Shown here: positions 1-64,000 of the stretch, piece after piece
Layout of the letters: the number at the start of each line of letters is the position of its first letter
How positions within the stretch are numbered: position 1 is the stretch's first letter
NCBI GenBank assembly: GCA_963790345.1
Contig: CAWBOD010000006.1
Location: 23,573 to 87,572 of the forward strand
Source of the DNA: an uncultured Acidimicrobiia bacterium
Lineage (GTDB): Bacteria; Actinomycetota; Acidimicrobiia; Spongiisociales; ZC4RG35
Direction of reading: 5' to 3'
Length of the DNA stretch: 64,000 nt
Notes under the pieces: model-generated
Databases searched by the model: none
What the model was told of the DNA's origin: nothing
Seen by the model: the letters and a program-made list of their open reading frames with translations, nothing else
Program-made: the position numbers and the translations under genes

Positions 1-517
1 AAAGCCCGGGGCCGCCTCGACCACTTTGCCGACGACATAGCCGTTCGGATCGACCACCGGGTGGCCGACGGCGACGCCGTCGTCGGTTCCTTTGTCGATG
101 ACGAAGCTCGGCCCGAATGGATCGGGGCGACCGATCACGTTGGCCGGGGTCTGGGCGACGTCGGGGTCGAGGATCTCGAGATCGTTGATCTGCTCGAGCA
201 CCTCGACTCTCGCCTGCAGATCCTGAGTGCCGGCCTGCTCGGCCTGCAGGCGGGCGACTTCGGCCAGCAGGGCTTGATTCTCAGCCCGCAAAGTGGCGAG
301 ACCGGTCAGGGCCTCACCCAGGTCGGCAACGGGGTCGACCACGATCGCGGCGAGATTCTGAAGCGGAGCGAGGACGCTCAAGGCGCGTGCTGCGGATGGT
401 GCTCGAGACCGATCCTCCGGCCAGACGCACGTCAACCGTCATCAAGAGGAAGGCAGCCACCACCAGGGTGACGAAGGTGGGCAGCGCCCGATCACGTCGT
501 GAGTCACGGTCGATCAT
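1..517 (-). CDS. mreC: Rod shape-determining protein MreC (partial, runs off window; frame disrupted)
   Basis: N-terminus MIDRDSRRDRALPTFVTLVVAAFLL (TM segment) matches MreC. The rest continues in another minus frame. Located immediately downstream of mreB. Confidence 0.5.
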
Positions 518-591
518 CGGTTTTCGCTCCCGGGTGCCGGCACCAAGTCGTCCACCGTCACCAACCGATCAGCCGGCAGCTGTGGGCACCC

Positions 592-1614
<1,023 letters not shown>

Positions 1615-1848
1615 AGCAGAATCAAGAAGCCGCGAAAAGGACCTTCGGGAGTCTAGGGGTCATTGCTGGCATGTGCCATTCAGGGTTTTCGCGGTCACGC
1701 TCACCTCACTCAGTCGAAGAAGAGGCCGAGTTCCCTGGCGGCCGACTTCGGGACTGTCGGAGCCGTGGACGATGTTCTGGGTGACGGCCAACCCGAGATC
1801 GCCCCGGATGGTGCCCGGGATCGGCCTTCTTGGGATCCGTGGCACCCA

Positions 1849-2115
1849 TCAGGGTTCGGGCGACGACGACGGCTCGACTTCCCCGGTCCACTCCATGGCA
1901 ACGACCGGGCCCATCGTTATGAAGTCGAGCAGCTCCGGGAAGAACGGGCGCTCCACGTGCTCGGCATAGTGACGGCGGGCCAACGCCTCGTCGATGATCA
2001 GCATCCGGATCTTGGTAAGCCGGAGCCCCTTGCGTTCGAAGCGTCCAATGACCTCCCCTACCAGCCCTCTGGCCACACCATCAGGTTTCACCATTACAAA
2101 GGTGGTTTCGCTCAT
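1849..2115 (-). CDS. ndk: Nucleoside diphosphate kinase
   Basis: [31 protein letters not shown]... matches Ndk. Internal ATG at 2115 is preceded by a GGAG-like RBS; the upstream in-frame extension is probably not translated. Confidence 0.88.
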
Positions 2116-2124
2116 GGAACAGAG

Positions 2125-2250
2125 ACGTAGGCAGTAAGCCGGGGAGTAGGCAGTCGATAGGCAGCGCGAACGCAGCGGTCCGCCCGAGACGACAGCCGTT
2201 TGCAGCTTCACTGCCTCCTGCTGCCTACTGCCTACTGCCTACTGCCTACG
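2125..2250. repeat. Composite GTAGGCAG / CTGCCTACT repeat element (locus A)
   Basis: Three GTAGGCAG units at about 13-bp spacing (2127-2165). One degenerate CTGCCTCCT unit is followed by four tandem CTGCCTAC(T) 9-mer units (2211-2249). The two modules are in inverted orientation. Confidence 0.8.
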
Positions 2251-2262
2251 TTTCTGGTTGTC

Positions 2263-3673
2263 TCACCTCTCGTTTCTCTGCGCTGCCTTGCCTGTCGTCA
2301 GAAGGCTTCTGATCGCGCCGACCAGGTAGAGCGAGCCCGTCACCAGGACTGCACCTTCGGGCCCGGCCAGGTCGCGGGCTCGGGCCAAGGCGGCCGCAGG
2401 TTCGGCGATCGGACTTCGACCGGCACCTCGAGAGCACGTCGCCAGACGTCGCCGGCCAGGTCGTGCAGCCGGCCAGCGAACGACTCGAACCGATTTCGGT
2501 GGCGATCGCGCTTCTGAACTCGACCCTTTCAGACTGCGGAACCATCTGCGGCGAGGTCCTTGTCCTTCATGGCCGACATGACAAGCACCCAACTTCTGGT
2601 TGGCGAACTCTTCGGCCAGGGAGGACGCCAGCGCGCGCATTCCTTGCGGGTTGTGAGCTCCATCGATCAGGACCAACGGGCGACGAGGCCACCACTTCGA
2701 GCCGACCCGGCGAAGTCACGGCGGCCACTCCGCTGCGAAGGGCGTCCTCGTCCAGTGGTCCCCCAAGCAACGCCTCGGAGGCGGCCACGGCCACCGCCAG
2801 ATTGGCGATCTGATGACGTCCCCGCAGTGGAAGGAACACATCCTCGTAGTCCCCACGCGTGCCGTTGATCGAAACCAGCCAGCCCCCGACCCCTCGATCG
2901 GAGCCTTCGATTCGGAAGTCCTGGTCGAACTCGTAATGGGTTGCTCCGAGATCGGTAGCAGTCGCGCGGGCGATCCGCAACGCCTCCTCGGGCATCGCTC
3001 CGGTGACCAGCATGGACCCGGGCTTGACGATCCCGAGCTTTTCGGTGGCAATCTGTTCGATCGTGGTACCGAGAATTTCGGTGTGGTCGAAGTCGATGCC
3101 GGTCACGACCGCCACCTCCCCATCAGCGGCGTTCGTGGCGTCGAGCCGCCCCCCGAGACCGACTTCCACGACCGCCGCATCCACCGGACTGCTCCGAGAA
3201 CCAGGCGAAGGCCGTCGCGGCGGTCAAGTTCGAAATACGACGCACTCTCGCCGGTTCTCTTCTCGTACAGATCGGCGAAACCGGCGACATCCGTCACCGC
3301 CTGCGCGAACTCCTCTGGGCGTCGAAGTTCGGCCGTTGACACCGATGCGCTCCTCGATGCGCTCGAGATGAGGGGAGGTGAAGGTCCCGGTGTTGAGCCC
3401 GTGGGCGGCGAGGATCACGGTTATCAAGCGGGCAGTCGAAGTCTTGCCATTGGTGCCGGCGACGTGGACGATCGGGTAGCCGAATTCCGGGTGGCCCATG
3501 ATTTCCAGGAGCTGGACCATTCGCTCGAGTCCCGGCTTCATCCCGAGATCGATGTGCCGTTCAAGGTACCCGATTGCGCTCTCGTAGTCCACAGCGCAGA
3601 GCATAAGGACCGGGAGTAGCTCGGAAAATGAAAGAGGGCCCGCCAGGCGGACCCTCTTCCTGAGCACAGTCAA
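2263..3673 (-). pseudogene. folC: Folylpolyglutamate synthase / dihydrofolate synthase FolC, split over at least 3 frames
   Basis: N-terminal HVAGTNGKTST Mur-ligase P-loop (3224-3673), middle domain (2567-3184) and C-terminal ...LVTGSLYLVG (2263-2676) lie in different frames. Confidence 0.7.
3620..3657 (-). terminator. Rho-independent terminator downstream of LPxTG gene 1
   Basis: GC-rich dyad aagagggcccgcc/ggcggaccctctt followed on the minus strand by a U-rich tract (cuuucauuuucc). Confidence 0.5.
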
Positions 3674-3679
3674 CCGAGG

Positions 3680-4715
3680 TCAGTCCCAGCTGCGAGCAGC
3701 CGTCCTTTCGTCAGGCTGGCGGGACGCCATCGAGAAGAGAAGACCAATCCCGGCCAAGGCGAGGGCTAGTAGTGCCATCGAACCGGTCGAGATGCCGGTG
3801 AACGGGAGAGTCTCCTGAGTTGCGACCTGGGCGGCGACCGGAGCCGAGACCTGAATCCCGAGCACCTCCACCTCTTCTGACACCACGTCGAACGGTGCCG
3901 TCGAACTGGTCGTGGTCGCCTGCGACACGACGACGTTGGACTGGCCCGAAGTGGTCGTTGCCGCCTGCGTAGTGGACGTAGTTGTAGCGGTAGTCGAAGA
4001 CCCCGCCGTAGTCGCCGTGGTCGAAGACCCCGCCGTAGTCGACGTAGTCGAAGACAGCCGCCGTGGTCGACGTAGTCGAAGAATCAACCGTGGTCGACGT
4101 AGTCGAAGAATCAACCGTGGTCGACGTAGTCGAAGAATCAACCGTGGTCGACGTAGTCGAAGAATCAACCGTCGTCGACGTAGTCGAAGAATCGACCGTC
4201 GTCGAAGTAGTCGACACCTCCGTGCAGCCGGTCACCCAGAACACCTTGTACTTGGTGTCGGCACCAATCGATCCTTCGGCGTTCACCGTGAGCTTGACAT
4301 GCCAACCCTGCTGAGGATGCGGCGCGTATCCGCTCAGGTCCAGGGTATACGTCGCAGCGGCGTCGATACCGGCTTCGCTTCCGCCTCCGGAGTGGTCGTC
4401 CTCACCAATGAAAACGGTGTCGGTCAGTACGGTTTCGAAGGGACCGGTCGGCGGTTGCACCTCGAAAGTGACCTGCGCATTCAGATCGCCGGCGTCGAAG
4501 CCGTAGAAGTCGACCTGGAAAATGCAGCCGACGTGGGGCTCGTTGTCCGGGTGGATATCAAACTCGATGCCATCGATCTTGACCGTACCGTTATTTCCTG
4601 GGGGATCCCCGCCAGGGGTGGCCGCAGCTGGCAGACCCAAAACCACCAAGACCAGCGACATCAGCAAGAGGATCACTCCTGCCGTGCCGGTCGTGCGCCT
4701 CGATCTAGTGCTCAT
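3680..4715 (-). CDS. Sortase-anchored (LPxTG) surface protein with Ser/Thr-rich tandem repeats (frame change inside the repeat tract)
   Basis: Signal peptide MSTRSRRTTGTAGVILLLMSLVLVVLGLPAAATP. 27-nt tandem repeats encode STTSTTVDS. C-terminus is QETLPFTG + hydrophobic segment + RQPDERTAAR charged tail. GGAGG RBS 10 nt upstream of the ATG. Confidence 0.75.
4005..4200. repeat. 27-nt coding tandem repeats (gtcgacgtagtcgaagaatcaaccgtg-like, about 6 units)
   Basis: Direct tandem repetition visible in sequence. Encodes the Thr/Ser-rich linker of the LPxTG protein. Confidence 0.85.
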
Positions 4716-4875
4716 TTAACCAATGCCTCCAATTCGCTTCATACTCGCGAGAAGGCCGGTCGCACCACTGGCTCGCTTCATCCCAGGTGCCCGCTTTTGC
4801 GGGGTGAAGGTCATAACCGCCCAGTCGCCCCTACCACTCTCGGTGGTCTTAGTCACTCCCTGTTGCTGAGCTTCA
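4716..4875 (-). promoter_or_regulatory. Conserved 5' leader / promoter region of LPxTG gene 1 (about 90% identical to 6098-6260)
   Basis: Near-identical block shared with the paralog's upstream region. Contains hairpins (cuucaccccgcaaaagcgggcaccugggaugaag; gaccaccgagagugguag) ahead of the GGAGG RBS. Confidence 0.4.
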
Positions 4876-5084
4876 GTTCGTGACCAGGACTTGGTACCCC
4901 CGAGTTTGACGTCTGACACCTGAACATAGAAGGGCCAAGAAACCCATTTGGCATCTTGGGATGAGCCTGCGGACCCATTGGACCTTCGACCGATCGGCCA
5001 CCGTACCGGTTACAGATTCAAAAGCGCAGTAATGCGGACGGATGTATCCAGGGTCACTGCCTTCCGCCGGCGACGCCTGGCGCC

Positions 5085-5124
5085 GGACCAAAATGGAGAG
5101 GGCCCGCCAAGCGGGCCCTCTCCC
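5085..5124 (-). terminator. Rho-independent terminator downstream of LPxTG gene 2
   Basis: Dyad gagagggcccgc/gcgggccctctc followed on the minus strand by a U-rich tract. Paralogous to the 3620-3657 terminator. Confidence 0.5.
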
Positions 5125-5144
5125 CTGAGCACAGTTATCTGAGG

Positions 5145-6097
5145 TCAGTTCCAGCTGCGAGCCGGCGTCTTCTCATCGGTCTGGCGGGCTGCCATCAGCA
5201 GGAGCACGCCAATCCCGGCAAGGGCGAGTGCCAGCAAAGCCATCGAACTCGTCGACATCCCGGTGAACGGCAGGGTCTCCTGAGTGGCGACCTGGGCCAC
5301 GGCCGGAGCCGAGACCTGAATCCCGAGGACTGCGGTATCGATCTCGGGCACCGAGTCGAACGGAATGGTCGACGTGGTGCGTCGGCGGCTCGTCGTGGAC
5401 GACTCGCGGCTGCGTGGTCGTAGTCGTCGGCTGCGTGGTCGTAGTCGTCGGCTGCGTGGTCGTAGTCGGCGGCTGCGTGGTCGTAGTCGTCGGCGGCTGC
5501 GTGGTCGTAGTCGACGGCGGCTGCGTGGTCGTAGTCGACGGCGGCTGCGTGGTCGTAGTCGACGGCGGCTGCGTGGTCGTAGTCGACGGCGGCTGCGTGG
5601 TCGTAGTCGACGGCGGCTGCGTGGTCGTAGTCGACGGCGGCTGCGTGGTCGTAGTCGACGGCGGCTGCGTGGTCGTAGTCGACGGCGGCTGCGTGGTCGT
5701 AGTCGACGGATCGATCGACGTAGTTGTGGAAGGCTGGGTGGTCGTGGTGCAGGTCGGCCAATGGCTCAGCACCAGCATTCCATTGTCGTTCACATCGTCA
5801 GACGCACTGAGGAGCGTGTCCCCCGCCGCCAGATTGATGTAGTAGTGCAGGTTGGCAGAAGGTGATGGAGAATTTGCCACCACGACCTGACCTGCTGACG
5901 CAAATACTGCCGTCAGGGTGCCGGAGGTAGCCGTGGTCTGATTGTGGATCCAGTGCCACTCTCCACCGCAGGTAGCACTCGATTGCCGTTGGCCTGCACG
6001 TTGGCCACGGCCGGTAATCCAAAGGCCACCACCAGGGACATGAACAACAACATCACCCCGGCGATGCCCGTCGTTCGTCGATATGCCAGCTTGTTCA
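5145..6097 (-). CDS. Sortase-anchored (LPxTG) surface protein paralog with Thr/Pro-rich repeats (frame changes present)
   Basis: Signal peptide VNKLAYRRTTGIAGVMLLFMSLVVAFGLPAVA after GGAGG-N6-GTG. TTTQPPSTT repeats from 27-nt tandem units. C-terminal QETLPFTG + TM + RQTDEKTPAR tail. Confidence 0.7.
5395..5720. repeat. 21/27-nt coding tandem repeats (ctgcgtggtcgtagtcgacggcgg-like, about 11 units)
   Basis: Direct tandem repetition. Encodes PSTTTTQP-type linker. Confidence 0.85.
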
Positions 6098-6260
6098 CGC
6101 GTTGCCTCCAATTCGCTCGCCCATGCGAAAAGGCCGGTCGCACCACTGGCTCGCTTCATCCCAGGTGCCCGCTTTTGCGGGATGAAGGTCGTAACCGCCC
6201 ACTCGCCCCCGACCACTCTTAGTGGTCTCGGTCACTCACTGTAGCTGAGGTTCAATCGGT
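6098..6260 (-). promoter_or_regulatory. Conserved 5' leader / promoter region of LPxTG gene 2
   Basis: About 90% identical to 4716-4875 and contains the same hairpins. Confidence 0.4.
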
Positions 6261-6373
6261 GACAAGAGCCTGATTCATCGATCTTCCCGGATCGGGTCGA
6301 TAACCCACTCCTCGGACAACGGGCCAAACCTCATTGCCCGGTGGTGGAGTCTGACTTGAAGGCTGACGTCGCC

Positions 6374-7634
<1,261 letters not shown>

Positions 7635-7648
7635 CTTGCGCTGCCCTC

Positions 7649-8275
<627 letters not shown>

Positions 8276-8397
8276 CTCAACTCTCCTCATCGACGATCTC
8301 GGCCTCGAATACTTGGTCTTCGGGCATCTTGGCCTTCCTGGCACCTGGCCTTCTCGATGACTCGTCTGCACCGGATCCAGGGTCGATTATCTCAGCT

Positions 8398-9766
8398 TCA
8401 ACTGCGTCGACTTCCTGACCATTCTCCTCGGAGTCCAAAGAGCTCTTCATCGATCGAGAGATCTACCGGGTTTCCCTCGCTATCAACGGCCCTGGCCGCG
8501 GCGATCACGGCTTCGACCGCCTTGTTCCTCAGAATATCACCGGCCAGCGACAAGGCTCGCGGGCTGTTGGTGAAGGCGTCGAACACCTCTTTGGCATTCT
8601 CCGAGGACCTGGCCAGGGCCTCGATCGTGGCGGCGACTTCCTCCGGACGTGACCTTGATGTCCTCGGCCTTGGCGACCGCCTCGAGCACCAGCCTGGTCC
8701 GGATTGAGCGGTTCGCTTGCTGGCGGAGGTCTTCGATGAAGGCCTCCTGGTCGATCCCGGTGGCCTCGAAGTAGTCGGCCAGAGTGATCTCGTTCTCCTC
8801 CAACCGGTGCGAGAACCGATGGAACAACTCGTCCATCTCGGTGGTAACCAGACCTTCGGGAAGATCGATCTCGGCCTCGTCGACCAGCAAGTCGAGCGCC
8901 TTCTGGCGGAACTGGCTGAGAACTGCCCTCCGTTTGGTCACGGCCAGCCGCTCGGCCAGCTCGGACCGTAACTCTTCGACCGTCTCGAATTCGGTGACCT
9001 CGTTGACCCAGTCGTCGTCGAGATCCGGCAGCACCCTGGCCTTGACCTCGTTGACTTTGACCTGGAAGCTCACCGTTGTCTCCGGCCCGTTCCCCAAAGC
9101 CGGCCGGAAGCGGACGCCTCGAAGGAGACCTCCTCACCGGCGCTGTTGCCCCGCAAGCTGGTCGTCGATGCCATCGATCATGATTCCCGAGCCCGACCTC
9201 GTACAGAAGTTCGGTGGCGTTGGCTTCTTCGACCGGCGCACCCTCGGCGATGGCGCTGATGTCGATGGAAACGAAGTCGCCATCGTCGGCGGGCGCGCTC
9301 GACGGTCTCGAGGCTGGCGAACTGCTGACGCATCCGGTCGAGGCTGGCTTCCAGATCGGATTCCGATGAGCTCGGGGGCTTCGACCTCGACAGCCCGATC
9401 CTTGTAGTCCGGAGTGGCGTCGAGTTCGGGCCACAGGGTCACTCGGACCTCGGCATTGACGCCCCCCTCGATGTCGTCGACCTTCTCGAGGGTCGGGGTC
9501 ACGGCCGGGGCCAGATTGGTCTCGGTGAGGATCTCTCCCAGCTTCTTGGGGATCAGATCCTCGATCGCTTCGGTCCGAAGCCGGCCGGCACCGATCGCCG
9601 CCTCCACGACGGGGCGGGGTGCCTTGCCGGGGCGAAACCCGGGGATCTTCAGATCCTTGGCGAGCCTGCGGGCCGCGCCGGCCTTGGCGCTGTCGATCTC
9701 GGCATCGGTCAGTTCAACCGTCACCACCCGCTCAAAACGGCTGACCTCGCGGACAGTTTCGGTCAT
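8398..9766 (-). CDS. tig: Trigger factor (peptidyl-prolyl isomerase), split over 3 frames
   Basis: N-terminal MTETVREVSRFERVVTVELTDAEIDSA...IPGFRPGKAP and the middle/C-terminal segments are in different frames. Order tig-clpP-clpX is conserved. Confidence 0.8.
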
Positions 9767-9866
9767 TCCGGCCACTCGGTTCTCAACAAGGTCTGCCTCT
9801 CTTGACGCATTCGGGCTGTGGACGGTGCGATGACAACACCAACCACCATCCACCGATCTTGCTCGT

Positions 9867-9944
9867 TGGGGTGACCGAGGGGACTTGAACCCCCGACCTC
9901 CAGGGCCACAACCTGGCGCTCTAACCGAGCTGAGCTACGGCCAC
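9867..9944 (-). tRNA. tRNA-His (GTG), CCA encoded, extra 5' G
   Basis: Cloverleaf read by eye: D-arm tagctcagctcggttagagcg, anticodon stem ccagg/cctgg with loop ttGTGgc, T-arm ggttcaagtcc. Confidence 0.85.
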
Positions 9945-9968
9945 CGTGATTTCGGTTCGAATCGCGGG

Positions 9969-10041
9969 CACCCCCGGGAGGATTCGAACCTCCGACCAAG
10001 AGCTTAGAAGGCTCCTGCTCTGTCCTCTGAGCTACGGGGGC
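9969..10041 (-). tRNA. tRNA-Arg (TCT)
   Basis: gcccccgtagctcagaggacagagc + anticodon stem ggagc/gctct with loop cuTCTaa + T-arm ggaggttcgaatcctcc. Confidence 0.8.
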
Positions 10042-10099
10042 AGAGGTCGCCCAAAGTCTAAAAGGCACCCTCGACGCCGAACCTCCACAAGCTCAATGG

Positions 10100-10145
10100 C
10101 TTAGAGATCTCCTGCTCTGTCCTCTGAGCTACGGGGGCAGAGGTC
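10100..10145 (-). other. Partial duplicate of the 5' half of tRNA-Arg
   Basis: 46-nt stretch gcttagagatctcctgctctgtcctctgagctacgggggcagaggtc is near-identical to the 5' acceptor/D-arm/anticodon-stem part of the adjacent intact tRNA-Arg. The T-arm is missing. Confidence 0.6.
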
Positions 10146-10269
10146 AGCCCAAGTGGCTGAGTGACTCGATGGCTCAATGGCTGAGCTCGCAGCTCTGTCC
10201 GAGTCGGAGGCGACTCAATTCTAGGTCTCAGGAACCCACCACTCACGCACCCACCACCCACCACTCCTC

Positions 10270-10344
10270 TGGGAGCGGGTGAAGGGAATCGAACCCTCAT
10301 GACCAGCTTGGAAGGCTGGAGCTCTGCCATTGAGCTACACCCGC
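10270..10344 (-). tRNA. tRNA-Gly (TCC), CCA encoded
   Basis: gcgggtgtagctcaatggcagagc + anticodon stem ccagc/gctgg with loop cuTCCaa + T-arm gagggttcgattccc. Confidence 0.85.
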
Positions 10345-10399
10345 GAGCGGGATCGGATTCTAAACGGTCGGGCTTGGCCCTGCAACCGGCTGGTGATGG

Positions 10400-11190
10400 A
10401 TCGGCGCTTCCGCTCCCAGAGTGATCCGCCGAGAACCCTATGAGCTCAGCGACTCGGCGATCAGCAGCCTCTCCTCCAAGTCCAGATTCGACTCGAGCCG
10501 ATAGGTGATCCCGCTCGTCTCCCAGATCAGCACATTTCCGGTCAGCCGTGTCGCGTCTTCGACACGTCAGGCCGCCCGTCTCGAACATGAACACGTGGGG
10601 CGCCCCCGCCAGCCAGAAGGCTCGGCACCCCGTCGACGATTCACCCGATCGACCGTCGTCCCTCCCTGACACGATCTTGTTGAAGAAGTCCTCGTCGAGA
10701 TCGGCCCTGAATTCGGCCAGCAAGCAATCCCGTGCCGCTGTCCCCGACTTCCGGCAGTCCGATCCGAGGCTTCCCAGGCCAGGAACACCTGGGTGCCCAG
10801 CTCCCATTGCAAGAGATGGACCGCGGTGGGGGGTTCGAGCACCGATGGAACCAGGATCGGAAAGTCGACAGCGCCTCGGGCCGACTTCCAGGTCGACCTG
10901 GACGCCGGGGGCGAGATCCGTTGGGACAGGAAGATCGGGGACATCGCCGAACTCGATATCGGATTCCGGCCACCTCCAGCAGGTTCGCCACCGCCTGCCG
11001 GCCGGCGGGCACGAGCAAGATGACCAGGGCTAGGCCAGCGAGCAACGCCAGCCAACCCAGGCCACTCCGAGGTCGCCAGGTTGGTCGGCCGGGTTCCAGA
11101 CGGAGCCGCGGCGCTGAAGTCGACGGGAGTCGGCCACTCGATGCCCTCGGACAGATCCCGGAGGGCCGCTTCGATGGATCGGTCGAGCAA
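10400..11190 (-). CDS. Putative membrane anti-sigma factor, heavily frame-disrupted
   Basis: Starts MLDRSIEAALRDL at the stop of the ECF sigma gene. A TM segment GLGWLALLAGLALVILLVPAG lies in another frame. Fragments are spread over 3 frames. Confidence 0.3.
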
Positions 11191-11770
11191 TCATCGGTCG
11201 ATGCCTCCGTCAGTCTGGCCGCAAGCCTTTCCAGCGCCCGGGCCGACCTCGACTTGACCGTACCGATGGCGATACCCAAGCGCCACGGGCGGTCTCAGCC
11301 TCGAGAAGCTCCAGGAAGTATCGGTACTCGATCACCTCTCTGAGGCGGGGCGGCAGGGCTTCCACTGCCTCGAGGAGCTGGCGCCGGTTCGTCATCGCTG
11401 GACGACCACCGTCTCGGGAGATGGGGCCGCATCCCCCAAGACGGGGTCGGAGGCGATCCTCAGGACCAGCCCGGCCCGGCGTCCGGCGCTCCGGCGACGG
11501 TTGAGGGCCTCGTTCCGGACGATCCGCAGCAGCCAGGGCCGGAAGTCGGCTCCGGCCCGGAAGCGACCCAGGGCCCGGTAGGCCTTCATGAAAGCGACCT
11601 GGGTGGCGTCTTCAGCCTCGGCCGGAGTCGCGAAGCACGAGGTAGGCCACCCTGAAGGCGACGTCCTGGTAGGCGCGGACGAGATCCGTGTAGGCAGAGA
11701 CATCTCCGTTCTTGGCCTGTTCGACCAGGCGATTTTCATCCAGTGGACGGCCCTCCACCGACAGGTTCAT
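11170..11770 (-). CDS. ECF-family RNA polymerase sigma-70 factor (frame disrupted)
   Basis: Region 2 AEDATQVAFMKAYRALGRFRAGADFRPWLLRIVRNEALNRRR. Region 4 LPPRLREVIEYRYFLEL...GIAIGTVKSRSARALERL in other frames. Confidence 0.65.
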
Positions 11771-11865
11771 CTCAGATACACCGCCGGCCATCCGGAAGGT
11801 TCCATGGAACCATGGACCCCGGCCGGTGTAGTGATGTGCAAAGAGCCGACCAAGGAGGAGCAGTC

Positions 11866-12764
11866 ATGGTTCGATACCGGATCGCACTTGTCGCCATCCT
11901 CGCAGTGATGACGATCCCGATGACGGCGTTCGCCGGAGGCTGGGCCATCGCGTCGTTCGACGAGGTCCCCGGCGACTTCCAGGCGGGAGCCACCTACGAC
12001 CTGGAGTACACAATCCTCCAGCACGGCGAGACCCCGGTTGATGTCGGCAACAGCCAGGTCCGCATCGTCGACTGCCAATGGAACGCGTCACTGCCTTCGA
12101 TGCCGTGCCAGCTGGTGAGACGGGCCGGTACTCGGTCTCGATCACCTTCCCGGAATCGGGCACCTGGCAATGGGAAGTGACCATGGGGGACTTCGGCACT
12201 CACCAGATGGGAACGCATCGAGGTGGCCGCCGCGGCCATCGGCGGCAGCGACGTCCGGGTCGATGCTTCGGTGGTTGCTGCCGCTGGCGCTGGTGCTGGT
12301 CGTCGGGCTGGTCGCCATCCAGGTGGCGCAATCTGGCAAGGACGCGACGGTCCAGCCACCCGACTTCGTGCGGACTGACCTGATCAGGCTCTGGTTGACG
12401 GTGGCGCTCGCCGTGGTTCTGGCGAGTCGCCACCGTCGCCGTGTACCGAGCTCCAGCCGGGGAGACCCCGATCGGCCTCCCCGGACGGCGGGGCGCTGCT
12501 GTTCCAGGCCAAGGGATGCAGCGGCTGCCACACGATCGCCGGGGTCGCCGAGTTCGCCTCGATCGGCCCCAACCTGACGCATCTGTCAGTGACGTCGCCG
12601 ACGAGCGGGTCGCGGGGATGAGCGCCGTGGCCTACGTGACCCAATCGATTCGAGAGCCACAGGCCTTCACCGTCACCGGCTTCGGCGCCGGCGTGATGCC
12701 GACCTTCGAGTTGTCGGATGCCGAGGTGGAATCGCTCGTGGCATTTCTCCTCACCGAGCGGTAG
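11866..12764 (+). CDS. Membrane-anchored/secreted cytochrome c family protein with N-terminal beta-rich domain (split over 4 frames)
   Basis: AGGAGG RBS before ATG 11866. Signal peptide MVRYRIALVAILAVMTIPMTAFA. CxxCH heme motif in LFQAKGCSGCHTIAG at about 12520. Class I cytochrome c C-terminus YVTQSIREPQAFTV...MPTFELSDAEVESLVAFLL. Confidence 0.55.
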
Positions 12765-12829
12765 CCCGCTTCGAAGGCCGGGTCGATCTGTTCGATCGAG
12801 CGCATCCCGGGTTAGGCTGGAGTAACCCC

Positions 12830-12903
12830 CGGGATGTAGCGCAGCTTGGTAGCGCACCTGCTTTGGGAGCAGGGGGTCGCGGGTTCGAGTCCCGCCATCC
12901 CGA
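12830..12903 (+). tRNA. tRNA-Pro (TGG)
   Basis: cgggatgtagcgcagcttggtagcgc + anticodon stem cctgc/gcagg with loop uuTGGga + T-arm gcgggttcgagtcccgc + catcccga. Confidence 0.85.
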
Positions 12904-12905
12904 CC

Positions 12906-13397
12906 CCAGCCTCAATGCAAGAGCCTTCTCGAAGAGGGCGAAGCCGTCGTTGTCGGTTACGACGTGGCGGTATCCGGCCTCCTTGTAATAGCGGCAGAGC
13001 CGCTCGTTCGCGGCCTCGCAGTCGAGCCTGACCCGGCTGCGTCCACTGACCGGCCGAGAACCGCTCTGCCCACCCGAGAATCACAGCGCCAATGCCCTCG
13101 TGCCGATAGCCGGGGATGCACCATCAGGTCACGGATATAGGACGCCAGATCGGCCCTGGGCCAGTAGTTGGTCGGGTCGTGGAACCACACCGCGATCGAC
13201 CCTATGACCGCTCCATCCAGCTCCGCTACCCAGAGAACGCCGGCGCTCGTCCATTCCTCCAGGTGCTGCCGCGTCAGGGCATTGGGGTTCGAGGGAATCC
13301 CCCGTTCGAGAAGGTCGACGGCCACCTCCTCGCGGATCTCGAGCAGGGCGTCGAAATCGTCAGGGGTGGCCGGTCGGATCGAGGGAATTGCTGTCAC
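12906..13397 (-). CDS. GNAT family N-acetyltransferase (frame disrupted; 3' end abuts tRNA-Pro)
   Basis: MTAIPSIRPATPDDFDALLEIREEVAVDLLERGIPSNPNALTRQHLEEW...VIGSIAVW. C-terminal part ILGWAERFSAGQ...VTDNDGFALFEKALALRLGSG is in other frames. Confidence 0.6.
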
Positions 13398-13469
13398 AGG
13401 CGCACTCTATGTTCGACGGATGATCCCTCCTCCTGAAGTGGTCGCAGGCCGCCCACGACTGGGTTTCGC

Positions 13470-14105
13470 TCACCCGCTGGGAGCGGGCCGAGCTGGGTCG
13501 GCTGCCTTCGCCGGGCCGGGTGGACCTATGGCGAGATCATGGACCTGCTGCCGGTCGCCAAGGGAACGCTGGCCGGCTGGTGCAAGGAGATCCGCCTGAC
13601 CGAAGACCAAATCGAAGCGATCAAGGCGCGGAGACCCCCTGGCATCCGCAGCGGAATCCCGGTCGACACCCAGAGAAAACGACGAGCTGAAATCGATCGC
13701 GATTCGCAACGAGGGCCGCCCTCGAAGCGAAAGAGATGCTGCATGACTCGTTCTGGATGGCTGGAGTAGTGATGTATTGGGCCGAGGGCACCAAAGCCAG
13801 ACCACGACTCGAGCTCACCAACTCAGATCGAGCGAGCGCTTCAACTCTTCATCGCCTGGACACGGCGCTACCACCGTCCCGATGCGGAATTCGTCTTGGA
13901 GCTCCACCTCCACGAGGGAAATGACGACACCCTCGCCCGAGCGCATTGGGCGTCGACCCTCGGGTTGATAGACCCCCGTTTCTATCCGACTTTCATCAAA
14001 CCGGCTGGGACGGGTCACAGAAAGAACAAGTCTGAAGCATGGCGTTTGTCGCGTTTCCATGACGAAGAGCACCGACGCGTTCCACCGAACCATGGCCTGG
14101 ATTGA
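13470..14105 (+). pseudogene. Fragmented HTH-domain gene remnant between tRNA genes (possible relic of an integrated element)
   Basis: Three out-of-frame pieces: AGWTYGEIMDLLPVAKGTLAGWCKEIRLTEDQIEAIKAR (HTH-like); ...FWMAGVVMYWAEGTKARPRLELTNSD; ...LHLHEGNDDTLARAHWASTLGLIDPRFYPTFIKPAGTGHRKNKSE. No confident family assignment. Confidence 0.3.
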
Positions 14106-14154
14106 CGCGATTGCCGATTTCCAGGGAGCCTTCCGCCGCTAACGTTTCGCTTTG

Positions 14155-14231
<77 letters not shown>

Positions 14232-14257
14232 CCCCCAAAAGAGAATCGCATCAACTC

Positions 14258-14340
14258 GCGGGCGTAGCCGAATTGGCACAGGCGCCAGACTTAGGATCTG
14301 GTGGGTTCGCCCAATGTGGGTTCGAGTCCCACCGCCCGCA
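14258..14340 (+). tRNA. tRNA-Leu (TAG), class II with long variable arm
   Basis: gcgggcgtagccgaattggcacaggc + anticodon stem ccaga/tctgg with loop cuTAGga + variable arm tgggttcgcccaatgtg + T-arm gggttcgagtcccac + cgcccgca. Confidence 0.85.
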
Positions 14341-14341
14341 C

Positions 14342-14470
14342 TCAGTGATCGTCGAAATCCCTCACCCCTAGCCAATCGAGATGCTCGGCGAGGTGATGGG
14401 CAACCCGCCCGATCACAACGACGTACACGAGGTCGTAGAACAACTCAAGAAAGCTGACCTCGCGGGTGTA
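14342..14470 (-). pseudogene. LtrA (low-temperature-requirement A)-like N-terminal fragment truncated at the tRNA-Leu 3' end
   Basis: ...TREVSFLELFYDLVYVVVIGRVAHHLAEHLDWLGV matches the LtrA N-terminal motif. The ORF stops 2 nt from tRNA-Leu. Confidence 0.4.
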
Positions 14471-14789
14471 CACCACCTCTCCGTGACGCCGTGGCGGTGT
14501 ACGAAACCAGAGACTCAGGCCCTGCCGGATGCGGTCCCCCGCGCGGTCTCCCGTTGTCAAACCGGTTTTTCGTGCCACACGCTTCGACCGTATCATTTCC
14601 GCCGATTCTGAGCCCACTTCGAGGTCTCTTGGCTGGTTGACTCTCCCAGGAAAGAACGAGCGCAGGAGCCTCCCCTTTGACCCTCTGCGACGATCGCTGT
14701 TCCGACGTGGGTCCTGAGCGCCGGCGCCGCAGGCATCGGACCATCTCTGGTGGCGCAAGCTCGGACGCACCGCAGGGTAGAATCAACCC

Positions 14790-15491
14790 AATGAGGCTGG
14801 GCGTGGTTGTTCTCGCTGTGGTCGCTCTGATGGGCATCGCCGGCATGCGGTGGCGATGATGCCGCGCGATACTCCGTTGCCCTGACGCTCGAGCAGCGCG
14901 TTGCCGGCGAGGCCGAGGCGCCAGGGTCGCAGCCGGATCCCGTGGAGACACGGCGCACGGCGTACCGGGCTCGAAGAGCTGGCGGCGACCATGGAACATC
15001 AGCTGATAACGGCAACAGAAGAAGAGAAGGCCGCGCTCGGGGAGGCAGGCTTCGTCTCGGCGATCCTCGACACACGCTTTTTCCCGAGCGAACCGGGTGC
15101 CGAGCATGTGGGCGGCGAGCCTCACATCGCGACGCTCGTGATGCAGTTCAGCTCCGAGGCGGGCGCTACCGACGCAGTCGATTTGTTGCACACGGACGGT
15201 TTGGAGCCTTGTCCAGAGACATGCGCCTTTTCCGTCGCGGAGTTCGAAGTCGACGGGATACCGAACGGCAGAGGCATCCAAAGGATCGCGACCCAGGAGT
15301 CGCTCGACCGGGTCGGCGATACCGAGCGTTCGCCACACGCCGAGTACTCGATCTTTTTTGCAGATGGACCTTTCGCCTACGACGTCAAGTTGTTTGGCCC
15401 GCCGGATGAGGTTTCCGAGCAGCAGGCCCAAGAGGTCGCGGCGAAGCTTTATGCACACGTCCACGGGGCGCCGCCGGCGTCGGAAGGATGA
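14790..15491 (+). CDS. Hypothetical acidic secreted/lipoprotein-like protein (frame change near N-terminus)
   Basis: MRLGVVVLAVVALMGIAG(C) signal/lipobox-like start at 14790. Main body 14901-15491 (MEHQLITATEEEKAALGEAGF...). Antisense ORF is Arg-rich junk. Confidence 0.4.
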
Positions 15492-15590
15492 GCAGGACGG
15501 CGAATGCCTGCTAGTCAATCCGCCTCGCTAGGCGGGCCGGCCTGGACACCCGACCTATAGTCCGCCTCCCTTCCCCGGTCTTCGGAGATC

Positions 15591-17129
15591 ATGAATCGTT
15601 GCAAGTGGTGGTTGCTCGCGGGTTCGACAACCTTCGCGCTCTTGACGACACCGGCGCTTGCTTCAGAGCTTCCCGACGACTGGCGCGATGAGGTAACGGA
15701 TTACGTGAACGGGGCGTTGGAGGACATCGACGCTCCCGGTGCCGCGATCGTGATCGTCGACGGTGATGAGGTCTTGTTCGCCGAGGGTTTCGGAGTCGAC
15801 GGACCGGGTGGGGATCCGGTGACTCCAGAAACGCCGTTTCATCTGGCCTCGGTGAGCAAAGCCATCACCGGGCTTGCGGTCATGCAACTGGTGGAGGCAG
15901 GAGCGTTGGATCTTGACACTCCGCTGGGAAGGTCCAGCCTCGGGCTCGGTTGGGAGGATCTTCCGGCGTCTGAAGTAACGGTCAGCAACCTTCTGTCCCA
16001 CACCAGCGGGTGGAGTGAATACGACGGCCTGGTCAATCGTGTCGGTCCTGATTCCAGGACCCAGGCCCTGGAGGCGAACGCTCAGCGGATCGCCGCCACC
16101 CCGCTGAGCCATTCGATCGGAGAATTCGAGTACTCCAACGCCAACTACGACGTTTTGGGCTATCTCGTCGAGCGGGCCTCCGGAACAACCTACGCCGACT
16201 ATCTGCAGGCCAATGTCTTCGCTCCGTTGGCCATGACCCACTCCTTCGCCAACGAAGCCGAGGCGGCTGGGGCCGGTGTCGCCGAGGGTCACTATCCCTT
16301 CTTCGGGATGAGGAGCACTCACCCGTTGCGGTTCGTTCCGGGCAGCCTTCCTTCTGCATTTCTCACCTCGAGCGCCTCGGACCTGGGCAATTTCCTCATC
16401 GCATATCTCAATGAAGGCCGTTTCGGTGCAGCCGCGGTCCTCTCACCCACAGGAATGGCAACCCTGCAAAGGCCGATAACCAATCCCAGCGGGGCCTGGG
16501 ATGGTTACGCGATGGGCTGGTGGGTCTTTCCGTTCTGGAGCGCGGGTGCGCTCACGGATGGGGACGGAGGCCCGGTGGCATATGACGTCCCCGTCATCCT
16601 GGAGCATGAAGGCGACCACGAGTCGTACGCCTCTTCGATCCTGCTGATTCCCGAACAGAAGCTGGGTGTCGTCGTTCTGCTCAACATCAACGACGAATCG
16701 GCTCCGGCGCGGTACCACCAGATGCATTTTGGGATCGCCAGCATCCTCCTCGGGGTTGATCCGCAATCGTTCGGTTCTGAGGATCCGATCCGGCGGAATG
16801 CCAAGGTCCTGGCTCTGCTATTCGTCGGACTCGTACTTCTCCGTGCTGGTTTGTCGGCCAGAAGACTGAGCCGCATGACTGCGTCACGTGGTCGTTATGG
16901 GGTCGTTCGCGACCTCGTCATTCCGCTAGTGATCGACTTCGTCCTGATCGGCGGTGTGTGGTGGTTTCTCTCCACCGAGTCGGGCGTTCCTCTGACCCTT
17001 GTTCGCCAATCGACCCCCGACATCGTGCTGGCCGCTGCGGTTGCCACCGTGGTCGTCGCCGTCTGGGCGATTGTCCGTTCCTTACGAGTCGGGCGTGCCC
17101 TCGGGCGGTTTCGGTCAGAGACCACCTAG
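15591..17129 (+). CDS. Serine hydrolase, beta-lactamase/transpeptidase-like family, with C-terminal TM segments
   Basis: Signal peptide. SxxK motif in FHLASVSKAITGLAVMQLVEAG. 512 aa with hydrophobic C-terminal helices. Confidence 0.8.
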   Translation: MNRCKWWLLAGSTTFALLTTPALASELPDDWRDEVTDYVNGALEDIDAPGAAIVIVDGDEVLFAEGFGVDGPGGDPVTPETPFHLASVSKAITGLAVMQLVEAGALDLDTPLGRSSLGLGWEDLPASEVTVSNLLSHTSGWSEYDGLVNRVGPDSRTQALEANAQRIAATPLSHSIGEFEYSNANYDVLGYLVERASGTTYADYLQANVFAPLAMTHSFANEAEAAGAGVAEGHYPFFGMRSTHPLRFVPGSLPSAFLTSSASDLGNFLIAYLNEGRFGAAAVLSPTGMATLQRPITNPSGAWDGYAMGWWVFPFWSAGALTDGDGGPVAYDVPVILEHEGDHESYASSILLIPEQKLGVVVLLNINDESAPARYHQMHFGIASILLGVDPQSFGSEDPIRRNAKVLALLFVGLVLLRAGLSARRLSRMTASRGRYGVVRDLVIPLVIDFVLIGGVWWFLSTESGVPLTLVRQSTPDIVLAAAVATVVVAVWAIVRSLRVGRALGRFRSETT

Positions 17130-17236
17130 CCCGGATCGCGTCCTGCGGGGCCCCAAGTCCGTCGGTGTCTCAACCTGTTGGAGTTTGATCAACGGTTTAC
17201 GGTGGGCGTCGACTTTGCCAACCCGCAAGGTGGGTC

Positions 17237-18449
17237 GTGACGATATCCATTGACCATGACGTCCGGCTGGTGCTGGCCTCGCAATCCGCTCGAGCACTCG
17301 GCTATGGATTCGGATCCGTGTTGCTTGCCTCGACGCTGGCGAGCCGGGGCCTTTCATCCATCAACGTCGGCACGGTTTTGGGTGCGCTGCTGGCCGGAAC
17401 GGTCGTTGCTCAGTTGGCGATCGGCCGCTGGGCAGATAGATGGGGGCGGCGTCGCAGCTATCAATTGATGTATCTACTACTCGGTGTGGCCGGTCTGGCC
17501 TTTGCCAGCGCCGCCCCACTCTGGGTTCTCGTGGTAGTGGCGCTGACCGGTGCCCTGTCCGCCGAAGTGATCGAATCCGGGCCGTTCACGACGCTGGAAC
17601 TGTCAATGTTGTCAGGGCGGCTCAACGCCAACGCCCTGGCCACCGGATTCGGTTGGTACAACGCCATCGCCACCGCCGCCGGGTCTCTCGGTGCGCTCGC
17701 CGCCGCTCTCCCGCAAATGGCGAGGTTGGCGTGGGACGGGGCTCCTTCAGACCGGGCCTGGTTCTTGCTCCTCGTCCCGATCGCGGCGACCGGGGTTGTC
17801 CTGGCCCGTCGATTGAGCCCGATGGTGGAAGTGACAGGAGCCGTACGAGCCGCCGCGCCCCTTGGTAGGTCACGTCCGGTTGTGACCCGCCTCGCCTCTC
17901 TGTTCGCCTTGGACTCGTTCGCCGGCGGGTTTGTCGTTCAGACGTTCGTCGCCTTCTGGCTCATCGAACGATTCGACGCCACCACGGCGAACGTCGCCGC
18001 TCTCTTCGCCACCATCGGAGTCATCCAGACCCTCTCGTTCCTGGCAGCACCGTTGATCGCCCGTCGATGGGGGCTGCTCAACACCATGGTCTTCACTCAT
18101 CTCCCCTCCAACCTGCTACTGGCCGCCGTCGCCTTCGCTCCTAATCTTCCTGTCGCCGCCGGATTCCTCCTGGCCCGGTCAGCTCTCTCCCAAATGGATG
18201 TTCCGACTCGTCAGGCACTACGTCATGACTCTGGTCCAACCGGCCGAGAGGACCGCGGCCGTTGCCTACACGAACACCGCCAAATACATCGTCCGGCCCA
18301 TCGGTCCGTTGATTGCGGGAGCTGCCATCACTGTTACCGCCGGGGCTCCATTCATCATCGCCGGCGTGATCAAGAGCATCTACGACCTCGTCCTGTGGGC
18401 TTGGTTTCGAACCGTTCCTCTCGCCATCCCCGAGGAGAGCACCGAATAA
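17237..18449 (+). CDS. MFS transporter (frame change near 18200)
   Basis: 12-TM-like pattern with GRWADRWGRRRS MFS signature loop. C-terminal segment continues in frame 18198-18449. Confidence 0.75.
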
Positions 18450-18510
18450 TTGATCTCATGGGCCCGAAACCGACGGGGAGGCGGTGGCCACGGCTGATCC
18501 CAGGAAGGAC

Positions 18511-19161
18511 TCAGGGCAGGCTCGGGCCGCTCACCGCCTCGAGAACCCGCTCGAACAGGGTTGGCCAGGGTCGAGCCGGCAAGGCCGGAAGGCCCTGTCG
18601 TCTGCACTCTCCCTGCAACCATTGGCCCTGAAGCCAGCTCACACGGGCCCGCTTGGTTTGGACACCCATCCCCGGTTCCCGCTCGCTGAAGTTGTGCAGG
18701 ATCTGGGCCTCGTCGGGCTCGTAGAGGAACACCGCCCTGACCCGCCCGTCATTGGGCTCGCCGGAGAATGAGGTTTGGGCCGCCAGCCCCGGAGTGACAA
18801 AGTCACCCTCGAGCACGATCGGCTCCCTGCTCTCGAGATGATCGGCGATGACGGCCTCCAGACCGGGGGCCATGGCCCGGGCCACCTCGAGCCCTTGACG
18901 CATGATTTCTTCGGCCGAGAGTTGATCGGGATCGGGGTGGGTTCGCCAAAAGTGGATAGCGGGTTGCTGCTCCGGTGTCGTCATCCGTTCGAGGAGGACC
19001 TGGAAGTCATCGATCGCGCTATGTCCGATCGCGAAGTGTCGAGCCAATCGGGAAGCGATCTTGGTCTTGCCAGTTCCCGAGGCGCCACCGATGATCAACA
19101 CGTCCCACGACCGGTCCCGGTCTGCCGCCAGGCGACCCACCTGCCCACGATAGGACACCAC
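18511..19161 (-). CDS. P-loop NTPase / kinase (AAA_33-like)
   Basis: Walker A IIGGASGTGKTKIASRLARHF. Confidence 0.6.
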   Translation of the reverse strand: MVSYRGQVGRLAADRDRSWDVLIIGGASGTGKTKIASRLARHFAIGHSAIDDFQVLLERMTTPEQQPAIHFWRTHPDPDQLSAEEIMRQGLEVARAMAPGLEAVIADHLESREPIVLEGDFVTPGLAAQTSFSGEPNDGRVRAVFLYEPDEAQILHNFSEREPGMGVQTKRARVSWLQGQWLQGECRRQGLPALPARPWPTLFERVLEAVSGPSLP

Positions 19162-19182
19162 CGCCGTTGGCGCCCGGGCTGT

Positions 19183-19695
19183 TCACGCCGTCGGTGGAAT
19201 CTCGACGACCCGGCCATCCTCCAGACCGAAGTCCCAGGCATCGATCGCCGGTGGTTCCAATCCGAGCATCGTGAGGGTTGTGGCGATCTGACTCCGATGA
19301 TCGGACCCGTGGTGCAGCGCCTGCGCCAGCCGAATTCCTAACGGCGCGTGTTTCTCGTACCCGTCGTCTTCATCGACTTCCCTGATGACCTCGTCGGGAT
19401 CGAGGTCTGCCTCCAACAGTCGGGTCCAGGCTGCTCCGGTCAGTTCCATCGCAGATCTGAGCCCCCGGAGATCTGTCCGATCCTCGTCGATGAGGAGCGT
19501 GCGGTCACCCGTGATAGAGAACAGGTACCAGGCGTCCGAGCCGACGAGGTGGCGTTGTGTCTCGATGATGGAGCCGTAGGTCCCGGGAAACACGGTGCCC
19601 TGTTGCTCCTGGTTGAGCATGAGGCACACATCAATCAACCGCGTCGTCGCCCATATGTGGTGCCCAAACGCGTCCTTCAGCAAGGACCTGCTCAT
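19183..19695 (-). CDS. DinB/YfiT-like (DinB_2, mycothiol-dependent isomerase N-terminal domain family) protein
   Basis: MSRSLLKDAFGHHIWATTRLIDVCLML...HLVGSDAWYL...HHGSDHRSQIATTL four-helix-bundle His motifs. GGTGGAG RBS before the ATG at 19695. Confidence 0.7.
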   Translation of the reverse strand: MSRSLLKDAFGHHIWATTRLIDVCLMLNQEQQGTVFPGTYGSIIETQRHLVGSDAWYLFSITGDRTLLIDEDRTDLRGLRSAMELTGAAWTRLLEADLDPDEVIREVDEDDGYEKHAPLGIRLAQALHHGSDHRSQIATTLTMLGLEPPAIDAWDFGLEDGRVVEIPPTA

Positions 19696-19945
19696 GTCTC
19701 CACCATAACGACCGCTCGAGAAAGACCCGAGTGCTTTGCACACGCCTTCCCATCTACCAACCGAGGCAGGACCCTTCGTTGAGTGCGCCATCCTCAACTA
19801 CCGTCTCCGGATGCGTGAACTGACCGTGGCCCTGGAGGAAACCATCTGGGAAGCTCTCGAAGAGAGGGCAGCCAGCAGTGGCGCCACCGTCGGACACCTT
19901 GTCAACCTGGCGCTGTCGGAATTCCTGGGCGTCGGGCACCACACG

Positions 19946-20632
19946 ATGTATCAGGTGTCAACAGCCGGCGCTCTCGTGGAAGGGGTGTCCCAGGGCGCCA
20001 TCTCGGTCGGCACTGTCCGTGAGCATGGGGACTTTGGCCTCGGCACCTTCGAGGACCTCGATGGGGAAATGGTGATACTCGACGGGAAGGTCTATCGGGT
20101 GGCGTCGGATGGTTCGGTGAACGAGGTGGACGACAGTGCCCTCACCCCTTTTGCGGTAGCGACCCGTTTCGAAGCCGCCCCAGCGGTGACCATCACGGCG
20201 AGCAACATGGCGGCCCTGACCGCAGCGATCGACGGGCTCCGAGAGTCCAGCAACGTATTCTTCGCCGTACGGGTCGACGGGGTGTTCGATCAGATGAGAG
20301 TGCGTGTGGTCTGTCGAACCGCCCCCGGAGTGAGGCTGGTCGAGGCCACTTCGAATCAAGTCGAACTCGACCTGGGTCCGATCAGCGGCACCTTGGTCGG
20401 GTTCTGGTCGCCGCCCTACGCCTCTGGCCTTGAGGTGGCGGGCTACCACTTCCACTTCCTGACCGATGACCGAGCGGTCGGAGGCCATGTGCTCGACTGC
20501 GGGGGTCGTGACCTGCAGGCCCAAATCCAACTTGAAGGATCGGTTCATGTTGCGCTGCCGGACAATCGTGCGTTCCTGACCGCCGACCTGCTGAGTGACC
20601 CGACTGCTGACCTGGAGCGGGCAGAGCACTGA
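19946..20632 (+). CDS. budA: Alpha-acetolactate decarboxylase (possible N-terminal RHH extension from 19811)
   Basis: MYQVSTAGALVEGV...HGDFGLGTFEDLDGEMVILDGKVYR...GYHFHFLTDDRAVGGHVLD matches ALDC. In-frame upstream MRELTVALEETIWEALEERAASSGATVGHLVNLALSEFL resembles a ribbon-helix-helix domain. Confidence 0.8.
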   Translation: MYQVSTAGALVEGVSQGAISVGTVREHGDFGLGTFEDLDGEMVILDGKVYRVASDGSVNEVDDSALTPFAVATRFEAAPAVTITASNMAALTAAIDGLRESSNVFFAVRVDGVFDQMRVRVVCRTAPGVRLVEATSNQVELDLGPISGTLVGFWSPPYASGLEVAGYHFHFLTDDRAVGGHVLDCGGRDLQAQIQLEGSVHVALPDNRAFLTADLLSDPTADLERAEH

Positions 20633-20786
20633 ACCCGCCCGTCAGCGATTCTCGCCGCCTGTCGTCTCCGGAATCCGGTCCACAACTCAAAGCATCGAGC
20701 CGGAACCATCGAGGATCGGACCGCTGAAGAATCGTAGGCTCTTCCCCCCATGAGGCCTCTGGCAGCCGACGGGAACCGATAGGGAT

Positions 20787-23700
20787 GTGGAGTTGCGGAG
20801 CAAGCGTCCATCGAAGGAAGACGTGCATGCCGATCATTCAGTGACCCACCGTGGCGGAATCGCTCGGAGGGCCGGGATTCGGGCCGGGGAAGGACGTCTG
20901 GTCGGCTGGGTCGCGACTCTGTTCGCGGTAACTCAAGCGAGCCATGGATTGGGGGCGACCACAGCCGACACCCTTTTCTTGTCACGTTTCGGAGTCGAAT
21001 TTCTTCCGGTGATGATTCTGGCCTCGGGTCCCGCGGTCATGTTCGCCACCGTCTTCTACATGGCAGGGATGCGCCGGTTGGGGGCGGCGCGATGGCTGGC
21101 TCCGACTCTGCTTTCACTCGCCGGATGGGTGGCCCTGGAGAGGCTGGCCGTCGCCGTTCGGATGCCGGGCGCTTATCCATTGATCTGGCTGGGGGCCCAG
21201 GTCGCAATTCTGGTCTCCTACACCGTGGTGTGGAACGCCGCCGGCGAAGTATGTACCACCCGCCAGGCCAAACGACTCTTCCCGATCTTCGCTTCTGCCG
21301 GCATCGCCGGGGCGATAGCGGGCAACGGCGTAGCGGGAACATTGACCGCTGCGCTGGGGACCGAGAATCTTCTGATCGTCCACGCCGGCCTTCTGGCAGG
21401 CGCCGCCGCCATCATGGCCACTCGGGTGAGACCGTTCATGAAGGCCTTCGAGACCAGCCTCCACTCGTCGATCTTCTCCGATCTTCGTGCCGGCCTTGAT
21501 CTCACCCGGACCAATCCCCTCCTGCGGCTGCTGGCGTGGCTAGCGATCGCCCTCAATGTTTTGTTCTTTCTCGTCGTTTTTCGCTTCAACGAGACCATCG
21601 CCACTTCATTTGGAACGGAAGCGGAGCTGGCGAGCTTCATCGGGACCTTCGCGGCGGTGGCCACTGTTGCCACCCTCGCCACGGCTCTTTTCGGTGCCGG
21701 TCCCCTGTTCAGGCAAATCGGAGTGGTCGGCACGTTGCTCATCGTTCCCGCGGTCTATCTCTTCGGCTTCGGACTGTGGTCGGTTTCATTCGGCTTGGTC
21801 ACGGCCACGCTGGTTCGGGGCGCGCAATGGGTAGCCGTCAACGCCCTGGGAGGCACTGCCTTGAGTTCCATGTTCAACGTGATCCCGGGCAAGCGCCGAA
21901 GCCAGGCGGCGACTTTCAACGCCGCCATTCCCACCCAGATCGGAACCACGATTGCCGGAGCTCTTCTGGTATTCGACTCCTCCATACCGGAACCGGGGCT
22001 CATCGTCATCGGCCTCGGGTTGTCAGTCTGGGCCCTGGCCCTCGGGGTCCGCATGCGGCATGCCTACACCGATGCTTTGGTCAGAGCCGTTCACACCGGG
22101 ATCGAGGTATTTTCGGCTCCGACCCCCGGAGTCCAAAAGCCCACCCTCGACGCCGATGCTCACGAGGCCTTGTCGACCGCCCTCTCCGATCCCAGTCCAG
22201 GAAGACGGGCGATCGCCGCCACCCTGCTGGGAAGGCTCGAATCCGACGGAAGAGAGCACTGGCCCCGAGCGCTGGCCGATGAGGATCCACAGGGTCCGCG
22301 CGGCCGCCCTTCATGCGATTTCGGATCGGCCCGAAGCAGTCGACATAGCGCGAGACCTGCTCGCTGATCCGGTTGCAAATGTCCGACGACGAGCAGTGGA
22401 AATCCTCGAGAAGCACGGGGACTCGATCAGCTCCTCGTCCGAGTCGTTGGTCGATCCCGACCCGGTGGTTCGTGCTTCAGCTGCGATTCTCACCGACCCG
22501 GACACCGGTGGCCGAATCCTGGACTCGATGCTGAGCTCGACGGACCAGGCGATGGTGCTGGCCGCCCTGGAGGCATTGGCTCACCGGCCAACACTCGTCG
22601 ATGATGATGTTGCCCGGTTCGTCACACACCCGGATCGCCAGGTACGGGCTGCGGCCGCCAGATGCCTGATCGGACGGACCGACCATATCGACACTTTGCT
22701 TTCTCTGCTCGATGACCCTTCGATCCGGGTGCGAAATGCTGCCGCTGACACCCTGGCAGCCCATCCCGATACGGTCGACGCCCTCGTTGAATTGCTGTCG
22801 CACGGCTCGGTCCGCGCCTGCGACGCAGCCTTGCAAGCTCTCGCCGAACGCGGGCTGGGAGGAGATCGATGCAGGGAGTGGATCTCGGGCGAGGTGGCCA
22901 GAGCACGGTACCTGCGCCTTCATCGGATGGTCCTGCTCGTCGGCTCCCCGACCGAAACCGTCGGCTACCTGGCCCGCCTGCTGCGATCCCGCGAGCATCG
23001 GCTGGAGCGGTGGGCATTGATGGCACTCACCGTCGCTGAGACCGAGAACGTGATTCCCGTGTTGAAACGTGCCATCTGGGCCGACGACCCCGAGATGAGC
23101 GCCCAGGCGCTGGAGGCCCTCGACTCGCTCGCCTCCCACTCCCTCGTCAGGCCTTTGATCGCACTGCTCGAGGACGATTCGACGCCCTCCAACGATGATC
23201 CCGAACAGACATTGCGGATTCTGGCCAACGACACGGATGACTGGATTCGGGCGCTGTCGATCCGAGCCTTGATGGAAGGGGACTATCCCCATCAGGACCA
23301 ATTACGAACCCGCTGGGCGACGGATTCGTCCCCCCTGGTAAGAGCGGTTATGTCAAGATCGACCAACCGAATGAACGAGACCGAAACCTTCGACACCGTT
23401 GACCGGGTATTGGCCCTGCAACGCGCCTCCATCTTCTCCGAGATCGACCCCGAAGACCTCGAGCGAATCGCCGTCGCCGCCATCGAACGCCGATATCACC
23501 CTGAGGAGACCATCTACAGATACGGAGAGGAAGGTAAGGAATTGCTCGTCGTTGTCTCCGGCGACGTGGAGGTACGGCGCCCGAATGGTCAAGCGATACG
23601 AACCTTCGGTGCCGGCGAACACGTTGGAGAATTGGCCCTCCTCGGACGCAGAACCCGGGCGGCCGATGTCATCGCCGGCCCCGCTGGGGTACACGTCCTT

Positions 23701-23799
23701 GCCTTGGAGGCAGCCGAGTTCGAAGTGATTCTGGAAGAGCGGCCTACCGTCGCCATGGCCATGCTGGCCACGTTGGCCGACCGGATGGGAACGATGTGA
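20787..23799 (+). CDS. TLC/MFS-like transporter fused to HEAT-repeat domain and C-terminal cyclic-nucleotide-binding domain (one frame change near 22270)
   Basis: N-terminal about 480 aa polytopic membrane domain resembling the ATP/ADP-translocase (TLC) fold. PBS-lyase HEAT-like repeats (DPDPVVRASAA, DPSIRVRNAAADTLA, DDPEMSAQALEAL). C-terminal cNMP-binding beta-barrel (LLVVVSGDVEV...FGAGEHVGELALLGRRTRAADVIA). Confidence 0.75.
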
Positions 23800-23889
23800 T
23801 GGACGGACCTGTGGCACTTCGCTCTGCAACTGGTCGGGGATAGTCGATATCGATCCGACCCGAAAAGTGCCATCGCCCGCTGCGTGCTT

Positions 23890-24507
23890 CTAGTCGGCCG
23901 CGTACTCCCCCAGCATTCCCGCCAGGGCTCGAAGCGCCAGGGCTCGATGCGACATCGTGGCCTTGGCCTCGGGGCCGATCTCGGCCAGGGTGACGCCACC
24001 CACCTCGAAGATGGGGTCGTAGCCGAAGCCGAAGGTACCGCGGGCCGCGAGGGCAATGGTCCCCTCGAGGCGACCCTCGGCAACTAGCTCGGAACCATCA
24101 GGCCACACCAGGGCGACCACCGAGCGGAAGGTGGCCCGCCGGTCCTCCACCCCGTCTAGCAACACCAGCATCTTCTCGACGTTTTCCGCATAGGAGGCTT
24201 GCGGTCCAGCGAAGCGAGCCGTGTGGACTCCCGGATCGCCGCCGAGTGCAACCACCTCGAGGCCGGTGTCATCGGCCAGCGCCGGCAGTCCGGTCGCGCT
24301 CGCTACGGCGCGGGCCTTTAGCAAAGCATTCCCTTCGAGTGTGGCTTCGGTCTCGTGAACATCGTCCCAGGACAGTCCCGTGACGATCTCATCGACCAGG
24401 CGTTCCCGCACCAGGACCGACTCGATCTCGATGATCTTGTCTGGGTTTTTCGACGCCACCACCAATCGGGGGATGCGAGCCAGTCGGGGTGACGGCGATG
24501 CGCTCAA
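23890..24507 (-). CDS. rdgB: Non-canonical purine NTP pyrophosphatase RdgB/HAM1
   Basis: VVASKNPDKIIEIESVL...FGYDPIFEVGG...MSHRALALRAL. Confidence 0.85.
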   Translation of the reverse strand: MSASPSPRLARIPRLVVASKNPDKIIEIESVLVRERLVDEIVTGLSWDDVHETEATLEGNALLKARAVASATGLPALADDTGLEVVALGGDPGVHTARFAGPQASYAENVEKMLVLLDGVEDRRATFRSVVALVWPDGSELVAEGRLEGTIALAARGTFGFGYDPIFEVGGVTLAEIGPEAKATMSHRALALRALAGMLGEYAAD

Positions 24508-25214
24508 GGAGCGACTGCTTGGCGTTGGGCGTCTACCAACTGTTCGATGCCGATCCTCGCCAGGTCGAGCATGGCATCGAGATCATCCCGGCTGAACGGT
24601 GCTCCCTCGGCCGTTCCTTGCACCTCGACGAGCAGGCCCCGACCGGACATCACCACGTTCATGTCCACCTCGGCCTTGGCGTCGTCTTCGTACTCGAGAT
24701 CCATTAGGAACTCACCGTCGACCATGCCTACCGAGATTGCTGCGACGTTGTCGATCATCGGATTGCGGACCATTACCCCTCGGGCCACCGCATCTTCAAA
24801 GGCATCGTTCAAAGCGACCCACGCCCCGGTGATCGCGGCGGTGCGGGTGCCACCGTCGGCCTGAAGCACATCGCAATCCACCCGGACCATGCATTCACCC
24901 ATCGCCTTCAAATCGACCACCGACCGGAGTGCCCGGCCGATCAGCCGCGAAATCTCCAGTGCACGACCCTTTTGATACTGGTCGCGGCCGATTCGCTCCC
25001 CGGACGAGCCGGGGAGCATTCCGTACTCGGCTGTGACCCACCCTTTGCCGCTATCCCGCATCCAGCGAGGCACATCGGCTTCGACAGCAGCGGTACAGAG
25101 CACTCTGGTCCGGCCCATCTCGATCAAAACCGACCCCGGGGTCATGTCGGTGTACCCCAGATGCATTTTCAGGGGCCGAAGCTCATCTCTCGGTCGATCG
25201 CGACTCATCGTCAA
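24504..25214 (-). CDS. rph: Ribonuclease PH
   Basis: RPLKMHLGYTDMTPGSVLIEMGRTRVLCTA...QADGGTRTAAITGAWVAL. Overlaps rdgB start (rph-rdgB operon). Confidence 0.9.
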   Translation of the reverse strand: MTMSRDRPRDELRPLKMHLGYTDMTPGSVLIEMGRTRVLCTAAVEADVPRWMRDSGKGWVTAEYGMLPGSSGERIGRDQYQKGRALEISRLIGRALRSVVDLKAMGECMVRVDCDVLQADGGTRTAAITGAWVALNDAFEDAVARGVMVRNPMIDNVAAISVGMVDGEFLMDLEYEDDAKAEVDMNVVMSGRGLLVEVQGTAEGAPFSRDDLDAMLDLARIGIEQLVDAQRQAVAP

Positions 25215-25955
25215 ATCTTTCGACTGGCGCCCGGAACGGCTAGTTCAACCGGGCGATCGAACGCGACTTCCGCCTCGGCGATTGAACGGGACGACTCAAG
25301 ATGGGGAGGGATGTGAGTGAGCATCAAATGCTTCGCCCCGACCTCTCGCGCGATGCTTCCTGCCTCGATTGCAGTCAGGTGGAAGGGATAGTCGCTCTGG
25401 CCAGGCTCGCCCTGGTAGCTAGCTTCGCACAGGAAAAGGTCCGCCCCCTCCGCGACCCTCATCCAGTCACCTTGGGGGCCGGTGTCGGCGCTGTAGGCAA
25501 GGACCCGTCCGTTGGTCTGCCAGCGCGTTGCCACCGTGGTGACCGAGTGATCGGAGCGCCGGAAGAAGATCTTGATGCCGCCCACTTCGACCTCATCGCC
25601 ATCGTCGACGGTGGCGAACTCGAACGTCTCGGCCATCCCACCGTCCTCGTGATCGTCCACGAAACGCAACAGCTTGTCCGAGACCGACGCCGGGCAGTAC
25701 ACGGGGACGTGGGAGCGAGGCCGCGTCGGAGTAACGGAAGACGTGAAAGGCGGTAATGAGATCAAGGCAGTGATCGGGATGCTCGTGAGATAGGACAATC
25801 GCATCGACCATGTGGGGGTCGATGGGAAGGGCCAGAAATGTGCCGGGGCCGGCATCGCACCAGATCCTGGTGCCTTCATTTTCGATCAGATATCCCGACG
25901 CCGGGCGGCCGGGAACCGGATAGGTTCCCGAGGACCCGAGGATTGATAGCTTCAA
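25211..25955 (-). CDS. MBL-fold metallo-hydrolase (frame disrupted)
   Basis: MKLSILGSSGTYP...IVLSHEHPDHCLDL (HxHxDH) in one frame; C-terminal ...LMLTHIPPHL in another. Confidence 0.7.
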
Positions 25956-25979
25956 TTGCTCCCCTGACAGGCTTTTCGT

Positions 25980-26634
25980 CGAGTGTAAATGTCAGGGCGC
26001 CAGACGTTCGATCTGCCATCGCTCTGCCGTGCGCCGATACAGAAACCGATCGTGAAACCTTGCCTCGCGCCCTTGCCAGAATTCGATAGGTGTGCGGGGC
26101 GATCCGATATCCGCCCCAATTGGCGGGTCGGGGAATGTCGCCCTCGGGATACCGGCGTCTGATGTCATCGAGCCGCCCCTCCAGTTCTTCCCGATCCGTG
26201 ACGACCGCGCTCTGGGGGGAGGCGGCCGAAGCCAGCCTCGACTCAGGGGGCCTGGAGGCGAAATAGGCGTCAGATTGGGCGGTGTCGACCCTGGAGACCG
26301 TTCCTTCGATGCGGATCTGTCGACGGATCGGGACCCAGAGGAAGACCGCAGCCGCTACAGGATTGCTCTCGATCTCGACGGCCTTGCGGCTTTCGTAGTT
26401 CGTATAGAAATCGAACCCGTCGGGCGAGATGCCCTTCAACAACACGGTGCGAGCCGACGGGCGACCGGCGGCGTCGGACGTTGCCAGCACGAAAGCGTTG
26501 GGCTCTTCAAGACCGGCCTCTTCGGCATCGGCCATCCAGTGAGTGAATTGGGCCAGGGGGTCGGCCTCGAGTTGGTCGCGGTCCAGCGGAAGGTTGCGAT
26601 AGTCCACCCGCATGCGTTCGAACATTGGATCCAC
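25980..26634 (-). CDS. pdxH: Pyridoxamine 5'-phosphate oxidase (3' end frame-disrupted)
   Basis: [53 protein letters not shown]...WGGYRIAPH. Confidence 0.8.
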
Positions 26635-26664
26635 TCCCGAACGCTAATGCTTAGCCTGTCCGCC

Positions 26665-27126
26665 ATGGCCACAGGTCCGGCGGGTGGCGGTCGCGAGGGC
26701 GCGAGCCGCCAACGCTTTTCGACACTCGTCTCGAGAGCGCTTCGTCGGAGATGCCCGAACTGCGGCGCCCGCGGAGCCTTTGCGGGCTACTGGACGCTGG
26801 CGCCGCACTGCCCCGCTTGCGGCCACAAGTTCATGCGAGAACCGGGCTATTGGGTCGGAGCTGTGATCTTCAACACCTCCCTGGCCATAGTCGCCTTCCT
26901 GCTGACCTTCGCAGTGTTCCTCGTGGCGACCTGGCCCGAAGTTCCTTGGGACTGGCTGGCGCCGACGGCGATCGGGGTGACAGTTCTGGTCCCGGTGTTG
27001 TTCTATCCATGGGCTCAAGGGTTGTGGATGGCCTACGACCTGTTCGTTCACCCCTTGGAGCCAAAGGAGCAAGAAGCCGCGCGGGAGAGGCTCGGTGGCT
27101 CATCTCCCAGCCATCGCCCCTCATAG
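26665..27126 (+). CDS. DUF983-like zinc-ribbon membrane protein
   Basis: CPNCGARGAFAGYWTLAPHCPACGHKF followed by two TM helices. Confidence 0.55.
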   Translation: MATGPAGGGREGASRQRFSTLVSRALRRRCPNCGARGAFAGYWTLAPHCPACGHKFMREPGYWVGAVIFNTSLAIVAFLLTFAVFLVATWPEVPWDWLAPTAIGVTVLVPVLFYPWAQGLWMAYDLFVHPLEPKEQEAARERLGGSSPSHRPS

Positions 27127-27136
27127 GGACCCGGGG

Positions 27137-28279
27137 TCAGAGTCGTTTGGCAACCTCGTCCAGCATGACCTCCGTCGCTCCGCCACCAATCGAATGGATT
27201 CGAACATCCCGATAGAGGCGCTCGACAGCCGTCTCCCTGATGTAGCCCATGCCCCCATGGAACTGAACGCATGCGTAGAGAACCTCGTTGGCGAGCTCCC
27301 CTACGTACGCCTTCACCATTGAGACCTCCTTGACGGCATCGTCACCTCGCTCCATCAGCCAGCCCGCATGGTGTACAAGTTGTCTGCCTGCCTCGAGGCG
27401 CGCCGTCAGCATGGCCAGGCGCTGGCGAATGACCTGCTTGTCGAAGAGCGGTGACCCGAACGCTTTCCGGCGGCGGACGTGTTCCAGGGTCAATTCGAGG
27501 GCGCGACTCGCCTCACCGATCGCCTGAGCAGCAATGGCGAGACGCTCGTTCTGGAAATTGGTCATGATGTAGTAGAACCCGCGGTTCTCCTCACCGATCA
27601 GGTGATCCTCGGGGATCCAACAGTCGCTGAAGGACAACTCCGATGTATCGGAGCAGTGCCAGCCCATCTTCGGAAGGGCGCGGCTGACCGTGAACCCCTC
27701 CGCGCCTCGCGGCACCGCGAATATGGAGATGGCCCGGGATCCTTTCGAGTCGCCATGCGTGCGGGCTGCCACGAATACGAGGTCGGCGGTCCCACCGTTG
27801 GTGATGAACATCTTCGATCCGTTGATTCGCCACCCATCTCCGTCCCTGCGGGCCTTGGTTCGGATGGACGCCACATCGGAGCCGGCGTCGGCCTCGGTGA
27901 CGGCGATGGCGGTAAGGGTCTCGCCCGTGAGCATGCCTGGAAGCCAAGTCTTCTTCTGGTCGTCGGAGCCAAAGTTGAGGAGATAAGGCATCGCCAGGTC
28001 GGTGTGGACCAGGGCGGTGATCGAGAACCCGCCGTAGGTGGAACGGCCGAGTTCCTCGGCGAAGGCGATGGAAGCCAACGGGCCAAAACCTACGCCCCCA
28101 TACTGCTCGGGAACCCGCAATCCAAAGAAGCCGATGTCACCCATCTTCTTGAGAACCGCCCGGGGAACATTGGCCTCCTTCTCCCAGGCATCTGCATTCG
28201 GAAGGACCTCTTCTTCTACGAAGCGACGGGTCTGAGCCCGGATCGCGTCGAGGTCGTCGTTGTCGTAGATCGAGGTCAC
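27137..28279 (-). CDS. Acyl-CoA dehydrogenase
   Basis: Full ACAD fold with WLPGMLTGETLTAIAVTEADAGSD and C-terminal YRDVRIHSIGGGATEVM. Start position approximate. Confidence 0.85.
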   Translation of the reverse strand: MTSIYDNDDLDAIRAQTRRFVEEEVLPNADAWEKEANVPRAVLKKMGDIGFFGLRVPEQYGGVGFGPLASIAFAEELGRSTYGGFSITALVHTDLAMPYLLNFGSDDQKKTWLPGMLTGETLTAIAVTEADAGSDVASIRTKARRDGDGWRINGSKMFITNGGTADLVFVAARTHGDSKGSRAISIFAVPRGAEGFTVSRALPKMGWHCSDTSELSFSDCWIPEDHLIGEENRGFYYIMTNFQNERLAIAAQAIGEASRALELTLEHVRRRKAFGSPLFDKQVIRQRLAMLTARLEAGRQLVHHAGWLMERGDDAVKEVSMVKAYVGELANEVLYACVQFHGGMGYIRETAVERLYRDVRIHSIGGGATEVMLDEVAKRL

Positions 28280-28313
28280 AGCCTGAAGATAGGCGCAAAA
28301 GTCAGAACGTGAG

Positions 28314-28898
28314 TTGGGTACCGTTGGACGGATGAGGTCGTCTTCGACGATGGTGGCGGTTGTTGCCGAGGGCGCTCGGCCCGCCTTGGTCCGCCTCGCC
28401 GAACGTGCTGCCAACGTGGCGGCAGAAGCCGCTGGCGACCTTCCGGATTCGTGGTCGGAAGCGGCGATCGTGACCAGGGCCACCTGGGACCGGGCCGTTC
28501 GACATCGTTTGATCTACACCGTCGTGGATGTTGATCCTTTGGCGCCGGTGGTCATGGAGTGGTCTCGCAGGCTCATGGGTCAGCAACACGAGCTGGAACT
28601 GGCGATCGGCGCATCCAACCCACCAGATCCTCCCGACTTTTACCTGGTCGACGAGCAGCTCAACCATCCACTGGTCGACTGGTACCTCGGCCATCTCCGG
28701 GACCTCTCACCCGGACGGGTCGTGCCCGTGAAACTCGACCCCGAGTCGATCTCGCATGCTTTGGGGTCGCTCGGTTATGGACCCTCCTTTCCCAGTGGCA
28801 AGGAGCTGGCCGCCAGCGCCCGCGAATACGTCCCCTTGCCAGGATTGGCCGCTGTGAGCCCGAAAGGCGACGCTCCGGTCGAACAGATGTTCGACTAA
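28314..28898 (+). CDS. Hypothetical protein
   Basis: 194 aa ORF with coding-like composition and no recognisable family. Confidence 0.35.
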   Translation: MGTVGRMRSSSTMVAVVAEGARPALVRLAERAANVAAEAAGDLPDSWSEAAIVTRATWDRAVRHRLIYTVVDVDPLAPVVMEWSRRLMGQQHELELAIGASNPPDPPDFYLVDEQLNHPLVDWYLGHLRDLSPGRVVPVKLDPESISHALGSLGYGPSFPSGKELAASAREYVPLPGLAAVSPKGDAPVEQMFD

Positions 28899-28907
28899 CG
28901 TGGCCCT

Positions 28908-30856
28908 GTGGCAGAGTTCCGCTGGCGCCAGTTGGCTGATTCCCAGGACGGTCTGTTCGAGACCAGCCGGCGCGTGGTCGGTAGGGGCGAGTACCGGGGG
29001 CTGACCTTCCACGAGATCGAGGCCAGGTCGATCATCACGAAGTCCCCACCGGGGACTCCCTGGTTCGGATACTCGATCAACGCCTACAGGGGATGCAGTC
29101 ATGCGTGCAGTCTATTGCCTTGTAGGAGAGACCCCAATCCTCATGGCCAACGGTCGGACGAAACCGATAGCAAAGATCAGACCCGGCGACCGCGTGTACG
29201 GAACCAGACGCGAAGGCAACTACCGCCGATTTGTCGAAGCCGAGGTCCTCGATCATTGGGCGACTGTCAAACCCGCCTATCGAGTCCTCGCGGGTCGAGG
29301 CACTGTCTTGGTTGCCAGCGGTGACCACAGATTCCTGACAGACCGTGGCTGGAAACACGTGACCGGAAGCCAGCAAGGACCCGACCAACGCCCCCACCTG
29401 ACGATCAATAACAGACTCCTGGGTCTGGGTCCTACTGGATCACCCCCAAAACACGACGAGGACTTTCGACGCGGATATCTGTGCGGAATGATCCGCGGTG
29501 ATGGCACGGTGGGGACCTACTCATACCCTCGGCCCGGGAGAACGTCGGTCCTCGTTCACCGATTCCGTGTTGCCCTTGTGGACGGAGAAGCCCTGGAACG
29601 CACCAGAACGTTCCTTCGGGACCTGGGCGTCGAGACAAAAGCGTTTCTGTACTCCCAACCAACCGAGACGCATCGAGAATTGCGCGCGATCCGAACGTCG
29701 CGCAAAGCGGACATTGACCTGATCCGAGCAACGATTGAGTGGCCCGACGAGGCGTCGGAAGGATGGGGACGGGGTTTCCTGGCTGGGATTTTTGACGCCG
29801 AAGGAAGCCACAGCGAACACGTTCTCAGATTCTCCAATGCAGACAAGACAATTCTGACGGTCGATATCAGATCAGCTCGATCGCTTGGGATTCGATTCGG
29901 TGATCGAACCCGAGCGTGGTCAATCCCGGGTCAGAACAGTGCGTATCAGAGGCGGAATGAGTGAACACCTCCGGTTCTTCCTGACAGTCGATCCCGCAAT
30001 TACTCGAAAACGAAGCCTCCTTGGAACAGCGTTGAAAGCGAACTCGGGCATGACCGTGACGTCCGTCGAACCCTTGGGTTTCGACGTTCCGATGTACGAC
30101 ATCACGACAACGACGGGAGACTTCATCGCGAACGGAGTCGTCAGTCACAACTGCTTCGCTCGGCCGACCCATGACTACCTCGGCTTCAATATGGGCAACG
30201 ACTTCGATACGCAGATAGTCGTCAAAACCAACGCGGTCGACCTGGTTAGAGCTGAGACGATGCCGGGACGCTGGCCCGGCGACTCCATCGCCATGGGTAC
30301 CAACACCGATCCCTATCAGGCCGCGGAGGGCAAATACAAACTGACCCGGGGAATAGTCGAGGTGCTGGTCGAACGCAGCAACCCTTTCTCAATCCTGACC
30401 AAGTCGCCTCTGGTGCTGCGCGACATCGCTCTCATCACCGAGGCTTCGAAGAGAGCCGAGGTGTCCGTTTCCTTTTCCGTGGCGACGGTGGACGAAGACG
30501 TGTGGCGTCGGACCGAGCCGGGCGCCCCGCATCCACGAAAGCGACTCGAGGCGCTGGCCAAGCTCCGAGCGGCGGGTATCAGCGGCGGCGTGATGATGGC
30601 GCCGATTCTTCCGGGCATCTCCGACCGGCCTGATCAGATCGCAGCGGTCAAGCAGGCTGCACGAGAAGCCGGGGCGGAGTCGTGGCATCCGGTGAAGTTG
30701 CACCTGCGTGGGATGAGACAGCACTTTCTCGACTGGCTCAAGGAGGATTCGCCCCAGTTGGTCGAGCGATATGAAGAGATGTATCCGGAACGCCGCCCCA
30801 AGCCCCGGCAGCGAAGATCAGAAACCCCGGACCGCGACCAGCTGAGTCTCCTCTAA
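28908..30856 (+). CDS. Radical SAM protein (Rv2578c/SplB 'DNA repair photolyase'-like) interrupted by an intein; extein and intein segments lie in shifted frames
   Basis: N-extein ...FHEIEARSIITKSPPGTPWFGYSINAYRGCSHAC(VY). C-extein CFARPTHDYLGFNMGNDFDTQIVVKTNAV... continues to 30856. Predicted spliced junction CSHACVYCFARP recreates the canonical CxxxCxxC motif. Confidence 0.8.
29116..30151 (+). mobile_element. Intein with LAGLIDADG homing-endonuclease domain
   Basis: Begins CLVGETPILMANGRTKPIAKIRPGDRVYG (Hint block A). Two LAGLIDADG motifs: YLCGMIRGDG and FLAGIFDAEGS. Ends ...GDFIANGVVSHN followed by the Cys +1 extein residue. Confidence 0.8.
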
Positions 30857-30931
30857 CACCCCTCGGGGCTGAGAGATCCATGCAAAGCCACGGCGAAGGG
30901 AAAGAGGATCCTGTCATCGGCCCGACCGCGC

Positions 30932-31045
30932 CGCCAAATTTGGCGTGACAAGAACAGATCCTCCCAACTTTGGCGCGTGGCGAACAACAGGTGTTCGCCC
31001 TGGACCAGATTTCGAGGGAAGTGTTCGTCCCCCGCCAAATTTGTG
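30932..31045. promoter_or_regulatory. Cluster of dyad-symmetric sites (cgccaaatttggcg and variants; ggcgaacaNNNNNtgttcgcc)
   Basis: Perfect 14-bp palindrome at 30932-30945. Two half-conserved copies at about 30963-30977 and 31032-31044. Separate dyad at 30979-31000. Lies between convergent radical SAM gene and ssrA. Confidence 0.35.
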
Positions 31046-31189
31046 TTGAGTGGGTGGATCAGCCTTCGGTGGATCGAATCGAGACAGGAAACCAGACGAT
31101 GTTTTCGCGCATCAAGCGCGGCCCGCGGGCCGCGCTTGATGCGTTAAAACCATGGAGCTCCAGGAACGTTCGGGAATCCCAAACGCTCT

Positions 31190-31541
31190 TGGAGGTGCCG
31201 GGGGTCGAACCCGGGTCCGCTGAGCCGTTGGCGCCGGCATCTCCGAGCGCAGCCGTCGGCGAGCTTTTCGATCGATGGGACCCCAACGGCGGGCTTCCCT
31301 CCGACTTATCCGGAATTGATCTTTGTCCCCCGGTCCCGGAACCCGGAGGACGCATTCCGCATTGCGGCGCCCGGTCCCGGCGAGGCGGACACCCACCGGG
31401 CGGACGGGCTGCTTTTAGTTAGGCAGCCAGTGCGAAGTTGTCTTCGGCACTTGTGTTTTTTCCCGGCTCTTTAACGAGGATCCGGAGACCTCGGCTCGCT
31501 TCCGACGCCTTAAAACTCAACGTCGAGACCATTTCACCCCC
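31190..31541 (-). ncRNA. ssrA: tmRNA (SsrA)
   Basis: 5' end ggggg ugaaauggucucgacg, tRNA-like 3' end ...ccggguucgacccccggcaccucca. Tag ORF gcc gaa gac aac ttc gca ctg gct gcc taa = AEDNFALAA*. smpB immediately upstream. Confidence 0.85.
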
Positions 31542-31555
31542 ATGGGTAAGCAAAG

Positions 31556-31626
31556 CCTAGTAGGCGGCCCTGAGTATGCGTAGGCAGCTCAGCGAATACT
31601 GCCTACTGCCTACTGATTACTGCCTT
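31556..31626. repeat. Composite GTAGGCAG / CTGCCTACT repeat element (locus B)
   Basis: ctagtaggcggcc...gcgtaggcagctc then tactgcctactgcctactgattactgcc. Lies between the smpB stop and the ssrA 5' end. Confidence 0.75.
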
Positions 31627-32084
31627 CTTTTCTTCATAGCCCGCTCCATCTCCCGCTTCTGGTCTCGTTCCTTCAGAGTGTCGCGCTTATCGATGGTGTT
31701 TTTCCCTCGGGCGAGCCCGAGGTTGACCTTGACCCTTCCCGAACGGAAGTGGAGATCGAGTGGGATCAGGGTCAGCCCCTGCTCGGCCACCCTCGCTCCA
31801 AGACGGTCGATCTCCCGACGGTTCAACAGCAGCTTCCTGGTGCGTTCAGGCTCATGGCCCCCGCCCCGGGAGAAGTTGTACGGAGCGATGTAGGCACCGA
31901 CGAGAAACGCCTCGCCGTCGCGAATGTGGGCGAAGCTGTCTTTGAGCTGAGCCTTGCCCTCCCGCAGACTCTTCACCTCCGAACCCTCGAGGACCAGACC
32001 CGCCTCGACTTGATCAAGAATTTCGTAGTCGTGACGAGCCCGACGATTGCTGGCAACGACCTTGATATCCCCCTTTTCCGCCAT
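31617..32084 (-). CDS. smpB: SsrA-binding protein SmpB
   Basis: MAEKGDIKVVASNRRARHDYEILDQVEAGLVLEGSEVKSLREGK... Confidence 0.9.
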   Translation of the reverse strand: MAEKGDIKVVASNRRARHDYEILDQVEAGLVLEGSEVKSLREGKAQLKDSFAHIRDGEAFLVGAYIAPYNFSRGGGHEPERTRKLLLNRREIDRLGARVAEQGLTLIPLDLHFRSGRVKVNLGLARGKNTIDKRDTLKERDQKREMERAMKKRRQ

Positions 32085-32091
32085 GACGATC

Positions 32092-33288
32092 TCAGCCGAG
32101 GTACTGCATCGGATCGACCGGGACGCCGTTGAGACGGACTTCGAAGTGGAGATGGGGTCCGGTGCAACTACCGGTGCAACCTACGTACCCGATGACCACT
32201 CCCCGGGTCACTACCTCGCCTACGGACACGGCGATGCTCGATTGATGAGCGTAGAGCGTGGACATCCCTCCTCCGTGGTCGATGACGACGGCGCGGCCGT
32301 AGCCACCGTAGGTCTGGGACAGAATCACCGTGCCATCTGCTGCGGCCGAAATCGGCGTCCCCGTCGATCCGTTGATGTCAATCCCGGTGTGAAGCTTTCT
32401 CACTCCCAGGATCGGGTGGATTCGATAGCCAAATGGCGAGCTGACCCGCCCGTTGAGCGGCCACGCCAGAATGCCGGGAGCCTCGCCCTCGTCACTCTGC
32501 AGTCTCGCGATCTCGTCCTCGAGACGTTCGGCGTCGGCCTCGAGCCCGTCTTTGTGCTCTTCGGCCGCCGCGATGTTGCGGCGGATCTCGTCGAGCAGGG
32601 ACTGAACGGCGGCGGCTTCGTTTTGAGCCGCGGCCAGCGCCTCGTTGGCGGCATTGCGTTCGATTTCGAGCTGTGACTTCTCAGCTTCGAGTTGGGCCAG
32701 CTGGACCTGGGTCTCGACCTTTCTCTCGGCAACGCCTTCTCGCTGACGTTCTTCTTCCCGCTGGAGCAATTCGAAGGAGGTGAAGATGTCCTCGTTCTCA
32801 GCGAAGATATCGCCGGCGTACACGATCACCGTCGCAGCCGAGACCGCGTCTTGCTGCGAGAACAGGCCCAGGGCCGGCATCGCCGAGGCCTCCATGTACA
32901 TGGCCACCGCTTGATCCTCGAGGCGGGTTTCGGTGTTCCGGAGGTCGATCTCGGTTCGGGCGAGGTCAGCCTCGAGACCATCCAATTGAATCGTCAGGTC
33001 GGCCACCGCCTGTTCGGTGTCGTGGACCCGGGCGATGGTTTGGTCGACCCGCGCCTGAGCGGCATTGAACAGCGACAAGGCTGCCTCGAGGTTGGCCTGG
33101 GCTGCCGCCACCTTCTGACCGACTGTGCTCGCCTCGGTCCGAGCGGCCTTGATGGCCCGGTCGACTTCCGCCAGCGCCAGCTGCACTCGTTGCAACTCGG
33201 ATGCGACGTCATCCTGGGCTCCGACGGGAGCCGAAACCCAGAGGAGGGCTAGAACCACGAGGAGCACGGCTAGCCGTGCGGGCTTCAC
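32092..33288 (-). CDS. M23 family peptidoglycan metalloendopeptidase with N-terminal coiled coil (EnvC-like)
   Basis: Signal peptide. Long coiled coil. C-terminal LytM domain HTGIDINGSTGTPISAAADGTVI...GPHLHFEV. Confidence 0.85.
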   Translation of the reverse strand: MKPARLAVLLVVLALLWVSAPVGAQDDVASELQRVQLALAEVDRAIKAARTEASTVGQKVAAAQANLEAALSLFNAAQARVDQTIARVHDTEQAVADLTIQLDGLEADLARTEIDLRNTETRLEDQAVAMYMEASAMPALGLFSQQDAVSAATVIVYAGDIFAENEDIFTSFELLQREEERQREGVAERKVETQVQLAQLEAEKSQLEIERNAANEALAAAQNEAAAVQSLLDEIRRNIAAAEEHKDGLEADAERLEDEIARLQSDEGEAPGILAWPLNGRVSSPFGYRIHPILGVRKLHTGIDINGSTGTPISAAADGTVILSQTYGGYGRAVVIDHGGGMSTLYAHQSSIAVSVGEVVTRGVVIGYVGCTGSCTGPHLHFEVRLNGVPVDPMQYLG

Positions 33289-34223
33289 AGCGGCTCGAGG
33301 ACCCGCCGGGCGCCTGTTACCGGGCGTTCCCCTTCGTCATCTCGCAGGTATCGGCTGAGTCCCAGCACGCTTCCCAGCACACCTGCCGCTGCACCGAACA
33401 GAAGAAACAGAATCCCCCATGTCACGAAGAACCGGTCCGAGATCGAGAACGAGATGATCTCGATGGTTTCACCGAGCGTCCTCAGGTTACGTGACGCAAC
33501 CCACACAGTCGTGACCGCAAGTCCGGCCCCCACCAGGCCCTCGATCATCCCCTCGAGAATGAACGGGATCCGGACGAACCAGTTCGATGCCCCGACCAGT
33601 TTCATGATCGCCACCTCGTCGCGGCGCGGATAAATAGCCATCCGGATGGTGTTGGCGATCAAAATCACCGCCGAGACACCGAGAACGAATGCCAGGCCGA
33701 GCCCCAACAGGTTCAGCACAGTCGACAGCGAAGAGAGTTGTTCGATCTGCTCGCCGAAGGTGACCACCCGCTTGATGAGTTGGGACTGATCGGCCAAGCG
33801 GAACTGGACGTCCCGGTAGAGGTCGATGTTGTTGAGCTCGATTCGCACAGAGGCGGGGAGGACGCTGGGATCGATATCCAAATAATCGGGCCGATCGGCA
33901 AACAACTCCTGATACTCGACCCAAGCCTCGGCCTTGTCGACGTAGAAGGCTGCCGCCACTTCGGACCAGCTTTGAACCTCCGTCAACAGAGCCTGGTGAG
34001 AGCCCGTAGCGACGCCGTCACTCCCCTCGTCGTTGAGGAAGGCGATGACATGCACTCCGTCCTGCCACGCCAGGGTGTTGATCCTGAGGAGCTGGTTCAC
34101 CACCAGCGCCCCAAATGCGAGGGCGAGCGATATGAAGACTGCCAGGACGGCCCCGAGGACCACGAGAAGATTCCGGCGAAGGTTGATCAAGGCTTCCCTC
34201 ATCAGGAAGGCGACCCGGCTCAC
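33285..34223 (-). CDS. ftsX: Cell division ABC transporter permease FtsX
   Basis: [33 protein letters not shown]... with four TM segments. Follows ftsE. Confidence 0.85.
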
Positions 34224-34967
34224 CCGAGATCACCACCCGTGGGAACCCGTTCCGGGTCGACGTCGCTGTCGACGATGGGAATTTGGTCGGTTTCGTAACG
34301 ACCCGACCTCTCGTCCCTGATGATCCGTCCGTCCTCGAGTTGCACGACCCGGCGCTGCATGGCGTCGACGATGGCATGGTCGTGAGTTGCCATCACGATG
34401 GTGGCGCCGGACCGATTGATCCGGTCGAGCAAGCGCATGATCCCCACGGAAGTACCGGGATCGAGGTTCCCGGTTGGCTCATCGGCCAGAAGGATCGGGC
34501 GGGCGATTGACGAACGCTCTTGCAATCGAGACCCGCTGCTGCTCCCCACCGGAAAGCTGCCGAGGGTATCGATCGATCTTGTCGCTGAGGCCAACCAGTT
34601 CGAGTACCTGGTCGACCTGAGGGGCAATGACGGTCCTGGGCCGCCCCAACACCTCGAGGGCGAAGGCCACGTTCTCTCCGACCGTCTTGTTGGGCAGGAG
34701 TTTGAAGTCCTGGAATACCGTACCCACCGACCTCCGCAGGAAAGGAACCTTCCAGGCAGGGAGCTGCGTGATGTCCTTCCCGGCCACCCAGATGGTCCCT
34801 CTCGTCACTGTTTCCTGACGTAGCAACAATCGGACCAACGTCGACTTCCCGGATCCGGAAGGTCCGACGAGAAAGACAAACTCCCCCTTCTGGATATCCA
34901 AAGAGATGTCGCGGACGGCGACGGTGCCGCCCTCGTAGACCTTGGTTACTTCACGAAGTCTGATCAT
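34220..34967 (-). CDS. ftsE: Cell division ATP-binding protein FtsE (frame disrupted)
   Basis: Walker [13 protein letters not shown] and [14 protein letters not shown] in 34479-34967. Walker B/H-loop [12 protein letters not shown]...ATHD in 34220-34627. Confidence 0.8.
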
Positions 34968-35065
34968 TTAAACCCGGACATGTCCTGACGGTCATGGGTC
35001 TCAGAGAGAGGACCCGGAACTGAGCAAGGGTACCCCAGCACGTCAGGCAAACTGAACCTATCGAG

Positions 35066-35202
<137 letters not shown>

Positions 35203-35212
<10 letters not shown>

Positions 35213-36327
35213 TCGTACCTTCCCCTTCGCCAACGGAGATAGCCGTCAACGAAAGGATCGAGGTCGCCATCGAGTACTCCCTGAATGTTCCCGACCTCGA
35301 CATCGGTGCGGAGATCCTTCACCATTTGATAGGGCTGCATCACATAACTCCGAATTTGGCGACCCCAGGCGGCTTCACCTTGCTCGCCCCTGATCTCATC
35401 GATGTCGGCCAGACGCTGCACACGGGCCAGTTCATGCAGTCGAGCTTTCAGGATCGCCATGGCCCGAGCCTTGTTCTGGAGTTGACTGCGCTCGTTTTGA
35501 ACTGCAACGACGAGACCGCTGGGAAGGTGGGTTATGCGGACCGCGGAATCGGTCTTGTTGACGTGCTGGCCGCCGGCCCCCTGCGATCGGTACGTGTCGA
35601 TACGGAGATCATCGGGACTGATCTCGAGGGCCTCGGCGTCCGACAGTTCGGGAACGACATCGACCCCGGCGAATGATGTCTGCCGCCTGGCATTCGAATC
35701 GAACGGGCTGATGCGGACCAGGCGATGAACGCCCCGCTCCCCTTCCAGGATGCCGTACGCGTGGTCCCCCCGGACCGTCATCGTGACGGACTTGACACCG
35801 GCCTCGTCGCCCTCGGTGATGTCCTCGATGGTGACGTTGAAGTCGGCGTCGGACAAATACCGCTGGTACATCCGCGCCAACATTTCCGCCCAATCCTGGG
35901 CGTCGACCCCGCCGGCCCCGGCGTGCACCGCCAGGATCGCTGGGTGATCGTCGTACTCGTCGAAGAAGAGCGACTCCCGCTCCAGCCCGGCGAGGTCCTT
36001 TTCGATTCCCGCGAGTTCGGCGTCCACCTCGGCCCTGGTAGCCCCGTCGTCAGCCTCGTCGGCTAGATCGAGGAGGACCTCGGCATCGTCGAGATGGGTT
36101 GTGAGCCGAGCGACTCTGGACAAGGGTGTTCTCGATCTGAGCGAGCCGCTGGGTCACGGCCCGACCCTCATTGGGATCGGTCCACAAGTCAGCGGCCGAA
36201 GCCCGCTCCTTCAGCTCGACGAGCTCAGTGGCCTTGCCTTCGAGGTCAAAGAAACCTCCTGGCTTCGGACAGGCGCGTCCTCAAATCAGCGATGGCAGAG
36301 CGGGGATCGATCGACTGGGTTGTCATG
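35203..36327 (-). CDS. prfB: Peptide chain release factor 2 (programmed +1 frameshift; an additional unprogrammed frame break about 100 nt downstream)
   Basis: Frame-0 MTTQSIDPRSAIADLRTRLSEARRFL* ends at the CTT TGA C shift site preceded by AGGAGG. Downstream RF2 body carries GGQHVNKTDSAVRITHLPSG. Confidence 0.85.
36245..36260 (-). promoter_or_regulatory. RF2 programmed +1 ribosomal frameshift site (internal SD AGGAGG + CUU UGA C)
   Basis: Read directly on the minus strand: gcc agg agg ttt ctt tga cct. Confidence 0.8.
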
Positions 36328-36362
36328 GCGAAGGAAATCGTACCTTTCGTCCGGCGTCGAAC

Positions 36363-38966
36363 TCACGCGCCGTGACACCGCTTGTACTTCTTGCCGCTCC
36401 CACAAGGACACGGATCGTTTCGACCAACATCGTTTTTGGATACGGCCTGGGGCGATCGACCGGCCGGCCCGGGAACTTCTGGCCGCCGAACCGGCGGAGC
36501 CGCTTCTGGGGCCTGGACGTGGAAGAGGTGCTTGATCGAGTCTCTCTTCACAGCGTCGACGAGGTCGCTGAAGAGGATGAACCCCTCGCGCTGATACTCG
36601 ACGAGCGGGTCGCGTTGGCCCATTGCGCGGAGACCGATGCCTGAACGGAGATAGTCCATCTCGGAAAGGTGCTCCCGCCACTTGTTGTCGATCACGAACA
36701 ACGCGATCTGGCGTTCGTACTGCCTCAGAACCTCGGGAGTGAGCTCGCGCTCGCGCTCGGCATATGCGGCTCGCGCCTGCTCCATCGCAACCTCGACGAC
36801 TTCCTCAACGTTGAGACGATCAAAGTCTTCCCGGTTGAGATTGGCCTTGTAGAACTGTCCGAGCTCCTTGTTGAGCAGCTCCCAGTCCCACTCAGAGGGT
36901 GACACCTCCTCTGTCAAAACCGATTCGACCGTGTCGCCGATGACCTTGTCGATCCACTCGCCGATGAGATCGTCGCCGGTCGCATCGAGCAGGTTCTCCC
37001 GCCATTCGTAGATGACCTCGCGCTGGCGATTCATCACCTCGTCGTATTTCAGAACGTTCTTTCGGATCTCGAAGTTCTGCGCTTCAACGGTGCGTTGGGC
37101 CCGTTCGATGGCCTTGGTAACCATGCCGGCCTCGATCGGGACATCATCGGGGATGCGCATCCGATCCATCAGCCCCGAGACTCGCTCGCCCTGGAAGCGC
37201 CTCATCAGGTCATCACCCAGAGACAGGTAGAACCGCGATTCCCCCTCGTCTCCTTGTCGTCCGGAACGCCCCCGAAGCTGATTGTCGATTCGACGTGACT
37301 CGTGCCTCTCGGTGCCCACCACATAGAGCCCGCCTGCCGCCTTCACCCGCTCCTTGTCCGGGACGATTTCCTCACCGTATTTTCCGGTCAGTTCGACCAG
37401 TCTCGCCTCGTAGTCGGGCGCATCGCTCGAGAAGCCCTGCCGCTTCAGCTCGACTTTGGCCATGCCCTCGGGATTGCCGCCGAGCATGATGTCGACGCCG
37501 CGGCCGGCCATGTTGGTCGCCACTGTCACCGCCCCCGGGCGACCGGCCTGAGCGATGATCTCCGCCTCCCGGGCGTGGAGTTTGGCATTGAGCACTTCGT
37601 GTCGAATGCCACGTTTGGTCAGGAGACGGGCGAGGCGTTCGGATTTCTCGATTGAGACGGTTCCGAGCAGGACGGGTTGGCCGGCTTCGTGCCTCTGGAC
37701 GACATCTTCCACCACCGCGTCAAACTTGGCATCCTCGGTCTTGTAGATGAGATCCGGCTGATCGGCCCGGTTGACCGGCTGGTTGGTGGGGATCACCAGG
37801 ACCTCCACGCCGTAGATCTGGGCAAGCTCGGCGGCTTCGGTCTCGGCCGTGCCGGTCATACCTGCCAGCTTTTCGTAGAGACGGAAGTAGTTCTGGAGGG
37901 TGATCGTGGCGAGGGTTTGATTCTCCTCCTTGATCTTGACGCCTTCTTTGGCCTCGATGGCCTGGTGAAGGCCTTCGGAGTAGCGGCGGCCCTCCAGGAC
38001 CCGTCCGGTGAACTCGTCGACGATCTTCACTTCTCCGGCATCCACCAAATACTCGATGTCCTTCTTGTAGAGCTCTTTGGCCCTGAGGGCTGACTCGAGA
38101 TGATGAACGAAGTCCACCGCCGCGTGGTCGTAGAGGTTCTCGATGCCGAGGATCTCCTCGACCCGGCTCACGCCCTCTTCGGTGGTGATCACCTGCCTCT
38201 TGGCTTCGTCGACTTCATAGTGCTCATCCCTTCGCAACCGATCAACGATGCGAGCGAAGTCCTTGTACCAACGCGTGGAATCTCCCAGTCGACCGCTGAT
38301 GATGAGAGGGGTCCGGGCCTCGTCGATGAGGATCGAGTCAACCTCGTCCACGATCGCATAGGCGTGGCCGCGTTGGACCCGGTCGGCAGCTCGCATTGCC
38401 ATGTTGTCACGGAGGTAATCGAAGCCGAACTCGTTGTTGGTCCCATAGGTGATGTCCGCGGCATAGGCCGGCTGGCGCTCGGCCGGCGTCATCGCGGTCT
38501 GAATCAGACCAACTTTGAGCCCAAGGCTTCGATGGACGGCACCCATCCAATCGGCGTCACGGGAAGCGAGGTAGTCGTTGACGGTGACGATGTGGACCCC
38601 TTTGCCGTTGAGGGCGTTGAGGTAGGCCGGCATGGTCGACACCAGGGTCTTGCCTTCCCCCGTCTTCATCTCCGCCACCATGCCGCGGTGAAGTGTCAAG
38701 GCTCCGATCACCTGAACATCGAAATGGCGTTGACCGAGAACGCGCTTGGCCGCTTCCCGCACGGTCGCAAAGGCTTCGACAGTCAGATCATCGAGTTGCT
38801 CACCGTTTTCGAGGCGCTGGCGGAAGTCCACCGTCCGTGCGGCCAACTCGGCATCGGAAAGACCGGTGACGTCGGCTTCGGCCGCATTTACGAGGGCAAC
38901 GATCTGATCGAATTCCTTGAGGGTGCGGCCTTCGCCAGCTTTGAGAATCTTGGAAAAAATCGACAT
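36363..38966 (-). CDS. secA: Preprotein translocase ATPase SecA
   Basis: 867 aa with DEAD motor domains and C-terminal zinc-binding [14 protein letters not shown]. Confidence 0.95.
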
Positions 38967-39076
38967 GGGGAGAGGGGTAATGGTATCGGACGGTCCGGGG
39001 TATTAGATAGCCAGGAATGCGTTAGATCGAAACGATCCCGACTCCACGTACCACGCACCGACCGAGGTGCGGCGCC

Positions 39077-39734
39077 TCAGCGCCTGGTCACCAACCCCGC
39101 CTGCTCCGCATATCTGACAGCGTCGTGGCGTGACCGCATCCCGAGCTTGTCGAGGATGTTGCGAACGTGGTTCTTGACCGTGTTTTCGGAGATGAAGAGT
39201 TGCTCCCCGATCTCACGGCGAGGTCCGGCCCTCGGCAATCCATTGGAGGATCTCCACCTCACGACCGGTTAGGGAAGGCCGGCGGGTGGCGCTCAGGTCC
39301 CGGTTCTTCAACAGATGGGCCACGATTTCGAAAAGCTTGTTCCCCATCGCGGGTGACACCACCGCGCCACCGTCCACCACATCCCTCATGGCGGACACGA
39401 GTTTCGGGAACGAGGTGTCCTTGACTATGTAGCCAAGTGCTCCCGCCTTGATGGCTGCCAGGAGGTCCTCCTCCGACTCGCTCGAGGTCAGAAGGACGAC
39501 CTTGGTCTCGGGCGAGGCGTCAATGATCTTGTCCACGACCTCGAGACCCGATATTCCCGGCATCAGGACGTCCAGCACGACCAGCCTGGGCTTGTGCCGG
39601 CGAGCTTCGACGATTGCCGCCATGGCATCTGAGGCAGTGGCCACCACCTCAAAGCCTTGCTCCTTGAGCGCGGCGGACAGACCCGCCTGGAAGAGGGGGG
39701 CGTCGTCTACTACGAGGACTGTTGGGTTCTTCAC
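39077..39734 (-). CDS. Two-component response regulator, NarL/LuxR family (frame change before the HTH)
   Basis: REC domain [15 protein letters not shown]...[11 protein letters not shown]. Lux[29 protein letters not shown] in frame 39077-39262. Confidence 0.8.
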
Positions 39735-40267
39735 ACCGGTTCAATCAAGCCGAGACGGCCGTCGCGGCGGCGATAGAGGACACACTGGCGACCGTTGGCC
39801 GCATTGAGGAAAAAGTAAAAATCATGGCCGAGCATCTCCATTTGAAGCGAAGCTTCTTCAACGGTCATCGGCTTCATCACGAACTGCTTGATACGAACTA
39901 TCTCTTCGGAGGGATCGGGTTGCTCCTCGATCTCGGTCTCCTTGGGCTGGGGACGGCGGCCCCGACCCACCAAACGCTCCTTTAAACGGCGCAGTTGCTG
40001 GTTAAAACGGTCTTCGGCGATGTCCACGGCCGATTCCGGCGTGCCGGCGGCCGCCACCACCCGGACCACGTGACCGGCGGCGGAGGTCGTCAATTCCAGG
40101 CGAAACCTCTCGGCGGCGATCCGGGGGTTGTGCTCTTCGGTCACTTCAACGTCGATTTCGCCTACCTGATGCTCAAAAACCCTGGCAGCGTGGGCCAATT
40201 TCTCTGAAACGAGGCTCCTAAACGCCTCGTCGAGGGTCGTATTCCTCGTATGGACCCGTACTTCCAT
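39731..40267 (-). CDS. hpf: Ribosome hibernation-promoting factor (long HPF)
   Basis: MEVRVHTRNTTLDEAFRSLVSEKLAHAARVFE... plus C-terminal dimerisation domain. Confidence 0.85.
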   Translation of the reverse strand: MEVRVHTRNTTLDEAFRSLVSEKLAHAARVFEHQVGEIDVEVTEEHNPRIAAERFRLELTTSAAGHVVRVVAAAGTPESAVDIAEDRFNQQLRRLKERLVGRGRRPQPKETEIEEQPDPSEEIVRIKQFVMKPMTVEEASLQMEMLGHDFYFFLNAANGRQCVLYRRRDGRLGLIEPV

Positions 40268-40379
40268 CGATCCCTCCTAGCTGATACTCGGGCTAGCTGA
40301 TGTTCGGCACGCTTCGACTGAAGTCGAAAGCAGGCCGGTCGATCTCAGGCCACTCCATGACCCCCGCCAAAAAGACTAG

Positions 40380-41028
40380 TCACTGACCCGGGACGCTTTC
40401 TAGCCCCGGATTTCGCGACCCGGAACACGCCCTCCGGCGTTGAGACTCCCATCCACCGACGTCGCCGAGACGACCAGGGCGGGGGTGAACCCGAGGGTGT
40501 CCCAGGCGCTGAGGACCGTTCCTCCCGTCGTCACCACATCGTCCACCAAGACCACAGGTCCGACCGGAACGGTCCATGGCCCTAAATATCGGCGGTTTCC
40601 GATGGTCTCTTGATGCCTTGGCCTGGCTCGCACCAAACAGGGGTGGGACCAACAAGTCTTGCCTGCGGCCGCCGGTCAGTTGCGCCAGGCGCGTCGCCAG
40701 GACCACGGCCGGGTCGATTCCGTGCTTGAGTTTCCGCCATCCGACCCTCGGTACCGGGATCAATGATGGATGACGGTGGGATCAGGTCGGCCATCGCCTC
40801 TGCCAGCAGGTGGCCGGCTTCCGGGACACCTCGATACTTCAGATTGTGGACGAGCGATCGGGCCGCTCCCCGATGTAGATAGGCGGATCTGACCCTGAGC
40901 CCCCCTTCGAGGGATCGATCGGGAGCCGGACGGAGTTCTTCGCGGCAGTCCCTACAGAGCCGACCGCCCGTGCTCCGACGACAGGCAAGACAAATCATGC
41001 CCCAGAAAGTACGGCGGGTCCGTGACAC
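40380..41028 (-). CDS. ComF-family phosphoribosyltransferase (frame disrupted)
   Basis: N-terminal Cys-rich CLACRR...CRDC. LKYRG motif. PRTase motif VVLVDDVVTTGGT in another frame. Confidence 0.65.
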
Positions 41029-41052
41029 GAACGGGTCGCGTCCCCGTTCCTT

Positions 41053-41132
41053 GGGTAGTGCGTAGTGCGTGTGCGTTCGGCGAAAGAGCTAGATGACCGG
41101 TTTGACGCACCACCCACTACGCACAACGCACA
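41053..41132. terminator. GC-rich inverted repeat with GTGCGT/ACGCAC motif (likely terminator of ahcY)
   Basis: gtgcgtagtgcgtgtgcgt ... actacgcacaacgcac arms. A similar structure lies at 55206-55271. Confidence 0.4.
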
Positions 41133-41139
41133 TCCTTCT

Positions 41140-42387
41140 TCAGGTTCCCTCTCGCCACCCCGACAGGTAGGCCCTCTGTTCGTCCGTCAGTTCCTCCAAA
41201 CCGGCGCCCAGCGAGGCCAGTTTGATCCGCGCCACTTCCATGTCGATGTCCTCGGGAAGGGTGTAGATCCCGGGTGCCAGAGTGCCGGCCCGAACAGCGA
41301 GCCATTCGGCCGCCATCGCCTGGTTGGAGAAAGACATGTCCATCACATCGGCCGGATGACCTTCGGCGGCGCCCAGGTTGACGAGTCGGCCTTCGGCGAC
41401 AACCAGAATCCGCCTCCCATCGGCAAGCTCATACTCCTCGAGGCTGCGCCGAATGGGTCGTCGATCCCGCGACATCTCACCGAGGACTTCGAGGTCGAGT
41501 TCGACGTCGAAGTGGCCGGCGTTGGCAAGGATGGCCCCGTCTTTCATCACATCGAAATGGCGCTTGCGCAACACATGCTTGTTTCCTGTGACGGTCACGA
41601 ATACGTCGGCCGCCCGGGCGGCATCATCGGCCGTCATGACCTGGTGGCCGTCCATTGCCGCAGTGAGGGCCCTGATCGGGTTGACCTCCACCACTACCAC
41701 CTTGGCCCCAAAACCCGACGCTCGCAGTGCGACTCCCCGACCACAGTCGCCATATCCGATCACTGCCACCACCGATCCGGCCATGAGCATGTTGGTGGCC
41801 CTGATGATTCCGTCCAGGGCCGACTGACCGGTCCCGTAGTGATTGTCGAAAAGGTGCTTGGTGGCTGAGTCGTTGACCGCCACAACGGGCAGCCGCAGGG
41901 TGCCGTCCGCGGCCATGGCCCGGAGTCTGATGACCCCGGTCGTCGTCTCCTCGGTGGAACCAATGGGATTCAGATCCGTTCGCTCGGTATGCAGGAGAGT
42001 GGCAAGGTCGGCGCCGTCGTCCATTGTGATATCCGGCGCCATGTCGAGGACCGCATGGATGTGCCGGTAGTAGCTGTCCTGATCCTCGCCGCGGATGGCG
42101 AAAACGGGGATTCCGTCGGCCACGAGGGCGGCCGCCACATCGTCCTGGGTCGAAAGTGGATTCGACGCGCAGAGGGCCACGGTTGCCCCGCCGTCCCGCA
42201 ACGCCAGCATCAAGTTGGCGGTTTCGGCCGTGACATGCAGGCACGCAGCCACCGTGAGCCCCTTCAACGGCTCCTCTTTGAGAAAGCGCTCGCGGATCGT
42301 CTTCAGCACGGTCATCCGGCGCCCGGCCCACTCGATTCGGCGGGCGCCCTCGGTGGCGAGGTCGGGGTTGGCGATGTCGTAGTTCAA
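41140..42387 (-). CDS. ahcY: Adenosylhomocysteinase
   Basis: 415 aa with NAD-binding VAVIGYGDCGRGVA and full SahH signatures. Confidence 0.9.
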   Translation of the reverse strand: MNYDIANPDLATEGARRIEWAGRRMTVLKTIRERFLKEEPLKGLTVAACLHVTAETANLMLALRDGGATVALCASNPLSTQDDVAAALVADGIPVFAIRGEDQDSYYRHIHAVLDMAPDITMDDGADLATLLHTERTDLNPIGSTEETTTGVIRLRAMAADGTLRLPVVAVNDSATKHLFDNHYGTGQSALDGIIRATNMLMAGSVVAVIGYGDCGRGVALRASGFGAKVVVVEVNPIRALTAAMDGHQVMTADDAARAADVFVTVTGNKHVLRKRHFDVMKDGAILANAGHFDVELDLEVLGEMSRDRRPIRRSLEEYELADGRRILVVAEGRLVNLGAAEGHPADVMDMSFSNQAMAAEWLAVRAGTLAPGIYTLPEDIDMEVARIKLASLGAGLEELTDEQRAYLSGWREGT

Positions 42388-43412
42388 GATGCGTCCTTCG
42401 AGTTCATGGCCGGGGCCCCTTCATCGATCAGTTTCCGTTTCAGATTCTCGATGGCATCGACCGGAACCGGGTCGACCCCTGCCAGCCTCGCCAGTTCCAA
42501 CGACACCAGGTCTCCCATCGCGGCCAGGCTCACCATTCGCTCCAGGGGAGACTCCCCCTGAGACCACACTTCGCCGACCCACACCACGTCGCCGCCTGTT
42601 ATCGCGGCGGTATGCCGGAAACGGGCCGTCACTCCCGGCGGCTCGGCTCCATCCCGCAGGGTGACGATCCCGACATGATTACGAGTCAAGTCGGCCAGGG
42701 CCGTCCATGACACGATCTCGTTGTGGTCGAGTTCGGGCAGTACCGAGTGCCACGCGGGCCATTTGGCGTTCTCGTTGATTTGGGTCTTCCAGCGCTGCGC
42801 CACCGGAGCGGTGATGCCTCCACTTCCGTACACCACCACGATCCGGTCGCTGAGACCCTGAGCGAGGTCGGCTGCCAGCACCCAACCGGATCCCCCCTCT
42901 CCCGAGATCGAATCGGCGATGTCCGCTGAGGCGAGCAAATCGTGACGGCTGATCGATGTCGCTCCTGCTCCGTTCAGCAAGTGCAGGAGGCCACCGAGCA
43001 GATACCCCAGGGCTGCTCGGGGCTGCAGACCACCCGGAACTGTCACCGTTGGCCATCCGTATTCGGCCGCCCATCCAGCCAGCGTTCCTCCCCCGGTAAC
43101 CACGGCCGGGATCATTCCCTGGGCAGCCGCCGCCTCGGCGGCCGACAGCGTCTCCTCGGTATTTCCCGAATATGACATCGCCACGACCAATGGAGCTGCC
43201 GACTTCACCCAGGCGGGAAGCCCATAGTTCTTGTTGACCGCAACCGGGACGGTGGCCAGTGCCGCCGCAAAATCCCCGGAGATCCCCGATCCTCCCATCC
43301 CTGCCACCAGAACCTGCTTGGCCGGCTTGACCTCCACCCGGTCGAGGTCTGCGGCCCAGCGCAACTGTTCTCCGAATCCGCCGATCATGGTCTTCATCTG
43401 CTGATAGGACAT
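42384..43412 (-). CDS. Bifunctional phosphoglucose/phosphomannose isomerase (SIS domain)
   Basis: MSYQQMKTMIGGFGEQL...VLVAGMGGSGISGDF...VAMSYSGNTEETL. Lies next to manB. Confidence 0.8.
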   Translation of the reverse strand: MSYQQMKTMIGGFGEQLRWAADLDRVEVKPAKQVLVAGMGGSGISGDFAAALATVPVAVNKNYGLPAWVKSAAPLVVAMSYSGNTEETLSAAEAAAAQGMIPAVVTGGGTLAGWAAEYGWPTVTVPGGLQPRAALGYLLGGLLHLLNGAGATSISRHDLLASADIADSISGEGGSGWVLAADLAQGLSDRIVVVYGSGGITAPVAQRWKTQINENAKWPAWHSVLPELDHNEIVSWTALADLTRNHVGIVTLRDGAEPPGVTARFRHTAAITGGDVVWVGEVWSQGESPLERMVSLAAMGDLVSLELARLAGVDPVPVDAIENLKRKLIDEGAPAMNSKDAS

Positions 43413-43414
43413 GG

Positions 43415-43633
43415 TCAGCCGGGCGGATCTTGGTCGGGAAGGCCGGCAGGCCGGGAGTCGCCCAGGGGAGGCTCGGCATCCTCCGGCCGCATCCTCGGAA
43501 TGCCATCCTCGACCGGGAACCTCCGACCACACGAACTGCAGACCAGGCGAGATGCTGCTTCGTCTTCGAGCAGATCGTTACGGTCGAACGGACACGCCAT
43601 TATCTCTAGAAGGCTGGGATCGATAAGTGCCAT
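43415..43633 (-). CDS. Trm112-family small zinc-ribbon protein
   Basis: MALIDPSLLEIMACPFDRNDLLEDEAASRLVCSSCGRRFPVEDGIPRM. Confidence 0.6.
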   Translation of the reverse strand: MALIDPSLLEIMACPFDRNDLLEDEAASRLVCSSCGRRFPVEDGIPRMRPEDAEPPLGDSRPAGLPDQDPPG

Positions 43634-43637
43634 CGCC

Positions 43638-44966
43638 TCAGCTTCCTAAAGCTTCCTCAGCCGATGCCACGAGCTCCCCGACGGCGGCTTCGCTGGGGCC
43701 CTCGACGTTCAGGCGCAGCAGGGGTTCGGTGTTGGAGGGCCGCAAATTGAACCAGCGGTCTGGCCATGACACCGTCAGACCGTCGAGATGGTCCAGATCG
43801 GCGTCCGCGAACTTCTTGGCCACCCTATCCATAGCGGCCTTTTGATCGGCGACGTGGAGGTTGATCTCACCTGAGGCGAAGTATGGCTCTACGTCCTTCC
43901 TGATCTTCGACAGAGGACGTCCGTCCTCGGAGATCACTTGCAGAAGGACGAGCATTGCCAGCATGCCTGAATCCGCCCGGAAGTTGTCGGCGAAGTAATA
44001 GTGACCCGAGTGTTCGCCCCCGAACACCGCCCCGGTTTCGGCCATGACCTGCTTGATGAATGAGTGGCCGACCCTGGTGCGAATGGGGACCCCACCAAGC
44101 TTGCGGATGGTTTCGGGGACGGCCCGTGAGGTGATCAGGTTGTGAACGATCGTTGCACCCGGTCGCCGAGCCAGGAACCACCTGGCGATGAGAGCTGTGG
44201 TCGTGCTTCCTGACAGGGGCTTGCCCTGATCGTCGATGAAGGCGGCCCGGTCGGCATCCCCGTCGAATGCAACGCCAAGGTCGGCACTCCGCTCACGAAC
44301 CAATGCGATCACATCGACCAGGTTCTCGGGCTGAAGGGGATCGGCCGGATGATTGGGAAAGGTCCCGTCGGGATCCAGATACAACCCGATGATGCTGGGC
44401 GGGATCCGATCGAACACGGCCTCCACCACAACGCCGGCCATGCCATTGCCACCATCGACGGCAACAACCAACTTCGACATCTTTTCTTCTTCGACGATCG
44501 CCAGCAGGTGGTTGACGTAACCCTCGCGGACATCGAGTGACGTGATCGTTCCTCCACCCGGACCGGGTTGGATGCCTTCGGTCACCATCCGTTCGATCTC
44601 CTTGAGCCCGGTGTCCTCGCCGACGGGGGCAGCACCCTCCCGGCATAGCTTGATCCCGTTGTACTCGGCCGGGTTGTGCGACGCGGTGATCATCACACCA
44701 GGGATCGAACGGCTGCCAGAGACGTAGTAAACGCAGTCAGTCGCCACCTCACCGATTTCGAGAACGGAAGCTCCCTGCCCTGTGATTCCTTCGATCAGTG
44801 CTCCGGCAATGTCGGGTGAAGAGGCTCGACAGTCGCGCCCGACCGCTATCTCGGGCGCTCCAGTCAGGATGGCAAAAGCTGCTCCCACGTCGCGAGCCAG
44901 CTCAGGCGTGAGTTCGCCTAGATCGGTCCGCCCCCGAATGTCGTACGCTTTGAAGACTCCGCTCAT
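43638..44966 (-). CDS. manB: Phosphomannomutase/phosphoglucomutase
   Basis: MSGVFKAYDIRGR...ITASHNPAEYNGIK...GGEHSGHYYF. Confidence 0.9.
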   Translation of the reverse strand: MSGVFKAYDIRGRTDLGELTPELARDVGAAFAILTGAPEIAVGRDCRASSPDIAGALIEGITGQGASVLEIGEVATDCVYYVSGSRSIPGVMITASHNPAEYNGIKLCREGAAPVGEDTGLKEIERMVTEGIQPGPGGGTITSLDVREGYVNHLLAIVEEEKMSKLVVAVDGGNGMAGVVVEAVFDRIPPSIIGLYLDPDGTFPNHPADPLQPENLVDVIALVRERSADLGVAFDGDADRAAFIDDQGKPLSGSTTTALIARWFLARRPGATIVHNLITSRAVPETIRKLGGVPIRTRVGHSFIKQVMAETGAVFGGEHSGHYYFADNFRADSGMLAMLVLLQVISEDGRPLSKIRKDVEPYFASGEINLHVADQKAAMDRVAKKFADADLDHLDGLTVSWPDRWFNLRPSNTEPLLRLNVEGPSEAAVGELVASAEEALGS

Positions 44967-45050
44967 TTGATGCGATTGTAAGGGTGGATGTGCTCAGAGA
45001 CCCTCGGCACCGCTGGTAGGGATCTGACCAATGCTTAACTTCCCGATCCG

Positions 45051-45773
45051 ATGACGAACTTACCGTCAATTTCGGTCGTCCTCCCCGCATACCAATTGGG
45101 ATCGGTGATCGCCGCCAACATCGAACGAGTCGCCTCGGTTCTTTCCACGATGTCGGTGGAACTGGTCGTAGTGGATGATGGAAGCACCGACCAGACGCTG
45201 TCCGAGGCCCTTCGGGCCACCCTCGACATGCCCGGAGCTTCGGTCCTCAGCCATCCGGTCAACCGCGGGAAAGGGCAGGCTTTGTTCACCGGCTCCAGAG
45301 CCGCCAAAGGCGACCTGATCGTCTTTCTCGACGCGGATCTCGACCTCCCCCCCGAGCAGCTGCCTGCACTGTTGGAGGGGATGGGAGATGCCGATGTGCT
45401 GGTCGGCGCCAAGCGCGACTCGATGTCGGCGGGCCGCTACCCCCTCATCAGGCGTCTGTTGAGCAGGCTGTTTTCGTTCGCGACCGTTGGCGTGTTCGGG
45501 CTGACGGTCACCGAAACCCAGACCGGTCTGAAGATCTTCCGGAGAGAGGTGCTCGACCTCGTTATTCCACAGATGCGGATCGACGGGTATGCCTACGACC
45601 TCGAGATGCTGGTTCGCGCCCAGCGAGCCGGGTTCAAGCTGGCCCAAACACCCGTCGAGTTGGGACCGGGCGCCTCGACGGCTTCGTTGCGGGGCGGCAT
45701 GCTCTGGCAAATGGCCCGCGACACGGCTCGACTGCAATGGTGGGTTTGGACCGGCCGGGTACCCAAGCCCTAG
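45051..45773 (+). CDS. Family 2 glycosyltransferase (polyprenol-phosphate mannose/glucose synthase-like)
   Basis: ISVVLPAYQ...VVVDDGSTDQT...FLDADLD GT2 motifs. Confidence 0.8.
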   Translation: MTNLPSISVVLPAYQLGSVIAANIERVASVLSTMSVELVVVDDGSTDQTLSEALRATLDMPGASVLSHPVNRGKGQALFTGSRAAKGDLIVFLDADLDLPPEQLPALLEGMGDADVLVGAKRDSMSAGRYPLIRRLLSRLFSFATVGVFGLTVTETQTGLKIFRREVLDLVIPQMRIDGYAYDLEMLVRAQRAGFKLAQTPVELGPGASTASLRGGMLWQMARDTARLQWWVWTGRVPKP

Positions 45774-48151
45774 CTCGCCCCGCCGGCCGAGTCGACCTTT
45801 GCCATGCCTCGTCGCTCCAGCGCCGGGCGCCGGCCCAGGCGGCCCGAGACAGCCCCACCGGCCGCCACCAGCAGCCCGCCGATAGTCAGAAACCGACCAA
45901 GGGTTTCGACACCTCCATTGGCGAATTCCAGGGTTACCCGTTCCTGGGTCGGGACCACGATCATCAGAGACGGCCCGGCATGGAACGGTCCCTCGGCTCC
46001 GGTGGCCCGCCAGTTCGGAAAGTAGGACACTTTGACCAGGTGGGGCACGCCGATCGCGTCCGTCCTAAAGGAGATCTCATTGTCCTCGATCACCACGTCG
46101 GTGATCGTGGCCCGGGCGCCGGGCAACGAGTCCATGCCCCGGAGCTGGCTGAGATCGGTGATTCTCGGCCAATCCGCGGGTCCATCGGTGGTGATCCAAT
46201 GGTCCAGCAGATCCATCGACCCGTACCACTCGAGCGAAGTCTCCTCAAAGGTCGCGGCCTGTTCCCCGGGCCCGATGCCGACAATTCCCCCGACACGGGC
46301 GAGGAGACTGTTGTGGGGGCCTTCGTAGACGGCGGGTTGGAAGGTCGCAGCCTCGACGAGGGGTGAGTCGGCGACCTCGTAGAACGTGAAGGGGCCGGTG
46401 GCGGTCACTTCGGTGAGCTCGGGCCACTTGTCGGCTTCTTCCTTGGCTTCGGGGGTGTACGTCACGTAGTACTGGACTCCGAAGACCTGCAGATGACGAA
46501 TCCCGCGTTCGAAATCGAAACGGTGATAGTCCAAACCCGGGATGGGACTCGAAGGGTTGACGCTCATTTCGGCCTGGTTGAGGAAATGGAACGGCGTCGA
46601 GAGAGAGGACTCGAAGAAAAGGCCTTCCATCGAGCCGAAACCTTCCCGAGTCCAGAACGGAAACAACATCAACGCCATGGGTGATCCGAACTCGTTCATC
46701 GACTTGTCGTACTCCCAGTGAATGCGACCAGGTTCCAACTCGCTCTCGGTGGTGGCCATCAACGCTTGATACTCGGGCCATCGGGGTTTGCCCTCGTAAC
46801 CGGTGTAGTTCCATCGAGCCCACCCGTTCATGATCGTGATGCCGGCCACAGCTCCCAGAGCCAGGATCCCGGCACCGCTCATGGAGAGGAACACCTTCGA
46901 GTCGACCGACTTGATCCACAGCATCGAGACCATCAGAGCCCCGACCAGGGCCACCGCGAAAGCCCATACCACCCTGTTGGGAACATTGGGCTCCCTCGCC
47001 AACAACACCACGGCCACGATTCCCGCGGTCGTTCCGGCCACCCTGGGCAGGACTCCCGAAACTCGGGCCGGGAGGCGCCGCGCCAGCCACATCACTGTTC
47101 CTCCGAGGGCGATCGCCGCGAAGAACGTGACTCCGAAATACCAGAAGGGCAGCAGGCGTCCGTTCCACAGCTTCCACCGCGCGTTGAATATCCCTGGAAG
47201 CAGGTCCGGGAGAACGTTGGGCAACGGGTAGTAAATAACGGGTAACAGGGTGAGGGCCAGCACCGGCAGCGCCCGCGGGGTGCGCTTCCAGGTCCAGACC
47301 GCGCCCGCGACCGCCGGGATCAGCAGCAGCCAAATCTCGAGCGGGAACAGCTGGTCCCAGCTCGACAGCGGGACCCACGCCATGTCGGAGCTGAACCCGA
47401 GCCTGGCCAGCAGAGGCAGGACCCAGAATCCACTGATGGCGAGGCCACCCGCCCAGATCGGCAGAGCCCGTCTCCAAGCGCCCTTCCAGGTGAGCACTGT
47501 GAGGCTGGCCGTGACGATGACAATGATGGTGATGATGTGACACAAGACGGCTGCCGCCAGAGCGAGTGCTGCCGGGACCTGATACTTGGGATCGTCGCGC
47601 ACTGCTCTTATCAAGAGCCCCAGGTAGAGGAGCGAGAGCGCCAGCGACCATGAGAACGAGAACTCCCCTGCCAGGGTCGACAGGACGTTGCCGCCGTAAA
47701 TGGTGAAGCTCTCCATGAAGAGAAACGCAGCACCGGCACCGGCCGCGACCGTCGCTACCGGCCTCCCAAATCGCAGGCTGCGGGCCAGGAAGTACACGGC
47801 CGGCGGGGTCGCCAGCAGGCCGAGAGCCGTGGCGATCTTGAACGCCACGCCGTAGGGAAGGAGCACATCGAGAAGGACGATGACGAGTGAGGGAAGCGGA
47901 AAGTAGAAATAGAAAACCGGGTAGCCGGCGAACCAGTCCTGCGACCAGCCGAGGATGCGCCCTTGCGGCAGCAAGACGTCGCGGAGATAAGCGGGGACTG
48001 CGACGTGGGCGGCCATGTCACCCCCCGACGGGGTGTTGGCCGCCAGGATCAACCTGGGGTTGAGGACCATCAGAATGACAAACGAGATCGCCGCGAGCAC
48101 CGCCAGAGGGACCCAGCGTCTAAAAGTCGGGAGGGTGCTCCCTGATTGCAT
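45770..48151 (-). CDS. Large polytopic membrane protein, putative GT-C-type glycosyltransferase
   Basis: 793 aa: about 14 TM N-terminal half and a large soluble C-terminal domain. Converges on the GT2 gene and sits in the mannose-activation cluster. Confidence 0.55.
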   Translation of the reverse strand: MQSGSTLPTFRRWVPLAVLAAISFVILMVLNPRLILAANTPSGGDMAAHVAVPAYLRDVLLPQGRILGWSQDWFAGYPVFYFYFPLPSLVIVLLDVLLPYGVAFKIATALGLLATPPAVYFLARSLRFGRPVATVAAGAGAAFLFMESFTIYGGNVLSTLAGEFSFSWSLALSLLYLGLLIRAVRDDPKYQVPAALALAAAVLCHIITIIVIVTASLTVLTWKGAWRRALPIWAGGLAISGFWVLPLLARLGFSSDMAWVPLSSWDQLFPLEIWLLLIPAVAGAVWTWKRTPRALPVLALTLLPVIYYPLPNVLPDLLPGIFNARWKLWNGRLLPFWYFGVTFFAAIALGGTVMWLARRLPARVSGVLPRVAGTTAGIVAVVLLAREPNVPNRVVWAFAVALVGALMVSMLWIKSVDSKVFLSMSGAGILALGAVAGITIMNGWARWNYTGYEGKPRWPEYQALMATTESELEPGRIHWEYDKSMNEFGSPMALMLFPFWTREGFGSMEGLFFESSLSTPFHFLNQAEMSVNPSSPIPGLDYHRFDFERGIRHLQVFGVQYYVTYTPEAKEEADKWPELTEVTATGPFTFYEVADSPLVEAATFQPAVYEGPHNSLLARVGGIVGIGPGEQAATFEETSLEWYGSMDLLDHWITTDGPADWPRITDLSQLRGMDSLPGARATITDVVIEDNEISFRTDAIGVPHLVKVSYFPNWRATGAEGPFHAGPSLMIVVPTQERVTLEFANGGVETLGRFLTIGGLLVAAGGAVSGRLGRRPALERRGMAKVDSAGGAS

Positions 48152-48166
48152 CAGATCAGCAAAGCC

Positions 48167-48352
48167 TCAAGCGTCTATGCCGCGAGCTTTGCGAACGAGG
48201 TCCAGCACCTGGCGCAGGTCGATCACGCGGCCGGCCTTATCCCACCACTTTTCCTCGCATTTGTGGCACGAAAAGAACTGGACTTCGCTCCCGTCCGGGA
48301 GTCGATGCTTGATCTCGATCACGTCGTTGATGCCGCACTGGGGACAATCCAT
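48167..48352 (-). CDS. Small zinc-ribbon protein
   Basis: MDCPQCGINDVIEIKHRLPDGSEVQFFSCHKCEEKWWDKAGRVIDL (CPxCG...CxxC). Confidence 0.4.
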   Translation of the reverse strand: MDCPQCGINDVIEIKHRLPDGSEVQFFSCHKCEEKWWDKAGRVIDLRQVLDLVRKARGIDA

Positions 48353-48443
48353 TAGCGCGAAATCTTACCGAACTGTGGCGTTAGCCAGGGGACCTCGGGC
48401 CCGGGGCCCGTCCTTCGTTGTCCGGTTGCGGTCGGCGGCGTCA

Positions 48444-48767
48444 TCACTCCTCGTGGAGTAGTCGCCCGACGTAGCGACTGCGACGGCGGCCCTTTTCCCA
48501 CCAATAGGCGTACCAGTAGGGGCCGTGGGGGCACGTGGTGCAACTCTTCTTGCCGCACTTGATCATCTGCTCGCGCAGCCTGACCCTGGCCCGGTCTTCC
48601 AAGCCGACCGCCCCTTGTCGTTCGAGTTGTGCCCGGGACAGGATCAGCAAACGGCGAAGGTCGTGCTGGTCAAGGTCCCTGACCGCGTCGAGTAGATCGC
48701 GGTCAAGGGGCATCTCAGGCCACTTCGAGCGGTGCGAAGAGGCGCACGACCGTGCGATGGTCGGCAA
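48444..48767 (-). CDS. Hypothetical protein with C-terminal CGKKSCTTCPHGPYWYAYW zinc-ribbon-like motif
   Basis: ORF only; overlaps next gene by 53 nt in another frame. Confidence 0.3.
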   Translation of the reverse strand: MPTIARSCASSHRSKWPEMPLDRDLLDAVRDLDQHDLRRLLILSRAQLERQGAVGLEDRARVRLREQMIKCGKKSCTTCPHGPYWYAYWWEKGRRRSRYVGRLLHEE

Positions 48768-48933
48768 AGGTCCATCCCAACGGCGGGCTCAAACGCCCAG
48801 CGTGGTTGGCGCAGAGGGCATAGCCAGGTGCGGCGTGCCCCTCGAGATCCTCTATCCACATCTGTCGGTCGGCATAGTCGTAGGACATGCGGACAGAGGC
48901 CGGAGTGCTGCAACGGACGCAAGAAGAGAGCAT
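48715..48933 (-). CDS. DUF3499-family protein
   Basis: CVRCSTPASVRMSYDYADRQMWIEDL...PGYALCANHAGRLSPPLGW matches the actinobacterial DUF3499 pattern. Confidence 0.6.
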   Translation of the reverse strand: MLSSCVRCSTPASVRMSYDYADRQMWIEDLEGHAAPGYALCANHAGRLSPPLGWTFADHRTVVRLFAPLEVA

Positions 48934-49003
48934 GACTCAACGGTAGGTCGGCGCCCGCTGTCCGACAAGGATCGAAAATGACCGTCGCCACTGACCTTTC
49001 GAT

Positions 49004-49384
49004 TCAGCGCCTGGTCTTAGAGGCCGGTGATACCGCCGCCAAATGCCGGCGCCGGGGCACCCCTTCGAAGACCACCGCCCGGTTATCGGGCGACACGAGG
49101 ATGGCGGTGGGGACTCTGGTGATCCCGTGGTGACCGAAGCTCTGCGGATCGTCCTCGTGACGGGTTTCGGTGAAGGCATCCCCATAGACCGAGGCGATCA
49201 CCTTCCTCGCCTCCGCGCAGGTCGCGCAGGTGGCGGAGGTGAAAAGGTGGACCCCAGGGGGCAGGTCTTCCCTCGTGGTATTGATAGGACGGGCACGGCG
49301 GGTTCGGGCTGACACCGCTGCCGCCATGACGATCACACCGACCATCAGCACGATCACGAGGATGCGGACGCTGGGCTCGCTCAT
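49004..49384 (-). CDS. Membrane-anchored thioredoxin-like protein (CxxC)
   Basis: N-terminal TM, then FTSATCATCAEAR CxxC motif. Confidence 0.5.
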   Translation of the reverse strand: MSEPSVRILVIVLMVGVIVMAAAVSARTRRARPINTTREDLPPGVHLFTSATCATCAEARKVIASVYGDAFTETRHEDDPQSFGHHGITRVPTAILVSPDNRAVVFEGVPRRRHLAAVSPASKTRR

Positions 49385-50649
49385 TCGAGGGGCACGGCCG
49401 CTGACAGCCCGATCGAGGTCCCACTGAGAACGCCGTAGAAAACGACAACGTCGCCATCGGCCGACACCTCGATCCCACCACCTCGGGCGCCGGGCACGAA
49501 GACTCCGGTCGTCATTCCTGCGGGCAGCTGGGCGGTTTGAACGGCGGAGATGCCGAGCCGTTTGATCGTCGCCGTAAGAGCCTGGCCTGACGTGTTCAGG
49601 ATCCAGACGGTCGTCTGGCCCTCGGTGAGGACAGCCGAGACGGGGATCGACCAGCTCGACGCCTCCCGGGCCAGTCCCGGCGCCACCGCCCGGACCTCCT
49701 CGAATGAGTAGACCATCGCCGCCGACAGAGGTTCCACCGCTGACACGATGAGGCCGGATCCCGGCCCGGCGACAGTCTCCACCGGCAGGACCGACATGGT
49801 TTGCGCAACGATGACCCCTTCAGCCACCCCTTCGACCACCCCATCAGGTTGGATTCGATCCACCCGGTAGGCGGTGTCGACGTCGGCCATCGATCTGAGG
49901 TGGATTTCACCATCGAATCCGAAATCGGGAAGGGCAAAGAACCATTGAGTGCTGGGGACCACCGCCTCCGAGGTGGCAACGTCGCTAGGGCCGGAGCGCT
50001 TCATCCCTGCCACCACTAGCCCGGAATCGGCAACGATCGCAAAGCTCAGACTCTGCCTCCCGGCCATGGATTGGCCGAGCCCCACCTCGACCGAGGTGGC
50101 GGGAGGTATCGCCATCTCTTCGAGGTCGGTCGGGGTGTCGACGCCGAACTCGCTGGCCCCGATCAATCGCACAGACGCCTCGGAGGCGAACGGGTTGACC
50201 AGGACCATCGTGGAACTATCACCTTCCGCCGTTGACATCCCCATGACCGCGACCGGGCCGGTGGCCGCCGGTACGCAGCCCGATACCGCAGCAACGGTCC
50301 CCGCCCGGCTATAGGTTGCTGCGGCTCCCCGCGACTCGACCAGGATCGGTGTCGTCCCCAGTTCGGCTAACTCACCGACCTCCATGACGAAGGTGCCATC
50401 TGCGTTTGGAAGGTGCTCGACCGTTCTTCCACCGACCACCGTGATGCTGCCCCCTTCTGGGCTTGCGACCCCTAGTCGAGAGGAGAAACCGCCTCCTGCT
50501 TCCGCGACCGGGCAAACGACATATGGGTCCGAATCGATGGGGGGAAGCCCGACTGGATCCGGTTCCGGCTTCGGTGGCAGAAGCAACCCGAAGACCGCCA
50601 GGCCGGCGGCAGCCATGATCATGGCCCAACGGGCGGCAGTACCAGTCAC
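49381..50649 (-). CDS. DUF5719-like secreted/membrane-anchored protein
   Basis: N-terminal TM/signal. Ala/Gly/Val-rich beta-rich body. Placement between GT2 fusion and DUF3499 as in other actinobacteria. Confidence 0.5.
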   Translation of the reverse strand: MTGTAARWAMIMAAAGLAVFGLLLPPKPEPDPVGLPPIDSDPYVVCPVAEAGGGFSSRLGVASPEGGSITVVGGRTVEHLPNADGTFVMEVGELAELGTTPILVESRGAAATYSRAGTVAAVSGCVPAATGPVAVMGMSTAEGDSSTMVLVNPFASEASVRLIGASEFGVDTPTDLEEMAIPPATSVEVGLGQSMAGRQSLSFAIVADSGLVVAGMKRSGPSDVATSEAVVPSTQWFFALPDFGFDGEIHLRSMADVDTAYRVDRIQPDGVVEGVAEGVIVAQTMSVLPVETVAGPGSGLIVSAVEPLSAAMVYSFEEVRAVAPGLAREASSWSIPVSAVLTEGQTTVWILNTSGQALTATIKRLGISAVQTAQLPAGMTTGVFVPGARGGGIEVSADGDVVVFYGVLSGTSIGLSAAVPLE

Positions 50650-53531
50650 GTGCGCGCCTCGACCTGATCCGGTCCGTTTTCGCCGGCCTCTTCAGCCACC
50701 GGAGGGCGGTCCTCTACCTGACCTTTGCGGTCGGTGCCGGCCGGTGTCTGTGGTCGCGGATTCCTGGTCCCCCATGCGACGAGAATCAAGAGGACCACGA
50801 ACAACGACCCTGAGGCCAGACCGGCCACCCTCAGCAGCTGGACGGGCGTGAAGACGACCTCTCCCGCTTCGCCCGAGACCGAATTGGCCCAACCATCGGC
50901 CGCTCTCGCCCAGTCCGGTCCCCACCGGGCATCGGCATTGTCGGCCAGTCGGACCCTGCTTTCGGTGGGAGCACCTCGGTAGCGCTGGCCGTCCCACTCC
51001 CAAACTGTTCCGTCCACCGTCAAGGCTCGGGCAGATTCGGTCAGGTTCTCGTACACGATCACTTCGGGGTCGACCGGCGTCAGGGAAAGATCCACCTGGC
51101 GATCCAGCGCCTGCAGGTCGAGGCCGGTTCCAGGCAGGACCACCACCCAGCCAATTCCGAATTCGGCCAGAGCCGCCCCCGGCCGGAGATTTACCCCTCG
51201 AATCAGGTGATCGATGATGACCCTCTCCAACTCGACGTCGCCGACGGCGACGTCGGGTAGATACGCCTGGTCGAGGGTGACGGCGCTCCCGTCGATCAAT
51301 CTGTAAGCGACCGGACCGAGAGAGCGACTGGCGCCTGGCAGGTCGGCGGGGGGCCCGATCAGTAAAACGCGGGTCGAGGTGGGGAATTCGGCGAGGGTGG
51401 TCACGAAGCCGAGGCGATCGGACCACTGGTTTGGGGGCAGGCCGGCGCGGCCTCCGGCGGCCGTGACGACCGCAGGCACGAGGAACAAAGCCACGGACAA
51501 CATCGCCACGAGTCGGCGCCAGGTGGGACCTTCGGCGACCTCGACCACCATCGCGGTTACCAGGGCCCCTCCGACCGATGCGGCGAGCAAGCCGATCATC
51601 CCCCATCCGGTCAGGATCCCCGGGGAGGACGCCAGCAGCCACCCCCCGATTGCCAACGACGCCCCGAACGCCAGGGAACCCAGGCGGGTCTTACCGATCC
51701 ACAGCGCTCCCACCCCGACCGCCGCCACCACCGAGACTGGCCAGAGCCACCCGGGTTCGATCCTCGGCATCGGCGAGGCGGTCAGAAGCGGCCAGAGATT
51801 GCCTGCGGCCACGAACGGAGCCACGAGCCCGAGGCCGAGCGAGGTCACTGCTAGGCCGGTAACAACCGCAAACCAGCGCCGGGTGAAAACGGCCCAGAGG
51901 ACCGCGGCAATCGGAACCAGCACGATCGCTGGTGGATAACTGATCGCCACCAAACCGGCCGCGAGACCACCCCGGCCGTATCGGCCCAGCCGGCGCCGCC
52001 AATCCCCACTCGTCGGGGCCAGGACCGCATCGAGCACCCACGGCAAGGGCCCGGCCGCCAGCAACAACGGCCATTGTCCGGCACCGAACAGGGCCGCCGA
52101 GGTGGCACCCGCCAGATATACCCAGGCGGCAATATGCCCGGCGCCGCTCGAAGCCCCGGCCCGTCGGGCCAGTCTGATGGTTCCCGCCAGGGCCCCCACC
52201 ACGGCGCCGACGGTCAGCAGAGTGGCCGCGATCTCGGGCCGGCCTCCGACCAACAGGTTGACTAGAGCTCCCAGGCCGGCAATTGGCGGAGCGGGGGCTG
52301 GACTCCCGAGCCCGGACGCATTCCAACCCCCTCCGTAGGATGCCGCGAGGCCACCGAGACTGTCGGCCGGAGGCAGGCTGAATCCGGCCACTGGAGTCCC
52401 CGCGAACCAGATCTCGCGGGTAGCGAGGGCGATTCCCAGGCCCGAGAGCGACACCAGGATGGCGGTAGGTTTGGTCCAGGCATGGACGGTTCGCCCTGCC
52501 AGAGAGTCAGGCTCTTCTTCATCTATGGCCCGGCTGAAGCGCTCCCCCAACTCTGACATTGTTCTTCGCAAACGGACCGAGCCCGCGACCTGGAACCTGA
52601 ACAATTCTTCGTCTCCAACCTGACGCACCCGGTTGAGGGCTCGTCGGGCCAAAAAGGTGGAAGGAAGCTTCCCCACGTTCCAGACCCAGCCGAAGACGGT
52701 CGCCAGCAAAGGCCGTAATCGCCCCAGGAGTAGCTGGCCGACCCCATCGGCGAGCCCGGCAAGGAACCCAGTTGGCACGACCCATGCGAGGGTTATCGGT
52801 TTGTAGGCGATCAGCATGGCCCGTTGCCGGCCTGCCTGTTGCAGCCATCCGGGCTGGTGATCCGGACAATCGAGCGGGTGGAATACCTCCGACGACGGCA
52901 CGACGATTACTCGACCGCCGGCCAGCCGGGCGCGCTGGGACAGATCGAGTCCGGCGGCGTCGAGGGACAACTCGGGGTCGAGACCCCTCAGTCCACTCAG
53001 GAGGTCCCGCCGAACCAGCATCGAAATCGGGGAAACGAACGCCACCTCACGAACCACGTCGTACTGCTCGAGATCCAGTTCCTCGGGGTCCAGCCCCGAG
53101 TAGGGCTCACCGAACACGTCCGTCGCTTCGCCCACGGAGTCGAGGAGATCGTCCGATCCCTCGATCAGAACCTTGGAGCCGGCGACCGAAGCGTCGTGGC
53201 GTCGGGTTTCTCGCAAAAGGGCGAGCAAGGCATCTGGACGCGGCCGGGTGTCCCCGTGGATCAGCCACACGAACTGGATTCTGTCCTCCAACCGGTCGAG
53301 GATCTGACCGACGTGATCCAGATGGACTATCGGGTCGGAGGATTCCGGATCAGATGACTCTTCGCCGCCAATCTGGAGCACCTGAGCAGGCACGTAGACT
53401 TGCCGCGAGACGGCTGCCAATGTCTCGTCCAGTCGGCGTCGTGGTGCGGACAGCACTACAACTGCCACGGCGGGAACGCCGGGAGACATGGCGGGAGAAG
53501 GAGCTACCGGAAGACCCGGCCGGCTGGTCAT
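50646..53531 (-). CDS. Glycosyltransferase family 2 domain fused to a very large polytopic membrane domain
   Basis: N-terminal GT2 (VAVVVLSAPRRRLDETLAAVSRQ...) followed by about 20 predicted TM helices. 961 aa. Confidence 0.75.
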   Translation of the reverse strand: MTSRPGLPVAPSPAMSPGVPAVAVVVLSAPRRRLDETLAAVSRQVYVPAQVLQIGGEESSDPESSDPIVHLDHVGQILDRLEDRIQFVWLIHGDTRPRPDALLALLRETRRHDASVAGSKVLIEGSDDLLDSVGEATDVFGEPYSGLDPEELDLEQYDVVREVAFVSPISMLVRRDLLSGLRGLDPELSLDAAGLDLSQRARLAGGRVIVVPSSEVFHPLDCPDHQPGWLQQAGRQRAMLIAYKPITLAWVVPTGFLAGLADGVGQLLLGRLRPLLATVFGWVWNVGKLPSTFLARRALNRVRQVGDEELFRFQVAGSVRLRRTMSELGERFSRAIDEEEPDSLAGRTVHAWTKPTAILVSLSGLGIALATREIWFAGTPVAGFSLPPADSLGGLAASYGGGWNASGLGSPAPAPPIAGLGALVNLLVGGRPEIAATLLTVGAVVGALAGTIRLARRAGASSGAGHIAAWVYLAGATSAALFGAGQWPLLLAAGPLPWVLDAVLAPTSGDWRRRLGRYGRGGLAAGLVAISYPPAIVLVPIAAVLWAVFTRRWFAVVTGLAVTSLGLGLVAPFVAAGNLWPLLTASPMPRIEPGWLWPVSVVAAVGVGALWIGKTRLGSLAFGASLAIGGWLLASSPGILTGWGMIGLLAASVGGALVTAMVVEVAEGPTWRRLVAMLSVALFLVPAVVTAAGGRAGLPPNQWSDRLGFVTTLAEFPTSTRVLLIGPPADLPGASRSLGPVAYRLIDGSAVTLDQAYLPDVAVGDVELERVIIDHLIRGVNLRPGAALAEFGIGWVVVLPGTGLDLQALDRQVDLSLTPVDPEVIVYENLTESARALTVDGTVWEWDGQRYRGAPTESRVRLADNADARWGPDWARAADGWANSVSGEAGEVVFTPVQLLRVAGLASGSLFVVLLILVAWGTRNPRPQTPAGTDRKGQVEDRPPVAEEAGENGPDQVEART

Positions 53532-53583
53532 GGGGCAGGATTGTGTTGCAGTCCTACAAGGACCGCAATCTCGGGAGGATTAC

Positions 53584-54507
53584 GTGAGGTTGGCGATGTT
53601 GTCGGGGGGGGTGGGCGGCGCCCGTTTAGCCCGGGGATTGGCGGCCAATCCTGAGGTCGACTTGACCGTGATCGTCAACGTCGGCGATGACGAACGTATT
53701 TACGGCCTAATGGTTTCACCCGACATCGACACCGTTATCTACACGATGGCCGGACGGGAGGGTTCCCACGGCTGGGGTCTGCGCGACGACCCCTTTACGG
53801 CCATGGCGGCCATGGACGCCCTCCCGATCGATACCAATTTCCGGATCGGTGACCGCGACATTGCGACCAACCTTTTCCGAACGGACCGTTTGGCAGGCGG
53901 TTGGTCGCTGACCTGGGTGACCACGGCCCTGGCTTCGGCATTCGGCGTCCCCGCAACGATTCTGCCCGCGACCGACGACCCCCTGCGGTCCCAGCTGAAG
54001 GTGGCAGGGGGCGACTGGATCAGCTTCCAGGAATACTTCGTGGTGAGACGCCATTCCGATGAGGTCGAGGACATCCGGTTCGAAGGGGCCGGATTCTGCC
54101 GACCGGCGCCCGGGGTCATCGAAGCGATAGAGGCGAGTGACGCCCTGGTGATCGGGCCGTCGAACCCGATCCTCTCGGTCTGGCCGATTCTGGCCGTTCC
54201 GGCGATTGGCGAGGCGGTCGCTCACAAGTCCCGGGTGATCGCCGTCAGCCCCCTGATTGGTGGGTCGGCCCTCAAGGGACCGGCCCATCGCATCCTCGCT
54301 GCTTTCGGCTACGGGACGGGGACCTCGGCGGTGATCGCCTCCTATGGAGGTCTCCTCACCGACATCGTCATCGACAATGCCGACGCCGACGATGCCCTTG
54401 GAGTGAAGAAACCCCGGATACATGTGACCGACACCCGGATGCCCGATCTCGCGGCCTCCACCAAGTTGGCGGAAGTCGTCGTCGAAACGCTCGCCCACGA
54501 CGGATAG
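53584..54507 (+). CDS. cofD: 2-phospho-L-lactate transferase (F420 biosynthesis)
   Basis: VRLAMLSGGVGGARLARGL...VIVNVGDDERIYGLMVSPDIDTVIYT. Confidence 0.85.
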   Translation: MRLAMLSGGVGGARLARGLAANPEVDLTVIVNVGDDERIYGLMVSPDIDTVIYTMAGREGSHGWGLRDDPFTAMAAMDALPIDTNFRIGDRDIATNLFRTDRLAGGWSLTWVTTALASAFGVPATILPATDDPLRSQLKVAGGDWISFQEYFVVRRHSDEVEDIRFEGAGFCRPAPGVIEAIEASDALVIGPSNPILSVWPILAVPAIGEAVAHKSRVIAVSPLIGGSALKGPAHRILAAFGYGTGTSAVIASYGGLLTDIVIDNADADDALGVKKPRIHVTDTRMPDLAASTKLAEVVVETLAHDG

Positions 54508-54511
54508 CGGC

Positions 54512-55165
54512 GTGTCCATCGAGATCTTCCCGGTCACAGGCATCCCCGAAGTCGAACCCGGAGATGACCTGGCCTCAATTCTGGTTGACGCCGTGTCGCC
54601 CCTGCGGCCTCGCGACGGCGACATCCTGGTCGTTACCCACAAGGTGGTCTCCAAGGCGGAAGGTGCGATCGCTCCCGCCGTTACCGACCAGGACTACCGC
54701 GACGTCGTGGGGTCCGAAGCCGCCTCCATAATCCGCCGCAAAGGGGATATGGTCATCGCCGTTACCCGCCACGGTTTTGTCTGTGCAAATGCCGGCGTCG
54801 ATCGCTCCAATGTGACCGGCGATCGCGTCGTCCTCCTCCCCCGGGATCCCGACCGATCGGCGCATAGGATCCGCATACGAATCCAAAGAGATCTCGGGGT
54901 CGATCTGGCGGTGGTCATCTCCGATACGTTCGGTCGGGCCTGGCGCACCGGAGTGATCGACGTGGCCATCGGTATCTCTGGTATGAATCCGATTCTCGAT
55001 CTCAAGGGCACGACCGACATGCATGGAAGGGTCCTTGAGGTCACAGAGGTGGCGATAGCCGACGAAGTCGCCGCAGCAGCGGAGCTGGCCATGGGGAAGT
55101 CAACCGGGACCGCGGCGGCGCTGGTTCGAGGCGTTGCTTACGACCTGGGAGGGACGAGCGTCTGA
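54512..55165 (+). CDS. cofE: Coenzyme F420-0:L-glutamate ligase (CofE/FbiB N-terminal domain type)
   Basis: MSIEIFPVTGIPEVEPGDDLASIL...ILVVTHKVVSKAEG...CANAGVDRSN. Confidence 0.85.
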   Translation: MSIEIFPVTGIPEVEPGDDLASILVDAVSPLRPRDGDILVVTHKVVSKAEGAIAPAVTDQDYRDVVGSEAASIIRRKGDMVIAVTRHGFVCANAGVDRSNVTGDRVVLLPRDPDRSAHRIRIRIQRDLGVDLAVVISDTFGRAWRTGVIDVAIGISGMNPILDLKGTTDMHGRVLEVTEVAIADEVAAAAELAMGKSTGTAAALVRGVAYDLGGTSV

Positions 55166-55205
55166 GCTGGTCCGGGACCCAACCGAGGACATGTTCCGGT
55201 AGGTG

Positions 55206-55271
55206 GTGCGTTTTGGTGCGTGTGCGTCACGGTCTGGGCTGACCTAAAACGCACGACGCAAAACGCAAACG
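55206..55271. terminator. GC-rich inverted repeat with GTGCGT/ACGCAC motif between convergent cofE and ugd
   Basis: gtgcgttttggtgcgtgtgcgt ... aaaacgcacgacgcaaaacgcaaacgc. Confidence 0.4.
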
Positions 55272-55292
55272 CAGAACGGGCGCCGAAGGCGC

Positions 55293-56568
55293 CTAGGCGC
55301 CGGGGCGTCCCAGGCCCCAATAGTCCAGACCGGCGGACCGGACGGCTTTGGGGTCGAGGAGGTTGCGGGCGTCGACGATTCTGTGGCCTCTCATCCGGCT
55401 CGCCACCGCAGTCAAGTCGATCGTCGCGAATTCGGGCCACTCGGTAGCAATCAAGAGCACATCGGCGCCGTCCACCGCCTCGAGAGCCGAGTCGGCATGG
55501 CGTATCCCGGGAGAGTGCGCTTCGGGGTCATACGACACCACTTCGGCGCCTTCCTCCATCAGGAGAGCCGCGATCCGCGTGGCGGGGGACTCTCTGACAT
55601 CGTCGGTACCAGCCTTGAAGGCGACACCCCACATCGCGATCAGGCGACCACTCAAGTCGCCCCCGGCGGCCATCCGGACTTTCGTTGCGACCCGTCGCCG
55701 TTGTTCCTCGTCGGCTTCGATGACGGCCTTGAGGAGCTTGAAGTCGTAGCCGGCATCCTCGGCCACCCCGATGAGGGCCAGCGTGTCCTTCGGAAAGCAG
55801 GAACCGCCATAGCCCGGGCCGGGGTTGAGGAAGTGCGGGCCAATCCGATGATCAAGACCCACTCCAGTCAGCACGTCGAGAATGTCGGCTCCGGCTGCCT
55901 CGCACAAGTTGGCGAGCGTGTTGGCGAACGTCAATCGCGTGGCGAGATACGAGTTGGAGGCGTACTTGATCATCTCGGCCGATGTCGGATCCGTCGTGAC
56001 GACGCGGGTTTCGAGGTTGTCGTACAGGGAGGCAACCAGATTCGCGTCATCGCTATCAAAGGCCCCGATGACGATCCGATCCGGATCCAGGAAATCGGAG
56101 ACGGCGCTCCCTTCCCGCAGAAACTCTGGATGAGATACCACCGCCGCCGCGCTGCCGAGGTTGGCCAGTCGCTTCCTCAAGCCAATCACGGTTCCGGGAG
56201 GCACGGTCGACTTCACGACGAAGACTGCCTCGGGTTCGACAATCAGAGCGAGTTCGTCGACTACGCCTTCGATGAAGCTCAGAGTCTGCCCGGCCGCGGG
56301 CGCCCGGCGGGGTCGGCAGGCACAAGAAGACGAGGCGCGAACCTTTGACCGCGTCCCGATTGGATCCGTGAAAGGTGAGCGCCCCGGTGCGGCGGCCACC
56401 ATCGAGCAGATCGGCAAGTCCATCTTCGAAAATCGGCACCTGGCCGTTCTCGAGCAAAGCCAGTCGGGCCGGATCTGCCTCCCCCAGCCCCACCTCATGG
56501 CCAAGGCGGGCCAGGCCGGCTGCCGTGACCAGACCCACATACCCGGCACCAATAACAGATACTTTCAC
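55293..56568 (-). CDS. ugd: UDP-glucose 6-dehydrogenase (frame disrupted)
   Basis: N-terminal MKVSVIGAGYVGLVTAAGLA Rossmann (56056-56568). Catalytic/C-terminal domains GYGGSCFPKD in 55293-56552. Confidence 0.8.
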
Positions 56569-56707
56569 GATTGCTCCCCTGCGAAGACCACCCCGTAGGG
56601 CAAGCTAGCCGTTTTGGGCGGTTCTGTCAGCATCCAATCCGACGATCACAACGGCATCGACTTCAGAGTCCAAGGAGCCGGTCGCAACTTCGCCGAAACC
56701 CAGGGCT

Positions 56708-57948
56708 TCAACGATCGCTTGACCCGCCAGAAGTTCGTCGGGACGAACCAGAACTCTGGTCGTTTCGAAATCGCTGCGATCGGCGTCCCCGACCGCTGTG
56801 ACCTCGAAACCCTGGTTTTCGAGGATGTCCGACCAACGCCCGGCGGAGCCCTTGGTGCCATTGCCATTGAGAACCTGGAGACGGAGCGGCTCGCGTGGCC
56901 GCGACGGTCATCGGTTGTCCCGACGCAAAGTGGGCGATCAGCTCATCCGCCTCGGGATGCTGCATGCGCACGATCGACATTTCCTCGAATGTGTCTAGAT
57001 ATACCGGGAGGGTCGCCGTCTCGATCTTCTGTCCTGAGATGGAACGCATTCGAAAGGCCAGATCGACGATCGAAGATCGGGCAAAAGCGGAATCGACCGT
57101 CAGATGCTGGGCAAAGCCGCCAACGATGGAACCCGCCTCGCTGATGCTGGAGGGGGTCTTGACCGCTCCGAGGATGGCGAGAATCAGGCTCTGTTGGCGC
57201 CCCGTGCGACCGATATCGTCAGCATCGACCGGGACCCATTTGCCGCCACGTTCCTCTTCGTAATGTCGCGATCGGGCATAGGCGAGGGCCTGGGATCCGT
57301 CCAGTAATTGGTATCCGGCTTCGACCGACAAACCGCTGTTGGCGTCGCGGGCCGGATAGGGAAAGTCGAGGTAGACCCCTCCGATGTCGTCCACCAGCGA
57401 TTGGAAGCCGACGAAGTCGACCTCGATGTAGTGGTGGACGGGAAGGCCGGTGAGTTGCTTCACCGTCCGGACCATCAGGGGAGCGCCGCCATATGCATAA
57501 GCAGCGTTGATCCGATCGGTTCCCTTCCGGGGATCTCGACCAGCAGGTCGCGGGGAAGCGACAGGATTTGTGCATTCCCATCCCCGGGGTAGAGCTTGAT
57601 CAACATGATGACGTCCCCGCGGGCGCCCTCGGATTCCCCGAAGTTCTGGAGGTTGTCGAGACCGGCCCGGGTGTCCGAGCCGATTACCAGGAAGACCAGG
57701 GGCTCGGCCGAGGCCGTGGGCCGGACCGTCAGCTCAGGCACCACTTCCTCGAGTTGGGTGGCGTTGTCACGAAAGGCATCCTGGGCCGACCTCAACGTCC
57801 AGTAGACCGCGAATACTGCGACGTTGGCGAACACGAGAAGGACGACGATCAGCCGCTTGATCCATGTCGAAGCCGTCCGAGGTTTCAGTCCGTTGGGCTG
57901 ATCGTGGACGCGTTGAGGCGGCGGTGTCATCGTGGAATCGAGGCTCAT
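56708..57948 (-). CDS. LytR-CpsA-Psr (LCP) family cell-envelope phosphotransferase (frame disrupted)
   Basis: N-terminal TM. FLVIGSDTRAG...GDVIMLIKL...LSLPRDL and second frame ...AYARSRHYEE. Confidence 0.75.
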
Positions 57949-58068
57949 TCGGCTACCTCTGAGACGCTCAGAAGAGTAGCAAGGTTCCGTACCCACAACC
58001 CTTGTGAAACCAAACCATCTCCGCTCGGCCACTAGCCTCCGAGCACCCACGTACAAGAGCGGAGACAG

Positions 58069-58822
58069 GTGGCCGTCCTACCCCACGAAGGAACATTTTC
58101 AATCCTCTACGGGACCTTTCCGGTTCCGATTGGGAGCGGCTATCGCCCTGGATACCTGGCTCGGCCCGATGAAGCCGGCAGGTTCCCGGTCATCTTTGTG
58201 CTTCCGGGAGTCGGTGGCCTCAACAGCTCCGAGAAAGACCTGTGCCGACGCCTGGCTCGTCGAGGATTTGCCTGTCTTGCCATCGACCTCTATCCGGGTC
58301 GGCGGAGGGCAGGTGGATTCCGACGGTCTGAGTGCCTACGCCTCCCAAACCGATCGAGCGATTTTGTCCGACATCGACGAGGCTCGTGAGTTCATCGAGA
58401 GCGATGACGTGTTCTGGGCGATCCCGGATCGTTGCGGGGTTCTGGGGTTTGACGTCGGGGGCCGCTTCGCCCTGATCGCCGCTGCTACCCGATCCTGGGC
58501 GCGGGCGGTAGTTGTCGTGTCTACTCCTCTAACCGGAGACGAGAACCGCGAGTTTCAGGTCGCTGAGATGCTCAAACACGTTTCGGTCCCGGTGTTGGGG
58601 CTCTACGGTTCGACTGACCCGTTGATCGCCGCGGAGACCGTCGATGCCGCCCAGGACCTGAATCAAGCCGGACAATGGCTCCTCTACGACGGTGGCGGAC
58701 ACGACTTCATGGATGACGGCAGCCCCGACTACGACGCCGCCGCTGCCGCCGATGCCGAAAGCCGGATGACCCAATTCTTCCAGCAGAGGCTTCCCAAGCC
58801 GGAGACGGTGGATCTGGGATAG
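58069..58822 (+). CDS. Dienelactone hydrolase family protein (frame disrupted)
   Basis: ...VIFVLPGVGGLN...ACLAIDLYPG and ...PVLGLYGSTDPLI...GGGHDFMD. Confidence 0.7.
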
Positions 58823-58840
58823 CGATCTTGGAACCGAGGG

Positions 58841-59536
58841 TCAGACCGCGCGGACGTGGCGGATTTCTCCGGCGATCAGGCTTTGAGTTCCAGTAACGGT
58901 GGCGACGATCAGAGAACCGTCTGTGCCGATGTCGATGGCTTGTCCTTCGCCACCGGGTTCCCAGGTGACCGATCTACCTACCGTGGCCGACAGCTCGAGA
59001 TAGCGATCGCGACCCCAGTTGGCGGGTCCGGCCGACATCCGTTCCAGGAAGCGGTCCGCCCAAGCCCTCGCGGTATCAACGACGGCGCCCGGGCCGGGGT
59101 CCTCGAACCACAGAGCGCCGCTTCCTGGCGGCGCCTCGGGCCACCAGAGGTTGAGACCGCATCCAACCACCAGGACGCCTCCGGACCCCTCGACCAGGAT
59201 CCCTCCGATCTTGTCGGCGCCGAGCAAGAGATCATTCGGCCACTTCAGACCGACATCGCCATCGATCACGTCCGCCGCCGCCAAGCCTGCCACCAGGGGG
59301 ATCAGCGGCCAGGAGCCGATATCCCAAACCGGGCGAAACGCCAGACTCGCGGCCACAGCTCGCGGGGCCGATTCCCAACTGCGCCGGCTCCGCCCTCGCC
59401 CCTCGGTCTGGCGTCCGGACACCACCAGAACAGGGTCGTCGACCAATGCCGTGGCGGCAACGTCCTGGGTCGAGGTGACTTCGTCGTAGACCTGCAGTGA
59501 ATAGGGTGTAGCCATCACGAGCCTGTTTGAGTCCAA
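58841..59536 (-). CDS. birA: Biotin--[acetyl-CoA-carboxylase] ligase (group I, no DNA-binding domain)
   Basis: GRQTEGRGRSRRSWES...GLKWPNDLLLGADKIGGILVE. Confidence 0.8.
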   Translation of the reverse strand: MDSNRLVMATPYSLQVYDEVTSTQDVAATALVDDPVLVVSGRQTEGRGRSRRSWESAPRAVAASLAFRPVWDIGSWPLIPLVAGLAAADVIDGDVGLKWPNDLLLGADKIGGILVEGSGGVLVVGCGLNLWWPEAPPGSGALWFEDPGPGAVVDTARAWADRFLERMSAGPANWGRDRYLELSATVGRSVTWEPGGEGQAIDIGTDGSLIVATVTGTQSLIAGEIRHVRAV

Positions 59537-59542
59537 ATTACC

Positions 59543-61123
59543 TTGGGTCCAAACAGCATATGGAGGGACGTCGTGGGTACTGAGGCGCGCATCGAACAGC
59601 TACGCAAGCTTCGGGAAGAGGCGCTGCACTCCGGTAGCAGACGGGCAGTGGACCGCCAGCACGAGCAGGGCAAGCTCACGGCTCGAGAGCGGATCGCCCA
59701 TCTCCTCGACAAGGGTTCCTTCCAGGAGATGGACATGCTGGTCCGCCATCAGGCCTCCGGGTTCGGCATAGAGCAGAAGCGCCCACCGGGCGACGCCGTC
59801 GTAACCGGTTACGGAACTGTCGACGGAAGAACCGTGTTTGTCTACGCAGAGGACTTCACCGTATTTGGTGGCAGCCTGGGACGAGCCGTCGCCGACAAGA
59901 TCTGCAAGCTCATGGACCTGGCGATGGAAGTTGGAGCGCCCATCATCGGTCTCAAGGACTCGGGGGGAGCCCGAATTCAGGAGGGAGTCGCTTCCCTCGA
60001 TGGTTACGGGCGCATCTTCGAACGCAACGTTCGCGCATCAGGGGTGGTCCCACAGATCTCGGTGATCATGGGACCCTGTGCAGGCGGGGCCGTTTACTCC
60101 CCTGCAATCACGGACTTCGTCATTCAGGTGGACAAGTCGTCGCACATGTTCATCACCGGACCCGATGTCATCAAAGCGGTTACAGGCGAGGAGGTCAGCT
60201 TCGAGGAACTCGGGGGAGCTCTCACCCATGCCTCGACCTCGGGCGTCACTCACTTCGTTTTCCAGGATGGTGTGTCCGCGCTCGACGGCGTCCGCTACAT
60301 GCTCTCGTTCTTCCCTCAGAACAACCTCGAGATGCCCCCGTACTTCCCCCCAATCGACAGTCGCGACAGAATCGAAGACGCCCTCGACTCGATCATCCCC
60401 GACTCGTCCAGTCAACCCTACGACATGGCATCTCTGATCGAGTTGGTCGTAGACGACGGAGAGTTCTTTCAGGTTCACGAGCATTGGGCCCGGAACCTGA
60501 TCGTCGGTTTTGGCCGGCTCGATGGGCAGTCGGTCGGAATAGTCGCCAATCAACCGGCGATCCTCGCCGGAACGCTCGACATCAAGGCATCGGAGAAGGG
60601 CGCCCGTTTCGTCAGGTTCTGCGACTCCTTCAACATTCCCATCGTCACTTTCGTCGACGTGCCCGGTTTTCTCCCAGGCGTTGATCAGGAGCACGGCGGC
60701 ATCATTCGCCACGGCGCCAAACTTCTCTATGCCTACTGCGAAGCGACCGTTCCGCGGATGTCGGTGATCGTTCGCAAGGCCTACGGAGGGGCCTATCTCG
60801 TCATGAATGCCCGCGGCATCCGGGCCGACATGGTTTTCGCCTGGCCGTCCGCCGAGATCGCCGTGATGGGCGCCCAGGGGGCGGTCAACGTGATCTTCCG
60901 ACGCGAGATCTCGGAAGCTGCCAGTGAAGAGGACAAGCGATCCGAGCTGATCGAGGATTACGAGGAGAAGTTCAACAATCCCTACCGGGCCGCCGAACTC
61001 GGTTTAGTCGATGAGGTGATCGAGCCTCGGGAAACCAGGGTGAAGCTGATCAGGGCGCTCGAAATGCTCCGGACCAAACGAGAGCATCTACCTCAGAAGA
61101 AGCACGGGAATATCCCGCTGTGA
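59543..61123 (+). CDS. accD: Acyl-CoA carboxylase carboxyltransferase (beta) subunit
   Basis: 526 aa with two crotonase-like CT domains and diagnostic GGA motifs. Confidence 0.9.
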   Translation: MGPNSIWRDVVGTEARIEQLRKLREEALHSGSRRAVDRQHEQGKLTARERIAHLLDKGSFQEMDMLVRHQASGFGIEQKRPPGDAVVTGYGTVDGRTVFVYAEDFTVFGGSLGRAVADKICKLMDLAMEVGAPIIGLKDSGGARIQEGVASLDGYGRIFERNVRASGVVPQISVIMGPCAGGAVYSPAITDFVIQVDKSSHMFITGPDVIKAVTGEEVSFEELGGALTHASTSGVTHFVFQDGVSALDGVRYMLSFFPQNNLEMPPYFPPIDSRDRIEDALDSIIPDSSSQPYDMASLIELVVDDGEFFQVHEHWARNLIVGFGRLDGQSVGIVANQPAILAGTLDIKASEKGARFVRFCDSFNIPIVTFVDVPGFLPGVDQEHGGIIRHGAKLLYAYCEATVPRMSVIVRKAYGGAYLVMNARGIRADMVFAWPSAEIAVMGAQGAVNVIFRREISEAASEEDKRSELIEDYEEKFNNPYRAAELGLVDEVIEPRETRVKLIRALEMLRTKREHLPQKKHGNIPL

Positions 61124-61148
61124 GGGCTCAAGGCCACGCAGAGGGATC

Positions 61149-61406
61149 ATGGAGGAGACGGAGACCGAGAGAGACGCCAGACGCCAGACGATCAGATCGC
61201 AAAGGGCTGAGCTTTCCGAAGGGTTCACCATCCAGACAGGTGACCCGTGCGTTCAGTTGTTCAGCGAGGCGATGAGCAAACTCGGTGAGCATTCGCTGCA
61301 CTCTTCAGCTCGAGATCATCGGCTCATCGAACTGTCGAGGATCCCGAAAGACGCGCAACTAGCAGATGAGAGGCGAGTTCGGAAGCGGAGCCAAAAGCGA
61401 TGTTGA
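61149..61406 (+). CDS. Hypothetical small protein
   Basis: 85 aa ORF between accD and accA; weak. Confidence 0.25.
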   Translation: MEETETERDARRQTIRSQRAELSEGFTIQTGDPCVQLFSEAMSKLGEHSLHSSARDHRLIELSRIPKDAQLADERRVRKRSQKRC

Positions 61407-61713
61407 CGAAGCGGGCGAAATCGCGATTGCCCACGCGGCCGCATCCTTCGGCGATGTTGGCTGCAGATCGAGACCGCCGCCCTCCTGGTCTGGTGCACCA
61501 AGCCGAACCGTTCCGATCTCGGAGAGCGGCCAGTTGCCCCATAGACGCAACACCCGAGGGGCTTGGCCTTTTGCCAAACCTTGAGCTGCCTGAAGTCGTT
61601 CACACATCAGCTATACGCATCCAACGCGAAGCTTTTCGTGAAGACGCCTGTCATCGAATCCGGAGCGCCACCGTCGGCCTGCCGCCTAACGGCCAGGGCT
61701 GGCGTCATGACGT

Positions 61714-61744
61714 CTCTGCCTACTGCCTACGTGGCTGCCTACTC
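61714..61744. repeat. CTGCCTACT tandem repeat (locus D) abutting accA start codon
   Basis: ctctgcctactgcctacgtggctgcctactcATG. Palindrome cgtcatgacg lies immediately upstream. Confidence 0.75.
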
Positions 61745-63487
61745 ATGAAGAGCCTCCTAGTCGCGAATAGAGGCGAAATCGCGGTTCGCGTCATCCGGAC
61801 GGCCCAGGAGATGGGGTTGCGGACAATCGCTGTCTATTCGGAACTCGACCGAGACGCCCTGCATGTCGAGATCGCCGACGAGGCTTGGAACATCGGTCCG
61901 CCGCCCGCCGCCGAGTCGTACCTCAACTCGGCTCGAATCTTGCAGGTGGCGCGTGCCGCCAAAGCGGACGCGATCCACCCCGGTTACGGGTTCCTCTCCG
62001 AGAATGCGAAGTTCGCGCGGGACGTCATCGCTTCGCGCATGATCTGGGTCGGGCCTCCACCCGATGCCATCGAGGCGATGGGAGACAAGATCACCTCCCG
62101 GCGCAACGCTCAGTCAGCGGGGGTGCCGACCGTTCCCGGCACCACCGAACCATTGAAGAGCGTGACGGAGGTCGCTGCTCTTGCGAAGGAGTACGGGTTC
62201 CCGGTTGCAATCAAGGCCGCCCATGGCGGCGGCGGCAAGGGAATGCGGGTGGTGGATAGCGAGGATGACATCGAGGCCGCTTTCGAAGGCGCCAAACGCG
62301 AGGCGGATGCCTATTTCGGAAGCCCCGAGGTCTATCTCGAGAAATACCTCCCCCGACCGCGCCACATCGAAGCTCAGGTCCTGTTCGATTCACACGGCAA
62401 AGGTGTGTTCCTCGGCGAACGAGACTGCTCGGTGCAGAGGCGTCACCAGAAGCTGATCGAGGAGACCCCTTCTCCGGGCCTGTCGGCCTCCAACCGCAAG
62501 GCCCTCGGAAAAGCGGCGCTGGCGGCCGCGGAGACCTGCGGATACGTCAATGCCGGCACGGTGGAGTTTCTGTTCGACCCTGACGAAGGACGCTTCTACT
62601 TCCTCGAGATGAACACCCGCCTGCAAGTCGAGCACACGGTCACCGAGATGGTTACCGGTCTTGACCTCGTGGAGTGGCAACTGCGGATAGCCGACGGCGA
62701 GAAACTCACGTTCGATTCGGTCAAGAGCAATGGGCACGCCATCGAATTCAGGATCAACGCCGAGGACCCGCTTCGTGGGTTCCTCCCCTCCCCCGGTCAG
62801 GTGGCCGACTATCGCGAGCCCGCCGGCCCGGGGATCCGCGTCGACAGCTGGATCCGCCCCGAGACCAGGGTGAGCCAGTACTACGACAACTTGATGGCCA
62901 AGCTGGTGGTCTGGGGAGCAGACCGGCCGGCGGCCATACGCAGAGCCCGTCGCGCCCTCAAGGAATATGAGATAACCGGTGTCGCCACCACGATCCCGGC
63001 CCACCTGGCGGTGCTCGACCATCCCGATTTCGAGGCTGGCACCCATTACACGAAGTGGATGGAAGATGTCGTCGTCCTGTCCGACCCCCTGCCCTCCTCC
63101 TCTCCGTCATTGCCAAGCGATGAAGAAGTCAGCCGCCATGACATGACGGTCGAAATCGGAGGCCGCCGATTCGCGGTCACCTACTGGGCGCCCGAAACCG
63201 GCACCAGCGTGGCAGCCGGCCCGGCGCGGAGGGTCAGGCCCAAGCTCGACCGGACCGCCTCGACGGCAGCCAGCGACGGGGTAGTCACAGCCCCGATGCA
63301 GGGCACCATCGTCAAGGTTCACGTGCGGGCGGGTGACAAGGTCGAGGCGAACCAGCCGATCTGCGTCCTCGAGGCAATGAAGATGGAGAACGAGGTGCGT
63401 TCCCCTAGCTCGGGCGAGGTCGTCGATCTCCGGGTGCAACCCGGAGACACGGTGGCCGTCGGCGCGGTGTTGGCAATAGTCAAATAG
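61745..63487 (+). CDS. accA: Acetyl-/propionyl-CoA carboxylase alpha subunit (biotin carboxylase + BCCP)
   Basis: MKSLLVANRGEIAVRVIRTA... ATP-grasp. C-terminal biotinyl domain EAMKMEN. Confidence 0.9.
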   Translation: MKSLLVANRGEIAVRVIRTAQEMGLRTIAVYSELDRDALHVEIADEAWNIGPPPAAESYLNSARILQVARAAKADAIHPGYGFLSENAKFARDVIASRMIWVGPPPDAIEAMGDKITSRRNAQSAGVPTVPGTTEPLKSVTEVAALAKEYGFPVAIKAAHGGGGKGMRVVDSEDDIEAAFEGAKREADAYFGSPEVYLEKYLPRPRHIEAQVLFDSHGKGVFLGERDCSVQRRHQKLIEETPSPGLSASNRKALGKAALAAAETCGYVNAGTVEFLFDPDEGRFYFLEMNTRLQVEHTVTEMVTGLDLVEWQLRIADGEKLTFDSVKSNGHAIEFRINAEDPLRGFLPSPGQVADYREPAGPGIRVDSWIRPETRVSQYYDNLMAKLVVWGADRPAAIRRARRALKEYEITGVATTIPAHLAVLDHPDFEAGTHYTKWMEDVVVLSDPLPSSSPSLPSDEEVSRHDMTVEIGGRRFAVTYWAPETGTSVAAGPARRVRPKLDRTASTAASDGVVTAPMQGTIVKVHVRAGDKVEANQPICVLEAMKMENEVRSPSSGEVVDLRVQPGDTVAVGAVLAIVK

Positions 63488-63560
63488 GGGAGAGCGCGGC
63501 GCCAGGCGCCGATCAAGAGAGGTCGGGGCCGACCCTCCTTGAGCCTTACCCTGAACCGGG

Positions 63561-64000
63561 ATGAGTTCTGGAAGATTCGTTACGCGGCTGTTGGTCGTCC
63601 TGCTGGTTGCAACCGGCCTGACCCTGGCCTTCGCCCGCTCGATCGATCCCATTCAGAATCCTTCTGGCTCCGTAGAAGTCGATACCACCACGACGACCTT
63701 GGCTCCCGCCTGCACAACCAAAGCGATCTCCAGGACCACCATCGTCGAGCCCGACCCCGCCACTCTTTCAATCGCGATTTCCCAGGCGGCTTTCGACTGT
63801 TCCGATATCGCAGTTGTGGCAAGCGGGGGCGCCGAAAATTTCATGGTCGGCGCCCAATTGGCCGCGGCCGCCGGCGGCCCTCTTTTGGTGGCGGTCGTGG
63901 GGGCGGACTCCCTGGGTGCCGAGATATCGAGATTGGATCCCGACCTCGTCTACGTCGTCGGCGACTCCTTTCCGCAACTTCCCACCGAGACCGAAACCCG
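63561..64000 (+). CDS. Secreted protein with cell-wall-binding repeat 2 (CWB2)-like motifs, partial (runs off window)
   Basis: Signal peptide MSSGRFVTRLLVVLLVATGLTLAFA. ISQAAFDCSDIAVVASGGAENFMVGAQLAAAAGGPLLVAV resembles CW_binding_2 repeats. Confidence 0.45.
   Translation, partial: MSSGRFVTRLLVVLLVATGLTLAFARSIDPIQNPSGSVEVDTTTTTLAPACTTKAISRTTIVEPDPATLSIAISQAAFDCSDIAVVASGGAENFMVGAQLAAAAGGPLLVAVVGADSLGAEISRLDPDLVYVVGDSFPQLPTETET

Follow-up and report, generated by a model that had tools for sequence, protein, structure and literature searches.

The window examined here, a 64-kb stretch of DNA analysed as a whole, contains two overlapping open reading frames (ORFs) on the plus strand, 20787..22367 (526 aa) and 21952..23799 (615 aa, frame +1), which raises the question of whether they are pieces of a single gene and, if so, what its product does. 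An earlier note on this DNA had read them as a fusion of about 1000 aa in the order transporter, HEAT repeats and cyclic-nucleotide-binding domain (cNBD), and this proved accurate: with one base removed at 22290, the two ORFs join into a gene for a 1003-aa protein (Table 1) that comprises a 12-helix membrane domain, a HEAT-like solenoid of ~400 aa and a C-terminal cNBD. The frame shift that the note had placed near 22270 does exist, but lies ~20 nt further on. Structure prediction of the repaired full-length protein, which the note had suggested, gave an AF2 model (pLDDT 83.4) in which a solenoid and then a beta-barrel follow 12 TM helices; the transporter region, put at ~480 N-terminal residues, has its 12 TM helices but is somewhat shorter (residues 36–436). 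In Pfam scans the two remaining domains scored as anticipated, with HEAT_2 (81.7–91 bits) and cNMP_binding (PF00027; 56–57 bits) far over their cut-offs, HEAT at 34–44 bits, and the cNMP_binding match in the same ORF as the transporter after repair. Peptides FLSRFGVEFLPVMIL and FGAGEHVGELALLGRRTRAADVIA, which the note had quoted, fall at residues 64–78 and 941–964 of this protein.

Table 1. Features of the NTT-HEAT-cNBD gene, in window coordinates
Feature	Position	Strand	Evidence
Whole gene, NTT-HEAT-cNBD	20787..23799	+	ORFs and one-base repair, relatives, AF2 model
Membrane domain, MFS fold, residues 36–436	20892..22094	+	AF2, Foldseek, profile search, hhalign, Pfam
Family signature WNAAGEVCTTRQAKRLFPIFASAGIAGAIAGN, TM4–TM5 junction	21231..21326	+	Alignment of 44 relatives, profile comparison
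Linker from TM12 to solenoid	22095..22151	+	Residues 440–453 at pLDDT <50 (AF2)
HEAT/PBS-lyase-like alpha-solenoid, residues 456–859, cytoplasmic	22152..23364	+	Pfam, PDB matches, AF2
Single extra base (C, or equally the adjacent A)	22290	+	Sole indel over 3 kb relative to the intact gene of 93.7% identity
cNBD, residues 870–1003, beta-barrel and C-terminal helices	23395..23796	+	Pfam, PDB matches, AF2
Phosphate-binding cassette GELALLGRRTRAAD	23626..23667	+	44-relative alignment, PKG/PKA comparison

The GTG start at 20787 is doubtful, because residues 1–23 have pLDDT <50 and most relatives begin near residue 27–38. Scans for promoters and terminators across 20500–24000 returned nothing. The immediate neighbours, which encode acetolactate decarboxylase, Ham1/RdgB, RNase PH, an MBL-fold protein and PNPOx, are not conserved beside relatives, and a functional link between them and the NTT-HEAT-cNBD gene is therefore unsupported.

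Membership of the NTT-HEAT-cNBD family

The repaired protein has an NTT-like 12-TM domain, HEAT repeats directly C-terminal to it and a cNBD fused in the same polypeptide. This is the NTT-HEAT-cNBD architecture described by Major, Embley & Williams (2017, Genome Biol Evol, PMC5381601), with which it shares the three domains, their order (NTT-like, HEAT PF13646/PF02985, cNBD PF00027) and a length of ~1000 aa, although the clade found here (Acidimicrobiia/Nitriliruptoria-like) is divergent enough to miss the Pfam TLC cut-off. Those authors presented the family as mainly bacterial and uncharacterised in function and speculated on control by cAMP; the only actinobacterial sequence in their set was an unfused revertant. 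Their NTT-HEAT proteins, among them cyanobacterial, chlamydial and oomycete sequences, formed one monophyletic clade. Our literature search returned no functional paper on NTT-HEAT-cNBD proteins and no transport or binding experiment for any member, in agreement with the earlier note, which had called the architecture catalogued yet functionally uncharacterised.

A family search gave 317 matches, dozens of them intact at ~950–1020 aa, and an orthologue occurs in Nitriliruptor alkaliphilus (P0009); the N-domain had 8530 representatives, and a scan of GTDB species-representative genomes identified 479 stretches that encode a relative. Conservation was assessed in an alignment of 44 relatives sharing 39–95% identity. 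We are highly confident that the gene product is an ordinary member of this family. The presence of an NTT-type transporter is commonly read as the mark of an energy parasite. The NTT-HEAT-cNBD branch is a large one, with thousands of sequence clusters, and free-living bacteria carry it widely.

Kinship and possible substrate of the membrane domain

A single-sequence search of the PDB left the transporter domain undetected, and full-length profile searches were flooded by HEAT and cNBD matches, such that a profile of the N-domain only was required. The sole PDB match of that profile was AtNTT1 (E 5.5e-7), and hhalign aligned the N-domain with canonical NTT fragments over 215 columns (88%, E 3e-6). 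When the AF2 model was compared using Foldseek, the best structural matches for the transporter domain among the top 50 were AtNTT1 (9j3l, ATP-bound, and 9j3m; TMt 0.65–0.67) and CpNTT1 (0.63). The likeness to TLC claimed in the earlier note thus stands at the level of family, profile and fold, but the window sequence itself scores 19.4 bits (ORF1) or 16.6 bits (repaired) against TLC (PF03219) and misses the Pfam cut-off of 21; its score for the NCBIfam AAA model TIGR00769 is 20.1, against a cut-off of 387. Pfam TLC is matched by 28 of the 44 relatives (best E 2.5e-7) and MFS_1 by five.

The two signatures of canonical NTTs fare differently in this family. At the TM4–TM5 junction, the family signature WNAAGEVCTTRQAKRLFPIFASAGIAGAIAGN aligns with the canonical motif WGFANQITTVDEAKKFYPLFGLGAN, and WNAAGEVCTTRQAKRLFPIFA aligns to the canonical pattern W.FAN.ITT..EAK.FYPLFG. 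Residues Q160, A161, K162, R163, L164 and P166 (QAKRL.P) are invariant in the 44 relatives, the family form ...TTRQAKRLFP... being a version of the motif W..A.E....(E/Q)AK(R/K)(F/L)(Y/F)PLF common to NTTs. The TM7 signature LVEVTWKSKLK, whose E, W, K and K are invariant in 18 canonical sequences, is not conserved: in the hhalign alignment the corresponding positions read FLVVF(P/R)F(S/N)E.., with hydrophobic rather than conserved charged residues. A search seeded with an AtNTT1 fragment yielded canonical NTTs as fragments of <=357 aa, and the comparison of binding-site residues accordingly covers TM4–TM10.

Compared with the canonical NTT/TLC proteins (AtNTT1, Chlamydia Npt1/NTT1, Rickettsia Tlc1; PF03219, TIGR00769; PDB 9j3j–9j3n), the domain therefore has the same 12-TM MFS-type fold (TMt 0.63–0.67), a remote yet significant profile similarity and the TM4–TM5 signature around (E/Q)AK(K/R)(F/L)(Y/F)PLF, but differs in its ~15–19% identity, its length of ~400 rather than ~500 aa and the loss of the otherwise invariant TM7 signature. 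The canonical proteins also lack the 570-aa cytoplasmic regulatory tail found here, and unlike them the present family occurs in free-living bacteria. As far as sequence and modelled fold indicate, the membrane domain is a distant, divergent relative of the NTT/TLC nucleotide transporters. Because TLC falls below its cut-off and the TM7 signature is not conserved, an ‘ATP/ADP translocase’ function cannot be assumed, and naming ATP/ADP, or any nucleotide, as the substrate may be wrong.

The replacement of the TM7 signature by hydrophobic residues makes a non-nucleotide substrate possible, and the protein could be a cNMP-regulated MFS transporter whose NTT likeness reflects MFS ancestry only. 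The absence of the canonical TM7 charges (E, K, K), the sub-threshold TLC score of the window sequence and the MFS_1 matches in five relatives all fit this proposal, as does the small number of charged residues that are invariant in or at the ends of TM helices (D61, E118 and R344 among them), which are few for the binding of a tri-phosphate. We nevertheless regard it as unlikely, given that AtNTT1 is the only PDB family that the N-domain profile matched, that AtNTT1 and CpNTT1 lead the structural matches, that the distinctive TM4–TM5 motif is held in common with NTTs, and that TLC matches outnumber those to MFS_1 (28 versus 5 relatives). A nucleotide substrate is our tentative assignment, at somewhat less than an even chance.

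The cytoplasmic tail and its proposed role

The solenoid matched alphaRep/HEAT structures in the PDB and forms helical repeats in the AF2 model, while the cNBD matched those of PKG, PKA-R, MloK1 and CRP, down to E 2e-21. Its phosphate-binding cassette, GELALLGRRTRAAD, follows the pattern G-E-L-A-L-x4-5-R-[AST]-A with the conserved Glu and Arg. This segment (GELALL....RAAD) aligns to the ligand-binding domains of PKG and PKA, and E948 and R957 are invariant in the 44 relatives; judged by these residues, the cNBD should still bind ligand. Thr or Ser after the cassette Arg is typical of cGMP-selective domains. Here, as in PKA, this position is Ala, which is suggestive of a PKA-like rather than a cGMP-selective site.

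A membrane transport domain under a cytoplasmic C-terminal cNBD, the principle we propose here, is also found in the sperm Na+/H+ exchanger SLC9C1 and in the channels MloK1, SthK and HCN, whose cNBDs align well with this one. Their transport domains are unrelated to the MFS/NTT domain, being of NhaA fold or six-TM channels, and coupling is through a C-linker or voltage-sensor domain, as opposed to the HEAT solenoid here. The appearance of SLC9C1 as the top Foldseek match was a length artefact (overall TM-score 0.12).

Of 82 related loci, 44 have a gene for a class III nucleotidyl cyclase, recognised by its cyclase homology domain (CHD), no more than 5 kb away, usually as the adjacent gene, and only one further locus has a cyclase at 5–10 kb. 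Where at least 2.5 kb of flank was available on both sides (53 loci), 26 have a cyclase within 2.5 kb. The cyclases are of two unrelated architectures, one with TPRs and a C-terminal CHD (~650 aa) and the other with an N-terminal CHD and an AAA_16 STAND module, and they occur with the relative in at least three gene arrangements and several orientations across Actinomycetota and Chloroflexota. Mycobacterial class III cyclases of the Rv0386 type carry STAND/TPR modules, and the relatives’ partner genes likewise join a CHD with AAA_16 and/or TPR sensor modules; the TPR-CHD partner differs from that type in its C-terminal CHD and in the invariant replacement of the catalytic Asn and the specificity Lys by His. 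This comparison concerns neighbours of relatives and not the 64-kb window. The activity and product of the divergent TPR-CHD protein are uncertain, since both Asn and Lys are His and its Pfam score is marginal (near or below cut-off). No cyclase was found in the window by tblastn with two partner cyclases or by scanning 20 ORFs, either neighbours or large ones, with Pfam, and the closest relative (L001) has no adjacent cyclase. Cyclase adjacency was not reported by Major et al. (PMC5381601) and is a new point, which supports a module running from cyclase through cNMP to transporter.

We consider the best explanation of the whole, with a probability of roughly 60%, to be a full-length, cNMP-controlled NTT-like transporter whose gene appears split owing to an artefact at 22290. 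It would be one inner-membrane protein with solenoid and cNBD in the cytoplasm. A class III cyclase, encoded nearby in many relatives, would make cAMP (cGMP being less likely); cAMP would bind the cNBD, and the rigid solenoid would relay a conformational change to the transporter’s cytoplasmic side, such that transport of a nucleotide-like solute is switched or tuned. In this scheme the domain identities, the intact cNMP-binding residues and the nearness of cyclase genes in relatives are observed; gating, its direction and the substrate are what we infer. Gating of transport by a cNMP seems to us evenly balanced between true and false, and the case for it is strengthened by the class III cyclase genes that often adjoin relatives. 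The repeated pairing with sensor-coupled cyclase genes offers a testable circuit from signal to cyclase to cNMP to transporter, and the paired loci are tractable two-gene systems for experiments.

Alternatively, the protein could be a membrane-anchored cNMP receptor or scaffold (a ‘transceptor’) and not primarily a transporter, with the HEAT solenoid recruiting partners, such as the TPRs of the neighbouring cyclase, and thereby building a membrane-located complex for feedback signalling. Binding to other proteins is the classic role of HEAT and TPR solenoids, every cyclase partner bears TPR or STAND sensor domains, and their adjacency is kept across several orientations. The polar TM residues D61, Q138, R344, Q347, N352 and Q384 are, however, invariant over 44 sequences of 39–95% identity, and the model gives a full 12-TM MFS fold with good confidence; these features favour a working substrate site over a mere anchor, and we judge the scaffold quite improbable.

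The regulated transporter we prefer also admits a bolder form, in which its gene and that of a sensor-coupled class III cyclase make up a two-gene module, it would be a prokaryotic secondary transporter under allosteric control of a cNBD acting via a HEAT ‘lever’, and, at its boldest, it would be a cAMP-activated exporter of cAMP. NTT ancestry, with its nucleotide substrates, and the cyclase next door fit an exporter of this kind, and the few conserved TM charges are consistent with a low-charge substrate. If true, the transporter would set second-messenger levels, but we consider this a long shot.

The break at 22290

The extra base shifts the reading from frame 0 to frame +1 inside the HEAT solenoid. 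A ~94%-identical contig carries the gene intact, its product being ~95% identical (P0001), and across the break the repaired frame restores a canonical HEAT_2 repeat, ...ALADEDPRVRAAALHAISD.... The MBL-fold and PNPOx genes are likewise interrupted by one-base insertions, and a radical-SAM/intein gene apparently by two, all of them within ~8 kb; the putative insertions lie near 25724, 26085, 29107 and 29885, and the inserted bases are outside homopolymers. Because at least two genes nearby, and apparently one more, are interrupted in this way, the base at 22290 is very likely a sequencing or assembly error, and the organism therefore probably makes the full-length protein.

Were the frameshift real, the gene would be a recent pseudogene, or would yield two products, a stand-alone 526-aa transporter that ends in 26 out-of-frame residues and a soluble HEAT-cNBD protein with an initiation site of its own. 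The extra base is after all present in the given sequence and outside a homopolymer, the shifted frame offers start-like codons further on (GTG 22396, TTG 22447), and Major et al. (PMC5381601) reported fusion and fission events in the family. Against this, the listed relatives, obvious fragments aside, are all single ORFs of ~940–1070 aa, and the break falls within a HEAT repeat and not at a domain boundary. Selection is not relaxed downstream of it (dN/dS 0.13, compared with 0.10 upstream, at dS ~0.2). Real frameshifts would also have to account for at least two, and probably four, more one-base insertions in neighbouring housekeeping genes within 8 kb, an implausible rate given that dN/dS in genes of this genome is 0.01–0.13. 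We judge a real frameshift quite improbable, and programmed frameshifting was rejected, as the 94%-identical gene and other relatives read one frame and the search for an Rfam element or another signal was negative.

In the full-length protein, the stretch across the break would be ...ALADEDPRVRAAAL.... The gene thus probably looks split through an indel error, one of several likely ones, and pseudogene annotation in this assembly needs caution.

Reading frame and integrity of the target gene

The target gene is represented in the window by two overlapping ORFs (see table), which are joined into a single ORF of 1003 aa by a one-base deletion anywhere in 22289-22294. The repaired junction, ...ALADEDP(R/Q)VRAAALHAISD..., is a textbook HEAT_2/PBS-lyase repeat. 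On L001, a metagenomic contig with 93.7% DNA identity to the window, the gene is unbroken and its product (P0001, 1003 aa) shares 95% amino acid identity with the repaired protein. Over 3013 nt, a single indel separates the two genes: the window carries an additional base, reading GATCCACAGGGTCC where L001 has GATCC-GAGGGTAC. The coordinates, peptides and frameshift described in an earlier note are thus borne out by the ORFs and the L001 comparison, with the shift itself relocated from 22270 to 22290.

Comparison of L001 proteins with the window showed that an MBL-fold gene and a pyridoxamine-phosphate oxidase (PNPOx) gene are each broken by one inserted base, at ~25724 and ~26085, respectively. 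Read-through of a radical-SAM gene (28908-30856, +) apparently needs one-base corrections at ~29107, which is checkable against L001, and at ~29885, which is inferred only from a frame change inside an intein. Counting 22290 and the inferred ~29885, frame-breaking one-base insertions total about five in about 8 kb; those at 22290, ~25724, ~26085 and ~29107 lie outside homopolymers. The same genes exhibit dN/dS values of 0.01-0.13 against L001 at a dS of about 0.2, indicative of strong purifying selection, and within the target gene itself the value is 0.10 before the break and 0.13 after it. Because a genome so constrained would not hold so many fresh pseudogenes, the target-gene frameshift is probably a sequence artefact rather than biology (probability roughly 0.85). 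A real pseudogene or gene split is improbable. Programmed frameshifting is ruled out, since in the relatives the gene is a single uninterrupted frame. Random insertion errors seem to be present in the assembly, and apparent pseudogenes elsewhere in it should therefore be treated with caution.

Features of the target gene, its repaired product and the cyclase genes adjoining two relatives
Feature	Location	Coordinates	Strand	Description
ORF 1	window	20787..22367	+	526 aa
ORF 2	window	21952..23799	+	615 aa, frame +1, overlapping ORF 1
Transmembrane region	repaired protein	residues 36-436		12 TM helices (AlphaFold2 model)
Linker	repaired protein	residues 440-453		disordered (AlphaFold2 model)
Solenoid	repaired protein	residues 456-859		all-helical (AlphaFold2 model)
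Beta-barrel and flanking helices	repaired protein	residues 870-1002		AlphaFold2 model
TPR and cyclase gene	L002	5993-7903	-	divergent, upstream of family gene
TPR and cyclase gene	L003	11109-13085	+	same strand, downstream of family gene

Domain architecture and relation to nucleotide transporters

An AlphaFold2 model of the repaired protein, built from a 44-sequence alignment, had a mean pLDDT of 83.4 and a pTM of 0.67, and Pfam identified HEAT_2 (82-91 bits) and cNMP_binding (56-57 bits). By analogy with MFS topology, the 12 TM helices and basic N-terminus suggest that the solenoid and cyclic-nucleotide-binding domain (cNBD) should be cytoplasmic. The cNBD aligns over its full length with the ligand-binding domains of PKG, PKA-R, MloK1 and CRP (E down to 2e-21), and its phosphate-binding cassette, GELALLGRRTRAAD, retains the key Glu and Arg, both invariant in the 44 relatives. 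In CAP and PKA these residues contact the ribose and cyclic phosphate. The residue following the cassette Arg is Ala in PKA and Thr or Ser in cGMP-selective domains; the Ala found in the target cNBD would slightly favour cAMP as ligand.

By curated thresholds, the membrane domain falls outside both TLC and AAA membership, as the target sequence alone scores 19.4/16.6 bits against a Pfam TLC cut-off of 21 and 20 bits against an NCBIfam AAA cut-off of 387. Among the relatives, TLC is matched in 28/44 (best E 2.5e-7) and MFS_1 in 5/44. A profile of the N-terminal domain matched exactly one family in the PDB, that of AtNTT1 (9j3j, E 5.5e-7), and aligned with canonical NTT fragments in hhalign at 88% probability (E 3e-6, 215 columns). 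The top Foldseek matches of the transporter domain were AtNTT1 (TMt 0.65-0.67) and Chlamydia pneumoniae NTT1 (0.63), and the family-invariant motif WNAAGEVCTTRQAKRLFP lines up with the canonical NTT motif WGFANQITTVDEAKKFYP. The family-level tie to NTT/TLC is therefore solid but remote. In contrast to canonical NTTs, the target family has no counterpart of the invariant TM7 signature LVEVTWKSKLK; few charged residues in or at the ends of TM helices are invariant (D61, E118, R344), alongside several Gln, Asn, Trp and Tyr. Because the match is remote, the TM7 signature gone and invariant charges few, we label the domain only as NTT-like, assign no substrate and do not presume ATP/ADP exchange. 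A non-nucleotide substrate is rather unlikely, and a receptor or scaffold role in place of transport more so. With these caveats, the earlier interpretation of the gene as a fusion of a TLC/MFS-like transporter, HEAT repeats and a cNMP-binding domain is supported.

Cyclase genes beside members of the family

NTT-HEAT and NTT-HEAT-cNBD fusions have been reported to form a monophyletic clade that is broadly distributed, found mostly in bacteria and of unknown function; cAMP tuning of ATP uptake was offered for it as speculation (Major, Embley and Williams 2017, PMC5381601). In the later literature we found only citations of that work and no functional study. A 90%-clustered database yielded 317 family matches, dozens of them full length, and the N-domain alone matched 8530 representatives at 50% clustering, the best 150 being mostly 950-1040 aa. 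Relatives are encoded in 479 stretches of GTDB species-representative genomes, chiefly of Acidimicrobiia, Nitriliruptorales and Chloroflexota. The target locus is a divergent addition to this already known, uncharacterised family, and the new contribution here, as well as the most useful lead, is the adjacency of cyclase genes to its relatives.

In two distant relatives on long contigs, L002 and L003, a TPR and cyclase gene directly adjoins the family gene (see table), and the two cyclases are orthologues with 43% identity over their full length. Of 82 non-redundant loci, 44 have a class III cyclase homology domain (CHD) no more than 5 kb from the family gene, and just one more was found at 5-10 kb, the zone that served as internal control; when the count is limited to the 53 loci whose flanks reach at least 2.5 kb in both directions, 26 have a CHD within 2.5 kb. 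Neighbour clustering resolved two partner types. The first, of roughly 650 aa, combines TPR with a C-terminal CHD (27 loci; gaps of 60-190 bp, three orientations), and the second has an N-terminal CHD and AAA_16 STAND (22 loci; upstream, same strand). That two unrelated cyclase architectures occur in several arrangements and in two phyla speaks for selection having favoured adjacency repeatedly, and therefore for a functional module. The TPR-CHD family (L002, L003 and 16 further loci) has a divergent CHD, with Pfam scores near or below cut-off and the invariant motifs FMFTDIV, HTGDGFF and DYSG..VH.AAR. Both metal-binding Asp and the transition-state Arg are retained, and the catalytic Asn and specificity Lys are each invariably His. 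Because of these replacements, the cyclase activity of the partners is putative, as is its product. No cyclase partner gene adjoins the target gene in the window or that of its closest relative in L001, nor was a cyclase found across the entire 64-kb window.

Together, the observed domains, intact ligand-binding residues and cyclase linkage favour a mechanism in which a sensor-coupled cyclase raises cNMP and the C-terminal cNBD binds it; the resulting change would then be relayed through the HEAT solenoid to the NTT-like domain, on its cytoplasmic face, and would switch transport of a nucleotide-like solute. Here we infer the gating, its sign and the substrate. There is a small chance that the transported solute is cAMP itself, the protein then acting as an exporter that cAMP activates and that is paired with its cyclase.

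Genomic surroundings and minor observations

The target gene is flanked upstream by an acetolactate decarboxylase gene and downstream by a convergent Ham1/RNase PH/MBL/PNPOx block. The window and L001 differ in gene content at two places: at window 17109-18522, where the window has an extra MFS_1 transporter gene (17237-18631), and at L001 6612-7792, where an additional alpha/beta-hydrolase gene separates the L001 target gene from Ham1. One clade of relatives has a 382-aa ORF directly 3' of the family gene (L002 10871-12019, +; L006 5390-6538, +; about 5 more loci). This ORF lacks any Pfam match, overlaps the stop codon of the family gene in L002 and is a possible operon partner.

The radical-SAM gene contains an intein of about 346 aa (CLVGETPIL...GVVSHN/C; 29112-30151, +) with LAGLIDADG homing-endonuclease matches, inserted exactly inside the iron-sulfur motif CxxxCxx/C (slashes mark the junctions). 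Because the gene is uninterrupted in L001 (94% identical), the intein is a presence/absence polymorphism, which is consistent with recent homing. Finally, two large ORFs of 793 and 961 aa (45770-48151 and 50646-53531, both -), with no or sub-threshold Pfam matches (weak Glyco_tranf_2_3), adjoin sugar-nucleotide genes and an ORF that matches DUF5719 below threshold.

Follow-up and report, generated by a model that had tools for sequence, protein, structure and literature searches.

Inteins in the radical SAM genes of Actinobacteria form a recognized group. According to the survey of Novikova et al. (2016; PMC4760082), SplB/COG1533 proteins carry 48 inteins in the Actinobacteria and are among the commoner bacterial intein hosts. 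NCBIfam holds a dedicated model, NF038136, for the "intein-containing Rv2578c family radical SAM protein". The locus described here lies in a 64,000-nucleotide stretch of DNA (the window) from an uncultured Acidimicrobiia bacterium, and it shares with these systems the host family, the place of insertion within the cluster motif, a homologous intein, and the phylum Actinomycetota. It differs in the length of its intein, 345 aa against approximately 259 positions of the profile, and in its host, which belongs to an Acidimicrobiia-type lineage. In the searchable literature, the terms "intein" and "SplB" are joined by the Novikova survey alone, no publication was found that joins "intein" and "CxxxCxxC", and inteins within radical SAM motifs are represented by incidental co-mentions alone. 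The same literature yielded no demonstration of splicing or endonuclease activity for any member of the family.

Several better-studied inteins provide points of comparison. The intein of Pyrococcus abyssi (Pab) MoaA, a redox trap (Callahan et al., 2011, as described in PMC10663303 and PMC3922620), likewise interrupts an oxygen-labile radical SAM host, and there too the N-extein cysteine at position -3 and Cys1 of the intein form a CxxC pair. Its host is MoaA in an archaeon, and disulfide control is established by experiment for the MoaA intein only. The mycobacterial RecA, DnaB, and SufB inteins are reported from actinobacterial hosts with DNA-repair or Fe-S-related functions, RecA being also SOS-regulated, and splicing of the DnaB and SufB inteins is described as sensitive to oxidative stress through cysteine chemistry. 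These hosts and insertion sites are unrelated to those considered here, and splicing has been shown experimentally for the mycobacterial inteins, as reported, whereas it is predicted for the window intein. The two-motif LAGLIDADG domain is shared with PI-SceI, PI-PfuI, TliVMA, and I-DmoI, and in the inteins among these it likewise splits the Hint splicing domain. Sequence identity is only 13-20%, the hosts differ (V-ATPase, RNR), and the window intein, at 345 aa against the 454 aa of PI-SceI, has no additional DNA-recognition region of comparable size.

The host gene occupies positions 28908-30856 of the window and encodes a COG1533/Rv2578c-like (SplB) radical SAM protein interrupted by the intein; its features are collected in Table 1. 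The N-extein is 91% identical to that of the orthologue in an intact related locus, L001, over residues 5-72, and the C-extein is 88.5% identical. The nearest public relative of the host lineage is 85-86% identical. In a separate observation, related contigs match the window through SmpB at 82-97% nucleotide identity and end before the intein gene. The spliced product scores 53.9 bits on PF04055 (cut-off 29.5), with the motif CSHACSYC restored. Its best family match is NF038135 (Rv2578c family radical SAM), at 345.6 bits over profile positions 21-300 of 317, below the cut-off of 430. The stitched precursor of 649 aa matches NF038136 with 612.8 bits (E 7e-184, profile positions 20-559 of 574), again below the curated NCBI cut-off of 700. 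Since both scores lie under the curated cut-offs, the window protein is a divergent relative of these families rather than a member by the NCBI criterion.

Table 1. Features of the intein-containing radical SAM gene and its promoter (positions in the window).
Feature	Position	Strand	Remarks
LexA/SOS box TCGAACAGATGTTCGA	28879..28894	.	palindromic; 14 nt 5' of the start codon; sole match in the window
N-extein	28908..29115	+	GTG start, frame 0; ends ...YRGCSHACSY; one spurious base at 29112
First two CxxxCxxC cysteines	29094..29108	+	Cys63 29094-96, Cys67 29106-08; Cys67 is -3 from intein Cys1
Extra C (AGTcTAT)	29112	+	frame 0 to 1; probably assembly error; from alignment to intact L001
Intein	29116..30151	+	class 1 by sequence; 345 residues and a single spurious base; Cys1 and C-terminal His-Asn, LAGLIDADG homing endonuclease domain inserted
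Intein block A CLVGETPILMANG, Cys1 nucleophile	29116..29154	+	Cys1 invariant; weak TIGR01445 intein_Nterm match
Intein block B VASGDHRFLTDRGW	29311..29352	+	TxxH in the variant form SxxH; intein His71
LAGLIDADG motif 1 GYLCGMIRGDGT	29473..29508	+	acidic Asp129 kept
LAGLIDADG motif 2 GFLAGIFDAEGS	29773..29808	+	acidic Glu229 kept
Extra base (GATaTCAGAT region)	29867	+	frame 1 to 2; probably assembly error; position ambiguous, ~29862-29868
Blocks F and G of the intein (PMYDITTTTGDFIANG; VVSHN)	30089..30151	+	terminal Asn345 at 30149-30151
Cys+1	30152..30154	+	C-extein nucleophile; third CxxxCxxC cysteine after splicing; C-F-A-R invariant after HN
C-extein	30152..30856	+	CFARPTHDY...; radical SAM core ...GTNTDPYQ...; stop 30854-56

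By its sequence the insert is a genuine class-1 intein with a two-motif LAGLIDADG homing endonuclease, for which both splicing and cleavage activity are predicted. The Cys1 codon, TGC, spans 29116-29118 in frame 1, and the C-terminal junction VVSHN/C falls at 30137-30154. Among 58 homologues Cys1, the block B His, the block F Asp, the terminal His-Asn, and Cys+1 are all invariant, and every intein at this insertion site (58/58) starts with C and ends with HN. Block B reads SGDH, with Ser in place of the canonical Thr; three of its residues (S, D, H) do not vary across the same set, and the motif aligns with the block B of 4o1r, a DnaB mini-intein. Blocks F and G likewise keep D, T, DF, and SHN without exception. 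The endonuclease retains both LAGLIDADG motifs (...MIRGDG and ...IFDAEG), each with its terminal acidic residue. The Pfam LAGLIDADG_3 profile is matched at 35.4 bits (cut-off 22.5) and TIGR01443 intein_Cterm at 16.8 bits (cut-off 15.6), and the intein alone aligns with the intein segment of NF038136 (235 bits, profile positions 76-334). Searches of PDB sequences with the intein and with the spliced extein gave marginal matches alone (E ~0.03 to 0.9). As no close relative has a solved structure in the PDB, the fold was addressed with a predicted model and Foldseek. The AlphaFold model used is that of P0001, a homologue 86% identical to the window protein rather than the window protein itself, and has a pLDDT of ~90 across the intein. 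Its top PDB matches are the inteins TliVMA, PI-PfuI, and PI-SceI, with E values between 1e-11 and 1e-14. Its endonuclease domain superimposes on I-DmoI with a TM score of 0.79 (0.76-0.80 over ~185 columns), in keeping with the paired alpha-beta-beta-alpha-beta-beta-alpha fold of two-motif LAGLIDADG endonucleases.

The intein follows Tyr(-1) and directly precedes the residue that is the third cysteine of the motif CxxxCxxC (CSHACxY / CFARPTH). In the precursor Cys1 of the intein directly follows C-x3-C-x2 and takes the place of the third cysteine. Related loci with a readable motif number 78; in 57 of these an intein occupies exactly this position, and in 20 the site is empty. The 57 loci and the window all read C1...HN/C at the same position, and intact homologues with an intein number over 100. 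All 20 intein-free alleles read CSHACxYCFARPTH, and the predicted spliced product of the window gene aligns with them across the junction. A LAGLIDADG intein at 29116-30151, inserted exactly at the third cluster cysteine, had been proposed in an earlier note drawn up from the DNA alone. The profile matches bear out the intein, its coordinates are correct to the base, and the intein-free alleles agree with the further claim that excision would restore CSHACxYC and make the +1 nucleophile the third cluster cysteine. The description of the host as unusual for an intein does not stand, given the inteins counted by Novikova et al., the dedicated NCBIfam model, and the abundance of intact homologues.

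The family is widespread, inteins with the identical insertion site being present in Acidimicrobiia, Solirubrobacterales, and Pseudonocardiaceae, across three actinobacterial classes. Several of its features are consistent with mobility. The empty site, GGATGCAGTCATGCGTGCAGTTAT/TGCTTCGCTCGGCCGACCCATGAC, comprises 48 nt with 86% nucleotide conservation, and it is this strongly conserved site of intein-free alleles that the endonuclease would be expected to cut. Mini-intein versions occur as well (P0016 and P0018, of 455 aa, and L060), and homing would account for the scattered occurrence of complete, mini, and missing inteins at a single site. GC3 is 0.62 in the intein vs. 0.76 in the extein, and dS is 0.70 vs. 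1.25. Strong purifying selection acts on extein and intein alike (dN/dS 0.05 and 0.145, respectively), and the endonuclease domain has a ratio of 0.18.

The promoter of the host gene contains a predicted operator that by sequence is a perfect TCGAAC-N4-GTTCGA box. Of 76 related loci, 71 have the core GAAC-N4-GTTC in the equivalent position, whether or not an intein is present. In Mycobacterium tuberculosis the promoter of Rv2578c is bound by LexA (ChIP) and RecA-dependent (PMC3381160). The host is thus a predicted LexA/SOS-regulated radical SAM gene.

Splicing is expected to follow the established class-1 mechanism, from which the individual steps are taken. An N-S acyl shift at Cys1, helped by the block B His, would be followed by trans-thioesterification, moving the N-extein to Cys+1; the terminal Asn345 would then cyclise with the help of the penultimate His, and a final S-N shift would give CSHACSYCFARPTH. 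As the product of this last step, the radical SAM cluster loop would be present only after splicing. The coupling of splicing to cluster assembly suggested in the earlier note holds in a trivial sense only, in that no mature cluster loop exists before splicing.

A stronger form of coupling may be envisaged, in which the intein is more than a selfish element and serves as a switch that makes splicing conditional on the redox or Fe-S state of the cell. Before excision, the cysteines at -7 and -3 together with Cys1 of the intein still make up a CxxxCxxC motif. A disulfide between Cys(-3) and Cys1 (CxxC), or between Cys1 and Cys+1, would block the first splicing step under oxidizing conditions, and a metal or cluster bound at Cys1 could likewise hold the precursor unspliced. 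Release of the oxygen-labile radical SAM enzyme would in that case require a cell that is both reducing and SOS-induced. Cys(-3) (Cys67, 29106-08) is nearly invariant and Cys1 invariant among intein-bearing alleles, and Cys63 and Cys67 are both invariant or nearly so among the 58 homologues, yet this conservation can be ascribed to the role of the cysteines as cluster ligands and need not reflect control of splicing. A native Cys-3/Cys1 disulfide is described as controlling the P. abyssi MoaA intein, also in an oxygen-labile radical SAM host (PMC10663303, PMC3922620), but that intein may sit either in CxxxCxxC or in the second cluster motif of MoaA. The membership of the host gene in a stress (SOS) regulon would suit a switch, as would retention of the intein across three actinobacterial classes under purifying selection. 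Against this, intein-free alleles are common among close relatives, so that the intein is dispensable, and the difference in composition, the mini-inteins, and the patchy distribution fit a selfish homing cycle. On this evidence redox or cluster gating is plausible but appears unlikely. If true, it would add a post-translational layer atop LexA control, with an SOS-induced repair enzyme that matures only in reducing conditions.

Extein and intein are out of frame with one another in the window, as the earlier note had observed, and the disagreement resolves into two +1 steps, each due to one base that L001 does not have, at 29112 (a C) and at 29867. The gene is colinear with that of intact L001, at 81% nucleotide identity, and two uncompensated 1-nt insertions are the sole frame changes separating them. 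Deleting the base at 29112 yields CSHACSYC, as in P0001 and L001, and deleting that at 29867 yields ...KTILTVDTDQLDRLGFDS, colinear with TILTVVTDQLSRFGFDS of P0001. The earlier note had left open whether the intein was decaying or the assembly contained indels. Genuine frameshifts would make this a recently inactivated pseudogene in which the intein decays along with its host. Two uncompensated 1-nt insertions within 1.95 kb and outside long homopolymers could be read in this way. In addition, the acidic residue of the first LAGLIDADG motif is already missing (RGGG) from P0001, the intact homologue that lies closest, indicating that endonuclease decay does occur in the clade. Once both bases are deleted, however, the reading has zero in-frame stops and zero larger deletions, and the dN/dS values of 0.05 to 0.18 indicate selection over essentially the whole divergence. 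Moreover, five further uncompensated 1-nt insertions are found in the window, at 18218, 25723, 26085, 34496 (ftsE), and 36131 (prfB). Insertions of the same kind break five other genes of a 21-kb syntenic block, among them ftsE and the essential prfB together with MBL-fold and PNPOx genes and one more ORF, all of them intact in L001 or L081. The trigger factor gene in the window is likewise broken, several times. Outside the radical SAM gene the insertion rate is ~0.37 per kb, corresponding to 0.7 expected in the gene itself; a count of at least two then has a Poisson probability of ~0.17, so that the gene is not enriched in insertions. The same kind of insertion in syntenic genes and the low dN/dS lead us to read the breaks as assembly noise and not as intein decay. 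The two frame breaks are most likely, from these comparisons of sequence, single-base insertion errors of a noisy assembly and not part of the biology of the gene, and there is only a slim chance that the gene is an inactivated pseudogene. Of the two explanations offered in the earlier note, the assembly indel is retained and decay is set aside.

Removal of the two extra bases also bears on whether the insert might be a non-splicing Hint-domain or bacterial intein-like (BIL) insertion, or a free-standing endonuclease gene, since the corrected insert has neither a start nor a stop codon of its own. Such readings draw on the weakness of the generic intein profiles, which match below their cut-offs (TIGR01445 at 17-18 bits vs. 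24.5, Pfam Intein_splicing at 16.6 vs. 35.8). They are rejected because no class-1 catalytic residue is missing or variable, the terminal HN and Cys+1 included, and because removal of the insert exactly restores the host motif of intein-free alleles. The agreement of the fold with inteins of the PI-SceI and PI-PfuI class argues in the same direction, and the probability that the insert is anything other than a true intein is very small. Least probable of all are programmed +1 ribosomal frameshifts regulating expression of the precursor, for which the window offers one genuine programmed site, in prfB (AGGAGG TTT CTT TGA C), and which are rejected because neither site in the radical SAM gene is set in a slippery or stop context, L001 and every other homologue lack the extra bases, and the same insertions lie at random places in other genes.

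Taken jointly, the locus is very probably a class-1 LAGLIDADG intein in an SOS-regulated COG1533 gene of an Acidimicrobiia-type actinobacterium, with frame breaks that are assembly errors. In annotation, the three fragmentary ORFs of 28908-30856 should be joined as one intein-containing radical SAM gene, and the assembly needs indel polishing ahead of any pseudogene calls. The intein family in Rv2578c-like radical SAM genes is already catalogued, and the window locus adds an Acidimicrobiia member. The insertion point at the third [4Fe-4S] cysteine and the conserved SOS box of the host appear not to have been discussed in the searchable literature. With insertion at a cluster cysteine and an SOS box in the host promoter, the family may offer a convenient natural test case for the hypothesis of redox/cluster-dependent conditional splicing.

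The insert interrupting the COG1533/Rv2578c-like radical SAM gene at 28908-30856 is a LAGLIDADG intein, as the earlier note had proposed, and the bounds given for it, 29116-30151, are exact to the Cys1 and terminal Asn codons. An ORF reading of the window resolves the gene into three overlapping plus-strand ORFs. The stitched 649-aa precursor matches NF038136, the model curated at NCBI specifically for this intein-bearing family ("intein-containing Rv2578c family radical SAM protein"; NCBIfam), with an E of 7e-184 and 612.8 bits over profile positions 20-559 of 574. The insert alone scores 235 bits against the intein segment of that model (profile 76-334) and 35.4 bits against Pfam LAGLIDADG_3 (cut-off 22.5), and the spliced product scores 345.6 bits against NF038135 (Rv2578c family) and 53.9 bits against PF04055 (Radical_SAM). 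The alignment of 58 homologues shows no variation at Cys1, the block B S-x-D-H, the block F Asp, S-H-N or C-F-A-R. An AlphaFold model of P0001, the closest intact homologous protein (86% identical), has a pLDDT of ~90 over the intein. In the PDB it most closely resembles LAGLIDADG inteins, namely TliVMA, PI-PfuI and PI-SceI (E 1e-11 to 1e-14), along with I-DmoI (TM 0.79).

Features of the radical SAM gene and its surroundings, with single-base insertions relative to the intact orthologue
Feature	Position	Strand	Remarks
1-nt insertion	18218		unnamed ORF
1-nt insertion	25723		MBL-fold gene
1-nt insertion	26085		PNPOx-like gene
Acyl-CoA dehydrogenase	27137-28483	-	
Conserved 194-aa ORF	28314-28898	+	ends 10 nt before radical SAM start
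LexA operator, perfect actinobacterial	28879-28894		TCGAACAGATGTTCGA; 14 nt upstream of radical SAM start codon
Frame 0 ORF	from GTG 28908	+	MAEFRW...INAYRGCSHAC
1-nt insertion (C)	29112		radical SAM gene
Frame 1 ORF		+	(V)YCLVGETPILMANG...GYLCGMIRGDGT...GFLAGIFDAEGS...KTILTV
Intein Cys1 codon	29116-18	+	read from sequence
1-nt insertion	29867		radical SAM gene
Frame 2 ORF	stop 30854-56	+	...DQLDRLGFDSVIEPERG...PMYDITTTTGDFIANGVVSHNCFARPTHDYLGF...GTNTDPYQ...
Terminal intein Asn codon	30149-51	+	read from sequence
Cys+1 codon	30152-54	+	read from sequence
tmRNA	31189-31541	-	followed in window order by smpB, M23 peptidase, ftsX, ftsE, prfB
1-nt insertion	34496		ftsE
1-nt insertion	36131		prfB

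Among 80 loci from GTDB genomes, 78 with a readable motif, 57 have an intein inserted at exactly the same position (YRGCSHACxY/C...HN/CFARPTH, slashes marking the intein ends) and 20 an uninterrupted CSHACxYCFARPTH; every intein at the site starts with Cys and ends in His-Asn, followed by Cys. The third cysteine of CxxxCxxC thus doubles as the +1 nucleophile, which bears out the proposed insertion site; in the precursor its place is occupied by Cys1. Read onto the established class-1 pathway, the residues and positions observed here would allow an N-S acyl shift at Cys1 assisted by block B His71, transfer of the N-extein to Cys+1, cyclisation of Asn345 assisted by the penultimate His, and an S-N shift yielding ...CSHACSY-CFARPTH... 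and so creating the radical SAM cluster loop. Both acidic residues of the endonuclease are kept (Asp129 and Glu229), and the enzyme presumably cuts the empty site, which is 86% conserved. Inteins typically insert into conserved catalytic motifs that offer a Cys, Ser or Thr at +1, so insertion at a cluster cysteine is unsurprising; that no discussion of it was found in the literature searched is a small point of interest.

The frame breaks probably reflect assembly errors. In a nucleotide comparison, the gene aligns colinearly with its intact 652-codon counterpart in an Acidimicrobiia MAG (L001; DATLEZ010000039; 81% identity over 1944 nt). The two single-base insertions in the table are its sole uncompensated differences from that gene, and deleting them leaves a clean 648-codon ORF. 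Uncompensated 1-nt insertions also break five other genes in the 21-kb block syntenic with L001, all intact there, and those in ftsE and prfB are absent from L081, an independent short-read contig. These insertions are probably a systematic insertion-type assembly error. All uncompensated coding indels relative to L001 are such tabulated window insertions, mostly away from homopolymers and at ~1 per 2-3 kb of aligned stretches. The rate outside the radical SAM gene (~0.37 per kb) predicts ~0.7 within it, and the Poisson probability of at least two is ~0.17, so the gene does not stand out. Nei-Gojobori dN/dS relative to L001 is 0.05 for the extein and 0.145 for the intein (endonuclease domain 0.18, Hint domain 0.11), indicating that purifying selection has acted on both. 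Decay of the intein, which the earlier note had offered beside assembly indels, is disfavoured by insertions of this kind in five other genes of the syntenic block and by the low dN/dS.

Other genes in the window show irregular frames. In the trigger factor gene (8540-9934, minus strand), Trigger_N and Trigger_C fall on different ORFs, the frame changes several times and an in-frame stop is apparent at 9134-9136; assembly noise of the same kind is the probable cause. At 20754-23796 on the plus strand, two overlapping ORFs make up one long gene, probably broken by a frameshift near 22290; its product joins an N-terminal region resembling a membrane transporter to HEAT repeats and a cNMP-binding domain. 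In prfB (RF2; 35206-36325, minus strand), AGGAGG TTT CTT TGA C near 36242-36258 looks like a natural programmed +1 frameshift site, with the artefact-type insertion (near 36125-36131) ~115 nt downstream of it.

The host is not unusual, contrary to the initial reading. In the survey of Novikova et al. (2016; PMC4760082), SplB/COG1533 is one of the more frequent bacterial hosts, with 48 inteins, all in Actinobacteria. Besides the dedicated NCBI model, more than 100 clusters of intact precursors of 640-720 aa with Radical_SAM and LAGLIDADG_3 came up in the protein search. Carriers in the genome scan belong to Acidimicrobiia, Solirubrobacterales, Conexibacter and Baekduia, and also to cultured Pseudonocardia, Amycolatopsis, Saccharothrix and Streptoalloteichus. 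The intein family is thus already catalogued (NCBIfam; Novikova et al., 2016), and the window copy is a new, somewhat divergent member, since it falls below the NCBI curated cut-offs and its nearest relative is 85-86% identical. Intein lengths at the site group around ~292 and ~345 aa, mini-inteins without an endonuclease domain occur in locus L060 (162 aa) and in proteins P0016 and P0018 (455-aa precursors), and close relatives include empty alleles, a pattern typical of a homing cycle. LAGLIDADG motif 1 of P0001 reads RGGG instead of RGDG, and its endonuclease may be dead; P0001, P0016, P0018 and L060 look like stages of the cycle inside one clade. GC3 is 0.62 in the intein vs 0.76 in the extein, and dS relative to L001 is 0.70 vs 1.25. 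Both lower intein values are consistent with mobility, though codon usage may also play a part, and the lower dS hints at more recent sharing through homing or gene conversion.

Gating of splicing by redox or cluster state is plausible because Cys(-3) of the N-extein (Cys67) and Cys1 form a CxxC pair and because a native disulfide between Cys-3 and Cys1 controls the MoaA intein of P. abyssi, likewise hosted by an oxygen-labile radical SAM enzyme (PMC10663303, PMC3922620). It nevertheless seems unlikely, as the cysteines would be conserved in any case as cluster ligands and alleles without the intein are common.

The LexA operator lies within the 3' end of the upstream 194-aa ORF, which is 78% identical in L001 and has no Pfam match. 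Beyond the radical SAM gene, the smpB-ssrA spacer holds a short TACTGCC heptamer repeat (31597-31625; TACTGCCTACTGCCTACTGATTACTGCC) whose copy number varies between close relatives (L081-L084). Of 76 related loci, 71 have GAAC-N4-GTTC at the position corresponding to the operator, with and without an intein alike, and the M. tuberculosis Rv2578c promoter has a ChIP-seq LexA site and RecA-dependent induction (PMC3381160). Operator, conservation and the M. tuberculosis data together thus indicate that the host is a conserved SOS gene. Such a host is in line with the known preference of inteins for proteins of replication and repair.
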